Assembly: GCA_038057125.1 (NCBI GenBank) | Contig: JBBUDU010000001.1 | Location: forward strand, 997 to 64,996 | DNA from: Patescibacteria group bacterium | GTDB taxonomy: Bacteria; Patescibacteriota; Minisyncoccia; Phycocordibacterales; UBA1550 | Direction of reading: 5' to 3' | Length of the DNA stretch: 64,000 bases | In this document: in pieces, positions 1-64,000 of the stretch | Position numbering within the stretch: the first letter of the stretch is position 1 | How the letters are laid out: the number at the start of each line of letters is the position of its first letter | Made by a program: the position numbers and the translations under genes | Notes under the pieces: model-generated | What the model was told of the DNA's origin: nothing | The model's database searches: none | Seen by the model: the letters and a program-made list of their open reading frames with translations, nothing else

Positions 1-277
1 TGGTTTTTTGATACTAGGACTTTTTCCCGCGCTGACTGACGGCGTGACTCGCGCTCTTGCCGCTGGGCTCTCTCATGAGGGCAACAGAGCTAGCGCGTAT
101 GGAATGGTGAATGCAACGGTGGGATTTGGCCTCATGTTTGCGGGTATTGCCGGCGGATATGTTTGGGAGCACTTTGGTTCAGGATACGCACTTCTCGCGG
201 GCAGTGCGTTCGTTGTCGCCGGTATCATCGTACTTTCGACAATAATTACAGATGAGAAAAAGTCGGCAACAACATAA
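1..277 (+). CDS. C-terminal fragment of an MFS-type permease (5' end outside window)
   Basis: Frame open to the window edge. Glycine-rich hydrophobic helices (GMVNATVGFGLMFAGIAGGYVW, LLAGSAFVVAGIIVLS) resemble terminal MFS helices. Stop at 275-277. Confidence 0.4.
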   Translation, partial: GFLILGLFPALTDGVTRALAAGLSHEGNRASAYGMVNATVGFGLMFAGIAGGYVWEHFGSGYALLAGSAFVVAGIIVLSTIITDEKKSATT

Positions 278-332
278 CCAACACATTGCAATGGCAAGCA
301 GTGACCGTCTTTTTGTAAAAATTACGCGATAG

Positions 333-381
333 TTAGTCCACACATCGTCATAGTTGCATCGATGGCGTGTCTTGATATACT
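333..381 (+). promoter_or_regulatory. Candidate promoter: TTAGTCCACA box variant plus extended -10 TGATATACT
   Basis: Box variant at 333-342 has a one-base insertion relative to TTATCCACA. TATACT at 376-381 is preceded by TGA. Same layout as the promoters at 42.3, 49.1 and 62.7 kb. Confidence 0.35.
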
Positions 382-382
382 T

Positions 383-537
383 ATACCATCCCCAATTAAC
401 CTATACATAATAACTCAAAAATTTCTGCTATGCCATTGGAAAAATCTTTCAAAATATCCCGATATTCCTCAATATTTTTCCTTCGGCTCGCTAGAAATTA
501 TTGAGTTCTTTATGTAAGAGTTAATTGGGGATGGTAT
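383..537 (+). repeat. Long rod-like inverted repeat, probable structured 5' leader of the 560 gene
   Basis: Perfect 18-bp arms ATACCATCCCCAATTAAC (383-400) and GTTAATTGGGGATGGTAT (520-537). Further internal pairing (GGAAAAAT/ATTTTTCC). Lies between the predicted -10 and the ATG at 560. Confidence 0.5.
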
Positions 538-559
538 TAACGAAATCGCTACTTACACC

Positions 560-1405
560 ATGGAATCCATTTTTGAAACATTTAAAAAAAGCGTGTACAA
601 TCCGGCTTTTTATAAAAGCGTCGCAGATGCTCCTTCTTCTGGGGCATTTCGATACTATATAAAATTTTCGCTCATCCTATCACTTTTAATGACGGTGGCA
701 CTCGGAATATTTTTTGTGCCTCAAGGGGTTTCTTTTATAAAAGAGCGCGCGCCGGATTTGGTGAAGACGTATTACCCAAAAGAGCTCGTGGTGAATATTG
801 AAAATGGAGTTGCAACGGCAAATGTCCAGATGCCATATTTTATCCCGCTTAAAAAAGTGTCTGGAGAGACTGAAAGCGGTGTGATGCAAAACATTCTCGT
901 CATTGACACGAGCGCGGGTTTTGATAAAAAGAAGTTTGAAGAATACAAAACATACGCGCTCCTCACTGGTACGGATATCATAACAAGGAATGATAATGGA
1001 CAGATTACGATTCAATCTTTGCGCGGATCACCGAAAATAACTATAAACCAAGATACACTCTTGTCGTGGGTCGAAAATGTTCGTAGCTACATGGGATATA
1101 TTGTTGTAGTAGGTATCATCGTTACATTTATGGCTATGGTGTTTGGGTACTTGATGTATCTCATACCGCTCTTTTTGTTTACTCTTATTCCTATTGTCAT
1201 CTCGTATGTTAAAAAGTCACCTATTTCCTACGCATCTGCGTACAAGATGAGTTTGTACGCAATCATTCCGGCGCTTGCCCTGAAGACATTGCTCAACACA
1301 CTGGGAGTATTCTCAATGCCAGCGTACTTCACCTTCCTTGTATTCATGCTTGTCATTGCGCTCAACATGCGCGAACAGGAACAACCGAAGTTGTTTAATA
1401 ATTAA
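560..1405 (+). CDS. Polytopic membrane protein, DUF1189-like
   Basis: 281-aa ORF. The N-terminus FETFKKSVYNPAFYKSV followed by TM helices resembles DUF1189 proteins. Four to five hydrophobic helices. Confidence 0.35.
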   Translation: MESIFETFKKSVYNPAFYKSVADAPSSGAFRYYIKFSLILSLLMTVALGIFFVPQGVSFIKERAPDLVKTYYPKELVVNIENGVATANVQMPYFIPLKKVSGETESGVMQNILVIDTSAGFDKKKFEEYKTYALLTGTDIITRNDNGQITIQSLRGSPKITINQDTLLSWVENVRSYMGYIVVVGIIVTFMAMVFGYLMYLIPLFLFTLIPIVISYVKKSPISYASAYKMSLYAIIPALALKTLLNTLGVFSMPAYFTFLVFMLVIALNMREQEQPKLFNN

Positions 1406-1851
1406 TTCGCCTTTAATTTTTTCCAGATTGTGATACCTAGCGCAAAAAGTAGCGCCGAAATAACAGCCGACACAATGCAGTAAATGCAGAATGCGCCGAT
1501 TTTGAATTTTTGGATATAAATAAAGTATAGCGACGATAAAAAGCCGAGTGTTGTTGCGACAAGGATGAGTTTTCCAATTAGAGCTTTTTTTGTATCAGCG
1601 TAGAGAATGGCGAGAAATCCAATGCCGAGGTAAAAGATAACACCCCACGCAGCAAGAGGCACTCCAAAGAGCACCGAGTACGGAGATTTTGAAACCGTGT
1701 CGCATCCACTCGTGATGAAGCAGGGGATTGGCGTGCCTGAGATGCGCTTTGCGAGAAGGAATGCCGAGTCGGTGAAGCCAACAAGCGCGAGCGCGGTGAC
1801 TGTCCAAAGAATCCAGTTGGGGATATTACGGATTTGCGATTGCATATTCAA
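1402..1851 (-). CDS. Vitamin K epoxide reductase (VKOR) family protein
   Basis: Four TM helices. Loop cysteines CFITSGC with SPYSVLFGVPLAAWG, and the CIYC (CXXC) motif in the last helix. Confidence 0.7.
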   Translation of the reverse strand: MNMQSQIRNIPNWILWTVTALALVGFTDSAFLLAKRISGTPIPCFITSGCDTVSKSPYSVLFGVPLAAWGVIFYLGIGFLAILYADTKKALIGKLILVATTLGFLSSLYFIYIQKFKIGAFCIYCIVSAVISALLFALGITIWKKLKAN

Positions 1852-2482
1852 TGAGCGCTTTTAGCTCGTTAGCGGAGCGCGGATTGGTTGATATTTTCCC
1901 GTTGATAAAAAAAGTTGGAGTACCCCTCACCATAGAAAGTTTCCCGCTCTCCATGTCGCGTTCAACCTTGCTCTTGACTCCACCGCTCTTTACATCGGTT
2001 TTGTATTGTTCAATGTTAAGACCAAGTTTTTGCGCGTAACCTTCAAATGTGATTTGTGCCTTTGCGTCCTCTGACCAATCACGCTGGTTTTCAAAAAGCA
2101 TGGCAGCCATTTCCCAGAACTTGCCTTGCTTACCGGCCGCTTCCGAAGCGTATGCCGCATGTGTGGCATTTTTATGAAAAGGAAGAGGAAAGTGGCGATA
2201 AGTGAATGAGACGCGGTCTTTGTATTCCGCAAACATTTCTTCAATGAGTGGGTAGTACGCACCGCACGCAGGGCACTGAAAATCGCTGTACTCAACTATT
2301 GTTGCTTTTGGCGTTTTTGAACCCTTTGTCCAGTCGCTTTGGTCGAGAGGTAGATCCATTTTGCCGTCTTTGCGCGGAAGCTCCGTGCTTGGGCCTGTGG
2401 CTATTTGATATGCGCCGATTGCGGTGACAATTACCACAAGCGCCGCTGAAAACCAAATAATAATTCTTTTTTGTGTATCCAT
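1826..2482 (-). CDS. DsbA-family thiol:disulfide oxidoreductase, membrane-anchored
   Basis: N-terminal anchor helix. Thioredoxin-fold active site FQCPACGAYYP (CPAC). Overlaps and is co-oriented with the VKOR gene. Confidence 0.7.
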   Translation of the reverse strand: MDTQKRIIIWFSAALVVIVTAIGAYQIATGPSTELPRKDGKMDLPLDQSDWTKGSKTPKATIVEYSDFQCPACGAYYPLIEEMFAEYKDRVSFTYRHFPLPFHKNATHAAYASEAAGKQGKFWEMAAMLFENQRDWSEDAKAQITFEGYAQKLGLNIEQYKTDVKSGGVKSKVERDMESGKLSMVRGTPTFFINGKISTNPRSANELKALIEYAIANP

Positions 2483-2613
2483 TATTCTTTGATAGTATCA
2501 ATGTTCTGGGAACATGGCAAGTTTAGCACGCAAGCAGAGCAATAGTGAGCTATCGTGCACTATTGCTTAGGACGTATTTGGGAAGTTTCGCGTTTGTCGT
2601 GTAGAATAGAAGA

Positions 2614-3942
2614 ATGAAATATCAAGGATACGCGAACGAAGGTGGGGCAGTTGTAGACACAGCGCACGCAAATGAGTATGTTGCAAAAATGCGCCGTGCA
2701 ATGAGCGACAGCGCATACTCACTGCCGGAATCCTCACTACGCCTGCCTTTTGATGAAGGACTTTTAAAAAAATCACAAAAACTTGCCGCGAAGTTGGCGG
2801 GACCAAAACTCGCATACATTCTCGACATCGGCATCGGTGGCTCGAACCTCGGCGCAAAAGCGCTTTACGAAGCAACGGCAGGTACAATGGATGCGCACAC
2901 ACCATTCGCGCCTAAAATGCTTTTTGCAGACACATGTTCTCCGGAGCTCCTCGCTGACATCATCGAAATCCTTTTGAGCGAGATTACCGATAAGGAAGAA
3001 ATCATCATTATCGTTTCGAGTAAATCAGGCACAACCACAGAGACTATCACCAACGCATCTGTTCTTGTGGGCGCGCTCGAAAAAAAGCTCGGCCCGCTCG
3101 CAGACCGTATCGTATGTATCACTGATGAAAATTCCCCGCTTTGGCAAGTTGGGGAAAAACAAAAATACCATTTGTTGCCGGTTCCCAAAATGGTTGTCGG
3201 GCGATTTTCAGTGTTTTCACCAGCTGGGTTATTTCCGCTTTTGTGCGCTGGAGTGGAAGGGGACATACTTCTCCGCGGCGCGCAGTCTGTTATACACGAC
3301 ACAATCGATCGCTCTACCGCTAGTGACTCTTTTAAAGCCGCACAGGATATTATTTCTTGGCACGAAAAAGGAGCCGTCGTATTTGACCTTTTTGTGTTCC
3401 ACCCGGAGCTCGAATCTGTTGGCAAATGGTACCGCCAGCTCTTTGCGGAAAGCATCGGCAAGGAGAAAACAGTTGACGGTGTTCCCACGACGCACCGCAT
3501 CGTGCCCACAGTCTCCATTGGTTCAGTCGACCTACATTCGGTGGAGCAGATGAATCTCGCACAGCCTCGCATTAGTGCACGTTTTCTTTTGCGCGCGCAT
3601 GCTTCGCACTGGGAGCACCAGTTTTTGGCAGAGGATAAAATCTTTGCGCCGCTTGTGCCGGGCGTTTTGCGTCGCGCGCCATGTGAGGTGCTCGACGCTA
3701 TTTACAAAGGAGTGACAGAAACGTATCATTCTCGCGGAGTTTCATTTGGTGAAATTTCACTTACGGATCTTGATCCGGAGTCACTTGGCGCGCTCCTTCA
3801 GTTTATGATGTGTACTACGATGCACCTCGCAAACCTCCTCCACATAAATGCCTTCGACCAGCCAAACGTAGAGGCATATAAAGATACCACGAGAAGGATA
3901 CTTGGGGAATCAGGTGGAACACTTGGGATAGGAAGAACATAA
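2614..3942 (+). CDS. pgi: Glucose-6-phosphate isomerase (short bacterial/archaeal type)
   Basis: SIS-domain motifs DIGIGGSNLGAKALYEA and SKSGTTTETI. 442 aa. Confidence 0.8.
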   Translation: MKYQGYANEGGAVVDTAHANEYVAKMRRAMSDSAYSLPESSLRLPFDEGLLKKSQKLAAKLAGPKLAYILDIGIGGSNLGAKALYEATAGTMDAHTPFAPKMLFADTCSPELLADIIEILLSEITDKEEIIIIVSSKSGTTTETITNASVLVGALEKKLGPLADRIVCITDENSPLWQVGEKQKYHLLPVPKMVVGRFSVFSPAGLFPLLCAGVEGDILLRGAQSVIHDTIDRSTASDSFKAAQDIISWHEKGAVVFDLFVFHPELESVGKWYRQLFAESIGKEKTVDGVPTTHRIVPTVSIGSVDLHSVEQMNLAQPRISARFLLRAHASHWEHQFLAEDKIFAPLVPGVLRRAPCEVLDAIYKGVTETYHSRGVSFGEISLTDLDPESLGALLQFMMCTTMHLANLLHINAFDQPNVEAYKDTTRRILGESGGTLGIGRT

Positions 3943-4035
3943 GGAGTAAACGCACAGTCGCTACGCTCCGAATGTTCCCGTTATTCTTCCGCTTATGGTA
4001 CAATATACACATTAGTAACGATTAATTTTTTATTT

Positions 4036-4449
4036 ATGAAGCACACGGGAATATACATAGGTGCGTTTGCCGTGCTTGCCATACCGGCAGTCACTTTTGC
4101 GCAAACATTCGGTTCGTATGGTGCATGGCAAACTTTGATAACGATTGAAGACAATTCAAAATTGCTCGAAATGATTTCACTTTGGTCGACGCTCATTGTT
4201 GCTTTTGTCACGACCGCGATGGTGTGGATTGGCGGACGCAAGATGCACGGAGGCGTTTTTGGGAGCGTACTCAACTATTTCAGTCTTGGTATGACACTTG
4301 TTTTTTTGGGTTTTGTCACAGAAGTGTCGTGGTTTCAACAAATAGACGAGCTCTATCTAAAAATGATAAATAACTCATTCTATGTTATTGGATATGTGCT
4401 CATGGGTGTTGCGGCAAGTAAGCTTCTAAGGGTTATTAAAGGCGAATAA
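4036..4449 (+). CDS. Small membrane protein, unknown function
   Basis: 137-aa ORF with a signal-like N-terminus and three more hydrophobic helices. Heads a same-strand run with the kinase genes. Confidence 0.5.
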   Translation: MKHTGIYIGAFAVLAIPAVTFAQTFGSYGAWQTLITIEDNSKLLEMISLWSTLIVAFVTTAMVWIGGRKMHGGVFGSVLNYFSLGMTLVFLGFVTEVSWFQQIDELYLKMINNSFYVIGYVLMGVAASKLLRVIKGE

Positions 4450-4460
4450 TTATTACTACT

Positions 4461-4730
4461 ATGGATCAAGCAGAACAATACAAAGCAGTGATGTCAGAGA
4501 TTATCGCAAAGCAGAGCATTATTCTTGGCCCTGATATGGCTATCGCGCGCGCAAAAAAAGTTTCCGGTGTTGAGATTTCGGAAAAAGGAGAAGTGGTGAG
4601 TATTAGTGGCGACACAGCAGAAGCGCTCAAGCGTCTAATTGACACGTACGTTGAACTTTCGGGGCAGATTGTTAAGAACGCTCTTGGCCCTATTTTCACG
4701 AAGTATCCTGACATAAAACAGGATCATTAA
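4461..4730 (+). CDS. Hypothetical soluble protein
   Basis: 89-aa ORF packed tightly between 4036-4449 and the kinase gene. No recognisable motif. Confidence 0.4.
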   Translation: MDQAEQYKAVMSEIIAKQSIILGPDMAIARAKKVSGVEISEKGEVVSISGDTAEALKRLIDTYVELSGQIVKNALGPIFTKYPDIKQDH

Positions 4731-4732
4731 AC

Positions 4733-6487
4733 ATGGTTCCATTTGAGCTACTTCTAGTCATTTTTATTTCTGTCGCGCTGTATATTGCAGTCGTTCTTTT
4801 TTCTTATATAGGATTAAGACGTATGAAGCGCGATGTTTTAGAACAAGGGCGCGATGCAAAGCGCCACATGTACGAGATTGCGATTTTAAAAGAAATAGGA
4901 GACCGCACCGGGTACTCGCTCAACATCCAAAAAATTCTTGATGTTATCGTTGGGTCGCTCAACCAATTTCTCGAATACAGCGCAGTGTCCTACATGCTCC
5001 TCAGCCCATCAAAGATTGTTTTCAAGGTTGACCTTGACGAACCTGTGTCGACGCAATTCATTAAAGATATCCGTACTCGCATGCTCTCCTCTCTTTCTGC
5101 CCTTTTGGGGAGGGAGCTTACGGAAACCGAAGTTGAGGAAACAATCACCGGAGCTATTATGCAGGGTATTCCGACGGGTCCGGTACAGTCATATTTCAAC
5201 ATTCCTCTGGTAATAGGAGAACAGCTCGTGGGTGTTCTCACTGTGTCCAACACGAAACCTGGGCTCTACAAAGAATCGGAAATGGAAATTTTGTACAAAA
5301 TCGTAAATCAGGCGTCGCAGGCGGTAACAAAACTTGAAGAAGTCGTAAAAACGGAACAAGGGAAAATAGCGGCAATGCTCGAAAGTATGCTCGAAGGCGT
5401 GGTGATGACCGACCGAGACTATCGTGTTGTTGCTTCAAACCCCGCAGCGAAGCTTGTTATTGGGCACAAAGGAGAAGGCGCGCTGACTATCTTTGATTTT
5501 ATAGATGCGTTTAAGGGCGTGTTCGATGTCCGAAGCAAACTTGAAGAGGCAATCAAGCTCGATAAAATTCTCACTATTCCGGAAATCTTTTTTGGTAATA
5601 AATATTATCAAGTGGTCGTGTCGCCTGTGAAGTCAAATGTCGGCTTGTCCCGCGGTGAAATCTTGGGCGGGGTCGTTATTTTTCATGATATCACCCACGA
5701 AAAAGAAGCCGAGAAAATGCGCAACGACTTTACCTCTATGATGGTGCACGAGCTTCGTTCCCCTCTCGGGAATATTAAAAAGATTGGCGAGATGATGCGC
5801 TCTTCAAAGGTACTTGAGGACAAAAAAGCATCGAGCGAATATGTGTCGATGCTTTACGAGAGTTCATCTTCTATGCTCGACCTCGTGAATGATTTGCTTG
5901 ATGTGGCAAAACTCGAAGCAGGCAAGTTTGGGGTTGAAAAAAGCCCCGTAGACATAAAAGAAATCCTTGCTGAGCGAGTTAGATTTTTTGATACTACTGC
6001 GCGTGATGCGGGGATAAATTTAAAGTTATTCGTGGCGGGCGTTGTTCCAGATAGGGTATCCGTTGACACAAAGAGGATTATGCAAGTGCTGAATAATTTG
6101 CTTTCAAACTCTTTAAACTACACATCCAAAGATGGCACGGTAACGGTAATTTGTTTCAACCACAAAAATGGTCTTGCTCTTGGAGAAGAGGCGCGCGCGT
6201 ATTCTGTTCCGTGGGTTCTAGATAATATGCCTGTTCCCGCAACTACTATTCCCGATAGCGTGGTGATCGCGGTCACCGACACGGGAGAGGGTATCAGTAT
6301 CGAAAACATTGAAAAACTTTTTAATAAATTTACACAATTTGCTTCAAGCGTGCGTCAGTCTGAACACAAAGGTACTGGTCTCGGTCTCGTTATCGCAAAA
6401 GGTATCGTTATGGCGCACGGTGGCGTAATCGGCGTGGGCTCAAAAAAGGGGACTGGAAGCACCTTTTATTTCACACTTCCTCTTTAG
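4733..6487 (+). CDS. Sensor histidine kinase (TM, GAF/PAS-like, HisKA, HATPase_c)
   Basis: One N-terminal TM helix. H-box MVHELRSPL. N box LNNLLSNSLNYT. G boxes DTGEGI and GTGLGL. Confidence 0.85.
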   Translation: MVPFELLLVIFISVALYIAVVLFSYIGLRRMKRDVLEQGRDAKRHMYEIAILKEIGDRTGYSLNIQKILDVIVGSLNQFLEYSAVSYMLLSPSKIVFKVDLDEPVSTQFIKDIRTRMLSSLSALLGRELTETEVEETITGAIMQGIPTGPVQSYFNIPLVIGEQLVGVLTVSNTKPGLYKESEMEILYKIVNQASQAVTKLEEVVKTEQGKIAAMLESMLEGVVMTDRDYRVVASNPAAKLVIGHKGEGALTIFDFIDAFKGVFDVRSKLEEAIKLDKILTIPEIFFGNKYYQVVVSPVKSNVGLSRGEILGGVVIFHDITHEKEAEKMRNDFTSMMVHELRSPLGNIKKIGEMMRSSKVLEDKKASSEYVSMLYESSSSMLDLVNDLLDVAKLEAGKFGVEKSPVDIKEILAERVRFFDTTARDAGINLKLFVAGVVPDRVSVDTKRIMQVLNNLLSNSLNYTSKDGTVTVICFNHKNGLALGEEARAYSVPWVLDNMPVPATTIPDSVVIAVTDTGEGISIENIEKLFNKFTQFASSVRQSEHKGTGLGLVIAKGIVMAHGGVIGVGSKKGTGSTFYFTLPL

Positions 6488-6515
6488 TTGCTTTGTAGTA
6501 TACTGTGTATCATAT

Positions 6516-6893
6516 ATGATAAAAAAAATACTGATTATTGACGACGACAAAATCTTTTCAAAGATTCTTCGTGATGGCTTGCTTGCTGGCGGAAACGGGA
6601 AGTACGAGGTCGTATCGGCCTTTGACGGAGAGGAGGGATTCGAGGTTGCAATGCGTGAGAAGCCCGACCTCATTATGCTGGACATGATGATGCCAAAAGT
6701 CACCGGTATTGAGTTTTTGAAAAAACTCCGCAACGAAGATTGGGGCAAGGACATGCCAGTGATTGTGGAGACACAGCTTTCCGATATGGAGAAAATGAAC
6801 GAAGGGATGGAGCTTGGCGTGCGCGGGTATATTATCAAATCGGATTATTCTCTTGATACAATCCTGCGTCAGGTGGAGGACATTCTTAAATAA
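6516..6893 (+). CDS. Single-domain response regulator (receiver only)
   Basis: ILIIDDD acidic pocket and phospho-acceptor context DLIMLDMMMP. 125 aa with no output domain. Confidence 0.85.
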   Translation: MIKKILIIDDDKIFSKILRDGLLAGGNGKYEVVSAFDGEEGFEVAMREKPDLIMLDMMMPKVTGIEFLKKLRNEDWGKDMPVIVETQLSDMEKMNEGMELGVRGYIIKSDYSLDTILRQVEDILK

Positions 6894-6931
6894 TTCTTAC
6901 AAACGGTCCGACTTTTGTAAATAAAAATACT

Positions 6932-7741
6932 ATGGAAAACAGCAACGAAAAAAGTAAGGCAAACTTGTTCAAAGCGCTTACGGTGTTTGCGCTTCTCGGC
7001 ACAGTGCTTGTTGGCGCAATGGTTATCACAGAAGTCAAAGCATACCGTTTTATAGGAGGTGGTGTTTCTGCGACAAATACCATTTCTGTTGAAGGTACTG
7101 CGGAAGTGTTTGCGGCGCCCGATATTGCAAACATTTCATTTACTATTAGAGAGGAAGCCGCGAAAGTTTCTGACGCGCAAGATAAAGTGGCCAAGAAAAC
7201 AAAAATAGCTCTTGCTGGTGTGCGAAAGCTAGGCGTGGCAGACAAGGATATAAAAACACAAAACTACAGCTCATATCCAAAGTATGAATGGCGAGAAGGA
7301 ACGGTAACGTGTCAGGGTTTGAATTGCCCGCCACCACGCCCTGGGAAGCAAGTAATTGTGGGTTACGAAGTTTCGCAAAGTGTATCTATTAAAGTACGCA
7401 ATTTGGAATCGGTGAATGCGCTCGTGGATGGACTTGCAACTGCTGGTGTTACGGAAATGCAGGGGCCGAATTTTGCAATTGATGACGAAGACGGATTGAA
7501 GGCCGAAGCGAGGAAACAGGCGATAGACAAAGCGCGCGCAAAGGCAGAAGTGCTTGCTGGAGACCTCGGTGTGACTCTTGTTCGCATCGTGTCCTTTTCA
7601 GAGGGCGGTAACTACCCTATTTATTCACGCACGATGATGAGTGCTGAAAAATCGATGTTAAGCTCGGATAGCTTGCCCGAGATCCCGCAAGGAGAAGAAA
7701 AAATCACCTCAAATGTGACGGTGACGTATGAAATTAGGTAG
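6932..7741 (+). CDS. SIMPL/DUF541 family secreted protein
   Basis: N-terminal anchor. The pattern VEGTAEVFAAPDIANISFTI ... GPNFAIDD ... ARKQAIDKARAKAEVLA is typical of DUF541. Confidence 0.65.
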   Translation: MENSNEKSKANLFKALTVFALLGTVLVGAMVITEVKAYRFIGGGVSATNTISVEGTAEVFAAPDIANISFTIREEAAKVSDAQDKVAKKTKIALAGVRKLGVADKDIKTQNYSSYPKYEWREGTVTCQGLNCPPPRPGKQVIVGYEVSQSVSIKVRNLESVNALVDGLATAGVTEMQGPNFAIDDEDGLKAEARKQAIDKARAKAEVLAGDLGVTLVRIVSFSEGGNYPIYSRTMMSAEKSMLSSDSLPEIPQGEEKITSNVTVTYEIR

Positions 7742-7770
7742 AGATTGGGCGGAATATTGAATTATAGAAC

Positions 7771-7804
7771 AAAGGGGTTGGCGCCGTAGGCGCCAACCCC
7801 TTTG
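7771..7804 (+). terminator. Intrinsic terminator hairpin
   Basis: AAAGGGGTTGGCGCC-GTA-GGCGCCAACCCCTTTG, a perfect GC-rich stem flanked by A/T runs. Confidence 0.7.
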
Positions 7805-7881
7805 TTGACTTTTCTTTGTCAAAAGAGTACAGTAGGTGAAAGCCCTACGGGGCGGTTTTTTAAATACAAGATACAAATATC

Positions 7882-8064
7882 ATGCAATTCATCGAATATA
7901 TCAAAGAGTCAAAAGGTGAACTCGCTCATGTCACTTGGCCATCACGCAGGCAGGCAATTGTTTTTACGGTGCTTGTTATTGTGATTTCAGTTTTGACATC
8001 GCTTTACCTCGGAGCATTCGATAGCTTGTTTACAACACTTATTAAAAAGTTTATCGTTCGTTAA
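7882..8064 (+). CDS. secE: Preprotein translocase subunit SecE
   Basis: 60 aa with a single C-terminal TM helix. Contains the KGELAHVTWPSRRQ motif. Lies immediately upstream of nusG. Confidence 0.8.
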   Translation: MQFIEYIKESKGELAHVTWPSRRQAIVFTVLVIVISVLTSLYLGAFDSLFTTLIKKFIVR

Positions 8065-8083
8065 TTTTTTAATTTTATCCATT

Positions 8084-8629
8084 ATGGCAAAACAAGAAAC
8101 AACAGGCGAGCGCAATTGGTATGCAATCCACACATACGTGGGGTATGAAAATGCCGTTCTTCGCAACCTGAAACAGCGCATCGAGTCCCTCGGCATGGAG
8201 GACAAGATTTTCAATGTAGTTGTTCCGATGGAAAAAAAGATAAAGGTGAAAGGCGCAAAGCGTGTTGAGGTGGAAGAAAAAATCTACCCTGGATATATCC
8301 TTGTGGATATGATTGTAACCGACGATTCTTGGTATGTGGTGAGGAATACTCCACGAGTAACAGGATTCGTTGGCGCGGGAGTTACACCGGTTCCATTGGC
8401 AAAAGCAGAAGCAGATGCACTATTTGCTCGTATTGCAGAGGGGACACCAAAGCACAATATCGACCTTGTGGTGGGCGACCATGTCACCATTGTCGACGGT
8501 CCGTTCAAGGATCTTGAAGGTAAAGTTTCGGAAGTGGACAATGAACGTGGCCGCGCAAAGGTACTTGTTTCAATGTTTGGTCGCGAAACACCGGTAGAGC
8601 TTGATTTTCTTCAAATTCATAAGATTTAA
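8084..8629 (+). CDS. nusG: Transcription termination/antitermination factor NusG
   Basis: NGN start NWYAIHTYVGYENAV. KOW motif GDHVTIVDGPFKDLEGKV. Confidence 0.9.
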   Translation: MAKQETTGERNWYAIHTYVGYENAVLRNLKQRIESLGMEDKIFNVVVPMEKKIKVKGAKRVEVEEKIYPGYILVDMIVTDDSWYVVRNTPRVTGFVGAGVTPVPLAKAEADALFARIAEGTPKHNIDLVVGDHVTIVDGPFKDLEGKVSEVDNERGRAKVLVSMFGRETPVELDFLQIHKI

Positions 8630-8717
8630 GACCGAAAACCGTAAGGGATTGAAAAATTTTCCGACTTAGGGTAGACTCAACAAATTCCACAATTAACTAA
8701 AATAGCAATTTAAACAG

Positions 8718-9140
8718 ATGGCAAAGAAAATAACAAAAAAAGTAAAAGTAGTGATTCCCGCAGGCAAGGCAACGCCGGCTCCTCCTTTGGGTCCCGCTCT
8801 TGGTCAGGCAGGCGTGAACATCGGTGAATTCGTTACAAAATTCAACGATGCTACTAAGGGGAAAATTGGAGACATGGTTCCAGTGGTTATCACCGTGTAT
8901 GAGGACCGCTCGTTCACTTTTGTAATGAAGACTCCTCCAGCATCAGGACTCATCATAAAAGCGGCAGGCGTAGAGGGTGGCTCAAGCAAGCCCGGTACTA
9001 GCAAAGCAGGGGCAATCACCAAGGCGCAACTTAAAGAAATCGCAGAAAAGAAAATGCCCGACCTCTCCGCAAACGACATCGAGGCCGCGATGAAAATAAT
9101 CGCCGGCAGCGCGCGCTCAGCAGGAATCGAGGTGAAGTAA
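8718..9140 (+). CDS. rplK: 50S ribosomal protein L11
   Basis: [22 protein letters not shown] signature. 140 aa. Confidence 0.95.
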
Positions 9141-9182
9141 AAATAAAATAGCGGGCACGAAAGTGCCCGCTATTTTATTTTT
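9141..9182 (+). terminator. Intrinsic terminator after rplK
   Basis: AAAATAAAATAGCGGGCAC-GAAA-GTGCCCGCTATTTTATTTTT. Confidence 0.8.
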
Positions 9183-9318
9183 ACGGAACCCAGCTCTATT
9201 TTCACCGTACAGATAAATTGGCACAAAGTCCGTTTTGTTTAGAAGTAAATAAAAAATGAAAGGTTGTTTATGTAAAAATAGGGCTGGGTGAAGTAAGTTT
9301 TAAAACTCATGCAGAAAA

Positions 9319-9348
9319 AAGGGCGACAACCTTGCGGTTGTCGCCCTT
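9319..9348 (-). terminator. Terminator hairpin downstream of thyA
   Basis: AAGGGCGACAAC-CTTGC-GGTTGTCGCCCTT, flanked by A and T runs, so potentially bidirectional. Confidence 0.7.
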
Positions 9349-9365
9349 TGAATTTTTACTACTTG

Positions 9366-10283
9366 TTACACTGCCACCGGTGCTTTGATAGCCGGATGCG
9401 GGTCGTACCCGACGAGATAAAAGTCTTCGAGCTTGAAGTCGAAGATGTTTTTCACATCGGGGTTGATACGCATTATTGGAAGAGAACGAGGCTCACGAGA
9501 AAGTTGCAACGCCACTTGTTCCATATGGTTTGAGTAGAGATGAACATCACCACCCGTCCAAATGAATTCTCCCAGTTTAAGGTCGCATACCTGTGCCACC
9601 ATCATGGTAAGCAGTGCGTAGGATGCGATATTGAATGGCACGCCGAGAAATGTGTCACAGCTACGCTGATACATCTGACACGAGAGCTTTCCATTTGCCA
9701 CATAAAACTGAAAGAATGCGTGACAGGGAGGAATCCCTGATTTTGCCATTTCCTCGATATCAGCAACGTTCCATGCCGATACGATGAGCCGCCGGTCATC
9801 GGGTTTTTCTTTGATTCGTGCTATTACTTGCGTGATTTGGTCAATATGGCGACCATCAGGAGTAGGCCACGCGCGCCATTGTTTTCCATACACAGGACCG
9901 AGTTCACCATGCTCTTTTGCAAAATCATCATCATTTTTGACTTTGTCAATAAACTCGGCAAGCCCCACTCGCCATTCCTCAGAGTCTGTTTTTGGTATTG
10001 GCAACCCATTTTTCTTGAGATATGCCTTGAATGGCCACTCATTCCAAATTGGATTTTTATTATCGACAAGGTATTTAATGTTCGTGTCGCCGCGGAGAAA
10101 CCATAACAGCTCGGTGATAATGAGCCGCACAGGAATCCTCTTTGTGGTCACGAGAGGGAAGCCCTTGGAGAGGTCGAACCGCATTTGGTAGCCAAACACC
10201 GATTTGGTGCCTGTGCCGGTACGGTCACCTTTTAATACTCCGTTTCTTTGAATATGACGAAGTAAATCAAGATACTCTTGCAT
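9366..10283 (-). CDS. thyA: Thymidylate synthase ThyA (long, insert-containing type)
   Basis: Catalytic [20 protein letters not shown] contains the dUMP-specifying Asn. GDVHLYSNH present. Confidence 0.9.
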
Positions 10284-10359
10284 CGTAAACTCCTTTTGTG
10301 TTGTTGAAAAAGTACTTCTTTCCTCACCCTACTCTTTAACGCGCAGGTCGTCAACGCTG

Positions 10360-10419
10360 ATCATTCCCGCCCCTAACAATTATTTGCTATAGTAAATAAT
10401 TGTTAGGGGCGGGAATGAT
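10360..10419. repeat. 60-nt near-perfect palindrome centred on CTATAG
   Basis: 26-bp arms (A)TCATTCCCGCCCCTAACAATTATTT / AAATAATTGTTAGGGGCGGGAATGA(T) around the loop GCTATAGT. Sits between the divergent thyA and dCMP deaminase genes. Confidence 0.9.
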
Positions 10420-10488
10420 GGACTTTTTATAATTCTTGTGATATACTTTATCTAGTTAATCTTTCGTACTTTTATAAGGAGAGACACT

Positions 10489-11085
10489 ATGAGCGAAGTT
10501 CTCGGATGGGTTCCAAACACAGACCCAAAGGTACTTGCGCGGATGTTCAAGAAAAAGCTTCGGACGGATTACTCGCGTCCGAGCCACTTGGACATTTTTG
10601 CAGAGCAGGCAATTGTTATATCCCAGCGTCCAACATGCATGTTTTACGAAGTAGGCGCTGTCATATTTTATGACGGGTCGCACTTTCTTTCGTCCGGCTA
10701 CAATGGCCCAGCAAGTGGTGACGTTAATCCTCGTGAAGCCGGATGCGCGCGCATTGTTGATGGAAAACTTCAAGAAGGCAAAGGAGTGTGTCGTGGCTCT
10801 CACGCCGAGCTGAATGCAATCAACAACCTCACGGTAAGCACTCTCGGTCTTCAAAATGTGAGCATGATTGTCACGCTTCATCCGTGTTACTCATGCGCAA
10901 AACAGATGGTAAACAAGGGAATCAAAAAAGTTTACTACATCTGGGAGTACGGGAGAGAAGAGTTTGTGGCGGATTATCTTCGCGACAGGAAAGTCGAAGT
11001 AATAAAGTATACATCTCCGATTTTGGAGAAGTGGATTGCTCTCAACGGGTATGACCCGATTGGCGCGACGAATACGCAGGAATGA
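10489..11085 (+). CDS. dCMP (deoxycytidylate) deaminase
   Basis: Zinc motifs HAELNAI and PCYSCAK. AAGGAGAG ribosome-binding site upstream. Confidence 0.8.
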   Translation: MSEVLGWVPNTDPKVLARMFKKKLRTDYSRPSHLDIFAEQAIVISQRPTCMFYEVGAVIFYDGSHFLSSGYNGPASGDVNPREAGCARIVDGKLQEGKGVCRGSHAELNAINNLTVSTLGLQNVSMIVTLHPCYSCAKQMVNKGIKKVYYIWEYGREEFVADYLRDRKVEVIKYTSPILEKWIALNGYDPIGATNTQE

Positions 11086-11095
11086 AAAATGGTTT

Positions 11096-11126
11096 ACCCA
11101 GCCTCTCTAGAGAAGCTGGGTTTTTC
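11096..11126 (+). terminator. Intrinsic terminator after the deaminase gene
   Basis: ACCCAGCCTCTC-TA-GAGAAGCTGGGT followed by TTTTT. Confidence 0.7.
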
Positions 11127-11156
11127 TTTGTATGTTACGCGTGCTACCATACGAAT

Positions 11157-11486
11157 ATGCAATTCAAAGAATACGAGGATCAGGCGATAAAAACTGCTGA
11201 ATACCCGGTTATAGGACAAGGTTTTGTGTATCCAACATTGGGACTCGTTGGCGAGGCTGGCGAGGTGGCGGAGAAAATCAAAAAGCTTTTTCGGAATGAC
11301 GGTGGCGTGCTCACCGACGCGCATCGTGAAGAAATCAAAAAAGAGCTAGGCGATGTGCTCTGGTATTTGGCGGCGCTTTCGCGCGAGCTCGGGTTTACGC
11401 TTGACGATGTTGCTCTGGCAAACATTGCGAAGCTTCGTTCGCGTGTAGAGCGCGGTGTTATAAAAAGTAGCGGAGATAATAGGTGA
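11157..11486 (+). CDS. MazG-like all-alpha nucleoside triphosphate pyrophosphohydrolase
   Basis: EXXE-type motifs GLVGEAGEVAEKIKK and ELGDVLWYLAAL. Start moved to ATG 11157 because 11096-11126 is a terminator. Confidence 0.7.
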   Translation: MQFKEYEDQAIKTAEYPVIGQGFVYPTLGLVGEAGEVAEKIKKLFRNDGGVLTDAHREEIKKELGDVLWYLAALSRELGFTLDDVALANIAKLRSRVERGVIKSSGDNR

Positions 11487-11557
11487 TTGTTTATTATTCT
11501 TTTTTGTGATAAAAAGAATTAGGTTCTTTGATCTTAATTTACGAAGGAGGCAACACA

Positions 11558-12196
11558 ATGAAGACACCGTTCATCGTTCTAGACGGAATGGATGGTTCAG
11601 GCAAAGGAACTCAGGTTGCATTGCTTAAGGAACGGCTTTTGCGGGAAGGGGCACATGTACATTTTACGCGTGAACCCGGTGGAGCAGAGTTTTCTGAGGA
11701 CATTCGTTCGATTATAAAGTCTGCACGTGGTGCAAGCGCCGACATAACAACAATATTCCTTTTATTTTGGGCGGCGCGCAATGAGTGGATGAAGAGAGAC
11801 GTTATTCCTGCACTGGAAAATGAAGTACCAGTTTTTACCGACAGGTGCGACTCATCAACTTTTGCATACCAAGTGTGTGCGGAAAAACATCCAGAACTCG
11901 CAGAGTGGTGTTTCGAAATGCGAGATCGAGTTTTCGGTAGAGCAAAACCCTCGCACTACATTTTCCTTGAAGTGCCACCAGAAGTTGCCCGCAACCGCGC
12001 CATGTCTGATAAAAAACGCGACTCATGCTACTTTGACGAAAAGTCACTTGGGTATTACGAGAGAGTCACGCAGGGATTTAAGGATTTCGGTCTGTCGGTC
12101 GGCTCTACTTCTTTTGTTGATGGGATGCGCGACCCCGCAGTTGTTCATGAAGACATTTGGCGTATTGTTGCCAAAGAGTTGAGGATTGTACGATAA
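11558..12196 (+). CDS. tmk: Thymidylate kinase
   Basis: P-loop DGMDGSGKGT, TREPGG and DRCDSSTFAYQ. GGAGG ribosome-binding site 7 nt upstream of ATG 11558. Confidence 0.8.
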   Translation: MKTPFIVLDGMDGSGKGTQVALLKERLLREGAHVHFTREPGGAEFSEDIRSIIKSARGASADITTIFLLFWAARNEWMKRDVIPALENEVPVFTDRCDSSTFAYQVCAEKHPELAEWCFEMRDRVFGRAKPSHYIFLEVPPEVARNRAMSDKKRDSCYFDEKSLGYYERVTQGFKDFGLSVGSTSFVDGMRDPAVVHEDIWRIVAKELRIVR

Positions 12197-12212
12197 GCAT
12201 GAAGAAGCGCTA

Positions 12213-12246
12213 AAAAGTTCGCCATCATATTGTGGCGAACTTTTTT
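12213..12246 (+). terminator. Intrinsic terminator between the two tmk paralogs
   Basis: AAAAGTTCGCCA-TCATATTG-TGGCGAACTTTTTT. Confidence 0.75.
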
Positions 12247-12284
12247 CTTTTGTGCTCCGCATGTTATGATTGTTTTGTATCATC

Positions 12285-12923
12285 ATGACTGCGAAAAAAG
12301 CCCCCCTTATTATCATTGATGGCATCGACGGCTCCGGAAAGACCACGCAAACAAACCTCCTCAAAGAGCGTTTGTCTGACGGGCAAGTCGTTTTCACGCG
12401 CCAGCCCGGCGGAACGCCCCTTTCGGAAATGATTCGCGATGTTTTTTCTTCCGCTGAAGCAGTGGAGGCGAGCGCGCGGACTCAGTTTTTTCTTATGTGG
12501 GCATCCCGCACCAACTGGCTCGAAAAAGTGGTGATTCCAAACATAGAAAGAGGAATACCAGTAATCTCGAGTCGCGGTGACTCGGCTACATATGCCTATC
12601 AGGTCCACGCGCGCGAAGCGACCGACCTCGAAGAAGAGTTTTGGCAAATGCGTGAATTTGTAATGGGAAAACACAAACCAAAGATGCACATTATCATTGA
12701 TGTTTCTGCAAAGGATGCGCGCCACCGAATGAATGCCGACAAAAATCGCACAAAGTCGCTCTTTGATTTAAAACCGCTTGATTTTCACGATCGCGCGCGA
12801 GCAGGGTTTCGAGCTTTTGCCGAGCGACTACCAGGTGAAGTAACTATTATTGACGGTTCACGTGACAGAGATGTTATTCACAAGGAGGTGTATGATATTG
12901 TTTCCTCCCTTTGCGGCTGGTAG
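12285..12923 (+). CDS. Second thymidylate-kinase-like dNMP kinase (paralog)
   Basis: P-loop DGIDGSGKTT and TRQPGG. SRGDSATYAYQ replaces the DR(Y/H/C) motif, with Asp changed to Ser. Confidence 0.7.
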   Translation: MTAKKAPLIIIDGIDGSGKTTQTNLLKERLSDGQVVFTRQPGGTPLSEMIRDVFSSAEAVEASARTQFFLMWASRTNWLEKVVIPNIERGIPVISSRGDSATYAYQVHAREATDLEEEFWQMREFVMGKHKPKMHIIIDVSAKDARHRMNADKNRTKSLFDLKPLDFHDRARAGFRAFAERLPGEVTIIDGSRDRDVIHKEVYDIVSSLCGW

Positions 12924-13197
12924 TCGCTCTGGTCTTTTTATCGGATTTCAGCGTTGCAGTTTAGTCTGCGTCCAGGACGCGAATCAGTTGATTCGCCCGC
13001 GCACGATTCTGCAGAATCGCATCGCGCAGTGTCAATTGAAGCGCGACATACAGCTTGGTCACAATGCTCGGTTGCGCCTTGAACTCCGATAAAAATCCTC
13101 AGAGCTTATAGTCTGTCGCGAAATACCGTAAATTTTTTTGTTTCCGTAAGGCGTGGTATGCTCATTTAATATGAATCCCGTTAGAGACCCCCTAGTT

Positions 13198-13455
13198 ATG
13201 TATTACACCTACGTTATCGAGAACGACAAAGGTACATGTTATACTGGCAGCACGGAGGATCTACGGAAACGCTTGAGACAGCACAACGAAGGGCGGTCAA
13301 CGTGGACAAAAGGTAAAGGAGTGTGGAAGGTTATTTATTACGAGGCATGTCTTAATGAGCAAGATGCTCGGTCGAGAGAGATGTATTTAAAATCGGGGAT
13401 GGGTAAGCGCTATATAAAAAGTAGACTCAAGCGTTTTCTGTCTCTAACGGGATGA
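13198..13455 (+). CDS. Small stand-alone GIY-YIG nuclease-family protein
   Basis: YTYVIEN...CYTGSTEDLRKRLRQHN...SREMYLK matches the GIY-YIG core. Alternative upstream starts at 13153 and 13171. The stop overlaps the argS ATG. Confidence 0.65.
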   Translation: MYYTYVIENDKGTCYTGSTEDLRKRLRQHNEGRSTWTKGKGVWKVIYYEACLNEQDARSREMYLKSGMGKRYIKSRLKRFLSLTG

Positions 13456-15023
13456 AAGAGAAACTGGAAGCGACAGTGGCGGAGGCACTGGAAGCCATGG
13501 GCGTTCTTGTTGGCACAGTAAAAGTAGAGCGCCCCGCGGGCAACATGCACGGTGATTATTCGACTAATGCCGCGCTCGTGTATGGGAAAATAGCTGGCAT
13601 TTCACCGCGCGACTTTGCGGGAAAACTTGTCGAGAAAATTCTCGAAACTTCATCAGACTATATTGAAAAGATTGAAATTGCGGGCGCTGGATTTATAAAC
13701 TTTTTTCTCACGGATGCTACGTTCGAAGCTGCTGTTTACGAAAAAACACCATTTGTAAAAACGGGTGAAAAAATAAATATTGAATTCATTTCAACCAATC
13801 CAACCGGCGAGCTTCACATCGGCCATGGACGCTCGGCATTTTATGGTGATACTCTTGCGCGCGTTCTCACTTTTTCAGGTGCATCTGTGACTCGCGAATT
13901 TTATATAAATGATTCACGTGAGAGTAACCAGATTCGCGAGCTTGGCAAGACCGCACTGGGAAACGGGAAAGAGTACAAAACTCCGGAGCTCGTAGAAAAA
14001 ATGCGCGAACTCGATTTTTCCGGAATGACAGAAGAAGAAGCAGGTGGAAAACTCGCGAGCGCGGTACAAGCAAGCAATCGCGCGTTCATAGAAAAAAACA
14101 TCGGCGTGAAGTTTGATGTGTGGTTTTCTGAGGACAAGGAGCTTCGCGCGAGCGGCGCGAGTACCTCCATGGTCGAGCGTTTGAAGGGACAAGGATTTAC
14201 ATATGAAAAAGACGGAGCAGTGTGGCTTAAAACTTCAGAGTATGGCGACGATGAAGACCGCGTCGTTGTCCGCTCGGATTCTACGATGACATATTTTGTC
14301 GCAGATATCGCATACCACGACAAAAAATTTTCTCGCGGATTTCAAACCGTCATCGATGTGTGGGGGGCGGACCATCATGGGCATGTAAAAAGAATGCAGG
14401 CGGTTGGACGCATGCTTGGGTGGCATAAAACCTTAACAAACGCCGACCAACCCATTGTATTCATCGCGCAACTTGTGTCGCTCAAAGAAGATGGCATTTC
14501 TAAAAAGATGTCCAAGCGTGCAGGGAACATAATTCTGCTCCGTGACCTTGTGGAAGAAATTGGCATCGACACCGTGCGATGGTTTTTCAACGAAAAAGCG
14601 CTCTCGACACAAATGACATTTGACATGGCGCTCGCAGAAGAACAGTCGGAAAAGAACCCCGTTTTTTATGTGCAGTACGCGCACGCGCGCATCTCGTCAA
14701 TCATAGAAAAATGCAAAAGCCTGAAAGAAGGACATGCGATAGAATTCTCTGATTTGATTAAAGTTTCATCCGCGCGCGCCCTCGCGTCTAAAATCACCGA
14801 ATTTCCTGAGGTGGTCACAGGAGTCACTCGCGATTATGGCGTGCACTCGCTTGCGAGTTATGCAACAGCGCTTGCCACCGCGGCAAACGCCTATTATCGT
14901 GATGTGCGTGTGGCAGAAGGCGATACATTCAACCCTTCTGCGCTCGCGCTCGCCATTCGCGCAAAGGAAACTCTCGCCGACACACTCACTCTCCTCGGTA
15001 TTTCCGCGCCACAGCGGATGTAA
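13452..15023 (+). CDS. argS: Arginyl-tRNA synthetase
   Basis: HIGH motif (ELHIGHGRS). MSKRAG in the KMSKS position. C-terminal DALR-type anticodon-binding region ending in M. Confidence 0.9.
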   Translation: MKEKLEATVAEALEAMGVLVGTVKVERPAGNMHGDYSTNAALVYGKIAGISPRDFAGKLVEKILETSSDYIEKIEIAGAGFINFFLTDATFEAAVYEKTPFVKTGEKINIEFISTNPTGELHIGHGRSAFYGDTLARVLTFSGASVTREFYINDSRESNQIRELGKTALGNGKEYKTPELVEKMRELDFSGMTEEEAGGKLASAVQASNRAFIEKNIGVKFDVWFSEDKELRASGASTSMVERLKGQGFTYEKDGAVWLKTSEYGDDEDRVVVRSDSTMTYFVADIAYHDKKFSRGFQTVIDVWGADHHGHVKRMQAVGRMLGWHKTLTNADQPIVFIAQLVSLKEDGISKKMSKRAGNIILLRDLVEEIGIDTVRWFFNEKALSTQMTFDMALAEEQSEKNPVFYVQYAHARISSIIEKCKSLKEGHAIEFSDLIKVSSARALASKITEFPEVVTGVTRDYGVHSLASYATALATAANAYYRDVRVAEGDTFNPSALALAIRAKETLADTLTLLGISAPQRM

Positions 15024-15031
15024 AACTCAAA

Positions 15032-15606
15032 TGAACATAAAAAATAAAATTATTGTTCTCTCCCTAGCTTCATTCGTGGCTTTTGTACTGTTCGGCATTT
15101 ATTTTTTAAAAGTAAGCAACAACCTTGAGTATCAATTAAAAAAAATCGGTATACAATTATCTGGAGTTGAACAGCTTAAACTAAAAGAATTCTCGGGAAA
15201 TAAAATTTCTGCAGAAAGTGGTGGTGAAATATTAAAAATTGAAATTATAAAAAAAGTAGATAAACAGAAGGCGCAAGAATACGTAAAAACTCAGACGGCC
15301 TTACTAAATGGATTGTTTGAACCGCAATTACCGCCTTATCCCGAATTTTTAACAAAACAGACTGGGTGTGATGACAAGTACAAACCAAAGGAAAAAGAGT
15401 CGCAACATGGAAAGTACTTTACCTTATACGCCAGCGGTCGTTTGGGGTATGGAGTATGTGTTGATGATTTGATAAAATACAAGGCGAGTGTTGGTTATTT
15501 TTATTGTCCTACTAAAAACACATTGTTCAAGGTAGAATATTTTTTTGACCCTAATGAAGATTTTAACAAGATAATTAATTTTAATAATTCATTTGCTTGC
15601 AGATAG
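15032..15606 (+). CDS. Membrane-anchored hypothetical protein
   Basis: Start trimmed to ATG 15032 (MNIKNKIIVLSLASFVAFVLF) because the longer ORF overlaps argS. Four Cys in the C-terminal half. AT-rich. Confidence 0.5.
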
Positions 15607-15627
15607 AATTAAAGTATAATCATCAAC

Positions 15628-17613
15628 ATGATCAAAAAGAATATTTTTACGCTAGTCACTCTTTTGGTAGCTACGGGATTAGTGGTTTACTATACGCAGG
15701 CAACTTCAGAACCAGCAAAGCCGGAAAAAATATATTGGTTTATTCCTGACGGACTCAGAGCGGAGCCCGACATATTTACAATTTTTAAGTGGGCGGAGGA
15801 TGGTAAATTACCAAACCTCAAAAAAATGATGGAAAAAGGCAGTTACGGATATTCAATTCCCGATTTTCCCGGTCATACTCCCGTAAATTTTGCTTCGTTG
15901 CTTACAGGAGCGCATCCTACTGTGCATGGTGTTGCGGACGGTCCAATGCACGTTGAAGGATTTCCGTTGGAAAAGCCGTCTGCTGCTGGATTTTCTTCAG
16001 GAAGCAAAAAAGTCGCTCCGATTTGGAAAGTTTTGGAAGAGGCTGGCAAAAAAGTCGTCTTGCTCTCAATCCCAGGCTCTACCCCGCCAGAGCTTGAAAA
16101 TGGAATAACCATTCGCGGCCGATGGGGAGGTTGGGGTGCTGATACTCCGGCTATCAATTTTGAACCAATGGAAAAATTACCAGAAAGAAAAGAAGCAGGT
16201 AAAGCGTTTAAGCTTTTTTATCTCGGACAAAAATTGACGGAATTTGTTGATAAAAATAACGCCAATGGTTGGGAGAACGCGCCACTATCATTCAGCCAAG
16301 CCAAAGAAGCAAAACTTGAAAGTTATGGATTGCCAATTTATGCCTACATTTATGATTCTACTGATGATCAATCTAAAAATTATGACACCGTTAGAATTTC
16401 TTTGGACAAAAAAACTGAACTAGCGACATTGAAACAGGGTGAAAGAAGCGAGTGGAAAAATGTTTCCCTAAAATGGAAGGAGCAATCATTTGATTCGCAA
16501 GTAAGGATAAAAATTATAAAACTTTGGCCGGAAAGCGCTAATTTTAGAATACGCCTCTTCTTTAATAATGCTAACAGTTTGATAGTAAAACCCGCTGAAG
16601 TTGCCATGGAAATGACCGAAAAAATTGGTCCCATGGTTGACTTTGCGGACAATTGGCCGGCGCAGTTGATCTATGAAGATGAAGACAAAGACACGTTTTT
16701 TGAGGAAGTAACGGAAAGCTTGGAATGGCACAGAAAAGCTGCTGGTTTTATAATCAAACAATACAATCCGGATGCTTTTATTCAAGATACTTATACTCCA
16801 AATCAAATGCTTGAATCTCGTTGGTGGATGCGCTATATAGATAAAAATCATCCTGATTATGCCGGAGAAGAAAAAGAAAAACAGTCATGGGATGAGATTT
16901 TGAAAATGTATCAGGGAATTGACGCGATACTTGGAGAGGCGATGAAAAACGCTGATGAAAAAACGCTGATTGTTCTTTCATCTGATCACGGCGTGATACC
17001 GCTTTACAAACAAGTCCGTATTAACAATTTGTTTGCCCAAAAAGGATGGCTCAAGTTTAGTATTGATGAGAAAACAGGCGAACCGACTATTGATTGGAAA
17101 AACACAAAAGTTATTTACATGAAGATGGCGCACATTTATGTAAATCCTGACGGTCTTGGTGGAAATTGGAAGCGTGGTTCTGGTCCGGAATATGAAAAAT
17201 TGCGAAGAGAAGTTATGAAAGCAGTTTCGGAATTGAAAGATGAAGATGGAACAAACGCTACGGTCCAAACTGTAAAATGGGAAGACGCGCCGAAATATTT
17301 CGAGCTTCCTACGGACAGAGTCGGTGATATTGTGGTAGAAGTAACACCCGGATACCAGATGCAGGAAGAAGTGACCCGCGATAAAGAAATGTTTGTAAAA
17401 GTTTTGCCATCCGGATACAAACAAGGAATAGATCCGAAAGTAAATAAAGGAATGTGGACCCCGTTTGTTATGATGGGTCCCGGTGTTAAAAAAGGGTATG
17501 AATTAAAAGAGCCGATTTCTCACGTAGACCAAATGCCGACAATTCTCAATTTGCTCGGCGTGAAAATTCCTAGCTATGTTCAAGGTAGGGTTCTGGAGGA
17601 AATTTTAAAGTAG
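15628..17613 (+). CDS. Alkaline-phosphatase-superfamily enzyme, nucleotide pyrophosphatase/phosphodiesterase-like
   Basis: N-terminal anchor. Metal/nucleophile motifs FIPDGLRAEP, GHTPVNFASLLTGAHPTVHGV (Thr nucleophile context) and SSDHGV. Confidence 0.7.
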   Translation: MIKKNIFTLVTLLVATGLVVYYTQATSEPAKPEKIYWFIPDGLRAEPDIFTIFKWAEDGKLPNLKKMMEKGSYGYSIPDFPGHTPVNFASLLTGAHPTVHGVADGPMHVEGFPLEKPSAAGFSSGSKKVAPIWKVLEEAGKKVVLLSIPGSTPPELENGITIRGRWGGWGADTPAINFEPMEKLPERKEAGKAFKLFYLGQKLTEFVDKNNANGWENAPLSFSQAKEAKLESYGLPIYAYIYDSTDDQSKNYDTVRISLDKKTELATLKQGERSEWKNVSLKWKEQSFDSQVRIKIIKLWPESANFRIRLFFNNANSLIVKPAEVAMEMTEKIGPMVDFADNWPAQLIYEDEDKDTFFEEVTESLEWHRKAAGFIIKQYNPDAFIQDTYTPNQMLESRWWMRYIDKNHPDYAGEEKEKQSWDEILKMYQGIDAILGEAMKNADEKTLIVLSSDHGVIPLYKQVRINNLFAQKGWLKFSIDEKTGEPTIDWKNTKVIYMKMAHIYVNPDGLGGNWKRGSGPEYEKLRREVMKAVSELKDEDGTNATVQTVKWEDAPKYFELPTDRVGDIVVEVTPGYQMQEEVTRDKEMFVKVLPSGYKQGIDPKVNKGMWTPFVMMGPGVKKGYELKEPISHVDQMPTILNLLGVKIPSYVQGRVLEEILK

Positions 17614-17628
17614 GGCGGATTAATGTTA

Positions 17629-17670
17629 AAATAAACTCGCAATAGAACTTCCACCGCGAGTTTATTTTTT
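17629..17670 (+). terminator. Intrinsic terminator
   Basis: AAATAAACTCGC ... GCGAGTTTATTTTTT. Confidence 0.6.
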
Positions 17671-17673
17671 GGT

Positions 17674-19173
17674 ATGAAAAAAATTATCTTAATAATTATC
17701 GGATTGTTGGTTGTCGGCGTCGGCGGGTACTTTGGATATGCTAAATCTGACAACAATTCTGGTAATGAAAACATATTAACTAAAGAAGAATTAAAGTGTC
17801 CAGATTGTAATCTAGTAATAGTTTCTCTTACAAATACAAGAAAAGACAATGTTGGTATTTATGGGTACGAGCGAGACACGACCCCAAACATAGATAATTT
17901 TTTCCAAAATTCTTTGATTTTTAAGAATGCATTTGCTCCAGCTTCGTGGACACTACCAGTGGCTGTCTCATTTTATACATCCCTTTTTCCTTATACGCAC
18001 GGAGTAATGGACAGGTACGACGGCAGTAAGCTGTCAGATGAATCACCGCTGACTCTTACGGAAATATTAAAGGAAAATGGATATAAAACTGCGGGTTTTA
18101 CTGGTGGCGGGGATTACAATAGAAAGTTTAATTTTAACCGCGGATTTGACATCTATGTAGACGAGCAAAATTATTCCGATTTTGGTGTTGATTATGCCGG
18201 CGGATCTCAAGGACAGTTTGGCGCCGCCTATTTGGGTATTGAGCAATTGGTTCCGCTTGCGTCAGGCTGGCTTAAAGAAAACAAAGAGAACAAAAAATTT
18301 CTTTTACTGCAAGGATTTGACACTCATTGTCCATTTACTCCAAAAGAACCTTTTGATGAAAAGTTTACGGGAAAAAATAAAAGCAACATAGATTATTCAA
18401 CTTGCCTTTGGACATTTGAGCAAACAAAACCTATTTATGAAGACGGCGTGAGGTACTGGATGGTAAAAACCGCCTTCACGAAAGAAGGAATAAAAGATGT
18501 AAAACTTACCGACGTCGACGTCAAACACATGATAGCGCTTTATGACGGAGAAATCGCCCAAGCTGATAATTTTTTGAAAGAGTTTTTTCAAACGGTGAAA
18601 GATTTGGACATTGAGAAAAATACTATTTTTATATTTATGTCTGAGCATGGTGATCTTTTTGGTGAGCATGGTCGGTTTATGCGCGGTGGACCACTAAGGG
18701 GAACTTTTTATGACCCCGTGCTTAACTTCCCACTTTTAATTAAGCATCCAAAAATCAAATATCCAATTAAAATAGACAGCTTGGTTCAAACAGTGGATAT
18801 GATGCCGACGATACTCGACATTTTTGGATTAGAAGATATACAAGGGAACATAAGACAAGGGAAAAGCATACTGCCTGCAATTATTGATGGGGTGGAAGTT
18901 AATAAACATGTCTACGCGGGTTCAAAGTACACCCAGCAAAAAGACAACCCGTTTTTCAAAGGAACATCAAAGATTGAATCAATCAGAAACAAAGAGTGGA
19001 AATTGATAAAAGAAGAGATTTTTGACCAAAATACAAACAAAAAAATAAAAGAATCGTACGAACTCTACAATATTGCCGTGGACAAAAAAGAAGAGAACAA
19101 TCTCATTGGCAAAGAAAAAGGTATCGCACTCACCATGAAGAGTAAGCTACAATCGTGGGTCGATAGTTTTTAA
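17674..19173 (+). CDS. Sulfatase-like hydrolase/transferase (alkaline-phosphatase superfamily)
   Basis: N-terminal anchor. APASWTLPVAVSFYTSLFPYTHGV has Thr where sulfatases have Cys/Ser and lacks the CxPxR Arg. MSEHGDLFGEHG present. Confidence 0.65.
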   Translation: MKKIILIIIGLLVVGVGGYFGYAKSDNNSGNENILTKEELKCPDCNLVIVSLTNTRKDNVGIYGYERDTTPNIDNFFQNSLIFKNAFAPASWTLPVAVSFYTSLFPYTHGVMDRYDGSKLSDESPLTLTEILKENGYKTAGFTGGGDYNRKFNFNRGFDIYVDEQNYSDFGVDYAGGSQGQFGAAYLGIEQLVPLASGWLKENKENKKFLLLQGFDTHCPFTPKEPFDEKFTGKNKSNIDYSTCLWTFEQTKPIYEDGVRYWMVKTAFTKEGIKDVKLTDVDVKHMIALYDGEIAQADNFLKEFFQTVKDLDIEKNTIFIFMSEHGDLFGEHGRFMRGGPLRGTFYDPVLNFPLLIKHPKIKYPIKIDSLVQTVDMMPTILDIFGLEDIQGNIRQGKSILPAIIDGVEVNKHVYAGSKYTQQKDNPFFKGTSKIESIRNKEWKLIKEEIFDQNTNKKIKESYELYNIAVDKKEENNLIGKEKGIALTMKSKLQSWVDSF

Positions 19174-19279
19174 GGATTACGGACCATGTGTTAATTGGTT
19201 GGGAATTATCTACAACCTTTCTGTATTCTATATTCCGACATGATACAATGAAAATGCATACTATATGAGGGAGAAAAAA

Positions 19280-19828
19280 TTAAAGACCAAAATGTTTTCG
19301 TGCAACATCCTCGTTCTCTATTTCAGTTGCAGTGATAACAGAAATATACTTTCTCACGCCAAAGCAATCTCCTAAAAAATCTACCTCCTTTTTACAATCA
19401 AATGGTGTGATAAAAACAGATTTTTGATACGAAAAACAGCTCATGTCCCTAAGCATTTTGTTTAATGAACGCCGCGCGCCGACTTTATTTTCTGGGATAT
19501 CAAACATAATTATTCTCCATTTTTTATCCCATTTTTTATGCTCCTTTAATCCGTTCAACTTTAGATTGTTAAGGCGCGCTTCCCTGCGGCCTTTTTCTGT
19601 GAGAGATGCATAAATTTCTCCACCCCTCTGCTCTATTTTTATGAGCCCTCTTTTTTGCAAGGTTCTTGCTGAGCGTCTTATTTTTAATTTTATTTTTCCA
19701 TCCTCGATGTCTACATATTTGAGTAATTGCGCCAGATTTGGCATGGCGAGAATCATAACAAACGCTCCTGTCACGAGTAGGCTTGTGAGAATGACTTGCG
19801 CTACATCCCCTTTGTTGTATTTTTGCAT
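19280..19828 (-). CDS. PaaX-like protein (wHTH plus Cas2-like fold), paralog 1
   Basis: WDKKWRIIMFDIPENKVGARRSLNKMLRDMSCFSYQKSVFITPF matches the PaaX-family core W-G-W-x-V-x-F-x-x-PE...R...L...G...Q-SVF. Hydrophobic N-terminal segment. Paralog of 26838-27374. Confidence 0.55.
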   Translation of the reverse strand: MQKYNKGDVAQVILTSLLVTGAFVMILAMPNLAQLLKYVDIEDGKIKLKIRRSARTLQKRGLIKIEQRGGEIYASLTEKGRREARLNNLKLNGLKEHKKWDKKWRIIMFDIPENKVGARRSLNKMLRDMSCFSYQKSVFITPFDCKKEVDFLGDCFGVRKYISVITATEIENEDVARKHFGL

Positions 19829-19874
19829 GATAATTCTAAACTAGATGATCATATCTATAATAATAACTCCAGTA

Positions 19875-20312
19875 TACCTATTTTGTCCTATCGGTGTAAA
19901 TAGGTATAGTAGGAAAGTTGTGGGTAAGCGAAGGATGCGAGCGAGCCACTTGTGGTGGTTTGTAAATTTGTCGATTGCCCATGTATCCTGTCTACCTATT
20001 TTGTCCTATCGGTGTAAATAGGTATAGTAGGAAAGTTGTGGATAAGTGAAGGCGGGGATAAGGTGGTGTGGCTGAAGTGCTGTCTGAAGGTTTTTTGCGT
20101 GATTCTTTTTACCCTGTGTTTCTACTGACACTCTTCTTTTTTATGTACCTATTTGTTCCTATCGGAGTGAATAGGTACATAGGGGGGAATTAAGAAGAAT
20201 TAGATGTGGTAATTAAGATTAGATGTGGTTATGCGGGATCCTTCCTACCTTATGTTTCTACTGACACTCTTCTTTTTTATGTACCTATTTTGTCCTATCG
20301 GTGTAAATAGGT
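19875..20312. repeat. Four dispersed copies of a 30-nt hairpin core with pairwise-conserved flanks
   Basis: Core ACCTATTTTGTCCTATCGGTGTAAATAGGT at 19875-19904, 19994-20023 and 20283-20312. Variant ACCTATTTGTTCCTATCGGAGTGAATAGGT at 20147-20176. Copies 1 and 2 share a 29-nt 3' flank; copies 3 and 4 share a 36-nt 5' flank. Confidence 0.9.
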
Positions 20313-20582
20313 ACATAAAAGAAAAAAATAAAAAAAGAGGGGAATGAATGGACCCCGCCGCAAGCGGTGAGGAATTCCTCCGATTAAAATAAAAAAAGAG
20401 GGGATTTAAAATGGGTCAGATTGGGTGGGTGAGCAGGCTTCTCTCCCTCACTTGGACGTAGGGTTTCCAAGTTGGGGGATTTTGGCTTCGCCAAAATCCC
20501 CCATGCACTTGTCCACAGTTACCCGCGCCATATGGCGCAATTTTTCTTTTTACATGATACAATAAAAGCACATAGTATATTT

Positions 20583-23500
20583 ATGCGAAACATTTTCCAT
20601 CACTCTACTGCTTTTATAGCAAGGCATAAGCACCATCATCACTTTATTGTCGCTGTTTTGGCGCTCGTAGTTGCGGGCACTGGTGTATATATGTACCGAC
20701 ACGAGCTTGCACAGGCGGCGACATATACATTTACCCAGACAAGCTGGGCTGGGGGAGTTACGACCGCAACATCAACTCATACTTCCAATCAATCAAATTG
20801 GACACAATACTCTGCTACCTCAACAAATATTACAGCAGGAGCTGGCGGCGTGAGCTTGACATCGACAAGCAAAGTTGCGGGGGATGACGGAGTTGCCCTC
20901 TCCGCCCTCGCGACTCCCACTACTGCATCGCTGAATTCAGGGCCTCGGGGTATCACCACAAGCCCCGACGGCACTTCGGTGTATGCGAGGTCATACGACA
21001 CCATTAATATGTACTCCAGGAACACTAGCACCGGCGCCTTGACGGCGCTCGCTACCCCCACCATCGCGGCGGCGGGAGATCCTTTCGGCATCACCGTTTC
21101 CCCCGATGGCATCTCGGTGTACGCTGTGCTTGCTGGGAATGCGTCTGTCGCCATGTACTCCCGCGACACATCCACTGGCGCTTTGACTGCCCTCGGCACA
21201 CCAACTATTGCAACGGAGTCGGATCCCCTTGACATCACTATTTCCCCCGATGGAACATCAGTGTATACGGTGAACAACGCTTCTAGCACAATCTCCATGT
21301 ATTCCCGCGATACTTCCACTGGCGCCTTGACCGCCCTCGGCACCCCCACCATCGCGGCAGGGGATCCAACAGGCATTACCATCTCTCCCGACGGCACCTC
21401 GGTATATGTTGCGAATTACAGTGGAAACACCGTCTCTATGTATTCCCGCAACATGTCCACCGGCGCCCTCACCGCCCTCGCTACCCCCACCATCGCGGCA
21501 GGGTCATATCCATACGGTATCATCATAAGTGCTGACGGTATTTCAGTGTATGCGACGAACAATGGTGGAGACACCGTCTCCATGTACTCCAGAAACACTG
21601 GCACAGGCGCCTTGACCGCCCTCGCCACTCCGACTATCGCGACAGGGACGACACCTATAGGCCTTTTCATTTCACTTGACGGCACCTCGGTATATGTTGC
21701 GAACAACAGTGGAAACACCGTCTCTATGTACTCCAGGAACACTAGCACCGGCGCCTTGACGGCGCTCGCTACCCCCACCATCGCGGCAGGGACGAATCCA
21801 AGAGGCATTACCATCTCGCCCGACGGCACTTCGGTGTATGTGACGAACTACAACTCTGGCACCATCTCAATGTACTCCCGCAGTGCCTATGGTGGCGCGC
21901 TTGGTTTTGCGGCGGGGACATTTGCGAGTACAGAGGTTTCTTTTTGGGCGGGAGCTTCGTCGAGCGTGGGACTAGCACAAACCACAACCAACCTCAATGT
22001 TATACACCAGAGCGGAAATCTCTCCAAAATTACCACATCTGGGACAGTAAGCACGACCTCGGTTGGAGTCACTTATCCTAACGCCCTCATTTTTGGCACC
22101 GACGGCAATCTTTTCGTAGCGAACTCTGGAGGAAACACGATTCGAAAAGTCACCCCCGGAGGGACCGTCACTACTTTTGCAACAGTAGGCGCTGGCCCTA
22201 ACGGCCCTGCCTTTGACGCATCTGGCAATCTCTACACAGCAAACTACGACGATAACACCGTCTCCAAAATCACCCCCGCCGGCGCTGTTACCACTTTTGC
22301 AACAGTAGGCGCTGGCCCTAGATACCTCGCCTTTGACACCACCGGCAATCTCTATACGGCGAACTATTCCTCTAGTACAATCTCTAAAATTACCCCCGCT
22401 GGTGCCACCACCACTTTTGCAACAGTAGGCGCTGGCCCTTACAGCCTTGCTTTTGACGCATCTGGCAATCTCTACACAGCAAACTACGACGCTAACACCG
22501 TCTCCAAAATCACCCCCGCCGGCGCTGTTACCACTTTTGCAACAGGATTTAATTGTCCCAGTTCCTTTGCATTTGATACAGCAGGTACCCTGCTTGTCGG
22601 AAACTATTGCGATGGCGTTATCTCCAAAGTCACCACTGGAGGAGTGACTTCAACATTCGTGACAATAGAGACCAACCCCCGCGCCTCCACTTTTGATAAG
22701 GTGTACGCTTCCTCTGGCACATTTACCTCCGCGGTAATCAATACGGGTGTGGAGTCTTACTTCTCCACGCTTGCATATACAACGACTCTAAACGGTCAAA
22801 CGATTACGGTTGACGCCCGCGCTGGGAATACAGCAACTCCCGATGGCACATGGACTTCATGGCAGACAGGCATCGCAAGCGGTGGAAGCATTTCCGGACT
22901 TTCATACAATAGATACATTCAATACCGTGCGAACTTTTCTACTTCAGATACGGCAGTCACACCTACGCTCAACAGTGTGACCATCAACTACGGCCAGTAC
23001 GCTTTGAGCGGAGACCTTACTTCATCCAAGTATGATACAGAAGCCACAGCAAACCTGATTTCGAATGTTCTTTGGTCTGCATCCAGCACTTCTGCTTCTG
23101 AGACAGTAAGGTTTCAAGTACGATCGTCCTCAGCCGGCACCACATGGACTAACTGGTGCGGACCGGCAACCGCTTGCGACGGCACCGACTATTTTACCGT
23201 AAGCACCGGTGTGTCAGGTGGAATTGTTTCAGGTCACCCACTTCGCTCGGACAGTAATGACAGATTTTTACAATACAAAGCGTTCCTTGCTTCAGCCGGT
23301 GGTGCCACCCCAACACTCACATCGGCTACTGTACAGTATGTGGTAAACGCGCCGCCTGTGATTTCGAACATAACGGCATCACAGGGAAGCACAGGTGCCG
23401 TAACAGTTGGTTACGATTTAGCAGATTCAGATAATGCCATTGGGAACATCGTTGATGTTACCTTGCAATACTGTACGACAAACTGTTCTGCTGGTTCGGA

Positions 23501-26500
23501 AGTCTGGGCGGATGCTGTGACGGTGTCGGGGAGTGTCGGCACTGGAGTAGCTTTGGGGACAGCAAGAAGTATCTCGTGGACAGCTTCCACCGACTACGCG
23601 TCGCAATACAAATCCAACACGCAAAAAATCCGAATCATCGCAGACGATCGCGATGCGGCTAATAACCTTGGATATGGTACTTCTCCGACATTTACTTTAG
23701 ACACGACCGTTCCAGTTATTACCGTTTCTAAACTCGATTCATCAACAGGAGGGAATGCAGTCGGTACTATTTCCTTGACTTCAAACGACGACAGCACGCT
23801 TCAATATAGAATTTGTAATGATAATACATTTCCTTCTTCTGACACACAGGGGAACTCGTGCGCATTTACTACCCTTGCTGCAAGTCCGATTGCAACAACG
23901 ACTATTGCGTGGATTCCCACAGGCGCGCCATCTCACGAATTTGCATATCTTCAAGTCCGCGATGCATACGGTAATGTGACCGCGCAGACTCTCGTTGCTC
24001 CTGCGATGCCGGCAGATTTTTCTTATAATGATGTTTCCAACACTACGACTGGGGTATATCGTGAATTTTTATCATGGGTGCCATTTGTCGCCACCACTTC
24101 ATCTACTTTCGGTTCTTACAAGGTGTACCACTCACTCGATAACTTCGCGACCTCCACTCTTCTCGCAACCATCACCGATTCCTCAGTAAACTATTACCTT
24201 CACACTGTTACAACAGCGACAACTTCACTGCAGTACTACAGAGTGACATCAGTGAACGCTCTTGGAAACGTTTCGAACTTCACAGCCATCATTTCTGATA
24301 TTCCGGATGGAACAGGAGGAGTGGATACAACTCCGCCACACATTCCGATTGCTGGCATCGCCACACCAACAGTAGGAAATTCGTCAGCGAATATTACCTT
24401 TAGCACGTACACCGACACCTCTCTTTCAGTCGGCGAGCTTGCGACATCAACAGTGTTCTACGCTTCATACACAGGGGCTGTTCCTGCTTCGTGCCCAGGT
24501 ACTCCAAAGGTGTCTACGAATACCTACACGGTGAACCACAGCGTTTATCTTACTGGGCTTACACCGTCAACGCAGTATTACTATTGTGTCGTCGCAAGAG
24601 ATATTTCTGGCAATGTGAGCGCGGCAACGACAGCTGTCGGCGGAACATTCACCACCGTGAGCGGACCACTCATTACCAATGTCACCGAGCGCGAAATTAC
24701 CGACATCTCTGCGCTCATTTTTTGGAATACAAACACAAGCTCTGATTCAAAAGTATATTTTTCTGCCACATCGGCTGGGGTAAATGGCGCAACTCCGGTT
24801 AATGGATCTGTGGTTACTGTGGCCGGATCCGATGGCGCATACCAACACCAAATAGGGCTCACTGGTTTGAGCGCAGGACAGACATATTATTATAAAGTTA
24901 CTTCTACTGATACTGCTGGCACCCCCATCACCACGACGAACGACAACAATGGGCAGTACTATAGTTTTGTAACCCTTCGTGACACTACCCCGCCGACTGT
25001 TTCCGGCATTGCCACACCTGTACTCTCCTCAAATGCCGCGGTTATTATTTGGCAGACAAATGAACCTTCAACTACTCAAGTGTTGTGGGGAACCGCGTCT
25101 AGCACTTATACGCGCAATACTGTTATCGACACAACAAAATCTATTTACCACATTGTGACTTTGAGCAGTGGAACATTGGACACTGGATCAGTATCGCAAG
25201 TGCTTACACCTGAAACCACTTATTATTTTGTGGTGAGATCTGCCGATGATGCTGGGAACTTGACCACTTCATCGCAAAGCACGCTTACGACTCCGGCAAC
25301 AGGAAGTGTAACCATAACGACTATTAATGTAGTAAGTAGCGCAAGCTCTGGTTCGGATACAAAAGACACGACCGTTCCGATAATTTCTAATATAAAAGTA
25401 TCTGACATTACACCATTTGCCGCCGTGGTGAAGTTTGATACGGATGAGGATACTGTGGGGTTTGTCGAGTATGGTGCCGCTACTACATACGGCGAGACAG
25501 CGGGCGACAAAACCATGGCAAGATCTCACACCGTAAGACTTCGCGGTCTTACTCTCGGTACCGAATACCACATCAAGGCGACTGCGGTTGATAAGTCCGG
25601 CAATGCCGGCACATCCGGAGACCAAACATTCAAGACCACATTCCTTTCAGAAAACCTGAAAGACATCGCAAACATCGAGAACATTGAAGCCTTCCAGAAA
25701 GAAATTGAAGCCGCCATTGAATCAATTCTCCCATCACTCGTACCGCCGTTTGTTTCAAAGCCGCAGGTCTTGGACATCACGGAAAACTCTGCAACCATTA
25801 CATTCAAAACAAACATCAAAGCATTCCCTGTTGTCGTGTACGCGGACGATGGTTCATACGACGAAAAGAAAGACAATCCTTACACTGGTGAAATCTCGGA
25901 CACCGCTAAAAAATCAGCCGAACATAGTCTTAAGCTCACTGGTCTCAAGGGTAATACAAAGTACCATATTCAAGCTCGTGCATTTTCTCTTCCGAGAGTT
26001 ATCGGAAAGTCTGCCGATGTCACTTTCATTACAAAGGCATCAAAGATCGCCGGCTCTATAGTAGAACGCAAAAAGGATTCATTTACTGTAGTGTGGACGA
26101 CGGATCAGCCAACTTCTTCTATCGTTGAATTTAAGAATGTAAGGTCTGGCATCATAGGGCAGAAGACCAATGAAGCGCTTCGCACATCTCACTCTATGAA
26201 GATTGAGAACCTTCCTCCTGGCACTGCGTACATAGTAAACATTTCGGGAAAGACAGAACAGGGAAATATTGCCGAAGCCGGAAGCTCGATTTCCGTTACC
26301 ACATCGCGCGATGTTACACCGCCGGTGATAACAGGATTCAAAGTTGACAATGCGTTAATCCCGGGCCGAACCGACCGCATTCAAACCATCGTTTCGTGGA
26401 CTACAGACGAGCCTTCAAATTCTACCGCTTACTATGAGGAAGGTACTGGCACAAAAGGAGACACGAAAGAGCTCGCGAACAAGAACTCAGAACTCACTTC

Positions 26501-26702
26501 GTATGTCACCAACCACGCAATCATTCTCCCAAGTTTGAAGCCGGGCACCATCTATCGCCTAAAGGTTACTTCGAGCGACGACAGCGGAAATCTCGGTTCC
26601 TTTGGCCCGCGCACTATCATCACTCCTCAACAGACCGCATCCATTACCGACATTATCTTTAAGAACTTCGAAGATTCATTCAAATTCTTGAAGAAGATTT
26701 AA
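20583..26702 (+). CDS. Giant (~2040 aa) membrane-anchored surface protein with beta-propeller and FN3/PAP-N-like repeats
   Basis: Anchor FIVAVLALVVAGTGVYMY. About 8 repeats GITISPDGTSVYVANxxxNTVSMYSRNTSTGALTAL (YVTN/lactonase-like). About 5-6 NHL-like blades GPxxxAFDASGNLYTANYxxNTVSKITPAG. Seven to eight modules of the form TVxWxTxEPSxSxVxYG...HxVxLTGLxPxTxYxY. Start set at ATG 20583; the listed ORF begins at TTG 20472. Confidence 0.8.
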   Translation: MRNIFHHSTAFIARHKHHHHFIVAVLALVVAGTGVYMYRHELAQAATYTFTQTSWAGGVTTATSTHTSNQSNWTQYSATSTNITAGAGGVSLTSTSKVAGDDGVALSALATPTTASLNSGPRGITTSPDGTSVYARSYDTINMYSRNTSTGALTALATPTIAAAGDPFGITVSPDGISVYAVLAGNASVAMYSRDTSTGALTALGTPTIATESDPLDITISPDGTSVYTVNNASSTISMYSRDTSTGALTALGTPTIAAGDPTGITISPDGTSVYVANYSGNTVSMYSRNMSTGALTALATPTIAAGSYPYGIIISADGISVYATNNGGDTVSMYSRNTGTGALTALATPTIATGTTPIGLFISLDGTSVYVANNSGNTVSMYSRNTSTGALTALATPTIAAGTNPRGITISPDGTSVYVTNYNSGTISMYSRSAYGGALGFAAGTFASTEVSFWAGASSSVGLAQTTTNLNVIHQSGNLSKITTSGTVSTTSVGVTYPNALIFGTDGNLFVANSGGNTIRKVTPGGTVTTFATVGAGPNGPAFDASGNLYTANYDDNTVSKITPAGAVTTFATVGAGPRYLAFDTTGNLYTANYSSSTISKITPAGATTTFATVGAGPYSLAFDASGNLYTANYDANTVSKITPAGAVTTFATGFNCPSSFAFDTAGTLLVGNYCDGVISKVTTGGVTSTFVTIETNPRASTFDKVYASSGTFTSAVINTGVESYFSTLAYTTTLNGQTITVDARAGNTATPDGTWTSWQTGIASGGSISGLSYNRYIQYRANFSTSDTAVTPTLNSVTINYGQYALSGDLTSSKYDTEATANLISNVLWSASSTSASETVRFQVRSSSAGTTWTNWCGPATACDGTDYFTVSTGVSGGIVSGHPLRSDSNDRFLQYKAFLASAGGATPTLTSATVQYVVNAPPVISNITASQGSTGAVTVGYDLADSDNAIGNIVDVTLQYCTTNCSAGSEVWADAVTVSGSVGTGVALGTARSISWTASTDYASQYKSNTQKIRIIADDRDAANNLGYGTSPTFTLDTTVPVITVSKLDSSTGGNAVGTISLTSNDDSTLQYRICNDNTFPSSDTQGNSCAFTTLAASPIATTTIAWIPTGAPSHEFAYLQVRDAYGNVTAQTLVAPAMPADFSYNDVSNTTTGVYREFLSWVPFVATTSSTFGSYKVYHSLDNFATSTLLATITDSSVNYYLHTVTTATTSLQYYRVTSVNALGNVSNFTAIISDIPDGTGGVDTTPPHIPIAGIATPTVGNSSANITFSTYTDTSLSVGELATSTVFYASYTGAVPASCPGTPKVSTNTYTVNHSVYLTGLTPSTQYYYCVVARDISGNVSAATTAVGGTFTTVSGPLITNVTEREITDISALIFWNTNTSSDSKVYFSATSAGVNGATPVNGSVVTVAGSDGAYQHQIGLTGLSAGQTYYYKVTSTDTAGTPITTTNDNNGQYYSFVTLRDTTPPTVSGIATPVLSSNAAVIIWQTNEPSTTQVLWGTASSTYTRNTVIDTTKSIYHIVTLSSGTLDTGSVSQVLTPETTYYFVVRSADDAGNLTTSSQSTLTTPATGSVTITTINVVSSASSGSDTKDTTVPIISNIKVSDITPFAAVVKFDTDEDTVGFVEYGAATTYGETAGDKTMARSHTVRLRGLTLGTEYHIKATAVDKSGNAGTSGDQTFKTTFLSENLKDIANIENIEAFQKEIEAAIESILPSLVPPFVSKPQVLDITENSATITFKTNIKAFPVVVYADDGSYDEKKDNPYTGEISDTAKKSAEHSLKLTGLKGNTKYHIQARAFSLPRVIGKSADVTFITKASKIAGSIVERKKDSFTVVWTTDQPTSSIVEFKNVRSGIIGQKTNEALRTSHSMKIENLPPGTAYIVNISGKTEQGNIAEAGSSISVTTSRDVTPPVITGFKVDNALIPGRTDRIQTIVSWTTDEPSNSTAYYEEGTGTKGDTKELANKNSELTSYVTNHAIILPSLKPGTIYRLKVTSSDDSGNLGSFGPRTIITPQQTASITDIIFKNFEDSFKFLKKI

Positions 26703-26733
26703 AAAAAGGGGTGGTAAATAAAGACAGACAGCG

Positions 26734-26775
26734 CTCACTAAAATAAACCGCCATATGGCGGTTTATTTTAGTGAG
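26734..26775 (+). terminator. Terminator-like perfect hairpin after the giant gene
   Basis: CTCACTAAAATAAACCGCCATATGGCGGTTTATTTTAGTGAG. Confidence 0.6.
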
Positions 26776-26793
26776 TTAGTCAAGACAGTACGC

Positions 26794-26837
26794 ACTGTAC
26801 ACGTATAAAAACCTATAGTACTATATACGTGTACAGT
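26794..26837. repeat. Palindromic element abutting the start codon of PaaX-like paralog 2
   Basis: Arms ACTGTACACGTATA / TATACGTGTACAGT around AAAACCTATAGTACTA. About 70 percent identical, in register, to the element at 27387-27436. Confidence 0.85.
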
Positions 26838-27374
26838 ATGAAAAAGTATCAACGCGATGAAATAAAAGAAATAATCCTCTCAACCCTCCTTGTTGCGGGA
26901 GTGATCGCTATCGCTGTTACTATGCCGAATGCGGTGCAACTTTTCAAATACTTCAAACCCAAGAACACATATGATCGCACGCGCATAAAGCAGTCAGTCT
27001 ATCGTCTGGAAAAACAAGGATTTATAAAAAGAAAAGATGCAGGGTATGTTCTTACGGCGAGTGGGACAAAGAAGGCAATCTATTACAAAATAGAATCTAT
27101 GAAGATTGTTCGTCAAAAGGAATGGGATGGTAAATGGCGCATAGTGATGTTTGATGTTCCGGAAGAAAGGAAAATGGCTCGACGCGCAATACACAACGCG
27201 CTCAAAGAACTGGGTTGCGTACAATATCAGAAGTCTGTTTTTGTAACACCTTTTCCGTGCAAAAACGAGGTTGATTTTATAGGAGATTATTTTGGGGTAC
27301 GGGGGAATATTCGAATTATTATTGCAAGTGAGATTGAAGGAGGGAAAATCCTCCGAAATGCCTTTTGCTTGTAA
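26838..27374 (+). CDS. PaaX-like protein (wHTH plus Cas2-like fold), paralog 2
   Basis: WDGKWRIVMFDVPEERKMARRAIHNALKELGCVQYQKSVFVTPF. Collinear similarity to 19280-19828 over its whole length. ATG 26838 preferred over GTG 26829. Confidence 0.55.
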   Translation: MKKYQRDEIKEIILSTLLVAGVIAIAVTMPNAVQLFKYFKPKNTYDRTRIKQSVYRLEKQGFIKRKDAGYVLTASGTKKAIYYKIESMKIVRQKEWDGKWRIVMFDVPEERKMARRAIHNALKELGCVQYQKSVFVTPFPCKNEVDFIGDYFGVRGNIRIIIASEIEGGKILRNAFCL

Positions 27375-27386
27375 CTCAATGTCCTA

Positions 27387-27436
27387 CCCCATGCACACGT
27401 ATAGGAACCTATAGGTTCCTATACGTGTGCATGGGG
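27387..27436. repeat. 50-bp perfect palindrome centred on CTATAG
   Basis: CCCCATGCACACGTATAGGAACCTA|TAGGTTCCTATACGTGTGCATGGGG. Confidence 0.95.
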
Positions 27437-27523
27437 GCATGATTGGTTTGTGGTATGAATGATTGAGGGGATATTGGAGGTTGATTTTTGTGCGCCTACT
27501 AATGTATGGTATTCTGAAGAAAT

Positions 27524-30500
27524 ATGGCTGATAAAGAAAAAGATACAAAAAATTTGGCGACAGAGGCAGTTCAAGAACCTCAATCGAAAAAACTTTCGGA
27601 TATTTCGATGCGCGAGGAAGAAACTCTTGCGCGCTGGCAGTCCGCGCACATTTTTGAAAAGTCGCTTGACCAAACGAAAGGAGGCGAGGAGTTTATTTTT
27701 TACGACGGTCCGCCATTTGCGACCGGTCTTCCACACTATGGGCACTTTCTTCCAAACTTGATGAAAGATGTGATTCCACGCTACCAGACGATGCGCGGAC
27801 GATATGTTCGACGTGTGTGGGGTTGGGATTGCCACGGGCTCCCAATTGAAAATTTAATTGAAAAAGAGCTCGGGCTCGGGCACAAAAAAGACATAGAGGA
27901 ATATGGTCTTGAAAAGTTTAACGAAGCCTGTCGCGAGTCAGTGTATCGCTATGATACTGAATGGAAAAAAATGATTCCGCGTATTGGGCGATGGGTAGAT
28001 ATGGAACATTCGTACAGTACGATGAATGCAAACTACACCGAGAGCGTGTGGTGGGCTTTTAAAACACTATACGAAAAAGGTCTGGTGTATCAAGGGTTCA
28101 AGTCGATGCACATTTGCCCAAGATGCGAGACGACACTTTCAAACAACGAAATCGCGCTTGGATACAAAGATATTACTGATATTTCGGTAACGATAAAATT
28201 TGAATTGGTTGATGAACCCGGTACATTTATTTTAGCTTGGACGACAACCCCATGGACATTACCCGGCAATGTCGCGCTTGCGGTAAACCATGAGGAGGAG
28301 TATGTGAAAGTTTCCGTTGGAGATGAAAAATATATTTTAGCAAATACGCGCGCGGGAATCGTGTTTGCCGGCAAAGTATATACTGTCCTCGAGCAGATTA
28401 ATGGCGCTGACCTTGTTGGTAAACCATACAAACCTATTTTTGATTATTATTCGCAAGACAATACGATTAAAAATCATAAAAACGGTTGGAAAATATATGC
28501 GGGGGATTTTGTAACGATGGATAGTGGTACCGGCGTGGTGCATATCGCGCCAGCATTCGGCGAGGACGACATGGCGCTTGGTGTCCGTGAAAATTTGCCG
28601 TTTGTGCAACATGTTGCAATGGACGGCACGATGAAAAGTGAAGTGCGTGATTTCGCAGGTGCTTCGGTAAAGCCAAAAGGAGAAAAAAATGACAGCCATC
28701 AGGTGACAGACATCTTGATTATTAAACACCTCGCGCATGCAGGAGCGCTTTTTTCAAAAGAAAAAATAATTCACGCATATCCGCACTGCTGGCGTTGCGA
28801 TACACCACTTTTAAATTACGCGGCAGAGTCATGGTTTGTAAAAGTGCCTGACTTAAAAGACAAACTCCTCGCAGAAAATGCAAAGACATCATGGGTACCA
28901 AAAAATATGCGTGATGGTCGTTTTGGTAAGTGGCTCGAAGGCGCGCGCGATTGGGCTATTTCTCGTTCGCGTTTTTGGGGCGCGCCTATTCCCGTATGGC
29001 AGTGTGAAAAATGCAATGAGCGCAAAGTTTTCGGCTCGCGAGAGGAGCTTTCTGAACACACAAAAAAATCCGGTAATAGATATATTGCAATGCGACACGG
29101 CGAGGCCGAGAGCAATGCGCGCGGTATTGTGAGCTCAAAGATTGACGGAAGCACTTCGTACGGCTTAACGGAAAAGGGACGTCTGTCAGCAGAAAAAGCA
29201 GGCCTCGAGCTTTCAGGAGACAAGATTGACATCATAATCACTTCGCCTTTTGCGCGTACCAAGCAAACTGCAGAAATTGTCGCCAAGGCCATTGGTCTTG
29301 ATGCGCAAAAGATTATTGTCGATGAGCGCGTCAAAGAAATCGATACTGGTATCTTTGACGGAAAACCAATTGCCTTATATCGCGAACACTTCGCTTCTAT
29401 AGAGGAAAAATTTACTAAGCGTCCGGAAAGTGGCGAAAACTTGCTTGATGTAAAGCGTCGTGTAATGTCACTTATATCTGAACTTGAAAACGAACATAAA
29501 GGGAAGACTATTCTGATTGTAACGCACGAATATCCGATATGGATGCTTGCTTCCGGGTCACGTGGTGCTACTGTAAATGAATCTGTCGCGATGCGCGGAG
29601 ACAAAGAAGATTTTCTCGCAACGAGCGGCGTTCTTGATATAAAGTACGCGCCATTTCCGCACAATGCGGATTTTGAATTTGATCTCCATTTGCCGTACAT
29701 AGATACGGTTGAAGTGTCGTGTAAATGCGGAGGGCATATGTCACGCGTGCCATATGTTTTTGACTGCTGGTTTGAGTCCGGCTCGATGCCGTACGCACAG
29801 TTTCATTACCCGTTTGAAAACAAAGAGCTTTTTGAAAAGAATTTTCCAGCAAACTTTATTGCCGAGGGTGTCGACCAAACGCGCGGATGGTTTTATTCTC
29901 TAATGGTTCTTTCCGTTGGACTTTTTGGCAAGGCGCCGTTTAAGAATGTTATCGTGAACGGAATGGTACTCGCGGAGGACGGACAAAAAATGTCGAAGAG
30001 CCGAAAGAATTATCCAGACCCGTGGGATATTTTGAATCAATACGGCGCTGATGCTGTGCGGTATTATTTGCTTTCATCACCAATTGTGCATGCCGAAGAC
30101 CTCGCGTTTCTTCCGCGTGGCGTTGATGAGGTGGTGAAGAAATTTATTATGCGTTTATCCAATGTACTCTCATTTTATGAGCTTTACCGCGTAGAAGAAG
30201 ACACTACAATACATACTCGCGCGCCTAATGTTCTTGACCAGTGGATACTCGCGCGCCTGAAAGAAGTTACTTGTGAAGAAACCGCGGCACTCGACGCGTA
30301 CGAGATCGACCGTGCGGTGAAGCCTCTCAGTCTTTTTGTGGACGACCTATCGACATGGTATCTTCGTCGTTCGCGCGATCGATTTAAGTCTGAAGATGCG
30401 AATGACCGTGCTACCGCTCTCGCGACCACTCGCATTGTGCTTCTTGAGTTTTCAAAACTTATCGCTCCGGTAATGCCGTTTCTCGCGGACCATATTTATT

Positions 30501-31069
30501 TGCGCGCAGGAGGAAAAAAAGAGAGCGTGCACCTTGAAAAATGGAATGAAATGTCTTCAGTAATGTGTGCGGACCATGAAGTCGCAGTCCTTGAAGGAAT
30601 GGCAGAAGCACGCCGTACCGTGTCACTTGCTCTTGAGGCGCGCGCCAAGGCGGGAATAAAAGTTCGTCAACCACTCGCGCGGCTCACGCTTAAAAATGTA
30701 GCGCTCAAAGGCAAGGACGAGTATATTGCACTCATCATAGATGAGGTGAATGTAAAAGAAATTTCGTTTGATGCTACGATTTCCCTAGACGTTATTCTCG
30801 ACACAAATATCACACCCGACTTAAAACGCGAAGGGCAGTTTCGCGATTTGGTACGAACCGTGCAAGGACTCCGAAAAGAAATGAAACTCATGCGAACGGA
30901 CGATATTGTTTTGAAGATAAAAACAACGACAATTGGGAAGGAGCTTGTGGAGACATTTGCTCTGGAATTAAAAAGAGTAGCGTTTATTCGCGAGATTCTG
31001 TTTACAGAAGTAAGCGGAGAAACCGTCGACATTGACGGAGTCACCTTTGTTTTTTTGATAGAGAAGTAG
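27524..31069 (+). CDS. ileS: Isoleucyl-tRNA synthetase (type 2) with an inserted histidine-phosphatase domain
   Basis: PPFATGLPHYGH, KMSKSRKN and the WCISR-like WAISRSRFWG. Insert of ~200 aa at nt 29072-29680 carries RHGEAESN, SPFARTKQTAE and ILIVTHEYPI. Confidence 0.9.
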   Translation: MADKEKDTKNLATEAVQEPQSKKLSDISMREEETLARWQSAHIFEKSLDQTKGGEEFIFYDGPPFATGLPHYGHFLPNLMKDVIPRYQTMRGRYVRRVWGWDCHGLPIENLIEKELGLGHKKDIEEYGLEKFNEACRESVYRYDTEWKKMIPRIGRWVDMEHSYSTMNANYTESVWWAFKTLYEKGLVYQGFKSMHICPRCETTLSNNEIALGYKDITDISVTIKFELVDEPGTFILAWTTTPWTLPGNVALAVNHEEEYVKVSVGDEKYILANTRAGIVFAGKVYTVLEQINGADLVGKPYKPIFDYYSQDNTIKNHKNGWKIYAGDFVTMDSGTGVVHIAPAFGEDDMALGVRENLPFVQHVAMDGTMKSEVRDFAGASVKPKGEKNDSHQVTDILIIKHLAHAGALFSKEKIIHAYPHCWRCDTPLLNYAAESWFVKVPDLKDKLLAENAKTSWVPKNMRDGRFGKWLEGARDWAISRSRFWGAPIPVWQCEKCNERKVFGSREELSEHTKKSGNRYIAMRHGEAESNARGIVSSKIDGSTSYGLTEKGRLSAEKAGLELSGDKIDIIITSPFARTKQTAEIVAKAIGLDAQKIIVDERVKEIDTGIFDGKPIALYREHFASIEEKFTKRPESGENLLDVKRRVMSLISELENEHKGKTILIVTHEYPIWMLASGSRGATVNESVAMRGDKEDFLATSGVLDIKYAPFPHNADFEFDLHLPYIDTVEVSCKCGGHMSRVPYVFDCWFESGSMPYAQFHYPFENKELFEKNFPANFIAEGVDQTRGWFYSLMVLSVGLFGKAPFKNVIVNGMVLAEDGQKMSKSRKNYPDPWDILNQYGADAVRYYLLSSPIVHAEDLAFLPRGVDEVVKKFIMRLSNVLSFYELYRVEEDTTIHTRAPNVLDQWILARLKEVTCEETAALDAYEIDRAVKPLSLFVDDLSTWYLRRSRDRFKSEDANDRATALATTRIVLLEFSKLIAPVMPFLADHIYLRAGGKKESVHLEKWNEMSSVMCADHEVAVLEGMAEARRTVSLALEARAKAGIKVRQPLARLTLKNVALKGKDEYIALIIDEVNVKEISFDATISLDVILDTNITPDLKREGQFRDLVRTVQGLRKEMKLMRTDDIVLKIKTTTIGKELVETFALELKRVAFIREILFTEVSGETVDIDGVTFVFLIEK

Positions 31070-31072
31070 TGT

Positions 31073-31660
31073 ATGTCACATCATATTTATCACACGCGTG
31101 GCGTCATATTGAGTAGTCGGCCTGCAGGCGAATCAAATCGTTTTTATAAAATTTTTACAGAAGAATTGGGGCTCGTGGGGGCCACGGCGCAGTCGGTGCG
31201 CGAAGGGAAGTCAAAGCTCCGCTATACTCTCCAAGATTTTTCCATCGTTACGATTGATTTTGTACGCGGAAAAGAAGTGTGGCGAATTGTTAGTGCTGGT
31301 GTATGGCGCCCGCTTGAAACCATAAAAAAGGACTCCATTCGCATAAAGCTCCTCGCGGGTTTTTATTCTCTTTTGTTGAGACTCCTTCACGGCGAAGGTC
31401 GTGACCAAGAACTTTTTGCAGAAATTATCGCTGTGGTGGATTTTCTGGAAAAACAAATAATTCCTCAAGAACTTACGCTTTCCTTTGAAACCCTTACTGC
31501 GTTTCGTGTGCTCGTGCATTTGGGTTACGCGGATGCCAAGGGTTTCGACAATTTCTTGAGCCCTGCCCCGTATTCTTTGGATCTTTTGCTCCAGTTTGAA
31601 AAGATTCGCTCAAAAGTGCTTACGCAAATCAACGATTCGCTGAGTGCTTCACACCTTTAG
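31073..31660 (+). CDS. recO: DNA repair protein RecO (short form)
   Basis: N-terminal OB-fold pattern HTRGVILSSRPAGESNRFYKIFTEELGLVGATAQSVR...LQDFS. 195 aa. Confidence 0.5.
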   Translation: MSHHIYHTRGVILSSRPAGESNRFYKIFTEELGLVGATAQSVREGKSKLRYTLQDFSIVTIDFVRGKEVWRIVSAGVWRPLETIKKDSIRIKLLAGFYSLLLRLLHGEGRDQELFAEIIAVVDFLEKQIIPQELTLSFETLTAFRVLVHLGYADAKGFDNFLSPAPYSLDLLLQFEKIRSKVLTQINDSLSASHL

Positions 31661-31678
31661 ACATGGTATAATAGCGAG

Positions 31679-33589
31679 ATGTCAGACGATGTAAAAGATA
31701 AAATTGCAGAGCTCGAAAAGGAGCTTTATTCGAAAGATTTTAAAACACATGTAGCAGAGGATATTGTGCCGCAAAAAAAAGCACCACAAGCTTCTGTGTG
31801 GGGCGATGTGGGTGTGGTAACTTCATTTTTAGATAAAAGACTAAGCTCTGAGGAAAAACATCATATAATGAAAAAATTTGTTAAAATCTCCGCAAGTTTT
31901 TTCGTTATAGCGGCAATTGTTTCAGGGTTTATTTGGTGGCGTGGCGCGAATATCATTTCGGGAGAAAATATTGCGATTGATATCGCTACACCTTTTACTG
32001 TTGCTGGTGGGGATTCGTTTGAAACAAAATTTACAATAACCAATAACAACAAAGTTCCGGTTGATATGGCAACACTTTTTGTGGAATATCCTGCCGGTTT
32101 TTACTCTGTCGGAGACAATACCGAGCTTCCACGCATCTCAAAAGACCTAGGAAGTATCGCATTAGGTCAATCTGTTACTATGAGTGTAAGTACCCTTTTG
32201 TATGGTGAGAACAACACAAATAAAGAAGTATCCCTGACACTCGAGTATCGCATGGCGGGTTCAAATGCAGTACTTAAAAAATCAAAAACGTATTTGATAA
32301 AAATCGCATCATCACCGGTTAATGTAAAATTACAGATGCTCAAAGAGGTTAGTTCTGGGCAAGAGATCAACCTTATCGTAGACATTGCTTCAAACAGCAA
32401 GGACCCAATAAGTACACTTGTTATTTCCGCAGCGTACCCTGCTGGCTTTAGTTTTCTAAGCGCCGACCCCGCACCTTCGTACTCCACGAATACATGGAGT
32501 TTTGCAGGTCTTTCTCCTCAAGAAAAACGCACCATAAAAATTCGCGGAGTTATTGAAGGACAAGAAAATGAGGAAAAGGTGACAAAGATTTCTCTTGGAA
32601 TCCCGAGCACGAAAGACGAGCGTCTTATTGGTGTTGTGTACAATGCAACCACCGAATCCAGTATCATCATGAAGTCTGTTTTGGGAATTGATCTCGTCGT
32701 AAATAACAACCGCGTACAGAACAATGTTGCATCCCTTGGTAAAGGCGTGAAGGTTGAGGTATTTTGGCAGAATAACAATCCTACCAGAGTTTCTGATGCG
32801 GTAATCGAAGTTAAATTAAAAGGGGTGATACTTGACCGGTATTCCATATATGCATCAGGCGGCGGTTTTTATCGGTCGGTGGACAACACTATTGTGTGGG
32901 ACAAAACAGGTGCCAGTGAGCTGGGGTCCCTAGATCCTGGCGCACGCGGTGCCGTAAGTTTTAGTTTTTCTCCAATTTCACTCGGTGTTGATGCATCTCG
33001 CATTGTAAAAAATCCGCAAATGATTTTTGAAGTGCGCGCAACCGCTCGGCGTATTTCAGAGGCGAGCGCTTCCGAAGACATCACGACATTTGCAACACGC
33101 AGTGTAAAGTTTGAAACAGATTTGCGTGTTCTTGCTCGCGGACTCTATTTTTCTGGACCATTCGAAAACACTGGTCCGGTTCCGCCACAGGCAGACAGAG
33201 AAACAACATACACAATATTGCTGTCAATACGCAATTCATCAAACAACGTTTCAAATGCGCTGGCAAAAACAACATTGCCTATTTATGTGAAGTGGCTCGG
33301 TAGGGTTTCTCCGGACGGCGAGGGTATTACCTATAATGAAAGTACTAGAGAGATAACATGGAATGTTGGGCGCATCCAAACTGGTGGAACACGCGACGCA
33401 GCATTTCAGATTTCATTTTTGCCAAGCGTGAGCCAGATTAACAGTGCTCCGTTCCTAATGGGAGATACATTTTTGACAGGGACTGATGATTTCACAAAGA
33501 CCGAGATAAGTGACAAAAAGGCGGCTTTGACGACTCATATTTCATCAGATCCGCAATTTAGCCCAAATGACGCAAATGTGGTAAATTAG
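31679..33589 (+). CDS. Single-pass membrane protein with a large beta-rich extracytoplasmic region, unknown function
   Basis: 636-aa ORF. Charged N-terminus, then TM FVKISASFFVIAAIVSGFIWW, then repeated Ig-like-looking segments. Confidence 0.5.
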   Translation: MSDDVKDKIAELEKELYSKDFKTHVAEDIVPQKKAPQASVWGDVGVVTSFLDKRLSSEEKHHIMKKFVKISASFFVIAAIVSGFIWWRGANIISGENIAIDIATPFTVAGGDSFETKFTITNNNKVPVDMATLFVEYPAGFYSVGDNTELPRISKDLGSIALGQSVTMSVSTLLYGENNTNKEVSLTLEYRMAGSNAVLKKSKTYLIKIASSPVNVKLQMLKEVSSGQEINLIVDIASNSKDPISTLVISAAYPAGFSFLSADPAPSYSTNTWSFAGLSPQEKRTIKIRGVIEGQENEEKVTKISLGIPSTKDERLIGVVYNATTESSIIMKSVLGIDLVVNNNRVQNNVASLGKGVKVEVFWQNNNPTRVSDAVIEVKLKGVILDRYSIYASGGGFYRSVDNTIVWDKTGASELGSLDPGARGAVSFSFSPISLGVDASRIVKNPQMIFEVRATARRISEASASEDITTFATRSVKFETDLRVLARGLYFSGPFENTGPVPPQADRETTYTILLSIRNSSNNVSNALAKTTLPIYVKWLGRVSPDGEGITYNESTREITWNVGRIQTGGTRDAAFQISFLPSVSQINSAPFLMGDTFLTGTDDFTKTEISDKKAALTTHISSDPQFSPNDANVVN

Positions 33590-33604
33590 AAAGTAACAAA
33601 AAAG

Positions 33605-34948
33605 ATGGAAAAGAAACCATACCCTAAAGACATGATGGAAAAACTTGTGTCGCTTTGTAAGCGGAGAGGCTTTATTTATCAAGGGTCCGAAATCTATGGT
33701 GGGCTCGCGGGAACGTACGACTACGGACCACTTGGTACCGCTCTAAAAAACAATATCAAGAATCTCTGGTGGAAAATGTTTGTTGATGGTCGTGACGACA
33801 TGTATGGCATGGACGCGTCTATTCTCATGAACCCGCGCGTATGGGAAACAACAGGGCATGTTGCCGGTTTTGCCGACCCGCTTGCCGAGTGCACAAAATG
33901 CAAAAAGCGTTTTCGTGCAGACCAACTCGAGGATAGAAAAAAGTGTCCCGCCTGCGGCGGAGCGCTTGGCGCGGAACGACAATTTAACATGATGCTCTCG
34001 ACGCGCGTTGGGGCGATGGAAGACTCTTCATCTATCTCGTATCTTCGACCAGAGACGGCGCAAGGAATGTTTGTGAATTTTAAAAATGTAATGGACTCGT
34101 TTCATCCAAAGATACCGTTTGGCATTGGGCAAGTCGGAAAAGCGTTTAGGAACGAAATCACACCGCGCGATTTTATTTTTCGTTTGCGCGAGCTCGAGCA
34201 GATGGAGGTGGAATACTTTGTAAAAGAAAGTGACTGGGAGCGTGCATTTGAAGAGTGGCGTGTGGCAATGGGAAACTGGATTGATGTTGTAGGTATTGAC
34301 CGCGCGCGTACGCACGAGGTGGAGATAGAAGACCGCGCGCACTATTCAAAACGCACCATTGATTTTGAGTTTGACTACCCATTCGGACAAAAAGAATTAT
34401 ACGGTCTCGCATACCGCACCGACTTTGACCTCTCTCGTCATTCCGAGGCAAGCAAAGTGGATTTGTCATATCGCGACGAGGAAGCTGGAGAAAGGTTCAT
34501 CCCGCACGTTATCGAGCCGTCGTTTGGTCTTGATCGCACGATGCTCGCAGTGCTTCTATCTGCGTACACAGAAGACACAATGGGTGCAAAAGAAGAAAGC
34601 GAACCGCGAGTATTCTTGAAATTTCACCCTCGTGTCGCTCCCATCAAAGCCGCCGTATCACCGCTTCTTAAAAACAAACCGGAACTCGTCGCAAAAGCAC
34701 GCGAGATATATGTAATGCTTAAAAAAGAAATTCCACAAATAATGTGGGACGACAACGGCAATGTCGGCAAGCGCTACAGACGACAGGATGAAATTGGCAC
34801 ACCGTTTTGTATTGTGATTGATTTTGATACTTTGGGCGAAACTCCGGAGCACAAAGATACTGTAACTGTCCGCGACCGCGACACGGGCGAGCAAGAGCGC
34901 CTAGTAATTAGTGAATTGACAAATTACTTAAAAAACGCTATAAAGTAG
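33605..34948 (+). CDS. glyQS: Glycyl-tRNA synthetase (dimeric class II, GlyQS type)
   Basis: N-terminus KRRGFIYQGSEIYGGLAGTYDYGPLG, plus class II motif regions. Confidence 0.9.
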   Translation: MEKKPYPKDMMEKLVSLCKRRGFIYQGSEIYGGLAGTYDYGPLGTALKNNIKNLWWKMFVDGRDDMYGMDASILMNPRVWETTGHVAGFADPLAECTKCKKRFRADQLEDRKKCPACGGALGAERQFNMMLSTRVGAMEDSSSISYLRPETAQGMFVNFKNVMDSFHPKIPFGIGQVGKAFRNEITPRDFIFRLRELEQMEVEYFVKESDWERAFEEWRVAMGNWIDVVGIDRARTHEVEIEDRAHYSKRTIDFEFDYPFGQKELYGLAYRTDFDLSRHSEASKVDLSYRDEEAGERFIPHVIEPSFGLDRTMLAVLLSAYTEDTMGAKEESEPRVFLKFHPRVAPIKAAVSPLLKNKPELVAKAREIYVMLKKEIPQIMWDDNGNVGKRYRRQDEIGTPFCIVIDFDTLGETPEHKDTVTVRDRDTGEQERLVISELTNYLKNAIK

Positions 34949-35004
34949 CGAGAGTTTAGTGTTTGGTTTTTCCTTCGTCCCTCAACAACTTTTGGAGATA
35001 CGCA

Positions 35005-35340
35005 ATGAAACTTGCCCTTCTTACTTTTTCACTGTGTGTGCTGTTTGTCATCGCGGCGGTAACTCAATCCGACTTGAGATTTTTTGTACCCGCCGCTTCC
35101 ATAGGTCTACTGGCGCTCTTCATGGCTTACTATGACGGTAAAGGGCAAATACTTACCGAAAAAGAGATGGGAAATGTAATTTATGCTGTCGAGTGTGACA
35201 TGATACTTGGCAAACGCGATGTCGTGATTGTCCGCACCAAGACGGGTAAACTTCGGGCATGTATTAGTCCTGAAAATGGATTTGACCTATTTGCTATAAA
35301 AGGAGACAGGGAAAGATTTCTTGTCCCGAAAAACAGATAA
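35005..35340 (+). CDS. Small membrane protein, hypothetical
   Basis: GGAG ribosome-binding site before ATG 35005. Two TM helices. Confidence 0.45.
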   Translation: MKLALLTFSLCVLFVIAAVTQSDLRFFVPAASIGLLALFMAYYDGKGQILTEKEMGNVIYAVECDMILGKRDVVIVRTKTGKLRACISPENGFDLFAIKGDRERFLVPKNR

Positions 35341-35360
35341 TTTCAATTGCTATTGTATTC

Positions 35361-35395
35361 AAAACGGCTCGAGCAATCGAGCCTTTTTTATTTTG
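35361..35395 (+). terminator. Intrinsic terminator
   Basis: GGCTCGA-GCAA-TCGAGCC followed by TTTTTTATTTT. Confidence 0.75.
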
Positions 35396-35400
35396 GTCAT

Positions 35401-35454
35401 TTTCCTCTTGTTACCTATTTGTTCCTATAGGAACAAATAGGTAACAAGAGGAAA
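35401..35454. repeat. 54-bp perfect palindrome centred on CTATAG, related to the 19.9-20.3 kb hairpin core
   Basis: TTTCCTCTTGTTACCTATTTGTTCCTA|TAGGAACAAATAGGTAACAAGAGGAAA. The inner 30 nt match the 20147-20176 core at 27 of 30 positions. Confidence 0.95.
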
Positions 35455-35500
35455 TTCATAAAATGCTGTTAGGGAAGATTTTGTGCTAGACTGCCACAAT

Positions 35501-36769
35501 ATGAAATTCAAGAAAAAAGTATTGCCAAATGGTCTTCGAATGATTGCAGTGCCAATGGCGGATAATCCCACTGTAACTGTGCTCGTGCTTGTCGAGACCG
35601 GCTCAAAGTATGAAACGAAATCAAAAAACGGCTTGTCGCATTTTCTCGAACATATGTGTTTCAAGGGCACGACCAATCGCCCCAACACGAGCGATCTCGC
35701 AAAAGAGCTCGACACACTCGGGTGCGAATATAATGCATTTACTGGACAGGAGTTTACGGGCTACTACGCAAAAGGAAAGGCCATGGATTTTTCAAAACTT
35801 CTCGATGTTGTTTCAGACCTGTACATAAACCCTCTGCTCAAAGAAGATGAAATAGAAAAAGAAAAGGGAGTGATCGTAGACGAGATAAATATGTACGACG
35901 ACATGCCGATGCAAAAGGTGCATGAAGTATGGATGAATCTTCTCTACGGTGATCAGCCAGCAGGGTGGACTATTACTGGCGAGCGCGATGTGGTGCGCGG
36001 TATGTCTCGTAAAGATTTTGTGGAATATCGCAAGACACACTATGTGGCGAGCGCAACGACCGTGATAGTTTCCGGTCCTGTGTCGACCGTAAACGCTTTC
36101 AAAGAGATCACTAAAAAATTTAAAGGAATTGCCAAGAATAAAAAGGGTGGAAAGAAAAAAACACGCGATACGCAGTCGAAGCCCAGTGTCGCGGTGCGGT
36201 TTAAAGAAACCGACCAAACACATCTTGTTCTCGGGGTTAGATCGTTTCCCATTTATGATAAACAAAGCCCGATTTTATCCGTGCTTAGCGGGGTGCTTGG
36301 GAGCGGTATGTCATCACGGCTTTTTCGTAAGATTCGGGACGAAATGGGAGTAGGGTATTATGTGAGCGCTGGAAACAGAGCGTCGACCGATAGTGGATAT
36401 TTTGCAGTGTCTGCAGGCGTTGCGAACAATCGTCTCGAAGAAGTTTTACGCGCCATTCTTGCCGAGCTTGCGAGCCTTAAAACTGACCTAGTGCCTGCAG
36501 ACGAGCTTGCAAAAGTAAAAGAGCATTTGGTGGGGATGATGTATCTCGGGTTAGAGTCCTCTGACGACCTTGCGGAATATTACGGTACACAAGAAGTGCT
36601 TCACCGTGAAATACGCACCCCAAGAGATCGTGAGCGCCTTATCCGCGCTGTGACAGCAGAGGATGTACGTAGAATCGCTCGTAAGATTTTTGTAGAGAAA
36701 AACCTAAACCTTGCGCTCATCGGTCCTACAAAGGACAGTGGGACACTTAAGTCGCTTCTTAAACTCTAG
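35501..36769 (+). CDS. M16-family (pitrilysin/insulinase-like) zinc peptidase
   Basis: HFLEHMCFKGT (HxxEH) zinc motif. Start at ATG 35501. Confidence 0.8.
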   Translation: MKFKKKVLPNGLRMIAVPMADNPTVTVLVLVETGSKYETKSKNGLSHFLEHMCFKGTTNRPNTSDLAKELDTLGCEYNAFTGQEFTGYYAKGKAMDFSKLLDVVSDLYINPLLKEDEIEKEKGVIVDEINMYDDMPMQKVHEVWMNLLYGDQPAGWTITGERDVVRGMSRKDFVEYRKTHYVASATTVIVSGPVSTVNAFKEITKKFKGIAKNKKGGKKKTRDTQSKPSVAVRFKETDQTHLVLGVRSFPIYDKQSPILSVLSGVLGSGMSSRLFRKIRDEMGVGYYVSAGNRASTDSGYFAVSAGVANNRLEEVLRAILAELASLKTDLVPADELAKVKEHLVGMMYLGLESSDDLAEYYGTQEVLHREIRTPRDRERLIRAVTAEDVRRIARKIFVEKNLNLALIGPTKDSGTLKSLLKL

Positions 36770-36793
36770 TCTTCTTTGTGTTATAATGCTCAC

Positions 36794-37864
36794 ATGAAAG
36801 GTCAGGAAAAAGATACGGTTATTTCTATTACCGCCGGTACCGTTGTAAAATCTATCGCCATTCTTTTGGGCGCGTGGGTACTATGGATTTTGCGTGATCT
36901 TGTGATGGTTATCGTCACGTCGGTTATTCTTGCTTCATCTATTGAGCCGGGAATCAAGTTTCTTTCACGTTTTCGCATCCATCGTATCCCAGCCGTGCTT
37001 GCTATGTATGTTGGTATTGCGGGGTTATTTTTCAGTCTAATTGTAGGATTTGTTCCACCAATCATAAACGAGGCATCGGATATTGCTCAAAAACTCCCCA
37101 GCATAATAAAGTCTGTTGATAAAAACGTTTTAGGTGATAAAAATATTTTGTCTAATGCTTTTTGGGGTGACAACAAAGCGACCGCTTCCTCTGTAAATCC
37201 AGCACTCGAAGATTTGTTCGGCAAAATTTCCGGTGGGGGTACTACACAACAAGGGGTGCTTGGCGCCGCTGGCGCAATATTTGGAGGTATATTTAGTTTT
37301 GTGCTTATTGTTGTTCTTTCATTTTATTTTGCGATGCAAGAGCGCGGTATTGAAAATTTTTTGCGTATTATTATTCCGTTTGGAAACGAGGAGTACGCAA
37401 TAAATCTGTGGGAACGTTCAAAGGCGAAGATTGGAAAATGGATGCAAGGGCAATTACTCCTCGGCGTCCTTATCTTTGTGCTTGTGTATCTCGGGCTAAC
37501 TATTTTTGGTGTGCCGTATGCGATGTCCCTCGCTCTTCTTGCCGGTATTTTGGAAATTATTCCAGTGTTTGGGCCAATTCTTGCCGCAATCCCGGGTGTT
37601 ATACTGGCTGCTACTGTTGGCGGGCCTACACTCGCAGCTGTTGTCGCTGGATTTTATCTCCTTGTTCAGCAGTTTGAAAGTCATCTTATTTATCCTTTGG
37701 TTGTACGAAAAGTCGTTGGTGTCCCCCCAATCCTTGTTATCCTTGCACTTATCATAGGCGCGCAACTTGGTGGATTTTTGGGAATCCTTATCTCTGTACC
37801 CGTTGCCGCCGCCATTATGGAGCTTGTGGAAGACATAGAGCGCAAAAAAGGGATGCTTGTTTAA
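36794..37864 (+). CDS. AI-2E family transporter (PerM/UPF0118)
   Basis: Seven to eight TM helices with the usual family layout. TGTTATAAT ends 6 nt before ATG 36794, so the mRNA is probably leaderless. Confidence 0.7.
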   Translation: MKGQEKDTVISITAGTVVKSIAILLGAWVLWILRDLVMVIVTSVILASSIEPGIKFLSRFRIHRIPAVLAMYVGIAGLFFSLIVGFVPPIINEASDIAQKLPSIIKSVDKNVLGDKNILSNAFWGDNKATASSVNPALEDLFGKISGGGTTQQGVLGAAGAIFGGIFSFVLIVVLSFYFAMQERGIENFLRIIIPFGNEEYAINLWERSKAKIGKWMQGQLLLGVLIFVLVYLGLTIFGVPYAMSLALLAGILEIIPVFGPILAAIPGVILAATVGGPTLAAVVAGFYLLVQQFESHLIYPLVVRKVVGVPPILVILALIIGAQLGGFLGILISVPVAAAIMELVEDIERKKGMLV

Positions 37865-37951
37865 CTCTGTTTTGCTTACGAGTCCCGTCGAGAGGTTTCT
37901 CCGTAGGTCTATCAAAATAAAAGCAAACAAATAATCGTCTAAATAATAACT

Positions 37952-39550
37952 ATGGCTGATTTTAACAACAAAACTTCTAACGGGATGAGTGAAAAAAAAT
38001 TTTATATTACCACGTCTCTTCCATATATGAATGCACGGCTTCATATTGGGCATGCGTATGAGTTTGTGCTCACGGATATTTTGGCTCGGTATCATCGTGG
38101 AATAGGGGACAAAACATTCTTGCTTACCGGTTCGGATGAACATGGTGACAAAATCGTCCGCGCGGCACAAAAAGATGGAACGGGAACTCAAGCATTCGTA
38201 AACAAAAATGTCAGTAGCTTCAAAGAACTTTTAAAGAAACTCGCAATTTCGAACGATATGTTCATTCGTACGTCTGACCAAGAACATCATTGGCCGGGAG
38301 CGCAAAAATTGTGGCGATCACTCGAGGAAGCTGGCGATATTTACAAAGGCACATACAAAGGTCTGTATTGCGTCGGATGTGAAGCCTTTGTTACGGAAAA
38401 AGAGCTTGTCAACGGAAAATGCGTTCACCACGACACCGCGCCCGAACACATCGAAGAAGAAAATTATTTTTTTAGACTTTCAAAATACGGTTTGGAGATA
38501 AAACGACTCATTGAAGAGGGCATTTTAAAAATTTCTCCACACTCAAAAGTGAATGAAATGGTTGCGCTCATCGTAGGGTCTTCTGGAGAAAGCGTTTTGG
38601 GTGATGTGAGTATTTCACGACCAGAGCGAGCAATCCCATGGGGAATTCCAGTGCCAGGTGACCCTACACAAGTTATGTACGTATGGTGCGATGCTCTTTC
38701 AAATTATATTTCCGCTCTTGGCTACGGGTCAGGAAATGAAGAAAAGTTTAAAACTTTTTGGCCGGCAGATATTCAGGTTATTGGGAAAGATATTGTCCGA
38801 TTTCACGCGCTCCTGTGGCCTGCATTTCTTCTCTCAGCAAAACTTCCGCTTCCGCGCGAGATTTTTGTTCACGGGTTTATTACTTCAGGAGGCAAAAAAA
38901 TGTCGAAATCAATTGGTAATGTATTGGAGTCAGACGATTTTATAAACGAGTATGGCGTTGACGCGTTACGTTATTATTTTGCGCGCGAGTTATCTCCAAC
39001 GGAAGATGGAGATTTGACTCGTGAAAAATTTAAAGAAGCTTACAATGCAAACCTAGCAAATGGGTTGGGCAATTTGGTTTCGCGCACACTCAAAATGTCT
39101 GAGCAATATTTCGAAGGCCATGTTACTGGCGACACATCTAGTGTTCCCGCTATTCGAACAAAAATTTCCGCCGTAGAAACATCTGGGGATATTGCTGGGT
39201 TGAACATTCCGTACATTATTACGAACGATATCCTTCCACGCTATCATGCTCACATGAGCGCGAATGAGATAAACAAAGCTGCGGATGTAATTTGGGAGCT
39301 TATTTCACATCTTGACCAATTTGTCACCGACTACGAGCCATTTAAACTCGTAAAGACAGACAAAAAAGCCGCCAAGAACATTATTTGGGGGCTTTTGTAC
39401 GGTCTTCGCGAAGTTGCCCAAATGCTTACACCGATGATGCCAGACACCTCCGAAACTATCCTCAAGTTAGTAGAGGCTTCTCAGGATGGAGACGAGTTGG
39501 TTTTTTCTACGAAAGTTCTTGAGGCTCCTCTATTTAAACGAAAAGAATAA
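37952..39550 (+). CDS. metG: Methionyl-tRNA synthetase
   Basis: LHIGHAYE (HIGH) and KMSKS. Cys knuckles CVGCEAF and GKCVHH. Confidence 0.9.
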   Translation: MADFNNKTSNGMSEKKFYITTSLPYMNARLHIGHAYEFVLTDILARYHRGIGDKTFLLTGSDEHGDKIVRAAQKDGTGTQAFVNKNVSSFKELLKKLAISNDMFIRTSDQEHHWPGAQKLWRSLEEAGDIYKGTYKGLYCVGCEAFVTEKELVNGKCVHHDTAPEHIEEENYFFRLSKYGLEIKRLIEEGILKISPHSKVNEMVALIVGSSGESVLGDVSISRPERAIPWGIPVPGDPTQVMYVWCDALSNYISALGYGSGNEEKFKTFWPADIQVIGKDIVRFHALLWPAFLLSAKLPLPREIFVHGFITSGGKKMSKSIGNVLESDDFINEYGVDALRYYFARELSPTEDGDLTREKFKEAYNANLANGLGNLVSRTLKMSEQYFEGHVTGDTSSVPAIRTKISAVETSGDIAGLNIPYIITNDILPRYHAHMSANEINKAADVIWELISHLDQFVTDYEPFKLVKTDKKAAKNIIWGLLYGLREVAQMLTPMMPDTSETILKLVEASQDGDELVFSTKVLEAPLFKRKE

Positions 39551-39603
39551 AATCACCTTTTATTAAAATGTCAATCGTTCCCCCTCGTTCCCCCTCGTTC
39601 CCC

Positions 39604-40413
39604 ATGTTCTTCGACATCCATGCGCATGTGAATGACACGCGTTTTGATGAAGACAGAAACGACGTGCTTGCGCGAATGCGCGAGAGAGGAGTTTTTGCGA
39701 TCATGGTTGGTACTGACTATAAAAGCTCGCAGGAAGCGACAACGATGTCGTCATTTATGGAGAACGGAGTGTATGCATCTATCGGTGTGCATCCTATTGA
39801 TGATCGTGATGAAAAATTCCGCGAACCATTTTTCGCAGATCTTGCCACTTCTCCTCGTGTTGTTGCTGTGGGTGAGTGCGGGTTTGATTACTCGCGCCTT
39901 AGCGATGTTTCAGACATCGCCGTGGAAAAAGCACGCCAGCGCGAGCTTTTTGAAGCGCAGATTGATTTTGCGCTCGAGCAAAATTTACCGCTCATGATTC
40001 ATTGTCGCGACAGCGACAAAGCTGTCGCTGATGCTCACAGAGATGTCCTCGCCATTTTGACCGCAAAGAAAAAAGTTGTAGGAGAAAGATTGAGAGGGAA
40101 TATACATTTTTTTTCACAGACTATTGATATAGCGCGCGAGTATTTTGCGCTCGATTTCACCATTTCATTTACGGGAGTGATTACTTTTTCACACGAGTAC
40201 GATGAGGTCGTGCGACTTGCTCCGCTCGACAAAATAATGTCCGAAACCGACTGCCCATATGTCTCTCCAGTGCCATACCGAGGCAAGCGAAATGAACCCA
40301 TTTATGTGGAAGAAGTGGTAAAAAAAATAGCTGAAATTCGAGGCGAGGATTTTGAGACCGTACGCGCAACCCTCGTCCAAAACGCTATCCGAACCTTCAA
40401 CATTACCCCATAG
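39604..40413 (+). CDS. TatD-family metal-dependent hydrolase
   Basis: FFDIHAHVN, VGECGFDY and MIHCRD. Start at ATG 39604; the upstream extension is a 10-bp tandem repeat. Confidence 0.8.
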   Translation: MFFDIHAHVNDTRFDEDRNDVLARMRERGVFAIMVGTDYKSSQEATTMSSFMENGVYASIGVHPIDDRDEKFREPFFADLATSPRVVAVGECGFDYSRLSDVSDIAVEKARQRELFEAQIDFALEQNLPLMIHCRDSDKAVADAHRDVLAILTAKKKVVGERLRGNIHFFSQTIDIAREYFALDFTISFTGVITFSHEYDEVVRLAPLDKIMSETDCPYVSPVPYRGKRNEPIYVEEVVKKIAEIRGEDFETVRATLVQNAIRTFNITP

Positions 40414-40489
40414 GTCGGACCTATATATTTTTTGACTTACTGCTCTTGTTCTGGTAGGATACACGAGTTACTAGGTTAATTAAAAAAAT

Positions 40490-40966
40490 ATGAATCATAA
40501 TGAACACACGGAGCCTCGCATTTACGAGCTAGGCTACCATCTCGTTCCAACGCTTGCAGACGGGCAAATCCCGAAAGCATCGGGAGCCGTGCGTGGTATG
40601 ATTGAACGGATTTCCAAAGGTATTATTGCCGAGGAATTACCCGTATTCATCGACCTCGCCTATCAGATTGTGAAAACAATCGACCACAAGAATAATCGCT
40701 TTAACGATGCCTATTTCGGGTGGATTAAGTTTGAAGGATCTCCGGCAGGAATCGCGGATCTCGAAGAAGGTCTCAAGAAAGACGAAAACGTACTCCGTTA
40801 TCTCATTGTAAAGACTGTTCGCGAGAATACATTTATTGCAAAAAAGTTTGCTTCCGCGAAAGTGAAAGCGTCAGAAGAAGAGACAGTAGTCGTCACAGAA
40901 GAAATGCCAGTTGTGACGCCGGCAAAAGATGCGCTGGACAAAGCTATTGAAGAATTGGTAAAATAA
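40490..40966 (+). CDS. rpsF: 30S ribosomal protein S6 (extended C-terminus)
   Basis: RIYELGYHLVP ... LRYLIVKT. Sits in the conserved rpsF-ssb-rpsR order. Confidence 0.75.
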   Translation: MNHNEHTEPRIYELGYHLVPTLADGQIPKASGAVRGMIERISKGIIAEELPVFIDLAYQIVKTIDHKNNRFNDAYFGWIKFEGSPAGIADLEEGLKKDENVLRYLIVKTVRENTFIAKKFASAKVKASEEETVVVTEEMPVVTPAKDALDKAIEELVK

Positions 40967-40970
40967 AATT

Positions 40971-41423
40971 ATGTATATCAACAAAGCAATGGTGTATGGC
41001 AATTTGACACGCGACCCGGAAATGAAGGCACTTCCGTCTGGACAGCAAGTGACAAACTTCAGCCTTGCAACCAATCGTGTTTGGAAAGATAAAGTAGGCG
41101 CAAAGCAGGAGAGTGTGGACTATCACAATATCGTGATGTTTGCCAAGCTCGCAGAGCTCGCTCACCAGTACTTGAAAAAGGGTTCCTCTGTGTTTATCGA
41201 GGGTCGTATGCAAACTCGAAGTTGGGATGATGCAACAGGCAAGAAGTATCGCACAGAGATAGTGGCCGACACGATGCAGTTTGGTCCGCGTGCTTCTGGG
41301 GCTCCCGCATCTGGTGGTTACACACCATCTTCATCAAAAGCCACAAAGGCAAACACCCCAGAGCCTCTTGAAACCATTGAATATCCGCAAGAGGACATTA
41401 ATCCTGACGACATTCCATTCTAA
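40971..41423 (+). CDS. ssb: Single-stranded DNA-binding protein
   Basis: OB-fold start NKAMVYGNLTRDPEM. Acidic tail ending DDIPF. Confidence 0.9.
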   Translation: MYINKAMVYGNLTRDPEMKALPSGQQVTNFSLATNRVWKDKVGAKQESVDYHNIVMFAKLAELAHQYLKKGSSVFIEGRMQTRSWDDATGKKYRTEIVADTMQFGPRASGAPASGGYTPSSSKATKANTPEPLETIEYPQEDINPDDIPF

Positions 41424-41425
41424 TT

Positions 41426-41635
41426 ATGAAAAAAAATACTCAATGCCATTTTACGGCAAACAATATAACGCTTATTGACTACAAAGATATTGATATCTTG
41501 AAAAAGTTTCTTACTCCGCATGCGCGTATGATTGGAGGCGGCCGTACCGGCGTGTGCGCAAAGCACCAGCGTCAGCTCGCAGCCGCAGTGAAGCGAGCGC
41601 GCTTTATGGGGCTTCTTCCGTTTGTTGCTAGGTAA
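41426..41635 (+). CDS. rpsR: 30S ribosomal protein S18
   Basis: IDYKDIDILKKFLTPHARMIGGGRTGVCAKHQRQLAAAVKRARFMGLLPF. Confidence 0.9.
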   Translation: MKKNTQCHFTANNITLIDYKDIDILKKFLTPHARMIGGGRTGVCAKHQRQLAAAVKRARFMGLLPFVAR

Positions 41636-41640
41636 AAATA

Positions 41641-41696
41641 AAAAGCAGAAAAAAACCCCGCCTGTCAGCTGACAGGCGGGGTTTTTTTCTGCTTTT
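41641..41696. terminator. Bidirectional terminator between rpsR and efp
   Basis: AAAAGCAGAAAAAAACCCCGCCTGTCAGCTGACAGGCGGGGTTTTTTTCTGCTTTTT. Confidence 0.85.
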
Positions 41697-42265
41697 TATT
41701 TTTTATCCACCCGCTCCGCGTATTCTCCTGTTTCAGTGTTCACGCGAATTAGGTCGCCTTCATTGATGAACATTGGCGTGTTTATTGTCGCGCCGGTTTC
41801 AAGTACGACTTGTTTAGAACCACCTTGGACAGTGTTCCCGCGTACGGCAGGCGCCGCTTCTTTGACCACGAGGTCCACTTTTATGGGAAGGCGAATATCT
41901 ATGATGCGCTCCTCAAAGTTCATTGCGTCAACGATTGAGTTGGTCTTGAGGAAACCTTCTTTCCCTCGAAGGATATCTTGCTTTAGCGAAAAGCGATTTG
42001 CAGGCTCCTTTGGGTCGCAAAACCACGACTCACCTCGGCTAGTGTAGAGGTACTTTACCGGCTTCAGCTCAATGTCCGCTTTTTCAACTTTGTCGGATGA
42101 ATGAAAGCTTACTGGAATTACTCGACCAGACAATAAACTCCGCAATTTAGTTTGATTCTGTGGCTTGCGTTGCTGGGTGCGAGCAACATGTGATTCTAGG
42201 ACTTCGTACGGCTCGCCCTGATACACGATACATTTTTTCGCGGTAATTTCATTGTATTCAAGCAT
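41696..42265 (-). CDS. efp: Elongation factor P
   Basis: 189 aa. N-terminal KOW-like YQGEPYEVLESHV and OB domains with the usual EF-P spacing. Confidence 0.8.
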   Translation of the reverse strand: MLEYNEITAKKCIVYQGEPYEVLESHVARTQQRKPQNQTKLRSLLSGRVIPVSFHSSDKVEKADIELKPVKYLYTSRGESWFCDPKEPANRFSLKQDILRGKEGFLKTNSIVDAMNFEERIIDIRLPIKVDLVVKEAAPAVRGNTVQGGSKQVVLETGATINTPMFINEGDLIRVNTETGEYAERVDKK

Positions 42266-42325
42266 AGTCTGCCCATTCTACTCGTTTTTAAGCAAATTGC
42301 AACGGCGATACGAATACGCCCTAAT

Positions 42326-42370
42326 AGTTATCTACACTCCTTGCTTCCTTTATGAATTATAGTGTATAAT
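42326..42370 (+). promoter_or_regulatory. Promoter with an upstream AGTTATCTACAC box
   Basis: Box at 42326-42337. -35 TTGCTT at 42341-42346, 18-nt spacer, TATAAT at 42365-42370. Leader of ~110 nt to ATG 42484. Confidence 0.55.
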
Positions 42371-42483
42371 GAGAGTTAAGAACCTCGAAGATTAAAACAG
42401 AAGGGTTTTGTTAACTGTTGCCCCTGTGGAGAGTGTAGTTTTTACTCAGTTAATATTAAAAGAAAAGCATTATAAATAATAAT

Positions 42484-43200
42484 ATGAAAAACAAAAAAGT
42501 AAGTATCATTTCCATCGCCCTAGGTGTGTTTTTTGCAGCCGTTATAGCTCAAGCTGCTACGACAATTGGTCTTAATATCAGTACCGATGGCAGTATCACT
42601 GCAAGCAGCACAACAAACCAGCTTGTGTTAGGTATTTCTCCTGCTACGGTTACCATTACCTCCACAGCCCCCGCAGCTGCACGTACATACACCTTGCCGG
42701 ACAATGCATCTGCAAGTGTAAACTTTGTATTAGCTCCAGTCTCCTCAACCTCAACAGAAGCATTATTTTCAAGCGCTACGGCAGGAGCACCGGCTTTCCG
42801 CGCAATTGCGCTTACTGATTTGCCTACGCAAACAGGAACTAGTAGTATTGCTATGTCAAATTCTCCAACTTTTGTAACACCAACACTTGGTGTCGCTGCA
42901 GCTACCTCAATTGCGATTGGTGGTGGTACCGCGGTTACAAGGATTTCCGTTTACGCGCCAAGTTTGACACCAGCAGCTACCGCAGCTACCATTCAAACAG
43001 TAGAACAAACATTTACTGTAACTGGCCTTACCACGGCAGATAAGGTCTTTGTAAATGGTCCGGCACCGACTGCTCTCTGCGCAGCTACGACATTTAGAGT
43101 TTCTGCGGCAGACACTTTGGCGGTTGGTTTTACGGTATTGACCGCAGTAGCATGTACCCCCGCAGCTGGAGTGTATAATATCGTAGCGATCCGAAACTAA
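42484..43200 (+). CDS. Secreted Thr/Ala-rich protein, unknown function
   Basis: Signal peptide ending AQAATT. Low-complexity beta-type sequence. Two Cys near the C-terminus. Confidence 0.55.
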   Translation: MKNKKVSIISIALGVFFAAVIAQAATTIGLNISTDGSITASSTTNQLVLGISPATVTITSTAPAAARTYTLPDNASASVNFVLAPVSSTSTEALFSSATAGAPAFRAIALTDLPTQTGTSSIAMSNSPTFVTPTLGVAAATSIAIGGGTAVTRISVYAPSLTPAATAATIQTVEQTFTVTGLTTADKVFVNGPAPTALCAATTFRVSAADTLAVGFTVLTAVACTPAAGVYNIVAIRN

Positions 43201-43233
43201 GGCAAGCTTATTAATTATTAGCAATTAAGTATT

Positions 43234-44202
43234 ATGCCTATGTATAAAAAAACAAAGCTCCTTCTTGTAGTGCTTGCGTTGCTTATCTTTCCTACGGTTG
43301 GCATTGCGGCCACAAATGATTTTGTTGCCAACAGCAATATCACGGTATCCGGAGTAACATTTGGCTCAATTACGGCTGATATGCTTATCCTCAGTGGCTC
43401 TACTGCCGAAAGCTGGCTGTTTAATAGCGGTGCTTTTAGCGCCACTAACCCAGGATCGGCGTTTCAGGTTGGGTCATCAGACAGCGCGGTTAAGTCTATT
43501 CAAGTGAGCCAGAGTGGCAGTACCCTTGTCTGTAGTGAAAATACCATTCCGGGAACATCATACGCCACTTTGCCAACAGCATCAGGGACATACACCATAA
43601 GCCCATCCGCGACTACCGCGTGCACGAGTTTGTGTACGGCACTTTCTAACACTGCTTCGTACAATGCCTTCCCGACGTGTGGAGCACTCAGTTGTAGTGC
43701 TGGATATCAAATATCAGGCTCTGGCGCGGGTGCTACCTGCGTTGCTAACCCCGGCGGGGTGGCGATGTTGCCAGCTTGTGGCGCAGGGTATAAATTGTCC
43801 GCTACTCTTAGTTGTGTACCTATTACTGTTTCTAATGTTAATATGATTCCCGGTTGTATGCCCGGTTACAAATTTAGTACAACTACAGGTCAGTCTTGTG
43901 GCACGAGTGGCACTGTCGCACCCTCTGATGGGTCACGCGATGGTATACTGTCTGCTGTTTTTATAAAAAACTTATCCTTCCGTATGTCGTCAGATGATGT
44001 GCGCCGACTTCAAGCACTCCTTGCCTCCGACAAGGAGGTGTACCCAGAAGGACTTGCTACGGGCTACTATGGGGCACTTACTAAAAAGGCGGTTGGGAAA
44101 TTCCAAATTAAGCACGGCGTCGTGTCCTCATCCGAAGCACCAGGGTATGGTATGGTGGGTCCTCTGACACGAGCAAAATTGCTGGTGGTTTTTGGGAAAT
44201 AA
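43234..44202 (+). CDS. Secreted protein with Cys modules and a C-terminal peptidoglycan-binding domain
   Basis: Signal/anchor LLLVVLALLIFPTVGIAA. Three C-x-x-GY-x-(F/L/I)S...C modules. PG_binding_1-like tail DVRRLQALLASD...GYYGALTKKAVGKFQ...GMVGPLTRAKL. Confidence 0.65.
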   Translation: MPMYKKTKLLLVVLALLIFPTVGIAATNDFVANSNITVSGVTFGSITADMLILSGSTAESWLFNSGAFSATNPGSAFQVGSSDSAVKSIQVSQSGSTLVCSENTIPGTSYATLPTASGTYTISPSATTACTSLCTALSNTASYNAFPTCGALSCSAGYQISGSGAGATCVANPGGVAMLPACGAGYKLSATLSCVPITVSNVNMIPGCMPGYKFSTTTGQSCGTSGTVAPSDGSRDGILSAVFIKNLSFRMSSDDVRRLQALLASDKEVYPEGLATGYYGALTKKAVGKFQIKHGVVSSSEAPGYGMVGPLTRAKLLVVFGK

Positions 44203-44230
44203 AGTATTGCTGTCGCTCGGCTCCACAGCA

Positions 44231-44274
44231 AAAAAATCACCCCGCCTATCAACTGATAGACGGGGTGAATTTTA
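44231..44274. terminator. Bidirectional terminator between the 43234 gene and recA
   Basis: TCACCCCGCCTATCA-AC-TGATAGACGGGGTGA (one mismatch), flanked by A and T runs. Confidence 0.75.
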
Positions 44275-44298
44275 ATGTAGGACCGAGATGCTTTGATA

Positions 44299-45324
44299 CT
44301 ATTCCACTTCTTTTAGTTTTGCGCGAATTTCTTTTAGAATTGTCGCGCGAACCGCTTTGTTTTCTTTGTCCGCGAGGAAGATGCACGCCGAATCATATCC
44401 GCGCCCGACTTTGATGTCGCCGTAAGCATACGAAGAGCCGGACTTTTGCAAGATTTCAAATTTTTCTCCAAGACCCAAAATTTCGCCTTCTTGCGAAATG
44501 CCTTTGCCGTGCATAAGATCAAACTCTGCTTGTTTGAATGGTGCCGCAACTTTATTTTTGATAACCTTCACGCGTGTACGGCTACCGACGACATCGTCAC
44601 CTTTTTTGATTTGCGCGATACGGCGTATGTCGAGACGAACCGAAGTATAAAATTTAAGCGCCTTACCGCCCGGCGTTGTTTCAGGATTGCCAAACATTAC
44701 GCCAATTTGCATACGGATTTGGTTGATAAAAATAACAATAGTCTTTGACTTTGCAACTATTGCGGTTAACTTGCGAAGCGCTTGGGACATCAGACGCGCT
44801 TGTTTGCCCACATGGTGCGCGCCCATGTCGCCTTCTATCTCATCTTTTGGGGTAAGTGCCGCAACAGAGTCAATAACGATTACGTCCATTCTTCCCGAAC
44901 GCACAAGACTCTCCACTATTTCAAGAGCTTGTTCTCCGTTATCGGGTTGCGAAATGAGAAGCTCATCCACGTTCACACCAAGCTTCTTTGCGTATTCAGG
45001 GTCCATCGCATGCTCTGCGTCAACGAATGCACAAATACCACCAAGTTTTTGCGCTTCAGCAACCACGTGAAGTGTGAGCGTTGTTTTTCCAGAAGACTCT
45101 GGTCCAAAAATTTCGATGATTCGCCCGCGAGGAAGCCCTCCCACGCCGAGCGCATAGTCGAGACCTATTGAACCAGTCGAGATTGCGTCGATACCCACCT
45201 TTGGCTTGTCTCCAAGCTTCATAATGGCGCCTTCGCCAAACTTTGCCTGAATAGCCTTGATTGTGTCCTCGATATTTGCTCCCATCTCTTTTTTTTCGCT
45301 CACTTTCTTTTTTACTAATACCAT
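44299..45324 (-). CDS. recA: Recombinase RecA
   Basis: [33 protein letters not shown] (Walker A) and the typical L1/L2 regions. Confidence 0.95.
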
Positions 45325-45330
45325 AATATT

Positions 45331-45783
45331 TTAAATTGAATTAATTGGTGTTGTTGCTTGTGTTGTTGTCGCGGTCGTCGTCCCCGTACCCATTCTATAT
45401 TCCATATTCGATATTCCAGATTCTATCAGCACTATTTCTAGCGTTTTTTCCACGGTCCGCGCATAATTATCTTTAGCTGTAACTCTTATTATATTATACC
45501 CCCGAGCGAGTATCAATCGGCTGTGAAAGTTCCCATTGAGGTCAACAGGAGTTGGAGCATCATTGACAGTGAGGTTGTTTGCATGGACAGCTTTACCCAA
45601 AATGGTAATTGCCGGAGTTGTTGTTGAAAACCCGTTTTCTGGGCTTAGAATTACAATTCTTGGTCCGCGGATAAAATCATTTAGCACGAAATAGGAATAG
45701 CCGATGATTATTGCGACCCCGATGCCACCGAGGCCCCACTTTATCAGCTTGCGTATGTCCGTGTTCTCTTGCATGTTGCTCAC
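45331..45783 (-). CDS. Membrane-anchored hypothetical protein with an Ig-like domain
   Basis: 150 aa with TM GLGGIGVAIIIGYSYFVL. Translationally coupled: it overlaps the ftsK stop. Confidence 0.5.
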   Translation of the reverse strand: MSNMQENTDIRKLIKWGLGGIGVAIIIGYSYFVLNDFIRGPRIVILSPENGFSTTTPAITILGKAVHANNLTVNDAPTPVDLNGNFHSRLILARGYNIIRVTAKDNYARTVEKTLEIVLIESGISNMEYRMGTGTTTATTTQATTPINSI

Positions 45784-48017
45784 TCAACCGAATTGCCGGA
45801 TTTTTCAAGAACTTCCCTTGGCTTTGCGCCGTCTCCAGCACCGATGACATTGCGTTCCTCGAGCATATCCATGAGACGCGCGGCGCGCGCGTAGCCCACC
45901 TTGAGGCGCCTCTGAAGGTACGAAGTCGACGCTTTCCCAGCCTCAATAACAATCATTCGCGCATCTTCGTACAAATCATCATCATCGCTCTTTCCGCCTT
46001 CGTCAAACGAAGAGCTAAATAGTGAGTCCCGCTCGGTGCTAATGCTCCCGCTTGATAGATTGATTTCGTCCGGAATTCTGTCTGAAGTTAAATTTGCGAG
46101 GTATTTCACTACAGCCTTCACTTCGGTTTCGGACATAAACGCCGACTGAATGCGTGTTGGCTTGGACATCTCTCCCGATATATAGAGCATATCACCAGCA
46201 CCAAGCAGTTTCTCTGCGCCGGAAGCATCCAAAATAGTGCGCGAGTCTATTTGTGAAGAAACCTGAAGCGCGACACGAGCGGGAATGTTTGCTTTGATGA
46301 GACCGGTAATGACATTTACCGACGGACGCTGAGTCGATAGGATAAGATGAATACCCACCGCGCGGCTCATTTGCGCAAGGCGTACGATCGCGCTTTCAAG
46401 CTCGCGTGGGTATGCTTGCATAATGTCAGCGAGCTCGTCGATGATAATGACAATATATGGTAGTCGCTCTGGCATTTCTGCATCCGTTTTTGCCCCAACT
46501 TTTGTTTTCTTTAGTGCCGGCTCGAGGATATTTTTATGGTATGAAGAAATATCACGCACTGATTCGGACTCCAATATATTGTATCGTCGGTCCATTTCTT
46601 TTGCCGCCCACTTTAGGGAGAGAATAGCTTTTTTAGAATCTGTAATGACTGGTGTTAAAAGGTGTGGGATTTTGTTGTAGAGGGTTAGCTCGACACGTTT
46701 TGGGTCAATCATAATGAAGCGCAAATTTTCTGGGGCGTTTCTATAAAGGAGCGAGTTCACAATGGCGTGAATGGTAACCGATTTTCCCGAGCCGGTCGCG
46801 CCGGCGATGAGCACGTGCGGCATTTTTGCGAGGTCTGCAAAGTAGAGTTTGCCGGACACTCCGCGCCCAAGTCCTAGGAGGAGATGCTTTGATGAATTTT
46901 GGAATTCTTCCGAACTAAAGAGCGTCTTTAGTCCGACTACAGTTTTTGTGGAGTTGGGCACCTCGATGCCGACGAGCGATTGTCCGGGGATTGGCGCTTC
47001 GATACGGAGCGGGTGCGCGGCGAGCGCGTACGAAAGTTCATTTTGAAGACCCACAATGCGTGAAAGTTTTACTCCTTCAGCTGGCTTGAGTGCATAGCGG
47101 GTGACCGATGGTCCGATAGATACTTCGTCCATCTCGACCGTGATACCGTACTGCGAGAGCGTGCGTTTGATGATGTTCGCATTCGCTTTGATGTCACCGA
47201 CTCCGGGCTTGCCTCGGTCGCCTTCAAAAATCGAAAGCGGTGGAGGGGTGTACGCTGTGTTCATCACATGGTTGAGTGGCATTCCTTCAACTATCATGTC
47301 ATCTTTACTCTCTTTTATTTTCCCAACTGCCTTCGTAGTTTTTGGGGAATGTTCTTCCTCAACTTCTTTTTTTACTTCCTTCGGTTCTTCGGGCACCACA
47401 CCTCTTATTTGTTCGTCTGCAAGCTCAGTTTCTTCGTACTCATCATCGCCTCCTTTTTTTCTCCAAAAAAGGAGCGCGCTAAAGTTTGGACGCGCATTGA
47501 ACATTATCAGAAACGAGATAGCGAGGAATGCAATGAGGAAAAGTGTCGCGACATATGTATCAAAAAGTTTAACAAGAGGAATAGAAATAAGTTGCCCGAG
47601 GATTCCGCCGGAGGAGTCTCCAGAAAAGATATTCACCAGTCCGAGGATAGAAAAAAGAAAAAGAAACGCGCCAAGGCTTGCCGTGACCGCAATGTTTGGT
47701 CGCGACTCTCGAAAAAAAGAAACACCGAGTAGAAAGAGAAGAAGGGGGAGTGCAAAGTATCCGACACCAAGAAGATACTCAAGTCCGCCGTAGATTGATT
47801 GTCCAAGAATCCCCGCCTTACCAAGTGGTGCTACGGAAAAAAAGATACCGATCACGAAAAAAAGAATAGCAATAACACTGTGCCTTGTTTCATCTGAAAG
47901 TCCGCCGAGAAATGAGATACCGCTAAATAAAGAACTTTTTTCTTTAGAATCCTTACCTACCTTCTTGGGAGATTTCTCGTCATTCTTTCTGCGTCCGTTT
48001 CGTTCTTTCTTTGACAT
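45780..48017 (-). CDS. ftsK: DNA translocase FtsK/SpoIIIE
   Basis: N-terminal TM helices. Walker A LIAGATGSGKSV. C-terminal gamma-like wHTH (STSYLQRRLKVGYARAARLMDMLEE). Confidence 0.9.
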   Translation of the reverse strand: MSKKERNGRRKNDEKSPKKVGKDSKEKSSLFSGISFLGGLSDETRHSVIAILFFVIGIFFSVAPLGKAGILGQSIYGGLEYLLGVGYFALPLLLFLLGVSFFRESRPNIAVTASLGAFLFLFSILGLVNIFSGDSSGGILGQLISIPLVKLFDTYVATLFLIAFLAISFLIMFNARPNFSALLFWRKKGGDDEYEETELADEQIRGVVPEEPKEVKKEVEEEHSPKTTKAVGKIKESKDDMIVEGMPLNHVMNTAYTPPPLSIFEGDRGKPGVGDIKANANIIKRTLSQYGITVEMDEVSIGPSVTRYALKPAEGVKLSRIVGLQNELSYALAAHPLRIEAPIPGQSLVGIEVPNSTKTVVGLKTLFSSEEFQNSSKHLLLGLGRGVSGKLYFADLAKMPHVLIAGATGSGKSVTIHAIVNSLLYRNAPENLRFIMIDPKRVELTLYNKIPHLLTPVITDSKKAILSLKWAAKEMDRRYNILESESVRDISSYHKNILEPALKKTKVGAKTDAEMPERLPYIVIIIDELADIMQAYPRELESAIVRLAQMSRAVGIHLILSTQRPSVNVITGLIKANIPARVALQVSSQIDSRTILDASGAEKLLGAGDMLYISGEMSKPTRIQSAFMSETEVKAVVKYLANLTSDRIPDEINLSSGSISTERDSLFSSSFDEGGKSDDDDLYEDARMIVIEAGKASTSYLQRRLKVGYARAARLMDMLEERNVIGAGDGAKPREVLEKSGNSVE

Positions 48018-48089
48018 ATAATATTTATATATAGTAACAGATAATAGCTTTACTCCAAAGGGTTAATTCATAAAAGACAATTACAATCA

Positions 48090-48118
48090 TTGACTTTGTT
48101 CAGATGTCAGTTATATAA
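48090..48118 (+). promoter_or_regulatory. Sigma-70-type promoter of the 48168 gene
   Basis: TTGACT (48090-48095), 17-nt spacer, TATAAT (48113-48118). Confidence 0.55.
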
Positions 48119-48167
48119 TGGACAAACATTACGAAGTTCGCAATAAAGGACACTAAAAGGACATATA

Positions 48168-48980
48168 ATGGACTACAAAAAAGACATTAAAGACATTGGA
48201 CTCACTAGCCACAGAGCCCAGAATGGAATGGAGACTTTTGGTATTACACTATCAAAAAAGTGTGAACGCCTTGCGACAGCTGTGTACCTCGTTACCAACT
48301 TTCTCTCGGACACAGAACCACTTAAATACCGGCTCCGAACATTATCGATTGACTTTGTCCGAGACGCTTTTTTTGTAAAAAATAGCAGTCGACCAACCGA
48401 ACCCAATGTCCTTGAAGGACTGCGTGCAAACATACTCGAAACCCTATCTCTTTTAGAGCTAGCATTTGTAGCAGGTCTCGTATCCGAGATGAATTTCACT
48501 ATTTTGAAGAGGGAATATGCTTCGCTTCGAGATGCTGTTGAAGTTAAAAGAGTATCGCGCGAATCACATAGCGACAGTATTTTAGGTGTCAATTTCTTTG
48601 CTCCACAGTTTCGAGCGGGATCTTCTACTGAACCATCCGCAACTAACACCTTTTCTAAAGGACATTCTATCGGACAAACTCCCAACACAATGTCCGATAG
48701 TTCCTCAAGGTCTGACCTTAAGAAACTTGCGCCAAAGGTCGGACCTTTATTTGCATCCACACATCGCAATCGTGCTACCACGGACATCGCTAAAGAATCC
48801 CGTCGTAGCAACATTTTAAAACTAATAAAGGACAATCGAGAAGTTACTATAAAGGACATTGCCTCACGTTTCCCGGAGCTTTCCGAAAAAACTATTCAAC
48901 GAGAGCTTGTCATTATGTCCGATACCGGCGTCCTAAAGAAGTCAGGAGAACGACGCTGGTCCCGCTACACGATAGCGTAA
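48168..48980 (+). CDS. Putative regulator with a C-terminal DeoR-type winged HTH
   Basis: C-terminus ILKLIKDNREVTIKDIASRFPELSEKTIQRELVIMSDTGVLKKSG. The antisense ORF 48173-48859 is Ser/Arg-rich shadow sequence. Confidence 0.55.
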   Translation: MDYKKDIKDIGLTSHRAQNGMETFGITLSKKCERLATAVYLVTNFLSDTEPLKYRLRTLSIDFVRDAFFVKNSSRPTEPNVLEGLRANILETLSLLELAFVAGLVSEMNFTILKREYASLRDAVEVKRVSRESHSDSILGVNFFAPQFRAGSSTEPSATNTFSKGHSIGQTPNTMSDSSSRSDLKKLAPKVGPLFASTHRNRATTDIAKESRRSNILKLIKDNREVTIKDIASRFPELSEKTIQRELVIMSDTGVLKKSGERRWSRYTIA

Positions 48981-49112
48981 ACCTCCGTTTCCTTTTTATT
49001 TGTTGCTTTTTACGTCTTTTTCTGCTATATTTAACCCGTGTGGAGTGATGTCGGTTTTGGTGGTTTGCTCTACAGATTTCGTTGATTTCTATGAGCAAAT
49101 TACTTTTCCACG

Positions 49113-49160
49113 AGTTATCCACACATATACTTTGCAGGTTCATTCTACACCGTATATAAT
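49113..49160 (+). promoter_or_regulatory. Promoter with an upstream AGTTATCCACAC box
   Basis: TTATCCACA at 49115-49123. -35 TTGCAG at 49132-49137, 17-nt spacer, TATAAT at 49155-49160. Confidence 0.6.
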
Positions 49161-49569
49161 GTATGTAAGTTCAGTGCGTAGAATATTTCTACCGCACTGG
49201 ATTTAGGTGTAACGAATAAAAGTGTTCGCACTTTTGTTTGTTATCCATTAAACAAGAAAGCTCCCGGCTTACGATAGATTGCAGCAAGGGGAGAGATCAT
49301 TGAAAACTAGGTCCGGTGCATTTAGTATTGAATCTCAACATTCGATATTCAGTTTTGAATGCACCGGGTCTTGCATAGGAAATCGCATCACACAAAACGG
49401 TGCATTTTCAGTTTTCAATGGCCTCGACCCGAGTGGTCGAAGCACTACCGCATGACCGACAAAACGACAGAGACAATTAACTTAATTAAAGTGTGTTACG
49501 AAAATCGTGAAGCCCTTCGAAGAAGGGCTTCACGAAACACACTGTGCGATTAGAAATTTACTATTAAAT

Positions 49570-52500
49570 ATGAATAAAATTATTTCATCAAAGTCTGCAA
49601 AAATTGCTGCAGGTTTGGTAGGAGTTATTGCTGGATTTGCAATGGTTGTATCAACCGCATCAGCATACACATTCTCTACAAACTTGAAGCAGGGCAGCAC
49701 CGGTGCTGATGTAAAAAACCTTCAAATGGTTTTGAACATGAGTGCTGACACACAGGTTTCAGTATCAGGCGCAGGTTCTCCAGGAAATGAGACCTCAACA
49801 TTTGGTCCTGCAACAAAGAAGGCAGTTATCAAGTTCCAGAATAAGTACGCTTCAGACACTCTTGCACCAGCTGGACTTACAGCAGGTACAGGATTCGTCG
49901 GCCCGCTTACTCGCGCAAAGTTGAACACGATGGACAGCACAACAAGCACAACAGGAATGGTTCCTGGATGTACTTCACTCGTAGGCTTTAGCCCAACGAC
50001 AGGAGCGTCATGCGCATCAGGCGTAGTGACAACCACGATCCCTACTGGATGTACTTCAACAGTTGGCTTTAGCTCAACTACCGGAGTATCATGCGCGTCA
50101 GGCGCATCGACAGTTTCATCAGGTCCTATTTCAGTAAGTCTTGCAAACACCAACCCTGCTGCAGCTGCAGTAGTGGCCGGTCAGGCAACAGCTGATCTCG
50201 CGCACTTTGCGTTCTCTGGTACAGGTACAATCACGAATGTAAAATTGATGCGTATTGGTATTTCATCAAACTCTACACTCTCAAACGTGTACCTCTACAA
50301 TGGTAGCGTTCGTGTATCAGATGGCGCTTCGGTGAACAACACAGACAGCTCGATTACCTTCAACAACTTGAGTATTGCAGTAAATGGCTCACTCACACTT
50401 TCAGTGCGTGCTGACATTGCTGCGGTTACTTCAGGTCAGATTGTAGGTGTACAGCTTACTGGCTACACAGTTTCAGGTTCTACAACCATGACATCTGCAA
50501 GCATTTCAGGAAACTTCATGAATATTGCAAGTGCTACATTGGCAGGAATAACAGCTAGTTCAACAGGAAGCGTTACAGCTACTGTAAACGCTGGTACAAT
50601 GGGTCAAACATTTTGGTCAGGTACTGTAGGTGTATCAACACGCGCAGTATCACTTAAAGGCGCAGCCTTCAAGTTCATTGGTTCAGCAACATCAGATGCT
50701 GCTACAAATCTTAAACTTTATGTTAATGGTTCCCCAGTTGGATCTACAGCCACTGTGGACCCTGTAACAAATCGTCTTAGTTTTGACTTCGGCTCAAGCC
50801 CAGTAACATTAAACACCGGCTCACAAACACTTGAGCTTCGTGGAGATGTTGTAAAGGGTTCAAATCGTACTATTCAGTTCAATCTTGAGAATGCTAGCGA
50901 TCTTATCGTTATGGATTCACAGCTTGGCGTAAATATTGCGGTTACAGCGCCTACAACATCAGGCTTTGCAGCACAGAACGGTACAACCGTATCTGTTTCA
51001 ACTGGTTCCGTTGTTACAACGATTGACCCTAGTTTCACATCTCTTACAAACGTAACTGGTGGAGCAACAGGAGCAGTTATTGGAAAATTCAAGCTTCAGG
51101 CATATGGTGAAGATGTAAAGGTTTCGACACTTGGAGTGACGGTAACCGGTGCAGGAGCAACACCTGCTTACAGTGGTGTGAACAATGTTTCGCTCTTCTA
51201 CAACGGTAGTCAGATTGGTTCAAGTCAGAATTCGGCTACATCAACTGTACTTTCGTTCACACTTGGATCATCATTGATTATCTCAGCAGGAACTACAGGT
51301 ACACTTGAAGTTCGTGCCGACATTCAGTCACCTCTAAACGTAAACTATACCGCAGGTACAGTTACGGTTGCATTGAATATTGGCTCAGCAAACGGTCAAG
51401 GACAGTCTTCATCAGCAACGATGAATGTTCCTACCGCAACAGTTACAGCTAACAGCTTGACTATTGCTACCGGCGCGCTTAGTATCGCAATGGCTCCTGG
51501 ATATTCTGGTGCTCAAACAGTGAACCCAAACACAGCTAACGTGAAATTGGGCTCATTTGTTCTTCAGAACACAAGCACTTCAGAGGGCGTTCGTATTACG
51601 AACCTCGCTGTTGGCTTGACTGCAACAACAACGAACTTGAACAACTTTAGAACTACAGAAACTTCAGGATCAGGCGCCATCGGCATCGCTCCTCAAGCAA
51701 CAAACAACTTCTCAGTTAACTTCACGCTCGCTCCAGGACAGACCAAGACGATTGACATTATGGGTGACCTTGGTGCCGCAACTTCAGGTGTAATTATTAC
51801 GACACTTCTTCCTACAGCTGTAGGCGCAAGTTCAAACGTAACAGTAACTCCTGGTTCAGCAACAACAGGTCAGACACTTACAATCCAGACTGGTTCTGTA
51901 GCTGTTCCTACACTCAACGCTGCTCCAGCATCACTTGCTGCGCAGTTCGTTGTTGGTGGAACACAGAATCTTGGAATCTCTCAGTACAACTTTGTAGCTA
52001 CAAATGGTGTAGCAACAATTTCTGAGTTGAAGTTTGCAGTTGGAGGTACAGCGTCGACATCGACAACAACTCCATTCACTACAATAACTGTAGGTGGTCA
52101 GTCAGCTCCAGTAGTTTCTGGTGTTGCTTACATCACTGGTCTTAACATCAGTGTTCCTAACAGTCCTGCAGGTGCAAACGTATCTGTTCAGGCATCGTTT
52201 GGTTCAGTTGGTACAAACGGAATTCCGTCAAATAAGACGGCTACAACGTCTCTTACCTTCATGAAGTACACAATCGGTGGTATCACAACATCAACAAGCA
52301 CGCTCGCTGTTGTTGGAAATACATACACACTTGTTGGTACAAAACCTACGGTAACTGTTCAGGATTCATCAGACGCACTTCTTAACGGCCTTGTAAAGGT
52401 TGCAGAAGTTACCGTGTCAGCTGATGCTGCCGGCGACTTGAAGCTTACTGCATTGCCAATTAGCGTGACTTCAACAGGCGTTGTTACTGCCGCAACAGGC

Positions 52501-52821
52501 ACAAACAACATTGTTGTGAAGGATACTGCTGGTAATACTATCGTTACAACGAACGCTTCGCTCGTGGTAACAGCAGGAGGAACTGGCACAGCTACTATCG
52601 CATTCACAGGTGGTGACACGATTACTGCAGGGTCTTCAAAGATCTACAGAATCTACGTAACCGCTGCAACAGTATCTGGTGCCGTAAACACAACATCTCT
52701 TTCTACCAAGCTCGGTGTATCTTCATCGTTCACTTGGACAGATCAGAATGGCGGTGAAGCAGGTATCACTGGTGCTAACATCTACAACTACCCAGACACA
52801 ACATCAGTTATCACTAACTAG
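49570..52821 (+). CDS. Large secreted cell-surface protein with an N-terminal peptidoglycan-binding domain (S-layer-like candidate)
   Basis: Signal peptide MNKIISSKSAKIAAGLVGVIAGFAMVVSTASA. PG_binding_1-like GSTGADVKNLQMVLN...ATKKAVIKFQNKY...GFVGPLTRAKL. Two Cys modules. About 900 aa of Thr/Ser/Gly/Val/Ala-rich beta-type sequence. Confidence 0.7.
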   Translation: MNKIISSKSAKIAAGLVGVIAGFAMVVSTASAYTFSTNLKQGSTGADVKNLQMVLNMSADTQVSVSGAGSPGNETSTFGPATKKAVIKFQNKYASDTLAPAGLTAGTGFVGPLTRAKLNTMDSTTSTTGMVPGCTSLVGFSPTTGASCASGVVTTTIPTGCTSTVGFSSTTGVSCASGASTVSSGPISVSLANTNPAAAAVVAGQATADLAHFAFSGTGTITNVKLMRIGISSNSTLSNVYLYNGSVRVSDGASVNNTDSSITFNNLSIAVNGSLTLSVRADIAAVTSGQIVGVQLTGYTVSGSTTMTSASISGNFMNIASATLAGITASSTGSVTATVNAGTMGQTFWSGTVGVSTRAVSLKGAAFKFIGSATSDAATNLKLYVNGSPVGSTATVDPVTNRLSFDFGSSPVTLNTGSQTLELRGDVVKGSNRTIQFNLENASDLIVMDSQLGVNIAVTAPTTSGFAAQNGTTVSVSTGSVVTTIDPSFTSLTNVTGGATGAVIGKFKLQAYGEDVKVSTLGVTVTGAGATPAYSGVNNVSLFYNGSQIGSSQNSATSTVLSFTLGSSLIISAGTTGTLEVRADIQSPLNVNYTAGTVTVALNIGSANGQGQSSSATMNVPTATVTANSLTIATGALSIAMAPGYSGAQTVNPNTANVKLGSFVLQNTSTSEGVRITNLAVGLTATTTNLNNFRTTETSGSGAIGIAPQATNNFSVNFTLAPGQTKTIDIMGDLGAATSGVIITTLLPTAVGASSNVTVTPGSATTGQTLTIQTGSVAVPTLNAAPASLAAQFVVGGTQNLGISQYNFVATNGVATISELKFAVGGTASTSTTTPFTTITVGGQSAPVVSGVAYITGLNISVPNSPAGANVSVQASFGSVGTNGIPSNKTATTSLTFMKYTIGGITTSTSTLAVVGNTYTLVGTKPTVTVQDSSDALLNGLVKVAEVTVSADAAGDLKLTALPISVTSTGVVTAATGTNNIVVKDTAGNTIVTTNASLVVTAGGTGTATIAFTGGDTITAGSSKIYRIYVTAATVSGAVNTTSLSTKLGVSSSFTWTDQNGGEAGITGANIYNYPDTTSVITN

Positions 52822-52954
52822 TGTTTGAACGGTCAGTTTAGATAGTTTCCCGAAAAGAGAGCAGTCTCAAAATAGGTTGATTTCTTGCATCGAAGAAAAA
52901 TTATTCTCGATCAGATAAACCTCAGCCGAAAGGCAAGATCGATTTCAATTCAAC

Positions 52955-52992
52955 AAAAAACCCGCGCCTCGCAAGAGGTTCGCGGGTTTTTT
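52955..52992 (+). terminator. Intrinsic terminator after the surface-protein gene
   Basis: AAAAAACCCGCGCCTC-GCAA-GAGGTTCGCGGGTTTTTT. Confidence 0.8.
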
Positions 52993-53018
52993 GCTTGCGC
53001 TTATCTCCAGAGGTCCCC

Positions 53019-53818
53019 CATAGGACTCCTCTACATACATAGGGGAGTCCTATGTAATTCTATGTGATTGCGTGCTATACTGCTAGGTAATCATGCAAAG
53101 AAAATTTTCGTTTTCAGTCGATGAATATTATCATCTCTATAATCGCGGAACGGACAAGCGTGTCATATTTATGGATGATGAGGATTACGAGCGGTTTATC
53201 AGCCTTATGTTCGTTTGTAATTCAGATCAGAGTATAATCTTTCGCGACATCCCCATAGGACTCCCCTATGTATTTGAGAGAGGTGATACTTTGGTTGATA
53301 TTGGAGCATATTGTTTAATGCCAAATCATTTCCATTTCCTAATTCGAGAAAAAATAGATGGTGGAATCACAAAGTTTATGAGTAAACTTATGACTGCGTA
53401 TTCTATGTACTTTAATAAAAAATATAAGCGCACAGGCAGCCTGTTTGAGGGGTGCTTCAAGGCAAAGCATGCCAATACTGACGAATATTTGAAGTATCTT
53501 TTTGCATATATACACTTGAATCCAGTAAAAATTATTGATCCAAAATGGAAAGAAAATGGAATTAGCAACAAAGCAGTAGCCAAAGAATACCTTGCAGAAT
53601 ATAAATATTCGAGTTATCCGGAATATTTGGGTGTTTTGCGTGAAGAGGGGAAGATCATTAATAGGGCAGCCTTCCCAGAGTACTTCGAACAGCCGCAAGA
53701 TTTTGAAGGATTTATTAAGGATTGGATTTCATTCGCTGATAGCCAGTAGCAAGCAAGTCCCCTTAGCCCCCATAGGACTCCCCTATGTGTACATAGGGGA
53801 GTCCTATGGGGGCTAAGG
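53019..53818 (+). mobile_element. RAYT-type unit: HUH/Y1 transposase gene flanked by related hairpins
   Basis: Left hairpin CATAGGACTCC (53019-53029) / GGAGTCCTATG (53044-53054). Right 58-nt palindrome at 53761-53818 has a 28-bp stem and the same CATAGGACTCC core. Confidence 0.65.
53093..53749 (+). CDS. REP-associated tyrosine transposase-like protein (IS200/Y1 HUH family)
   Basis: HUH motif YCLMPNHFHFLI. Catalytic Tyr context FAYIHLNPVK. 218 aa. Confidence 0.75.
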   Translation: MQRKFSFSVDEYYHLYNRGTDKRVIFMDDEDYERFISLMFVCNSDQSIIFRDIPIGLPYVFERGDTLVDIGAYCLMPNHFHFLIREKIDGGITKFMSKLMTAYSMYFNKKYKRTGSLFEGCFKAKHANTDEYLKYLFAYIHLNPVKIIDPKWKENGISNKAVAKEYLAEYKYSSYPEYLGVLREEGKIINRAAFPEYFEQPQDFEGFIKDWISFADSQ

Positions 53819-53903
53819 CAAGACATTAGTAAAAAGTTATCCACAGGTTGGTTTTAGAAAATTAGGGGATTGGGGTGGAGGTTGGTAGAATAGAGATAAT
53901 TTT

Positions 53904-55166
53904 ATGGCTGAAAATATGGAAAATAAAAAAGATGATAAGAGCATTTTGAGACATTTTAAAATATTTTTGAATTATTTGAAGTATGTAGTTTTGGCTTGTT
54001 TGATACTTTTTGTTGGGTTGCTAATTATTCCAGCGTTTGGGTCCAGTATGCTTATTGGGGCACTGAAGGCCGTAGCACCATTTACAATAACAGTGTTGTC
54101 AATGGCTGGCCCACATTCAGTATATGATTGGGCGATTGTGCTTAATGCTCTCATCGTGTTTGTTTGGCCATATATCGCTTTTATTGTTTGGGCTATTGTG
54201 GATAGTCGAAAATTTAAAGTACTGGGAATAAACACACATCCGTATCTTTGGGGAGTAGGGATGATCTTCCCCCTGATCCTTGTTGTTTTCCCTGTCTACA
54301 TCGTTCGCCGTAATATTACATGGGGAAAAGAGATCAACGCAAAAGAGATTGTTGGTGATATTTCATATGTAGTAAGTAAAAAAACAAGTTTTAGAAAAAA
54401 ATTAAAATGGTTAGTCGTTCTCTGTATATTCCTTGCTATTGAGGGTTATGTTTTTTATACGAATGAAGCACGCACCATAGAAATACTTAATCAAGAACAA
54501 GTAGTGAGGAATCACGCAGCAGAACTTCTCAAACTTTCCAAGAGAGAGAGGGTAAACTATAAAAATCTTCCCCCAGCGCCTGAATTAGTGCGCCCTATTG
54601 ACCTTAAGGAGGCGTTTGGTTCACTTGATGCCCAAAAGGAATTTCTCGCAGATCTTGAAAAAACTATTGCTGCAATTAATAAAGACTACAAAGATGTTGA
54701 TAACTGGATTCAGCTTGGTCTTACTCGGCATGTGTTAGGTGATAATATTGGCTCTAGCGAGGCATGGGAATACGCAAAATTACTTGACCCAGAGAATTAT
54801 CAAATACGGGAAAACCTTGGCGATTTATATCAATCTGACCTAAAAAATTATGTGAAAGCGGAAGAGAATTTCAAAAAGGTTATTATACTCAAGCCTGATT
54901 ACTCGCGTGGGTATAGTAACCTCGTACATTTGTACGCTAACTCAATGAAAGAAAAAGCAGTGCAAATTCCGGAGGTATACAAAAAGGGTATTATTGCAAA
55001 CCCTAACGATGTTGACCTAATGGTGGGCCTCGCCGACTACTACAAAGACGAGGGTAGTATTGCTGAAGCAAAAAAGGTATACCAACAAGCGCTTGTGGTA
55101 GCCACGCGAACAAAAGACAGCTGGCTTATTAAAAGTCTTGAGAGAAAACTTTTGGGGCTGAATTAA
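53904..55166 (+). CDS. Membrane protein with a four-TM N-terminal module and C-terminal TPR-like repeats
   Basis: N-terminal module shared with 55192-56286 (DSRKFKxxGxNTxPxLWGVGMxFPLILVxFPxYxxRRNITW). The C-terminus has TPR-like helices (AEENFKKVIILKPDYSRGYSNLVHLY). Confidence 0.55.
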   Translation: MAENMENKKDDKSILRHFKIFLNYLKYVVLACLILFVGLLIIPAFGSSMLIGALKAVAPFTITVLSMAGPHSVYDWAIVLNALIVFVWPYIAFIVWAIVDSRKFKVLGINTHPYLWGVGMIFPLILVVFPVYIVRRNITWGKEINAKEIVGDISYVVSKKTSFRKKLKWLVVLCIFLAIEGYVFYTNEARTIEILNQEQVVRNHAAELLKLSKRERVNYKNLPPAPELVRPIDLKEAFGSLDAQKEFLADLEKTIAAINKDYKDVDNWIQLGLTRHVLGDNIGSSEAWEYAKLLDPENYQIRENLGDLYQSDLKNYVKAEENFKKVIILKPDYSRGYSNLVHLYANSMKEKAVQIPEVYKKGIIANPNDVDLMVGLADYYKDEGSIAEAKKVYQQALVVATRTKDSWLIKSLERKLLGLN

Positions 55167-55191
55167 CAAACCTATATACAATATAAAATAT

Positions 55192-56286
55192 ATGAACGAA
55201 AATACAAAAATGAATATGAAGAAAGTGTTAAATTATGCGAAAAACATAGTTTTATCTTTGGTCGTGCTTTTTGCGGGACTGGTTCTTATCCCAATTATTG
55301 TCTTAGCTATATTTTTGAAAATAGCAGATCCAGTGTCCTGGAGCGCGATTGCAATGCTCGCTCCCGTGACAATAGATAATTGGTTTGTTAATCTTGTTAT
55401 CTCATTTTCTACTATTTTGCCGTCAGTTGTCTTTATTATTTGGATTGTTAGGGACAGTAGAAAATTTAAATCGAAAGGTGTAAATACAGATCCGTTCCTA
55501 TGGGGAGTAGGTATGGTTTTCCCATTAATTCTCGTTGCATTTCCGTTCTATTTTATTCGTCGGAATATCACCTGGCTAAAAGAAAAGAAGGAAATGATTT
55601 CTGCAAGTGGAGATAGGGGGGGATTACGTGGTTGGTACAATATGACTAATTCTATAACTGAAAATACGAAAATAAAAATAAATAAAGGATTGAATGTGTT
55701 GAAGTGGGCGGCGGTTATTCTTGTTGGGGCGTATGGATTGCTGTTTCTTTTTAGAATTCCATTTTTTATTCAAAATAAAAGCACAACGGAACAGGTGGCG
55801 AAAATCCATGCGACGAAACTCACGATGGACGATGTGATGGGGAAGTATCTACCAGCAGACCCAGGTGCCAATGCTGACAAAACGATTGCAGGTATCGATG
55901 CAAATACAAACGGCATCCGTGACGATGTGGAGCTCGCGATTTTTAAGGAATACCCAAACTCTGCAAAGACAAGAGCGGTGCTTTTGCAGTATGCGTTGGT
56001 GTTACAGATGGTGGTGACGCAACCGTTTGAGAACGAAAAAAATGTGACCGAGGTTGTGAGGGAGGAGGACAGAGCTAATTCCTGCCTTATCAAGAGCTTA
56101 GATCACATAAAAGATTACAAAACATATATAAAAGAAGTAGATAAATTGAATGCTTTTGTTGAAGAAAGACAATGGGATACCGCTACCAGAAAAAACAAAA
56201 AAAATACCTTCTTTGAAAAGCTGAGAAGTTTTGGGCCTCTTGATGAAGAAAAATGTGATATTGATTTATCAAAACTTCCAAATTAA
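55192..56286 (+). CDS. Paralogous membrane protein (same N-terminal module, different C-terminal domain)
   Basis: The motif RDSRKFKSKGVNTDPFLWGVGMVFPLILVAFPFYFIRRNITW aligns with the preceding gene. Confidence 0.55.
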   Translation: MNENTKMNMKKVLNYAKNIVLSLVVLFAGLVLIPIIVLAIFLKIADPVSWSAIAMLAPVTIDNWFVNLVISFSTILPSVVFIIWIVRDSRKFKSKGVNTDPFLWGVGMVFPLILVAFPFYFIRRNITWLKEKKEMISASGDRGGLRGWYNMTNSITENTKIKINKGLNVLKWAAVILVGAYGLLFLFRIPFFIQNKSTTEQVAKIHATKLTMDDVMGKYLPADPGANADKTIAGIDANTNGIRDDVELAIFKEYPNSAKTRAVLLQYALVLQMVVTQPFENEKNVTEVVREEDRANSCLIKSLDHIKDYKTYIKEVDKLNAFVEERQWDTATRKNKKNTFFEKLRSFGPLDEEKCDIDLSKLPN

Positions 56287-56288
56287 AT

Positions 56289-59200
56289 ATGCCTAAGTAC
56301 TGCTCAAAAATATGTAAAACAATCATTGTGGTATTTTTATTGCCACTAATTTCGTTTGCTCAGACGAATAACGTAACCTGTTTAAAGAGTGGATACACAA
56401 TTGAAGCAATTAATGGAATTTTTACAAAAGAAGGTAGTCCCGATGGTAATGACGGTGCCAAAGCAAACATGAAAGCTTTAAAAGAACATCTACGACTTTC
56501 TGTCTATGATGGTGAGCCTGTCACCATTGACTACCTATACAACCCAACCCGCGGATTTTTTGGTGTAATCGACCTCACTGACACCGCCATCCAAAAAACT
56601 TTCGAAGGGGTTGATATGGGGGACCCTGATTTCCTTAAGATTCTCAACGACGCAAGCGCACAGGTTAAAACTCAAAAACTCCTTGTTGTTGCCCACTCAC
56701 AGGGCAATTTCTATGCCAACAATTTTTATGAAACAGTAACTAAAAGCGGTGATGTCTCAGCTAATTCAATAGGTGTATACAGTGTTGCAACCCCTGCTAG
56801 CTATGTGGCCGGAGGAGGAAAGTATCGTACTTCAAACACTGATACTGTTATTAATCGCGCGAGAAAGGCCCTTCCTGGAACATTTTTGCCAGCACACGAC
56901 AGTATAAACTACAAAGAATCAGACGATTCTGGTAGAGGACATGGATTTCGTGAAATATATTTAGAATATCGTGGTGAAGAAATTAAAAAAGAAATAGAAG
57001 AATCTTTGAGTAAATTAACTATTGATCCGTCTCGCACTGAAAACACACACTGCATCAATCCACCAATGGCACTTTCCACTTTTAAAAAAGTAGCCAATGC
57101 TATTGTTTATCCGGTTGGCGCTACTATATCTGTTGGCGCAGTTGCTCTTACTGCAAGAAAAAATGCAATCATTGATTCTGCAATATTGGCAATTAAAAAA
57201 GGAGCACCTGTCGTAATAGGAACCTATACAGTTTCGGTGGATATTGCGAGATGGACATATAATACCTCTCTTGCTGTGGCCGTGTGGACATACAACACAG
57301 GCGTGACAGCCGCAAAGACTGTCGGGCAAGTTACTTACACGGTTTCCTCTGCCGTGTATTCTGCTCTTACTTCTGCTTTCACTAGCCCCACGTTTGTGGA
57401 CAGCAATACAGCTGGGCCGATTTTTGCGACGCAACCCAAACCACAGCTCCAACCACAAAACACACAGACTAAGCCAACTGTAAACGCAATTGTTATCGAT
57501 AAAAAAACACCATCAACATTGACATTACAATTGCCGGACAGCAATCCACAGCCGCAGCCTCAAACAGTTTTTGTATTTGAGCCGAAGGTGCGGGCGGGAA
57601 CAAATGAGCCAACGCTTGTATTTGTTGGGTCGTTTGGAGGCGGGCCTGTTCAGCAGGTGATGGGAACACAAGCGACGGTTTCTGGTGCGGATGAGGTTGT
57701 TACGACAGTGGAAACGATTGGGAATGCGGGCGCGGCCATGGCCGCGCCCGTATTATCCGCACCTCAGTGCGCGCAAACTCTCGCGACCGACGGCTGTCTT
57801 CTCGCCACCACGACTGTACGTTTTGACTGGGTAGCCATAGGCGCGGACCATTATTTAATTAATAAAAACGGTGAATTTTCCACCACAACTGACACCACGT
57901 TCTCTCCTACGATAAAAGATTTTTCAGATTACACACTTGAGGTTGTTGCCATTGATTCAGTCGGCAACGCAAGCGCTACAAGCACGCAAAAAGTTTCGGT
58001 AGCAAGCATCCCCATCGCTATCAACGAAATCGCGTGGATGGGGACTGTGGCATCCACAACGAGGGAGTGGTTTGAGCTAAAAAATAATACCACGCACACA
58101 ATAGACCTTTCGCAGTGGGAGTTAAGAGCAAAAGAAGGAGCACCACATATAAAGTTTACTAAGACGATTGCTCCGCATGCGTATCTTATCTTTGAACGCA
58201 TCGACAATACCACTGTCAGTGATATCGAAGCTCATCAAACATATAAAGGTTCACTTGAAAACTCGGGTAAACAACTAAATCTTTCGTATGCATCTACGAC
58301 TTTCGACCAAACTCCTACAGGCAAATGGGCTGGTGGTTACAACAGTACTACATCAAGACAAACAATGGAACGCTATTCCTCGCGAGAGTCTGGCACCGAC
58401 CCTGAAAACTGGGGCACAAATCTCGGCTATATTAAAAATGGCATTGATGCGAATGGGAAAGAAATCGAAGGCACCCCAGGCGCGCAAAATTCCGTAAGCA
58501 CACTCATCAACAAAGGGCAGGACATTACGAGCGACTTCACACTCACGGCGGACGAGGAGCGGTATGTGGTCCCGAATCAATTATGGGTTGATGCTTCAAG
58601 CACGCTTACAATCGAGCCGGGTGTTGTGATCCAATTTTATAGCGGAGGAGTGTGGGTTAATGGAGAAATTGACGCGCGCGGAACTGCAGAAAACCCAATC
58701 ATTTTCAACTCTTTTTCTAAAAAACGGGCGGGTGATTTTTGGATTGACAATGCCACGGGTACAAGCACATTTGAACACGCACGTTTTGAAAACATGAATA
58801 CTGTTTTTACTGTTGATGGAGGGGTCCTTGAAATTCGCAATTCGGAATTTGTGAACACCGAAGGTGGAGTAGGCGTGTCTGGCGCGAGCTCAACTGTTTT
58901 GATTGAGAATACCAATTTTGCGAGCTCCACTAGCGACACTATTGGTGTGTACAATGGTGGCATTGTGCGCATCGCATCTTCGACAATTACAAACCAACTT
59001 GATGGAGATGCAATCGGGGTTTATGGCGCAGCACTTTTAATGGCTTCGACGACAATTGACGGTGTGCACGACGGCAACGGCATAGGCGCTTACGATTCTT
59101 TCGTTTCGGTTGCATCCTCGACAATACGAAATACAGAAGGCGATGCGATTGGATCTTATTACAGCACGATGACTATTGCGTCAACGACGATTGATGGCGT

Positions 59201-59783
59201 GTCTGATGGCAGTGGCGTTGCTGTGTATGGCGGTACACTTTCAATCGCAAGTTCAACTATTCGGAATGTTTCAGGTGGTGGGATATCGCTCTACTCTGCA
59301 ACATCAACGATTTCTAATGTTACTGTTGAAAATACTGGATATGTTGGTATTGAAGTGGGTGGTGGAACTACAACGATCACAGGTACAACTGTTTCTGGTG
59401 TAGATGGATGGGCGGGCATCTATGTTGATGAAGGAGCACTATCAATCTCTAGTTCAACAATAAAAAATGTAGCGGATTATGGGATATATGTCGATAAGGC
59501 GACGTCGACTATTTCAAACGTGGTGGTAGAAAATGGCGGCGGTACCGGCATCGATATTTATCAAGGAAATGCGACTGTCACAGATACGACAGTGTCGGGG
59601 TTTGTAGACAGTGGTATTTCGGTGGACTCTCCGTCTGAGCCAGTTGTCATAATGGGAGGAGAAATTTCAGGAAACGCCATTGGTGTGGAGATGGATCATG
59701 CAGATTCTGTAATAATTACTGATGAATCATCGGTGCATGACAACATTATTGACATAGTTACTTTGCCTGAACCAACAGCCTAA
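56289..59783 (+). CDS. 1164-aa secreted multidomain protein: lipase-like alpha/beta hydrolase, lamin-tail domain, right-handed beta-helix
   Basis: Signal-like N-terminus. Nucleophile elbow VVAHSQGN. P/Q-rich linker. LTD pattern IAINEIAWMGT...REWFELKNNT...IDLSQWEL...ENSGKQLNL. More than 10 PbH1-like repeats (ASSTIxNxxGxGIxVY). Confidence 0.6.
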   Translation: MPKYCSKICKTIIVVFLLPLISFAQTNNVTCLKSGYTIEAINGIFTKEGSPDGNDGAKANMKALKEHLRLSVYDGEPVTIDYLYNPTRGFFGVIDLTDTAIQKTFEGVDMGDPDFLKILNDASAQVKTQKLLVVAHSQGNFYANNFYETVTKSGDVSANSIGVYSVATPASYVAGGGKYRTSNTDTVINRARKALPGTFLPAHDSINYKESDDSGRGHGFREIYLEYRGEEIKKEIEESLSKLTIDPSRTENTHCINPPMALSTFKKVANAIVYPVGATISVGAVALTARKNAIIDSAILAIKKGAPVVIGTYTVSVDIARWTYNTSLAVAVWTYNTGVTAAKTVGQVTYTVSSAVYSALTSAFTSPTFVDSNTAGPIFATQPKPQLQPQNTQTKPTVNAIVIDKKTPSTLTLQLPDSNPQPQPQTVFVFEPKVRAGTNEPTLVFVGSFGGGPVQQVMGTQATVSGADEVVTTVETIGNAGAAMAAPVLSAPQCAQTLATDGCLLATTTVRFDWVAIGADHYLINKNGEFSTTTDTTFSPTIKDFSDYTLEVVAIDSVGNASATSTQKVSVASIPIAINEIAWMGTVASTTREWFELKNNTTHTIDLSQWELRAKEGAPHIKFTKTIAPHAYLIFERIDNTTVSDIEAHQTYKGSLENSGKQLNLSYASTTFDQTPTGKWAGGYNSTTSRQTMERYSSRESGTDPENWGTNLGYIKNGIDANGKEIEGTPGAQNSVSTLINKGQDITSDFTLTADEERYVVPNQLWVDASSTLTIEPGVVIQFYSGGVWVNGEIDARGTAENPIIFNSFSKKRAGDFWIDNATGTSTFEHARFENMNTVFTVDGGVLEIRNSEFVNTEGGVGVSGASSTVLIENTNFASSTSDTIGVYNGGIVRIASSTITNQLDGDAIGVYGAALLMASTTIDGVHDGNGIGAYDSFVSVASSTIRNTEGDAIGSYYSTMTIASTTIDGVSDGSGVAVYGGTLSIASSTIRNVSGGGISLYSATSTISNVTVENTGYVGIEVGGGTTTITGTTVSGVDGWAGIYVDEGALSISSSTIKNVADYGIYVDKATSTISNVVVENGGGTGIDIYQGNATVTDTTVSGFVDSGISVDSPSEPVVIMGGEISGNAIGVEMDHADSVIITDESSVHDNIIDIVTLPEPTA

Positions 59784-59784
59784 T

Positions 59785-59866
59785 AACTTTCTGCCAAGCC
59801 CCGCCATCGAATCAGCTGATTCGTGTCTCGGACATGAAATATTTAGGTGGGGCTTGGCAGAAAGTT
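59785..59866. repeat. Nested hairpin overlapping the end of the 56289 gene
   Basis: Perfect 18-bp arms AACTTTCTGCCAAGCCCC / GGGGCTTGGCAGAAAGTT enclose the 16-bp palindrome CGAATCAGCTGATTCG. No T-tract follows. Confidence 0.8.
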
Positions 59867-59950
59867 GCCAACAGTAAAATTAGTTGTTTTGTATGTGCGT
59901 TGGTATAATTAATTATTAAACAATATATGTATACAGGTCTTTAAAATCAT

Positions 59951-60445
59951 ATGGAAAAAATCATTACTAAAAAAATATTATTAATAATTGTTGTAATTGT
60001 TGTGATTGGGTGGTTTGCAATGTCATCTTTTAATACTCCTGCTGATACTATTAGCACGGAAACTGTGTCAGAAACAGCAACATCAACCAATACAGTAACA
60101 AAGGTCACAACGCCTGTGAAAAAGACCGTGGCACCAGTCGCTAGTCAGCCTGTGTCAATGAGCTATCAGAAGGCACTAGAGATTTACAAAGACAACAAGC
60201 GCATACAGATTAGTGGTGCGGATTTTTGCCAAGCGTCTCCCAATAATGTGATGTATAAAAATGGTACGAGCATTATGATTGACAATCGCTCTTCCCAAAC
60301 TCGTACTATAAAAATTGATGGTACTTATACAATAGAAGGGTATGGTTTTAGGATAGTTAAGCTTTCAAGCGCAACCTTGCCTGCTACGTTCCTTATGGAT
60401 TGCAATAAACAGCAAAACATAGCGAAGATTCTCCTCCAGAAATAA
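59951..60445 (+). CDS. Membrane-anchored/secreted hypothetical protein
   Basis: 164 aa. Anchor ILLIIVVIVVIGWFAM and a Thr-rich linker. Confidence 0.5.
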   Translation: MEKIITKKILLIIVVIVVIGWFAMSSFNTPADTISTETVSETATSTNTVTKVTTPVKKTVAPVASQPVSMSYQKALEIYKDNKRIQISGADFCQASPNNVMYKNGTSIMIDNRSSQTRTIKIDGTYTIEGYGFRIVKLSSATLPATFLMDCNKQQNIAKILLQK

Positions 60446-60455
60446 CTCTTTAAAT

Positions 60456-60491
60456 AAAGGACCGCCCTTTATTTGAAAAGGGCGGTCCTTT
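60456..60491 (+). terminator. Intrinsic terminator
   Basis: AAAGGACCGCCCTTT-ATTTGAA-AAGGGCGGTCCTTT. Confidence 0.75.
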
Positions 60492-60533
60492 ACCGTACAT
60501 TTGAACACTAATAACTCATGGTATAATTAAAAC

Positions 60534-60677
60534 ATGAAGGAAATAGCCAAAACCATCGCAGGGTTTGCAGTGATTTTGCTCGTGGGGCTTGCCGGTGTGA
60601 CTATTTCAAATGTTATGAAACTTGGGGACATGAACGCAACCATTACGACGGTTGACAACATCACCAACACACGCTAA
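60534..60677 (+). CDS. Possible 47-aa single-TM micro-protein (leaderless)
   Basis: TTGAAC-15 nt-TGGTATAAT ends 6 nt before ATG 60534. Encodes MKEIAKTIAGFAVILLVGLAGVTISNVMKLGDMNATITTVDNITNTR. Below the ORF-track size cut-off. Confidence 0.35.
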   Translation: MKEIAKTIAGFAVILLVGLAGVTISNVMKLGDMNATITTVDNITNTR

Positions 60678-60689
60678 TATAACCCCGAA

Positions 60690-60809
60690 GCCCGAAGAAG
60701 TAGGCAGTTCCAGAGAAATGGAGCAATAAGCCCTGCGGAGGTCGACTCATATCCTGAAAAGGATTGGCTTTTGGCCCGAACGCTTTGCGTTCGGGCCACT
60801 CAAAATATC
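60690..60809 (+). promoter_or_regulatory. Candidate L10 (rplJ) autoregulatory leader
   Basis: Structured untranslated stretch just upstream of rplJ. Hairpins ATCC-TGAAAA-GGAT (60751-60764) and GGCCCGAACGC-TTT-GCGTTCGGGCC (60773-60797). Confidence 0.3.
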
Positions 60810-61316
60810 ATGGCAATTACAAAACAAAAGAAAACAGAACTTATTGCGTCAATGAAAGAACGCCTTCTAGGCGCAAAGTCAATCGTATTCGTAAACTTCA
60901 AAGCACTCTCGGTCGCTGAAACAAAAATTCTTCGCAGGAAGCTTTTAGCGGATCATATTGGGTATTTTGTGTCAAAAAAGACTTTGGCAAAGCGTGTTCT
61001 CGGTGACCTCAAAGCAAAAGGCAATATGCCAGAGCTTCCAGGCGAGCTTGCAATGGCATACGGAGACGATCTCCTTGCTCCTGCGCGCGAGACTTACGCC
61101 TTCCAAAAGACTCCTCGCAACAAGGGTTCGATTTCAATCGTCGGTGGTATCTTTGACGGAGAATACAAAACACAGGACGAAATGATGGCAATTGCTACAA
61201 TTCCACCACTTCAGGTACTCCGTGGAATGTTTGTAAACCTCATCAATTCACCAATTCAGCGTTTGGTTGTTGTGACCGAGGAAATTCGCAAGAGTAAGGA
61301 AGCAAGGCCGAATTAG
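60810..61316 (+). CDS. rplJ: 50S ribosomal protein L10
   Basis: MAITKQKKTELIASMKERLLGAKSIVFVNFKALSVAE. Start trimmed to ATG 60810. Confidence 0.9.
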   Translation: MAITKQKKTELIASMKERLLGAKSIVFVNFKALSVAETKILRRKLLADHIGYFVSKKTLAKRVLGDLKAKGNMPELPGELAMAYGDDLLAPARETYAFQKTPRNKGSISIVGGIFDGEYKTQDEMMAIATIPPLQVLRGMFVNLINSPIQRLVVVTEEIRKSKEARPN

Positions 61317-61397
61317 CAAATTCTGAACCAACAGGTTCACGTCATGGACGAAGACTCTTGGACGAAAACAAAACTTTAACAATTAACAATAAATATT

Positions 61398-61793
61398 ATG
61401 ACAGAAGAAAAAAAAGACGTAGTAATTCCAGCAAAGTTCAAAGACCTTGTTGAGAAAATCGAGACAATGTCGGTTCTCGATCTTCACGAGCTCGTAAAGG
61501 TGCTCGAAGAGAAGTTTGGCGTGTCTGCAGCGGCAGTCGCAGCAGCTCCAGTAGCAGGCGCAGGCGTAGTGGCAGAAGAAAAGGACTCGTTTAATGTAGA
61601 ACTTACAGCATCAGGTGAGACGAAAATCGCCGTTATTAAGGTGGTAAAGGAGGTCCTCGCCCTTGGTTTGAAAGAAGCAAAGGATCTCGTAGATGCAGCT
61701 CCTTCAATGCTTAAAGAGGGAATGAAGAAGGCAGAAGCAGATGAATTCAAGAAGAAGCTTGAAGCAGCAGGTGCTAAAGTTACTTTGAAGTAA
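61398..61793 (+). CDS. rplL: 50S ribosomal protein L7/L12
   Basis: Ala-rich hinge [14 protein letters not shown]-terminal domain [24 protein letters not shown]...[12 protein letters not shown]. Confidence 0.95.
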
Positions 61794-61949
61794 CTTTAGC
61801 GACTGCTGGGGAGGGGGTCGGGGAACGGTAGTTCCCCGTGGAGGAGAGCAGTGAGCTCACCAGAGCGAGCGTTGAGAACCGTGGGTTCTCAAGGAGGCGT
61901 TTCGCCGACGGTTGGTGCGAAGGTTACTCTTAAGTAACTTTAGCGACTG
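61770..61949 (+). repeat. 36-bp direct repeat of the rplL 3' end flanking a GC-rich structured segment
   Basis: 61770-61805 and 61914-61949 match at 32 of 36 positions, offset exactly 144 nt. Both encode GAKVTLK-stop. Confidence 0.9.
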
Positions 61950-61955
61950 TTTTGA

Positions 61956-61992
61956 AAAAGTGGGGGTTGCCGACGGCAACCCCCACTTTTTC
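61956..61992 (+). terminator. Intrinsic terminator after the second rplL-end copy
   Basis: AAAAAGTGGGGGTTGCC-GAC-GGCAACCCCCACTTTTT. Confidence 0.85.
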
Positions 61993-62024
61993 TTTTGTAC
62001 ATATAAAATGCTATAATTCTCGCC

Positions 62025-62645
62025 ATGGATACTCTAGGAAAATTATTTGGAAGTCAGGCGCGGGTGAAGATTTTGCGCTTGTTTATCTTGAACCCTCTCG
62101 AAGTATACGATGTGGCGATGGTCGCAGAAAAGAGCAAAGTGTCCGTTTCAGAGACAAGGCGCGAGCTGACACTCATTAAATCTTCCGGAATTTTAGTTAA
62201 TAAATCATTTTTCAAAGAAATAATATCAAAGCGGAGTAAGAATAGTAAACCCAAAAAGAAGCGTGTAGTGGGCTTTCAGCTTAAGACAACATTTCCGCTA
62301 CTTTCTGCCATTAAAAACCTTGTTGTTTTAGGGACGCCGTTGAACCGTGATGAAATCGCCCGTCGTTTAAAAAATGTTGGAAAGATTAAATTTCTAGCTA
62401 TTTCTGGCATCTTTATTGATGAACCCGAGGCTCGCGTAGACGTGCTTATTGTGGGAGATGGGCTTAAAAAGCGCTCTATCGAGAATGTTTTACGCACTAT
62501 CGAGGCCGAAATAGGAAAAGAGCTTTCATATGGAGCATTAGAAACCCCGGAGTTTCTTTATCGCGTGAGTGTGTACGACAAATTTGTCCGTGATGTTCTC
62601 GATTTCCGCCACGACCGAATTATCGATAAACTTGGGGTCGAATAG
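62025..62645 (+). CDS. Hypothetical protein with an N-terminal ArsR-like wHTH
   Basis: LFGSQARVKILRLFILNPLEVYDVAMVAEKSKVSVSETRRELTLIKSSGIL. 206 aa. Confidence 0.5.
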   Translation: MDTLGKLFGSQARVKILRLFILNPLEVYDVAMVAEKSKVSVSETRRELTLIKSSGILVNKSFFKEIISKRSKNSKPKKKRVVGFQLKTTFPLLSAIKNLVVLGTPLNRDEIARRLKNVGKIKFLAISGIFIDEPEARVDVLIVGDGLKKRSIENVLRTIEAEIGKELSYGALETPEFLYRVSVYDKFVRDVLDFRHDRIIDKLGVE

Positions 62646-62658
62646 TTTTATTGGTGAA

Positions 62659-62705
62659 AGTTATCCACAGGGTGCTTGCGGGGCGCCCCCTCTTAACGGT
62701 ATAAT
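62659..62705 (+). promoter_or_regulatory. Promoter with an upstream AGTTATCCACAG box
   Basis: TTATCCACA at 62661-62669. -35 TTGCGG at 62676-62681, 18-nt spacer, TATAAT at 62700-62705. Confidence 0.55.
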
Positions 62706-62863
62706 GGTTGCAGGAATCAAATCCTCGCGTTCGCGCTTCGTACTCTACATTGAGTGGCGGGTCGAGGACGGAGCGCGACGGAATTGGTTGCACGAATATT
62801 ATTAGTTTTAGTTTTTAACATAATGTTTACACGCAGGGGAACCTGTGTTTAGCAAAAAAAGAT

Positions 62864-63556
62864 ATGCCTATTATTTCAGACTGGGGGGTACAGCTTAGCG
62901 ATGCATTCACTGGTATTGGCGTACAAGTGTTGCAGTTTCTTCCAAAACTCCTCCTCGCCATCATTATTTTTATCGCAGGATGGGTTGTTGGTTCAGTTCT
63001 TGCCGAGGTTGTATCAAAGATTGTGAAAGCAGTCAAGATTGATTCAATTCTAGAGAGCGCCGGAGCAAAGGGCCTCCTCGAAAAGGCAGGATTCAACCTT
63101 AACACAGGCGCGTTCCTTGGCGGTTTGGTTAAGTGGTTTATTATTATCGTATTCCTCGTTACTGCGTTTGATATTCTCAAGCTCGAAGCAGTAAACGCAT
63201 TTTTGTCTAATGTTATTCTCGGATATATTCCACAAGTTATTGTTGCAACATTAATTTTGGTTGTTGCTGCAGTTCTTGCTGATCTTACACAAAAGATTAT
63301 GACTGGAGGCGCACGCGCTCTTGAGTCAAAGCACTCAGGATTGGTTGGCGGTGTAGCTCGTTGGTCAATCTGGATTGTTGCAATTCTTGCGGCATTGAAT
63401 CAGCTCGGTATCGCAGGTGGAATGATGCAGACTCTTTTCACTGGTCTTGTTGCTATGCTCGCTCTTGCAGGCGGTCTTGCATTCGGTCTTGGTGGCAAAG
63501 AAGCAGCAGCGCGTTTTATTGAGAAACTCCGTGGCGACATCTCGAATCGCAGCTAG
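62864..63556 (+). CDS. Membrane protein with repeated TM-helix motifs (MscS-N-terminal-like)
   Basis: Repeated helices of the type LPKLLLAIIIFIAGWVVGSVLAEVVSKIV. 230 aa. Confidence 0.55.
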   Translation: MPIISDWGVQLSDAFTGIGVQVLQFLPKLLLAIIIFIAGWVVGSVLAEVVSKIVKAVKIDSILESAGAKGLLEKAGFNLNTGAFLGGLVKWFIIIVFLVTAFDILKLEAVNAFLSNVILGYIPQVIVATLILVVAAVLADLTQKIMTGGARALESKHSGLVGGVARWSIWIVAILAALNQLGIAGGMMQTLFTGLVAMLALAGGLAFGLGGKEAAARFIEKLRGDISNRS

Positions 63557-63600
63557 TTTTAGGGTAGAATTCGGAATCTGGAAGTAGAAATTTAGAAGAG

Positions 63601-63628
63601 AAAAACCCGCCCTTGAGGCGGGTTTTTC
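63601..63628 (+). terminator. Intrinsic terminator
   Basis: AAAAACCCGCC-CTTGA-GGCGGGTTTTTC. Confidence 0.85.
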
Positions 63629-63678
63629 TGTATATTTACCATATTCTATTTTCCAAATTCCACATTCCGCTCAAAGGC

Positions 63679-63706
63679 TTGACATAGCTTTCCTTTTGTA
63701 TATAAT
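63679..63706 (+). promoter_or_regulatory. Near-consensus sigma-70-type promoter
   Basis: TTGACA (63679-63684), 16-nt spacer, TATAAT (63701-63706). Confidence 0.6.
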
Positions 63707-63712
63707 GGCTGG

Positions 63713-63799
63713 ATTGTTGCATATGAGCAAAACAGAAAATCTTAGGCGGGAATAGGGGGGCTTTTGGCCGCTCGTTGCCCGCTTTATGCGGGTTTTTTC
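63713..63799 (+). ncRNA. Candidate ~85-nt small RNA or terminated leader
   Basis: Bounded by the promoter above and the terminator GCCCGC-TTTAT-GCGGGTTTTTT (63777-63799). Only a 10-codon ORF with no ribosome-binding site inside. Confidence 0.3.
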
Positions 63800-64000
63800 T
63801 TTTCTCATCGATTGAATTTTGACAATTTAATGCTGTCACGCACACCCGTTTACTGGGTCTTGTGGTGTGTGTAGGCAGGCAGGTAAATAACAAAAGTCCA
63901 CGTTTTAAGCAAGCGTGGCAGCCGAGCACCACTACTGGTGCTCGGGAACAAATAATGATTGTGGTTTTTAAATTTCCTAATAAGAAATTTAAGAGCATAT

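Follow-up and report, generated by a model that had tools for sequence, protein, structure and literature searches.

A histidine phosphatase domain nested in the isoleucyl-tRNA synthetase of a Patescibacteria bacterium

Introduction

Aminoacyl-tRNA synthetases (aaRS) belong to the most thoroughly studied enzymes. To our knowledge, extra catalytic domains situated within the catalytic domain of an aaRS are essentially limited to editing domains. The window analysed here, a stretch of 64,000 nucleotides from a Patescibacteria group bacterium, encodes an isoleucyl-tRNA synthetase (IleRS) in which a preliminary description, made from the letters of the sequence, had pointed out a histidine phosphatase. 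The locus raises the questions of whether such a domain is genuine, how it came to lie inside an essential enzyme and whether it takes part in aminoacylation. A full-text search of the literature returned no description of an IleRS with a histidine phosphatase, and recent papers on IleRS structure and evolution, including that of Brkic et al. (PMC10485003), do not mention one.

Results and discussion

Host synthetase

The ileS gene of the window encodes the housekeeping type-2 enzyme of a Patescibacteria (Parcubacteria/Paceibacteria-type) genome and fills the canonical ileS slot of an argS–ileS–recO–glyS cluster. Coordinates are collected in Table 1. The protein scores 863.6 bits against the NCBIfam equivalog TIGR00392 (ileS; cutoff 621.4), although the insert splits the match, and its Pfam domains are tRNA-synt_1 (in two stretches that flank His_Phos_1), Anticodon_1 and DUF5915. 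The closest solved structures identified by phmmer include two bacterial enzymes of type 2 (eukaryote/archaeal-like), Priestia megaterium IleRS2 (PmIleRS2; 8c8u) and Thermus thermophilus IleRS (1ile), and the best solved relatives are IleRS2 and eukaryotic IleRS. With both of these bacterial enzymes the window IleRS shares its domain order: HUP core, CP1 editing domain, two zinc knuckles, anticodon-binding domain and DUF5915. The last of these occupies residues 1070–1181, and the C-terminal organization is that of type 2 (DUF5915/ARD3 present, no C-terminal zinc-binding domain). Two other identities were considered and rejected on score, namely ileS_w_GNAT (NF040702; 340 bits, cutoff 1999) and the mupirocin-resistant MupA/MupB enzymes (NF000257/NF000258; 735 and 724 bits, cutoff 1900 for each).

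As judged from alignment columns, the synthetase has lost none of its signatures (HIGH, KMSKS, the editing residues and the two zinc knuckles), and its anticodon-binding domain and type-2 C-terminal domain are likewise present. In 40 homologues, the CP1 editing-site residues and the HIGH/KMSKS signatures are all either invariant or at least 90% conserved. The CP1 editing domain, which carries TTTPWT at residues 240–245, is enclosed by the first zinc knuckle, and Cys198, Cys201, Thr240–Thr242, Trp244, His340, Asp349, Cys422 and Cys425 of this region are invariant in the 40 homologues. In the second knuckle, Cys494 and Cys497 (WQCEKC) and Cys733 and Cys735 (CKC) are kept in at least 90% of homologues.

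Table 1. Features of the ileS locus in the window (aa, residue numbers of the window IleRS)
Feature	Position (nt)	Strand	Evidence or conservation
argS (ArgRS)	13452..15023	+	Pfam Arg_tRNA_synt_N, tRNA-synt_1d, DALR_1
ileS, complete type-2 IleRS, 1181 aa, phosphatase host	27524..31069	+	Uninterrupted ORF, TIGR00392, Pfam
HYGH (HIGH signature), aa 71–74	27734..27745	+	Invariant, 40 homologues
First zinc knuckle, CPRC aa 198–201 and CWRC aa 422–425	28115..28798	+	Invariant columns
WQCEKC, CxxC N-terminal half of second zinc knuckle, just before insert	28997..29014	+	
Inserted segment, aa 514–711, histidine-phosphatase domain and short linkers	29063..29656	+	Gap in 8c8u alignment
Pfam His_Phos_1 (PF00300), aa 522–685	29087..29578	+	E = 3.2e-33
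RHG: R524, nucleophile H525, G526	29093..29101	+	R and H invariant in nested, free and fused copies
R578, phosphate-binding Arg of SPFxRTxxTA motif	29255..29257	+	Invariant
E605, probable catalytic acid (ERVKEIDTG)	29336..29338	+	Invariant, 40 full-length homologues
H668, second catalytic His (VTHEYP)	29525..29527	+	Invariant
CKC, CxC C-terminal half of second zinc knuckle, after insert	29720..29728	+	
KMSKS signature loop, aa 822–826	29987..30001	+	K822, K825 invariant; M823, S824 at least 90%
recO, conserved downstream neighbour of ileS	31073..31660	+	Pfam RecO_N
glyS (class-II GlyRS)	33605..34948	+	Pfam tRNA-synt_2b, HGTP_anticodon

Site of the insertion

The window IleRS is collinear with the solved type-2 enzymes on both sides of the insert (E about 1e-224). 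In the phmmer alignment to 8c8u, residues 29–513 correspond to reference residues 12–478 and residues 712–1110 to 479–876, with an insertion of ~198 residues at PmIleRS2 position 478/479 and no reference residue lost. The insertion is located in the surface loop formed by the second zinc knuckle, with the conserved motifs WGxPIP and DxWFESGS on either side, in a connective-peptide region that is named CP2 or CP3 depending on the paper. From the CxxC knuckle to 'ELHKPYVDD' this loop measures ~25 residues in 8c8u, compared with the 198-residue phosphatase accommodated by the window enzyme, in which the equivalent DLHLPYID begins at nt 29681. The HUP core has been defined as PmIleRS2 residues 40–168 and 513–632 (Brkic et al., PMC10485003), and the insert lies outside it because the insertion point is at 478/479.

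The continuous reading frame, the Pfam match and the collinear alignment bear out the preliminary description of a complete in-frame branch-1 histidine-phosphatase domain within the catalytic domain of IleRS, and the positions that it gave for WQCEKC and DLHLPYID agree with the sequence. Its placement of the phosphatase 'inside the catalytic core' holds for the catalytic domain as a whole but not for the HUP core as delimited above. A search for flanking repeats that would mark a recent mobile insertion found just two short chance repeats, and a search for a shift in composition found GC content to be continuous across the insert. A full-length AlphaFold2 model calculated from a 40-sequence alignment (pLDDT 71.5, pTM 0.43, with pLDDT <50 in the HUP core) is too poor to orient the phosphatase pocket with respect to the synthetic or editing site.

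The phosphatase domain

The PF00300 match scores 115.5 bits in the whole protein and 119.9 bits (E = 1.4e-34) for the insert alone, compared with a gathering threshold of 21.7 bits. Residues Arg524, His525, Arg578, Glu605 and His668 align with their counterparts in PspA and PhoE and are highly conserved across the wider set of copies; together with Asn531 they show no variation among 40 homologues with identities as low as 57%. His525 aligns with His9 of PspA, the residue mutated in 4ij6, and Glu605 with the Glu of 'RLREIHLG' (PhoE) and 'RIIEIDHG' (PspA). The catalytic set had earlier been listed with the Glu of ESGENL as a member. The set is present in full and aligned (RHG, Arg578 and His668), but the ESGENL residue, Glu638, belongs to a conserved family motif and the catalytic acid is probably Glu605.

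The AlphaFold model of the insert (pLDDT 95.3, pTM 0.92) matches 4ij5, 6s2q, 4qih and 1h2e (PspA, GpgP and PhoE) in Foldseek with a probability of 1.00 and TM scores of 0.76–0.80, and small-molecule phosphatases rank above dPGM mutases among the structural matches. In fold and in its R-H...R...E...H set, the insert resembles PspA (4ij5), PhoE/YhfR (1h2e and 1ebb) and the glucosyl-3-phosphoglycerate phosphatase Rv2419c (4qih), and it can also be likened to the phosphatase-type riboflavin-pathway HFP (9mmh) and CobC. Its motifs (RHGEAESN and E-I-D-x-G-x-F-D-G) are of the phosphatase rather than the mutase type. Identity to PspA/PhoE/GpgP-type phosphatases is just 21–28%, and these proteins are free-standing whereas the insert is nested. 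The residue after the second His, usually Gly in the histidine phosphatase family, is Glu (THE) in the insert.

No NCBIfam equivalog cutoff is reached by the insert. A dPGM identity (NF038349, TIGR01258) was rejected on score (dPGM_arch, 92.8 bits, cutoff 225), on the phosphatase-type motifs and on the lower Foldseek rank of dPGMs. The PspA phosphoserine phosphatase (76.7, cutoff 350), CobC alpha-ribazole phosphatase (73.8, cutoff 162.9) and SixA (32.7, cutoff 74.5) equivalogs were rejected likewise. For the insert alone, the second-best NCBIfam match after dPGM_arch is NF005567 (87 bits, cutoff 326), the Rv2228c-type RNase H/acid phosphatase, and one distant relative (P0399) is of this type.

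On the strength of its sequence and predicted fold, the insert is a complete PhoE/PspA/GpgP-type phosphatase of branch 1 of the histidine phosphatase superfamily, with the full catalytic set, and is apparently active. The insert and the peripheral domains of IleRS evolve at similar rates: mean column identity is 0.63 in the insert, 0.67 in the anticodon-binding domain and 0.57 in the C-terminus.

Distribution and authenticity

PF00300 is carried by all of the 120 best database matches to the window IleRS, a relative is encoded in at least 285 species-representative Patescibacteria genomes and the N-core, insert and C-core meet at one identical site in 80 of the 80 loci inspected. An identical protein is present in NCBI (MEK7148311.1) and on three contigs. 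Because the protein is identical on three contigs and the architecture recurs across more than 120 clusters and in the genomes of at least 285 species, chimeric assembly, which the preliminary description had raised as a point to settle, is excluded. Two loci that resembled IleRS split at the insertion site were rejected as such: L065 contains a scaffold gap (a run of N), and L081 has a TGA codon, in frame, at the position of the conserved Gly in CxCGG, so that genetic code 25 yields an intact 963-residue protein. A neighbour-joining tree of the phosphatase copies is star-like and has too little resolution to separate single from multiple origins of the nested forms. The conserved columns are identical in nested and free copies, and no adaptation specific to nesting is visible in these alignments.

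Gene neighbourhood and free homologues

In this clade argS is the usual upstream neighbour of ileS; in the window ~12 kb of inserted genes lie between the two. RecO follows ileS in 60 of 81 sequences (80 loci and the window), and glyS ends a conserved argS-ileS-recO-x-glyS cluster, with synteny in 46 loci. The wider conserved cluster comprises smpB, infC, argS, ileS, recO and glyS and includes functionally unrelated genes.

Where IleRS has no insert, the closest free homologue of the phosphatase is a separate gene between argS and ileS (for example argS-hisPhos-ileS in L086). Of six free homologues whose loci were looked up, five immediately precede an ileS gene that has no insert. The free gene sits in a gene-dense cluster, with gaps of 1–40 bp or overlaps. 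At loci with the nested domain argS often abuts ileS, and no free copy of the phosphatase was found near these loci. Since the same phosphatase is the gene directly upstream of ileS in related lineages, the nested domain is a captured operon neighbour, and hundreds of species have inherited it vertically. The earlier statement that this is a domain insertion and not a neighbouring gene is thus correct for the window but not for those related lineages. In one locus (L091) the phosphatase remains with ArgRS and ileS is absent from the cluster, so the phosphatase does not need IleRS in cis.

Other fusions, additional copies and other cargo

Rare relatives of the nested phosphatase form fusions, either with TsaC or with ArgRS at its C-terminus, and these two proteins are the only hosts besides IleRS among the 150 closest representatives. 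The ArgRS fusions occur in two lineages and share just 49% identity. The TsaC fusion scores above the TIGR00057 cutoff and is found on one contig. Simple adjacency was rejected as its cause: no tsaC occurs in 1.17 Mb around ileS loci and the neighbours of the fusion gene are unrelated. Some IleRS carry tandem arrays of 2–4 phosphatase copies and some carry copies at two or three further sites, with the catalytic signature kept in almost all of these additional copies. In the sequence, sites A, B and C lie to either side of the KMSKS loop.

The IleRS loops also hold unrelated cargo: a GNAT domain that resembles uncharacterised ElaA/SACOL1063 proteins, a P-loop kinase-like domain with weak and non-specific matches to APS kinase, shikimate kinase and Pnkp1 (E about 0.02–0.05) and an IS200-type Y1 transposase domain. 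One protein (P0235) has both His_Phos_1 and GNAT in its IleRS loops and another (P0237) combines the P-loop kinase-like domain with the phosphatase. The presence of such unrelated cargo suggests that IleRS loops simply tolerate insertions.

Comparison with known systems

A curated precedent for an IleRS with an extra enzymatic domain is NF040702, in which the cargo is GNAT instead of a phosphatase. The Rv2228c type similarly joins a branch-1 histidine phosphatase to a nucleic-acid enzyme, but as an end-to-end fusion and with another partner. An architectural parallel is offered by the CP1 editing domain: like the insert, it is a second hydrolytic site placed in a connective peptide of the Rossmann-fold domain and has a zinc knuckle as its frame. 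CP1, however, occurs in every IleRS, ValRS and LeuRS, where its substrates are mis-acylated products that it hydrolyses, whereas the insert is confined to one clade and derives from an unrelated superfamily.

Possible function

We tentatively favour, with confidence a little short of even, the explanation that the nested domain is catalytically active as a phosphomonoesterase and that this activity is coupled to adenylate-forming tRNA enzymes. The domain would be a working enzyme that adds an independent active site, kept next to the synthetic site by its tether, and its job would be tied to the chemistry common to IleRS, ArgRS and TsaC (ATP to acyl-AMP and PPi, then to AMP). It may hydrolyse an adenosine-linked phosphomonoester that arises at, or competes for, the adenylate/A76 pocket; candidate substrates are AMP, a 2'/3'-phosphorylated adenosine nucleotide and a phosphorylated 3'-terminal A76 of tRNA. 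Tethering would provide local clearance and a 1:1 stoichiometry. Coupling is supported by the ArgRS and TsaC fusions, since these are independent associations with other adenylate-forming tRNA enzymes, by repeated gain within IleRS (arrays and further sites, with the signature kept in almost all copies) and by the free homologues that adjoin insert-less ileS, as Rosetta-stone evidence. Adjacency alone is weak evidence, because the whole conserved cluster includes functionally unrelated genes. The favoured explanation also draws on the completeness of the domain, its invariant catalytic residues, its rate of evolution, its structural matches to small-molecule phosphatases and its clade-wide occurrence; counted against it are L091, the unrelated cargo of the loops, the shared columns of nested and free copies and the single contig behind the TsaC fusion. 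The stronger proposal, in which the phosphatase gives the synthetase a genuine third catalytic site, functionally coupled to aminoacylation as CP1 is, we consider rather unlikely; for example, it might free the tRNA 3' end of a phosphate that blocks it, or clear the synthetic site of a phosphorylated adenosine by-product or inhibitor.

The main rival, possible but somewhat doubtful, is that a housekeeping or metabolic phosphatase of ordinary type, biochemically unconnected with aminoacylation, was encoded beside ileS in a tightly packed operon and was captured into a tolerant surface loop, where it works independently and the fusion guarantees only co-expression and inheritance in a streamlined genome. 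The tight spacing of the free gene, the persistence of the phosphatase in L091 with no ileS beside it, the lack of conserved positions specific to nested copies, the acceptance of GNAT, P-loop and transposase-like domains by the same loops and the metabolic roles of the nearest characterised relatives all fit a passenger enzyme, and simple loss of a stop codon could explain the ArgRS fusions. Intragenic nesting, however, takes more than the loss of a stop codon; it has occurred at several sites and has produced tandem arrays, without exception in IleRS, and almost every copy keeps the catalytic residues; the sole other hosts among the 150 closest representatives both convert ATP to AMP and PPi and are tRNA-linked. 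An artefact (a chimeric assembly or a frameshifted neighbouring gene) or a dead domain (a catalytically inert structural spacer), for neither of which any evidence was found, is scarcely credible given the continuous frame, the identical protein on three contigs, the same junctions in 80 of 80 species loci and the invariant catalytic residues.

Two more specific roles seem less probable than the favoured coupling or a passenger enzyme. Healing of the tRNA 3' end, in which a 2'/3'-phosphate, a monoester derived from a 2',3'-cyclic phosphate or a toxin-added (pyro)phosphate is removed from A76 before charging, is improbable. In its favour, two of the hosts are class-I synthetases, which acylate A76 at the 2'-OH. 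In one variant, moreover, the phosphatase occurs together with a P-loop kinase-like domain, an arrangement known from RNA end-healing enzymes, but the match of that domain to Pnkp1 is not significant (E = 0.055). Also in favour of healing, toxSAS toxins pyrophosphorylate tRNA CCA ends, and the CCA-adding enzyme of E. coli has an HD-domain phosphatase that has been proposed to act in 3'-end repair. No protein of the histidine phosphatase superfamily is known to us to act on RNA ends, however, and the closest structures act on small molecules; nor does TsaC handle the CCA end, and there is no evident reason why only tRNAIle or tRNAArg would need healing. Healing overlaps with one candidate substrate of the favoured coupling, phosphorylated A76. 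A further argument, that CCA-adding enzymes of Patescibacteria are devoid of a healing phosphatase, was set aside, as the preprint in question states just canonical class-II enzymes. Self-protection in cis, either by inactivation of a phosphorylated inhibitor or by reversal of an inhibitory phosphorylation of the synthetase, is very unlikely. It would agree with the loop cargo (acetyltransferase, P-loop kinase-like domain and phosphatase), which consists of typical small-molecule-modifying enzymes, and with the location of sites A, B and C on either side of the KMSKS loop. HipA-type kinases impose inhibitory phosphorylation of this kind on other aaRS, but we know of neither a phosphorylated IleRS inhibitor nor an IleRS-directed kinase. 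Under drug inactivation, moreover, the kinase and the phosphatase of P0237 would oppose each other, and the TsaC fusion does not fit. Genes for MccH-type resistance against adenylate-mimic antibiotics, reported in Parcubacteria (PMC7157772), are a further point in favour of self-protection.

Conclusions

Throughout a whole bacterial clade, the essential IleRS houses another enzyme, which is apparently active and comes from an unrelated superfamily, and the association is seen in several natural states: as a free gene, an end-to-end fusion, a nested domain and multi-copy arrays, and alongside other cargo. Phosphatase-bearing IleRS of this kind are currently named just 'class I tRNA ligase family protein' in NCBI, a point of relevance to annotation. 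If the domain is a passenger, it provides a clean natural example of an operon neighbour becoming nested in an essential enzyme and marks surface loops of IleRS that tolerate large insertions, which would be useful for engineering. If the domain is coupled to aminoacylation, it would represent a new translation quality-control or repair step; and should it be a third catalytic site in its own right, selection for this coupling would have acted repeatedly in Patescibacteria, at several sites, in arrays and in the ArgRS and TsaC fusions.

The host synthetase and the insertion site

The NCBIfam model TIGR00392 assigns the open reading frame to ileS with a score of 863.6 bits (cutoff 621.4). Pfam recognizes two tRNA-synt_1 stretches together with Anticodon_1 and DUF5915, and places His_Phos_1 (PF00300; residues 522–685, E = 3.2e-33) between the two tRNA-synt_1 stretches. 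A search of solved structures aligned residues 29–513 and 712–1110 with residues 12–478 and 479–876, respectively, of Priestia megaterium IleRS2 (8c8u). The alignment is collinear on both flanks, so the intervening ∼198 residues (hereafter the insert) are a clean insertion that leaves all host residues in place. The insert occupies the second zinc-knuckle loop, between WQCEKC and CKC; the corresponding gap in 8c8u is ∼25 residues. GC content is unbroken across the insert and no meaningful flanking repeats were found there. The histidine phosphatase that the preliminary description placed inside this IleRS is thus confirmed by the uninterrupted frame, the PF00300 match and the clean gap; its coordinates and its estimate of a few dozen residues for the normal gap were also right, while the site that it assigned to the catalytic core can be refined to the zinc-knuckle loop of the connective peptide.

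Homologues keep the HYGH and KMSKS motifs, the Thr-rich editing motif, H340, D349 and both zinc knuckles with little or no variation, and ileS sits in its canonical slot of a conserved gene cluster. The window IleRS is a predicted housekeeping enzyme and not a decaying paralogue. In one related IleRS (P0085) the second knuckle has none of its four cysteines left (PIWKSADGSE ... MTDSHGE), yet the phosphatase is retained at the same site, so the insert is independent of zinc coordination. A mechanical ORF list also contains an antisense frame of 294 residues overlapping the insert (28816–29700, minus strand), which is most likely to be spurious.

Features of the window and further insertion sites in related IleRSs
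Feature	Position	Strand	Remarks
argS	13452–15023		
Nucleotide pyrophosphatase/phosphodiesterase-like protein	15628–17613		argS–ileS spacer
Sulfatase	17674–19173		argS–ileS spacer
2076-aa repeat protein	20472–26702		argS–ileS spacer; lactonase-type beta-propellers, Fn3/purple-acid-phosphatase-N domains
181-aa PaaX/Cas2-like protein	26829–27374		argS–ileS spacer
ileS	27524–31069	+	1181 aa, uninterrupted frame
WQCEKC	28997–29014		second zinc knuckle, before insert
Insert	29063–29656 (aa 514–711)	+	gap in 8c8u alignment
CKC	29720–29728		second zinc knuckle, after insert
Site B	∼aa 760–771, after FDCWFESGSMPYAQ		further phosphatase copies in relatives
Site C	∼aa 890–900		further phosphatase copies; between catalytic and anticodon-binding domains

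The phosphatase domain

Taken alone, the insert can be aligned to PspA phosphoserine phosphatase (4ij5) and to PhoE (1h2e and 1ebb), with the RHG motif, the second arginine, the glutamate of ERVKEIDTG and the histidine of VTHEYP in register. This alignment identifies E605 as the probable catalytic acid. The full catalytic set listed in the preliminary description therefore stands for RHG, the second arginine and the histidine, but not for the glutamate of ESGENL (E638), which belongs to a conserved family motif. R524, H525, N531, R578, E605, E638, R646 and H668 are invariant in 40 full-length homologues with identities down to 57%. Mean column identity in the insert (0.63) falls between the values for the anticodon-binding domain (0.67) and the C-terminal domain (0.57), which indicates an evolutionary rate close to that of the peripheral IleRS domains.

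The AlphaFold2 model of the insert alone is very confident (pLDDT 95.3, pTM 0.92); that of the full-length protein is too poor for geometry (pTM 0.43, with pLDDT below 50 in the HUP core). Foldseek places small phosphatases at the top for the insert model (PspA, mycobacterial GpgP and hydrolases, the riboflavin-pathway HFP and PhoE; TM 0.76–0.80) and ranks dPGM mutases lower. None of the NCBIfam equivalog cutoffs for dPGM_arch, PspA, CobC and SixA is reached by the insert, which is, as judged from sequence and model, a distinct subfamily of phosphatase type. These comparisons show the protein to be a complete IleRS combined with a complete small-molecule-type histidine phosphatase, with conserved catalytic residues.

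Distribution

An identical protein is present in NCBI (MEK7148311.1, 'class I tRNA ligase family protein [Patescibacteria group bacterium]') and occurs on three contigs. In a collection of 5.8 billion proteins, all 120 best matches (99–57% identity) carry both PF00133 and PF00300; these matches belong to Yonathbacteria, Lloydbacteria, Parcubacteria, Minisyncoccia and Paceibacterota, and were drawn from NCBI, JGI, ENA and Logan. When a single genome was scanned for each GTDB species, at least 285 encoded a relative, and the titles among 80 fetched loci add Taylor-, Nomura-, Zambryski-, Giovannoni-, Adler- and Magasanikbacteria. All 80 have the order N-core, insert, C-core within IleRS at the identical site. 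The architecture is widespread among patescibacterial IleRSs and is not an artefact.

Gene neighbourhood and origin

The phosphatase is genetically tied to the argS–ileS locus. An exhaustive phmmer search of 1.84 billion representatives, with the insert as query, yielded 1284 matches at E ≤ 1e-10; of the 150 best, 104 lie within an IleRS and the other 46, mostly short free proteins or fragments, have no IleRS part. Five of six free relatives looked up sit immediately upstream of ileS, abutting it, overlapping its start or lying ∼400 bp away (locus L086, ordered argS–hisPhos–ileS, the first two genes being 3 bp apart). The neighbouring IleRSs have knuckle loops of only 13–30 residues and therefore lack the insert. 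Two loci (L081 and L082) share the order pyrH-like, argS, ∼200-aa gene, hisPhos, ileS, ∼165-aa gene, recO; the conserved ∼200-aa gene between argS and the phosphatase (L081:2744–3352, L082:4682–5281) has no Pfam match. In L081 ileS (3940–6828) was called as two genes owing to an in-frame TGA at the conserved glycine of the CxCGG zinc-knuckle motif. Read under code 25 (UGA = Gly) it encodes one intact IleRS of 963 residues, and this single codon suggests a Gracilibacteria/SR1-type genome. The IleRSs of free-phosphatase loci are 36–57% identical to that of the window, which together with the UGA reading indicates that the free arrangement spans deep Patescibacteria lineages.

The nested-type cluster consists of argS, ileS with the nested phosphatase, recO, a DUF11 gene (636 aa) and glyS. 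Across 81 sequences (the 80 loci and the window), argS lies upstream of ileS in 46, at 100 bp or less in roughly half of these, and ileS is followed by recO in 60 and by glyS in 46. The DUF11-containing protein (31679–33589 in the window, between recO and glyS) has homologues in the equivalent place in 60 of the 81 and is a conserved cluster member. The window matches this pattern with a sole exception, the ∼12 kb of other genes (15628–27374) that part argS from ileS; in many relatives these two are direct neighbours. No free phosphatase gene was found near a nested-type ileS in the fetched loci. Most simply, a neighbour in the operon would have moved into ileS once and been inherited vertically thereafter. 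The earlier view of a domain insertion and not a neighbouring gene holds for the window ORF; the insert is better described as a captured neighbouring gene, which is free upstream of ileS in relatives.

Fusions, multiple copies and other inserted domains

ArgRS carries a C-terminal His_Phos_1 of the same subfamily in three clusters (P0258, P0271 and P0272; L089–L091), two of which are only 49% identical to each other. In L089 and L090 ileS comes after the fusion; in L091 recO follows it directly and ileS is absent from the otherwise conserved cluster, a gene order indicating that ileS left and the phosphatase stayed. TsaC (threonylcarbamoyl-AMP synthase, t6A) is also fused to a His_Phos_1 of this subfamily (P0161, L088; above the TIGR00057 cutoff) in a neighbourhood unrelated to the ileS cluster, and no tsaC was found in 1.17 Mb around ileS loci.

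Several IleRSs contain two to four phosphatase copies (P0151, P0162, P0209, P0210, P0213, P0230, P0238 and P0266), some as tandem arrays at site A, the window's own; further copies occur at sites B and C, and one after residue ∼441. Almost all copies keep the R-H-N-R-E-H signature, in which the glutamate tested is E638 and not E605. Other related IleRSs carry an ElaA-like GNAT domain at site B plus an in-frame IS200-type Y1 transposase domain in the CP1 region (P0235), or a P-loop kinase-like domain (AAA_18) at site B (P0237); no specific class or substrate could be assigned to the GNAT and kinase-like domains.

Functional implications

We tentatively propose that the nested domain is an active phosphomonoesterase with a role tied to the chemistry common to IleRS, ArgRS and TsaC. 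Support comes from a Rosetta-stone pattern, from a TsaC fusion that adjacency does not account for, and from recurrent gain within IleRS of copies that keep their catalytic residues. All three hosts serve tRNA and convert ATP to an acyl-adenylate and PPi, with AMP released at the end. The phosphatase may act hydrolytically on an adenosine-linked phosphomonoester in or close to the adenylate/A76 pocket, with AMP, a 2'/3'-phospho-adenosine nucleotide and phosphorylated A76 as candidate substrates.

The main rival, a possible if somewhat doubtful one, is a passenger enzyme. The entire cluster is syntenic, recO and other unrelated genes included; the ArgRS fusions require no more than a lost stop codon; IleRS loops take unrelated domains; the phosphatase persists without an adjacent ileS in L091; and the nested copies have no conserved positions specific to nesting. 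The TsaC fusion and the retained catalytic residues argue instead for the phosphomonoesterase. Two more specific alternatives are healing of the tRNA 3' end, which we consider unlikely, and protection in cis against a phosphorylated inhibitor or inhibitory kinase, which is more improbable still. An artefact or a dead domain is effectively excluded.

Relation to known systems

Host and guest are each ordinary, the one as a type-2 IleRS and the other as a PF00300 protein, although the guest lies outside every named equivalog. The unusual features are the nesting, its clade-wide conservation and the series of alternative states. NCBIfam has a model for IleRS with a GNAT domain (NF040702), of which the window protein is not a member. 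A full-text literature search found no description of an IleRS with a nested histidine phosphatase; recent structural and evolutionary papers on IleRS2 (including PMC10485003) discuss only the ARD2 'INS' insertion and zinc fingers. Automatic Pfam annotation already displays the architecture in public databases, so the sequences are not new, but the interpretation and evolutionary context of the nested phosphatase appear to be. The nested phosphatase is a case of an aminoacyl-tRNA synthetase with an extra domain, which here is a second enzyme.

Follow-up and report, generated by a model that had tools for sequence, protein, structure and literature searches.

The end of the rplL gene

The window, by which we mean the whole stretch of 64,000 nucleotides analysed here, carries the gene for ribosomal protein L7/L12 followed by a second version of that gene's own 3' end. 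The features that define this gene end are the following.

61398..61793, + strand: rplL (ribosomal protein L7/L12), 131 amino acids; an open reading frame, with Pfam Ribosomal_L12_N and Ribosomal_L12 matched on an identical protein
61770..61805, + strand: 36-nt direct repeat, copy 1 (GGTGCTAAAGTTACTTTGAAGTAACTTTAGCGACTG), from a repeat search of the window
61914..61949, + strand: 36-nt direct repeat, copy 2 (GGTGCGAAGGTTACTCTTAAGTAACTTTAGCGACTG), from the same search
61954..61992, + strand: intrinsic terminator that ends the rplJ-rplL unit, its perfect stem of 19 bp preceding a T-run; recognised as an inverted repeat and by its fold

The reading frame at 61398..61793 is a functional rplL gene, with homologues 85-95% identical in Yonathbacteria-like genomes, and its last ~9 codons are part of the inserted element described below. 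An earlier note on this DNA had drawn attention to the repeat, and its description holds: the repeated sequence comprises the last seven rplL codons, the stop codon and 12 further nucleotides, both copies read GAKVTLK-stop, and 32 of the 36 positions match (89%) at a start-to-start spacing of 144 nt. The four differences (T/G, A/G, T/C and G/T, copy 1 given first, in the codon pairs GCT/GCG, AAA/AAG and TTG/CTT) are each synonymous, as had been claimed; the probability that four random substitutions in the repeat would produce no nonsynonymous codon is ~0.002. A diversity-generating retroelement was considered and rejected, because the differences are not confined to adenines and no reverse transcriptase is encoded in the window.

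Between the two copies lies an insert of 108 nt (61806-61913) that occurs once in the window and has a GC content of 64%, compared to 44.5% for the window, in agreement with its earlier description as far more GC-rich than its surroundings. Two stop codons (TAA and TAG) separate the reading frames of the repeat copies. An open frame of 45 codons, also pointed out before, is present as described, but it loses its significance at this GC content, where by our own estimate such a frame has an expectation of ~30%. The claim that the only good terminator follows the second copy is borne out, in that 61954-61992 is the sole terminator-like site downstream of rplL and lies 3' of copy 2. Two pipelines recovered the whole arrangement in independent assemblies of five metagenome samples, and it is therefore not an artefact of collapsed or chimeric assembly.

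Empty and filled alleles in related genomes

A search of related genomes for empty sites, as the earlier note had suggested, was successful. The distance from rplL to the next gene is 96-107 nt in the empty alleles (L088, L090 and L092-L101) as against 231 nt in the window, and one of them, L088, encodes an RplL protein 95% identical to that of the window. Filled sites include the window itself, L001-L004, L089/L091 and L102-L117. A direct comparison is provided by L089 (filled) and L090 (empty), whose RplL proteins are the same and whose flanking DNA on either side shows 100% identity over more than 1 kb. They differ only in a patch that begins ~45 nt before the end of rplL, takes in a homologous insert and copy 2, and stops ~30 nt past that copy. 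Furthermore, divergence between strains is mosaic throughout the rplL locus. These comparisons show that the stretch is an insertion polymorphic among near-identical genomes, and that filled alleles pass between strains as short homologous-recombination patches.

Copy 2 holds the ancestral position relative to the terminator, the downstream promoter and the downstream gene. The position of the terminator is also kept in the empty alleles, with different stem sequences, and this terminator is the host's and not the element's. The proposal that the second copy is the ancestral gene end is thus upheld by its position before the terminator and by the empty alleles in relatives. The companion proposal, that an inserted element supplied the first copy as a replacement end, gains support from the empty sites, from the L089/L090 patch and from the occurrence of the same core at unrelated genes (see below). 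Since related genomes differ in the presence of the insert, it is element-like rather than conserved non-coding sequence. The meaning once attached to the in-frame spacing does not survive this comparison: homologous or analogous inserts have repeat spacings of 144 (window), 155 (L089), 159 and 180 nt, and the frame is not conserved.

The units can stack, as shown by L105, in which two stacked units are accompanied by a third, decayed end that reads GAKATLV-stop. In L086, an unrelated core with the same hairpin-plus-duplicate layout occupies the same rplL site. When the insert was compared by blastn, along the lines suggested previously, with the window and with 85 rplL loci of species-representative genomes, no copy turned up beyond the close relatives; the best genome match has an RplL only 72% identical.

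Anatomy of the inserted element

Alignment of the two gene ends with each other, together with the empty alleles and the copies at other genes, allows the element to be divided as follows.

61767..61910, + strand: inserted element, 144 nt, each junction placed to +/- 2 nt; new and old ends are homologous from 61767 and 61911 onwards, and the element is absent from empty alleles
61767..61793, + strand: new (replacement) gene end, c1, GCA GGT GCT AAA GTT ACT TTG AAG TAA, from sequence comparison
61788..61808, + strand: X', the inverted copy of the new gene end (AAGTAACTTTAGCGACTGCTG), an inverted repeat of 21 nt that is 90% complementary and folds
61814..61909, + strand: conserved core, ~95 nt, from covariance model R1
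61911..61937, + strand: displaced old gene end, c2, GTT GGT GCG AAG GTT ACT CTT AAG TAA, which reads GAKVTLK-stop in the ancestral position before the terminator

The order within the element is therefore new gene end, X', linker and core. Apart from the junction codon, the new end differs from the old end only synonymously, and it is identical in both strains of the species. The old end is the sole polymorphic stretch within 291 nt between these two strains, with six differences, of which four fall in codons and are all synonymous. It now lies outside rplL and is an untranslated relic in front of the host terminator. Because the element carries an inverted copy of its own end, its left terminus is a hairpin based at the insertion junction. 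The arms of this hairpin are at 61765-61785 and 61788-61808, its base is at the left junction, and X' overlaps the last codon and the stop.

The core consists, in order, of GGGGTCG, P1 (61819-61838), GGAGGAGAGCAG, P2 (61855-61866), P3, GGAG, P4 (61896-61906) and GAC. The P3 hairpin (61872-61892) is TTGAGAACC-GTG-GGTTCTCAA and is invariant across copies, and CGAC at 61906-61909 closes the core, as in every other copy. The view of the insert as packed with hairpins was right with regard to its strong folding, but not in the pairings listed. The conserved second hairpin is GCTC-ACCA-GAGC (61855-61866) rather than the palindrome GTGAGCTCAC, and the supposed CTGCT...AGCAG hairpin is not a conserved pairing, CTGCTG being the end of the inverted gene-end copy. 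The last 12 nt of copy 2 (61938-61949, CTTTAGCGACTG) resemble the X' segment. To judge from this resemblance, they could have been left behind by an earlier unit or produced by gene conversion; for the former, the stacked units of L105, in which copy 2 retains its own X' and core, offer a comparison.

No open reading frame within the element (61767-61910) appears in the ORF list of the window. ARAGORN found no tRNA or tmRNA in the insert, which is also without a match in viral contigs, phage records and plasmid records. An Rfam search over 61300-62100 at E<=10 matched the terminator region only, and five other loci searched at the gathering threshold gave rRNA only, so that this search, another of those proposed earlier, assigned the insert to no Rfam family. 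A group II intron or other self-splicing or self-cleaving RNA was rejected, given that there is no Rfam match and that the gene end is duplicated rather than split.

The same core at other genes

An exact-pattern scan of metagenomes located the core at the 5' end of fusA (L115) and at the 5' end of a GT4 glycosyltransferase gene (L113). A peptide profile of the antisense core then retrieved 21 and subsequently 33 spurious small ORFs (54 proteins), a sample of 5'-type copies that, being found via called ORFs, is biased to intact old ends and an open antisense frame. In each of these small ORFs the antisense core is joined to an old N-terminus, which comes from EF-G, a TypA/LepA-type GTPase, RNase HI, MurD or GT4; some of the ORFs adjoin tRNA genes. 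Inspection at the DNA level covered rnhA (L118), murD (L119), typA (L120), GT4 (L121), tRNA-Gln (L122) and tRNA-Phe (L123). The targets known in Patescibacteria (Yonathbacteria-like) metagenomes are thus the 3' end of rplL, the 5' ends of fusA, typA/lepA, rnhA, murD and GT4, and tRNA-adjacent sites. Sequence comparison shows one core at the termini of no fewer than six further kinds of gene, in an unvarying layout.

This constant layout consists of the gene body, the new end, X', the core ending in CGAC and the displaced old end. In each copy X' is complementary to the new end of that copy over 9-15 nt exactly and up to 23 nt overall, and it matched its own new end in every copy examined. The base of the X' stem is 0-3 nt from the junction, and CGAC is immediately succeeded by the old end. 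Within a target class, independent copies have the junction at the same nucleotide; among the targets there is no common motif left of the junctions, and the junction sequences share nothing. A search for a second guide-like match (>=7 nt) between core and target found nothing consistent. The pairing of X' with the chromosomal flank, compared to pairing with the element's own 3' end as predicted for a circle junction, gave 0-3 extra pairs either way. Neither an excised or circular form nor a fresh insertion with identical ends was seen among the copies examined.

The flanking copies of the gene end are 20-57 nt long and are bounded by the start or stop codon. In 11 comparisons, new and old ends showed 46 synonymous and 7 nonsynonymous codon differences. 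The almost solely synonymous nature of the differences indicates that the ends derive from different lineages rather than from a fresh duplication of the target. Target-site duplication was accordingly rejected, on the synonymous differences and on the repeat ending at a start or stop codon, as was a P-nucleotide-type opening of the hairpin, in which case the loop should have been copied and was not. Many of the GTPase old ends have a junction-proximal change in common, namely His to Pro, Gln or Arg, and the copy in L122 is chimeric. The copy number of the element is low, with one in 64 kb.

Folding and covariation of the core

As RNA, the stretch 61794-61995 folds far better than shuffled sequence (z = -5.8), and as single-stranded DNA the element (61767-61910) gives z = -9.9 on one strand and -8.9 on the other. 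At the core in the window, model R1 scores 107.6 bits, compared to 49-109 bits on ten other copies and 26 bits on the decayed core B of L105. In an alignment of 12 core copies, which had itself been fitted to model R1, 94% of cells are paired and 10 of the 26 pairs change on both sides, a result reached in 0 of 500 shuffles. The pairs are almost all Watson-Crick, with hardly any G-U pairs, and the divergent copy L121 lacks the GUCG...CGAC closing pairing. At rplL it is the sense strand that host transcription reads, in the 5'-end copies the antisense strand, and no sigma-70-like promoter was found upstream of the sense core in the 5'-type copies. The Watson-Crick pairs, the equal folding of both strands and the opposite host-transcribed strands at rplL and in the 5'-end copies suggest that the core most likely acts as folded DNA rather than as RNA.

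A proposed pathway

The stretch 61767-61910 is very probably a mobile, non-coding element that restores the gene end. We propose that it is non-autonomous and that it integrated in the conserved last codons of rplL, leaving the gene intact by means of its own copy of these codons. In its first arrival, a single-stranded DNA form of the element would be used. The hairpin made of the new end and X' would mimic the duplex target, and strands would be exchanged at the junction by an enzyme acting in trans. Such a hairpin-dependent single-strand integration step, modelled on better known hairpin substrates (see below), is put forward tentatively. No transposase, integrase or reverse transcriptase is linked to the element, and the chemistry of integration is therefore conjecture. 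The window, with ~50 ORFs, contains no integrase, DEDD transposase or reverse transcriptase and one Y1 gene, there is no integrase in the genes adjoining the other copies, and a concatenated six-frame peptide query for sense-strand ORFs or an autonomous relative gave no match, an uninformative result. For later spread within a gene family, natural transformation and RecA would suffice, because the old end and the gene body provide two conserved homology arms. Homologous recombination alone accounts for every strain-level difference examined. A dedicated integration step has to be invoked only for the arrival of the core at unrelated genes.

A more far-reaching possibility, which we regard as somewhat doubtful, is that the element belongs to a class of protein-less micro-transposon, not previously recognised, whose target is programmed by nucleic-acid complementarity. 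X' would then act as a guide that docks the folded single-stranded element on sequence coding for a conserved motif a few codons from the gene terminus, and a new X' together with a new replacement end would be enough for retargeting. Two known guide arrangements were considered and rejected. A TnpB-type 3' guide is at odds with the non-native codons in junction-proximal old ends and with the lack of a common TAM, and a Cas9/IscB-type 5' guide nuclease would target itself, given the perfect match of X' to the new end of the same copy. Literature searches brought to light no account of an element of this kind, the nearest cases being ICEs at rplL and the work on seeker RNA.

Alternative explanations

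The elements of the preferred reading can be weighed against several others. It seems unlikely that no dedicated enzyme was involved at all, with a few rare illegitimate origins followed by spread through transformation and RecA, and with self-folding that lets the 144 nt loop out of a heteroduplex. The L089/L090 patch has recombination-type boundaries on both sides, as this account would predict, and the mosaic strain divergence across the locus and the presence of recA, recO and ssb in the window also speak for it. Likewise, the stacking in L105 and the chimeric copy L122 are expected from recombination between copies or ends, and the His to Pro, Gln or Arg change common to the GTPase old ends fits a part of the old end travelling with the element. 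However, recombination alone leaves unexplained how one core with precise termini (AAGGGGTCG...CGAC) came to six or more genes that are not related, with an X' and a replacement end to fit each of them, why the same layout surrounds an unrelated core in L086, and why P3 is invariant; it also offers no transmission advantage. Less probable again is a miniature IS200/IS605-type derivative (PATE- or REPIN-like) that is mobilised in trans by a Y1 HUH transposase, for example the product of the gene at 53093-53749. The string of hairpins folds on either DNA strand, the left end of the element pairs with flank or target much as IS608 ends pair with their cleavage sites, and the Y1_Tnp gene, which scores 35.7 bits in Pfam (cutoff 23) and a sub-threshold 36 bits with NCBIfam REP_Tyr_transpos, is at a distance of 8 kb. 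Yet that gene is flanked by perfect palindromes of its own (CATAGGGGAGTCCTATG), which are unlike the element and have no further occurrence in the window or the loci. Furthermore, there is no common tetra- or pentanucleotide left of the junctions, IS200/IS605 elements are without target copies, and the low copy number also counts against a derivative of this kind.

That the repeats are attL and attR of a tyrosine-integrase island at the rplL 3' end, with nearly all of its DNA lost and 108 nt left over as a CIME-like remnant, is very improbable. Direct gene-end repeats with synonymous differences are typical of such islands, as with phage 21 and e14 at icd. The rplL 3' end is a proven integrase target, since the att of the ICESa2603 family there is TTATTTAAGAGTAAC, with a reverse complement, GTTACTCTTAAATAA, that encodes VTLK-stop (PMC4735348), and the old end in the window has GTTACTCTTAAGTAA. 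But what would be a leftover is conserved, shows covariation and keeps a constant size at many genes; these would need different integrases and yet have a common core. X' would be without a role, and no integrase was found in the window or beside any copy. Slightly less probable still, and largely refuted, is a structured RNA of benefit to the host (a 3'-UTR stabiliser, sRNA or leader) next to an incidentally duplicated end, a version of which the earlier note had offered as its own alternative. The element is indeed co-transcribed with rplL, because the sole terminator follows copy 2, and its fold is strong and covarying. Against this stand the differences among genomes of identical RplL, some of which carry the element and some not, its occurrence at other genes, the opposite strand being read in the 5'-end copies with no promoter before the sense strand, the near absence of G-U pairs and the lack of an Rfam match. 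Hardly credible, finally, is a recoding signal, by which readthrough or ribosome hopping would generate an extended or alternative L7/L12, or else an assembly artefact. The in-frame spacing of 144 nt and the hairpin that spans the stop codon might have hinted at the former, and the possibility of an extended L7/L12 had been raised. The intervening TAA and TAG, the out-of-frame spacing of 155 nt in L089, and the location of other copies at gene 5' ends, on the opposite strand, contradict such programmed bypass or readthrough, and the five independent assemblies contradict an artefact.

Implications

If the reading as a mobile element that restores the gene end is correct, gene ends can be targeted and restored without a multi-kilobase integrase island; all that would be required is ~100 nt of folded DNA together with a short target copy and its inverted counterpart. 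The element would provide a concrete and testable case of non-coding DNA that chooses its target by complementarity, which bears on the evolution of guided recombination (IS200/IS605, IS110) and is relevant to programmable insertion tools. Should X' indeed serve as a guide, this would be a natural ~100-nt system for DNA- or RNA-guided site-specific insertion that homes to essential genes across Patescibacteria. It would be a parasite living inside the most conserved motifs of essential genes, namely the GTPase P-loop, the RNase H active-site region and the C-terminus of L7/L12. Such target sites are shared between lineages in the manner of intein and homing-intron sites, although no splicing takes place here. 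In the 5'-end copies, an upstream ORF and a hairpin come to lie ahead of essential genes, the translation of which is therefore probably changed. For the annotation of CPR genomes, displaced ends give rise to spurious small ORFs (the 54 retrieved above), pseudo-starts and pseudo-stops.

Relationship to known systems

Insertion into the conserved terminal codons of housekeeping genes is a property that the element has in common with ICEs of the ICESa2603/Tn5252 family (rplL 3' end), with islands that target dusA, tRNA and tmRNA genes, and with phage 21 and e14 at icd. As in these integrase-borne integrative elements, a replacement end is supplied, the displaced end persists as a direct repeat with mainly synonymous differences, and units can stack in tandem. 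The target even overlaps the ICESa2603 site at VTLK-stop (PMC4735348). In contrast to such elements, the one described here has only 144 nt, no integrase or other ORF, no gene cargo and a folded non-coding core, and its inverted target copy forms a terminal hairpin. Also, where each tyrosine-integrase family has one att core, the core of this element serves many unrelated targets with dissimilar junctions.

The hairpin invites comparison with integron attC sites and with the attP(+) of CTX phage (an IMEX), in which a single-stranded DNA hairpin presents a duplex site and structure matters more than sequence. By analogy, the layout predicted after integration of such a hairpin (new half-site, loop, inverted half-site, element, old half-site) would match the one found here. 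Those systems use one fixed site (attI or dif) together with IntI or XerCD, whereas here the paired sequence varies with the target gene. IS200/IS605 elements and PATEs, as well as REPINs with their RAYT, also include short, non-coding, hairpin-rich units that act as single-stranded DNA and in which an internal segment pairs with the flank, and the folding of both strands of the element, its mostly Watson-Crick pairs and a strand use independent of host transcription may point to similar behaviour. It departs from IS200/IS605 derivatives in that there is no common target tetranucleotide, the pairing involves 10-23 nt and not 4, a replacement end is carried and copy number is low; the hairpins of the Y1 gene in the window are also unrelated to it. 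MITEs and the Rickettsia palindromic elements (RPEs) resemble the element in being small, non-autonomous and palindromic, and in lying in or near coding regions without destroying genes. MITEs, however, have fixed terminal inverted repeats and fixed short duplications, while the inverted arms of this element (X' and the old end) are target-specific and its repeats are 20-57 nt long and from different lineages; RPEs, unlike the element, are translated in frame.

A final parallel is with the IS110/IS1111 elements and their bridge or seeker RNA, which are naturally reprogrammed to new targets and in which the donor must sit in its own target sequence (10.1101/2024.04.26.591405). In both cases the choice of target depends on complementarity encoded by the element itself, in the present case as a proposal, and the structured non-coding part measures 70-170 nt. 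The element differs in having no DEDD transposase ORF and in presenting one contiguous arm to one strand instead of two short split guides in an RNA, each for a different target strand, and its folding indicates that DNA rather than RNA would do the pairing.

The gene end displaced behind rplL

The earlier note had described 36-bp repeats with only synonymous differences, a GC-rich, structured insert between them, and a terminator only after the second copy. Each of these observations held up in the follow-up analysis, and the region can be laid out as follows.

61398-61793, rplL open reading frame
61767-61910, the element
61770-61805, 36-nt repeat, copy 1 (last 21 coding nt of rplL, stop codon and 12 nt)
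61788-61808, X', an inverted copy of the new gene end
61814-61909, conserved core
61911-61937, old gene end
61914-61949, 36-nt repeat, copy 2 (recurrence 144 nt downstream of copy 1)

The two copies are identical at 32 of 36 positions, and all four differences (GCT/GCG, AAA/AAG and TTG/CTT) are synonymous; if four substitutions fell at random, the probability of leaving the peptide unchanged would be ~0.002. The 108 nt between the copies are present once in the window, have a GC content of 64% (44.5% in the window) and fold far more strongly than shuffled sequence. The terminator 3' of copy 2 (61954-61992) is the only one after rplL. Five independent samples each yielded this arrangement on assembly, which disposes of the assembly artefact that the earlier note had named as a possible refutation. 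The arrangement is real, and chance is excluded as its cause.

The host is a Patescibacterium close to Candidatus Yonathbacteria. Among contigs with close RplL homologues, an empty class (L088, L090 and L092-L101) has only 96-107 nt between rplL and the next gene, a conserved 206-aa gene, and in the filled class this distance is 231 nt in the window, 259 nt in L089 and L091, 278 nt in L086 and ~523 nt in the lineage of protein P0058. RplL is the same protein in the filled locus L089 and the empty locus L090, and their DNA matches at 100% over >1 kb to either side. The divergence is confined to one patch, which comprises ~45 nt at the end of rplL, a homologous insert, the second copy and a further ~30 nt. 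Furthermore, the DNA 3' of the second copy aligns with the DNA 3' of the stop codon in the empty alleles. It follows from this patch and this alignment that the ancestral gene end is the second copy, now displaced, and that the first arrived with the insert, just as the earlier note had supposed. The in-frame spacing reported there is not conserved, being 155 nt in L089; an extended L7/L12 is therefore not supported, and a recoding signal is ruled out.

Anatomy of the element

Every copy has the same order in element orientation: gene body, junction, new end, X', linker, core and old end. The new end terminates exactly at a start or stop codon. X' is an inverted copy of its junction-proximal part (9-15 nt exact, up to 23 nt in total). 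In every case X' complements the new end of its own copy more closely than the old one, and pairs with it in a hairpin whose base is 0-3 nt from the junction. After a linker of 2-9 nt comes the core, which reads AAGGGGTCG, P1, G..GGAGAGCAG, P2 (variable), CG, P3, GGAG, P4 (variable), CGAC, where P3 (TTGAGAACC-nnn-GGTTCTCAA) is essentially invariant. The gene body lies on the X' side in all copies, so that the element points the same way as rplL, a 3'-end target, and against the 5'-end targets fusA, typA, rnhA, murD and GT4. Insertion points fall in DNA encoding strongly conserved motifs (the P-loop AH(I/V)|D, GNPGP, GLG and the L7/L12 C-terminus), and independent copies of one target class are inserted at the same nucleotide. 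No short motif left of the junctions was common to the copies compared.

In the lineage of P0058, two units stand in series and are followed by a third, decayed end (GAKATLV-stop), indicating that newer units enter at the functional end and older ones are pushed downstream. Stacked units follow rplL in L102-L117, e.g. L105 1860-2230 (GCA_002783825.1 PFIZ01000036.1); in core B, the decayed core of this lineage, P2 is swapped for a long terminator-like hairpin. The stacked units, core B with its altered P2 and the GAKATLV-stop end make up a fossil series of successive insertions.

A family of cores at unrelated genes

A single scan of metagenome contig DNA with an exact pattern located the same core at two other sites, the 5' ends of fusA (L115) and of a GT4 glycosyltransferase gene (L113), where the reading frame of the old N-terminus stays open on entering the antisense strand of the core. 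Protein collections were searched with a profile of the antisense-core peptide (LLENPRFST...GKLQFSRPLS), which matched 21 and then 33 spurious small ORFs. Their N-termini are of EF-G type (M.RDYPLEKVRNFGIIA), TypA/LepA-type GTPases (MEIRNIAIIA, IRNFSIIA), RNase HI type (YTDGGARGNPGP), MurD type (KKITVMGLG) and GT4 enzymes, and some of the ORFs continue into tRNA genes. These gene-end targets were confirmed in the DNA of seven further copies; most copies were located via called ORFs, so that 5'-end targets whose old end is intact are over-represented in the sample.

Relative to the L089 insert, that of the window shows compensatory changes in stems, plus loop changes. A covariance model built on seven copies gave eleven copies scores of 49-109 bits and core B a score of 26 bits. 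In a 12-sequence alignment, whose pairing figures are somewhat inflated by having been fitted to the model, 94% of cells are paired, and both sides have changed in 10 of the 26 pairs, a level of pairing and covariation reached by none of 500 shuffles; slid controls gave 42-59%. The covariation of P1 and P4 is also seen in a plain MAFFT alignment.

Several individual copies deserve description. In 5'-end copies L118 2501-2674, L119 2501-2692, L120 186-341 and L121 3001-3201, the old start codon opens an upstream ORF of 49-66 aa (old N-terminus plus antisense core) that ends 5-35 nt before the new start codon, itself in the loop of the X/X' hairpin. This layout suggests translational coupling, on which translation of the host gene may depend. 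Contig L123 2548-2790 (JGI 3300073871) has a core preceded by a good sigma-70-like promoter (TTTCCA-17-TATAGT); immediately after P4 a complete tRNA-Phe gene begins, and the contig stops before any new copy could show. Here the core would be transcribed as a tRNA leader and released by RNase P. All 558 nt of L122 (ERZ27313042 k141_474113) consist of tRNA-Gln, terminator, T-arm-complementary segment, core, and old rplL end with terminator, a chimera of tRNA-type left and rplL-type right whose origin is either recombination between two copies of a single genome or a join made inside the core during assembly. A second, unrelated core of ~150 nt occupies the same rplL site in L086 2899-3080 (GCA_016215205.1 JACRKU010000003.1); ahead of it is a perfect 17-bp hairpin with the stop codon at its centre, and after it comes a displaced old end. 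Its relative in L113 (observed over 4520-4890) adjoins a 5S rRNA gene (4779-4890, minus strand), beside a decayed partial 5S copy, and the hairpin-plus-displaced-end layout may thus be common to several core families.

Origin and spread of the new ends

In eleven comparisons, new and old ends differ at 46 codons synonymously and at 7 nonsynonymously; for fusA the counts are 13 and 1 in 17 codons, with ~30% nucleotide divergence. The similarity ends at the start or stop codon. The synonymous excess and this limit show that both ends were shaped by protein-level selection in different lineages. The two ends are orthologous rather than a fresh duplication, and the element travels with the gene end from a previous host. 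A MITE-type target duplication is ruled out by the same orthologous, synonymously diverged ends. In displaced GTPase ends (P0122-P0142; L115 4527-4540), the P-loop His codon beside the junction is mostly changed to Pro, Gln or Arg (IIAP, IIAQ, IVAR), with the remaining old N-terminus intact. The change may be a mark that came along with the element, a footprint left by the mechanism or the result of selection against re-targeting.

The filled allele has moved between strains by short homologous-recombination patches, as seen directly in L089 versus L090. Between two Hainich strains, all six differences within 291 nt belong to the old end, where the four that affect codons are synonymous. The divergence of these strains is mosaic, and strongly so when window positions 58398-64000 are compared with loci L001, L003 and L004 of the species: SNPs come in clusters (6-13 within 30-120 nt, 8-22% divergence), and between clusters the sequence is identical for 0.3-1.1 kb. 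This pattern indicates frequent short recombination tracts in the groundwater population. Recombination pairing a donor old end with the recipient functional end fits the stacking, and recombination between cores fits the L122 chimera. A separate integration step would be needed to explain how a single core, its termini precise and its X' fitting the target, came to lie at six or more unrelated genes.

Is the conserved structure formed by DNA or by RNA? Base pairs are almost all Watson-Crick (G-U occurs in few cells, mostly in decayed copies), and ssDNA folds of the two strands are equally good (z = -9.9 and -8.9). Host transcription yields the sense strand at rplL and the antisense strand at 5'-end targets, and no sigma-70-like promoter was found before the sense core in 5'-type copies. 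These four lines of evidence point to structure at the DNA level and favor an ssDNA intermediate, whose terminal hairpin may mimic the duplex target. By analogy with folded attC and CTX attP sites, and with the base-pair-guided ends of IS200/IS605, such hairpin-ended ssDNA might be processed by a trans-acting enzyme.

Other genes in the window

Genes for RecA, RecO, SSB and FtsK lie in the window, as does a single gene for an IS200-like Y1 transposase; the 64 kb contain no integrase, DEDD transposase or reverse transcriptase.

53019-53054 and 53771-53808, palindromes around the Y1 gene (internal copy 53254-53270)
53093-53749 (+), IS200-like Y1 transposase, 218 aa (Pfam Y1_Tnp, 35.7 bits)

The Y1 gene scores 36 bits against the NCBIfam REP-associated tyrosine transposase model, under that model's cutoff. 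The perfect palindromes on both sides are made of CATAGGGGAGTCCTATG, a RAYT/REP- or IS200-like arrangement; the motif does not occur elsewhere in the window or in 122 comparison loci, and the palindromes are unrelated to the element.

An isoleucyl-tRNA-synthetase-like protein of 1181 aa (27524-31069, +; tRNA-synt_1 and Anticodon_1) has its catalytic domain interrupted midway by a His_Phos_1 histidine-phosphatase domain (residues 522-685). Two paralogous proteins of 181-182 aa with a PaaX-central/Cas2-like domain (19280-19828, -; 26829-27374, +) flank a 2076-aa secreted-type giant protein (20472-26702, +) with beta-propeller lactonase, purple acid phosphatase N-terminal and fn3 domains. The usual ribosomal protein cluster is split, since nusG-rplK (8084-9140) lies ~50 kb from rplJ-rplL (60771-61793) and rpoB does not follow rplL. 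Two thymidylate kinase genes are in tandem (11528-12196 and 12270-12923).

Relation to known systems

The Rfam search proposed in the earlier note was run and matched no family, and phage and plasmid collections contained no match to the element. No tRNA or tmRNA was detected, which rules out that identity, and the substitution pattern is wrong for a DGR. The features tested also rule out membership among IS200/IS605 miniatures, IS110/IS1111 seeker-RNA elements and MITEs. No published description of such an element was found in the full-text literature, of which coverage was incomplete. That it represents a new class guided by complementarity is less likely than not, but the chance of it is substantial.

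The functionally closest systems are integrative elements that enter and restore a gene end, and the element is filed as a gene-end-restoring integrative element. It differs from the known members in having no integrase and no single att core and in being 144 nt long, and on these grounds it does not belong among them. The parallel extends to the target, in that ICESa2603-family elements enter the 3' end of rplL through the reverse complement of GTTACTCTTAAATAA (PMC4735348), and GTTACTCTTAAATAA is nearly the sequence of the old end in the window.
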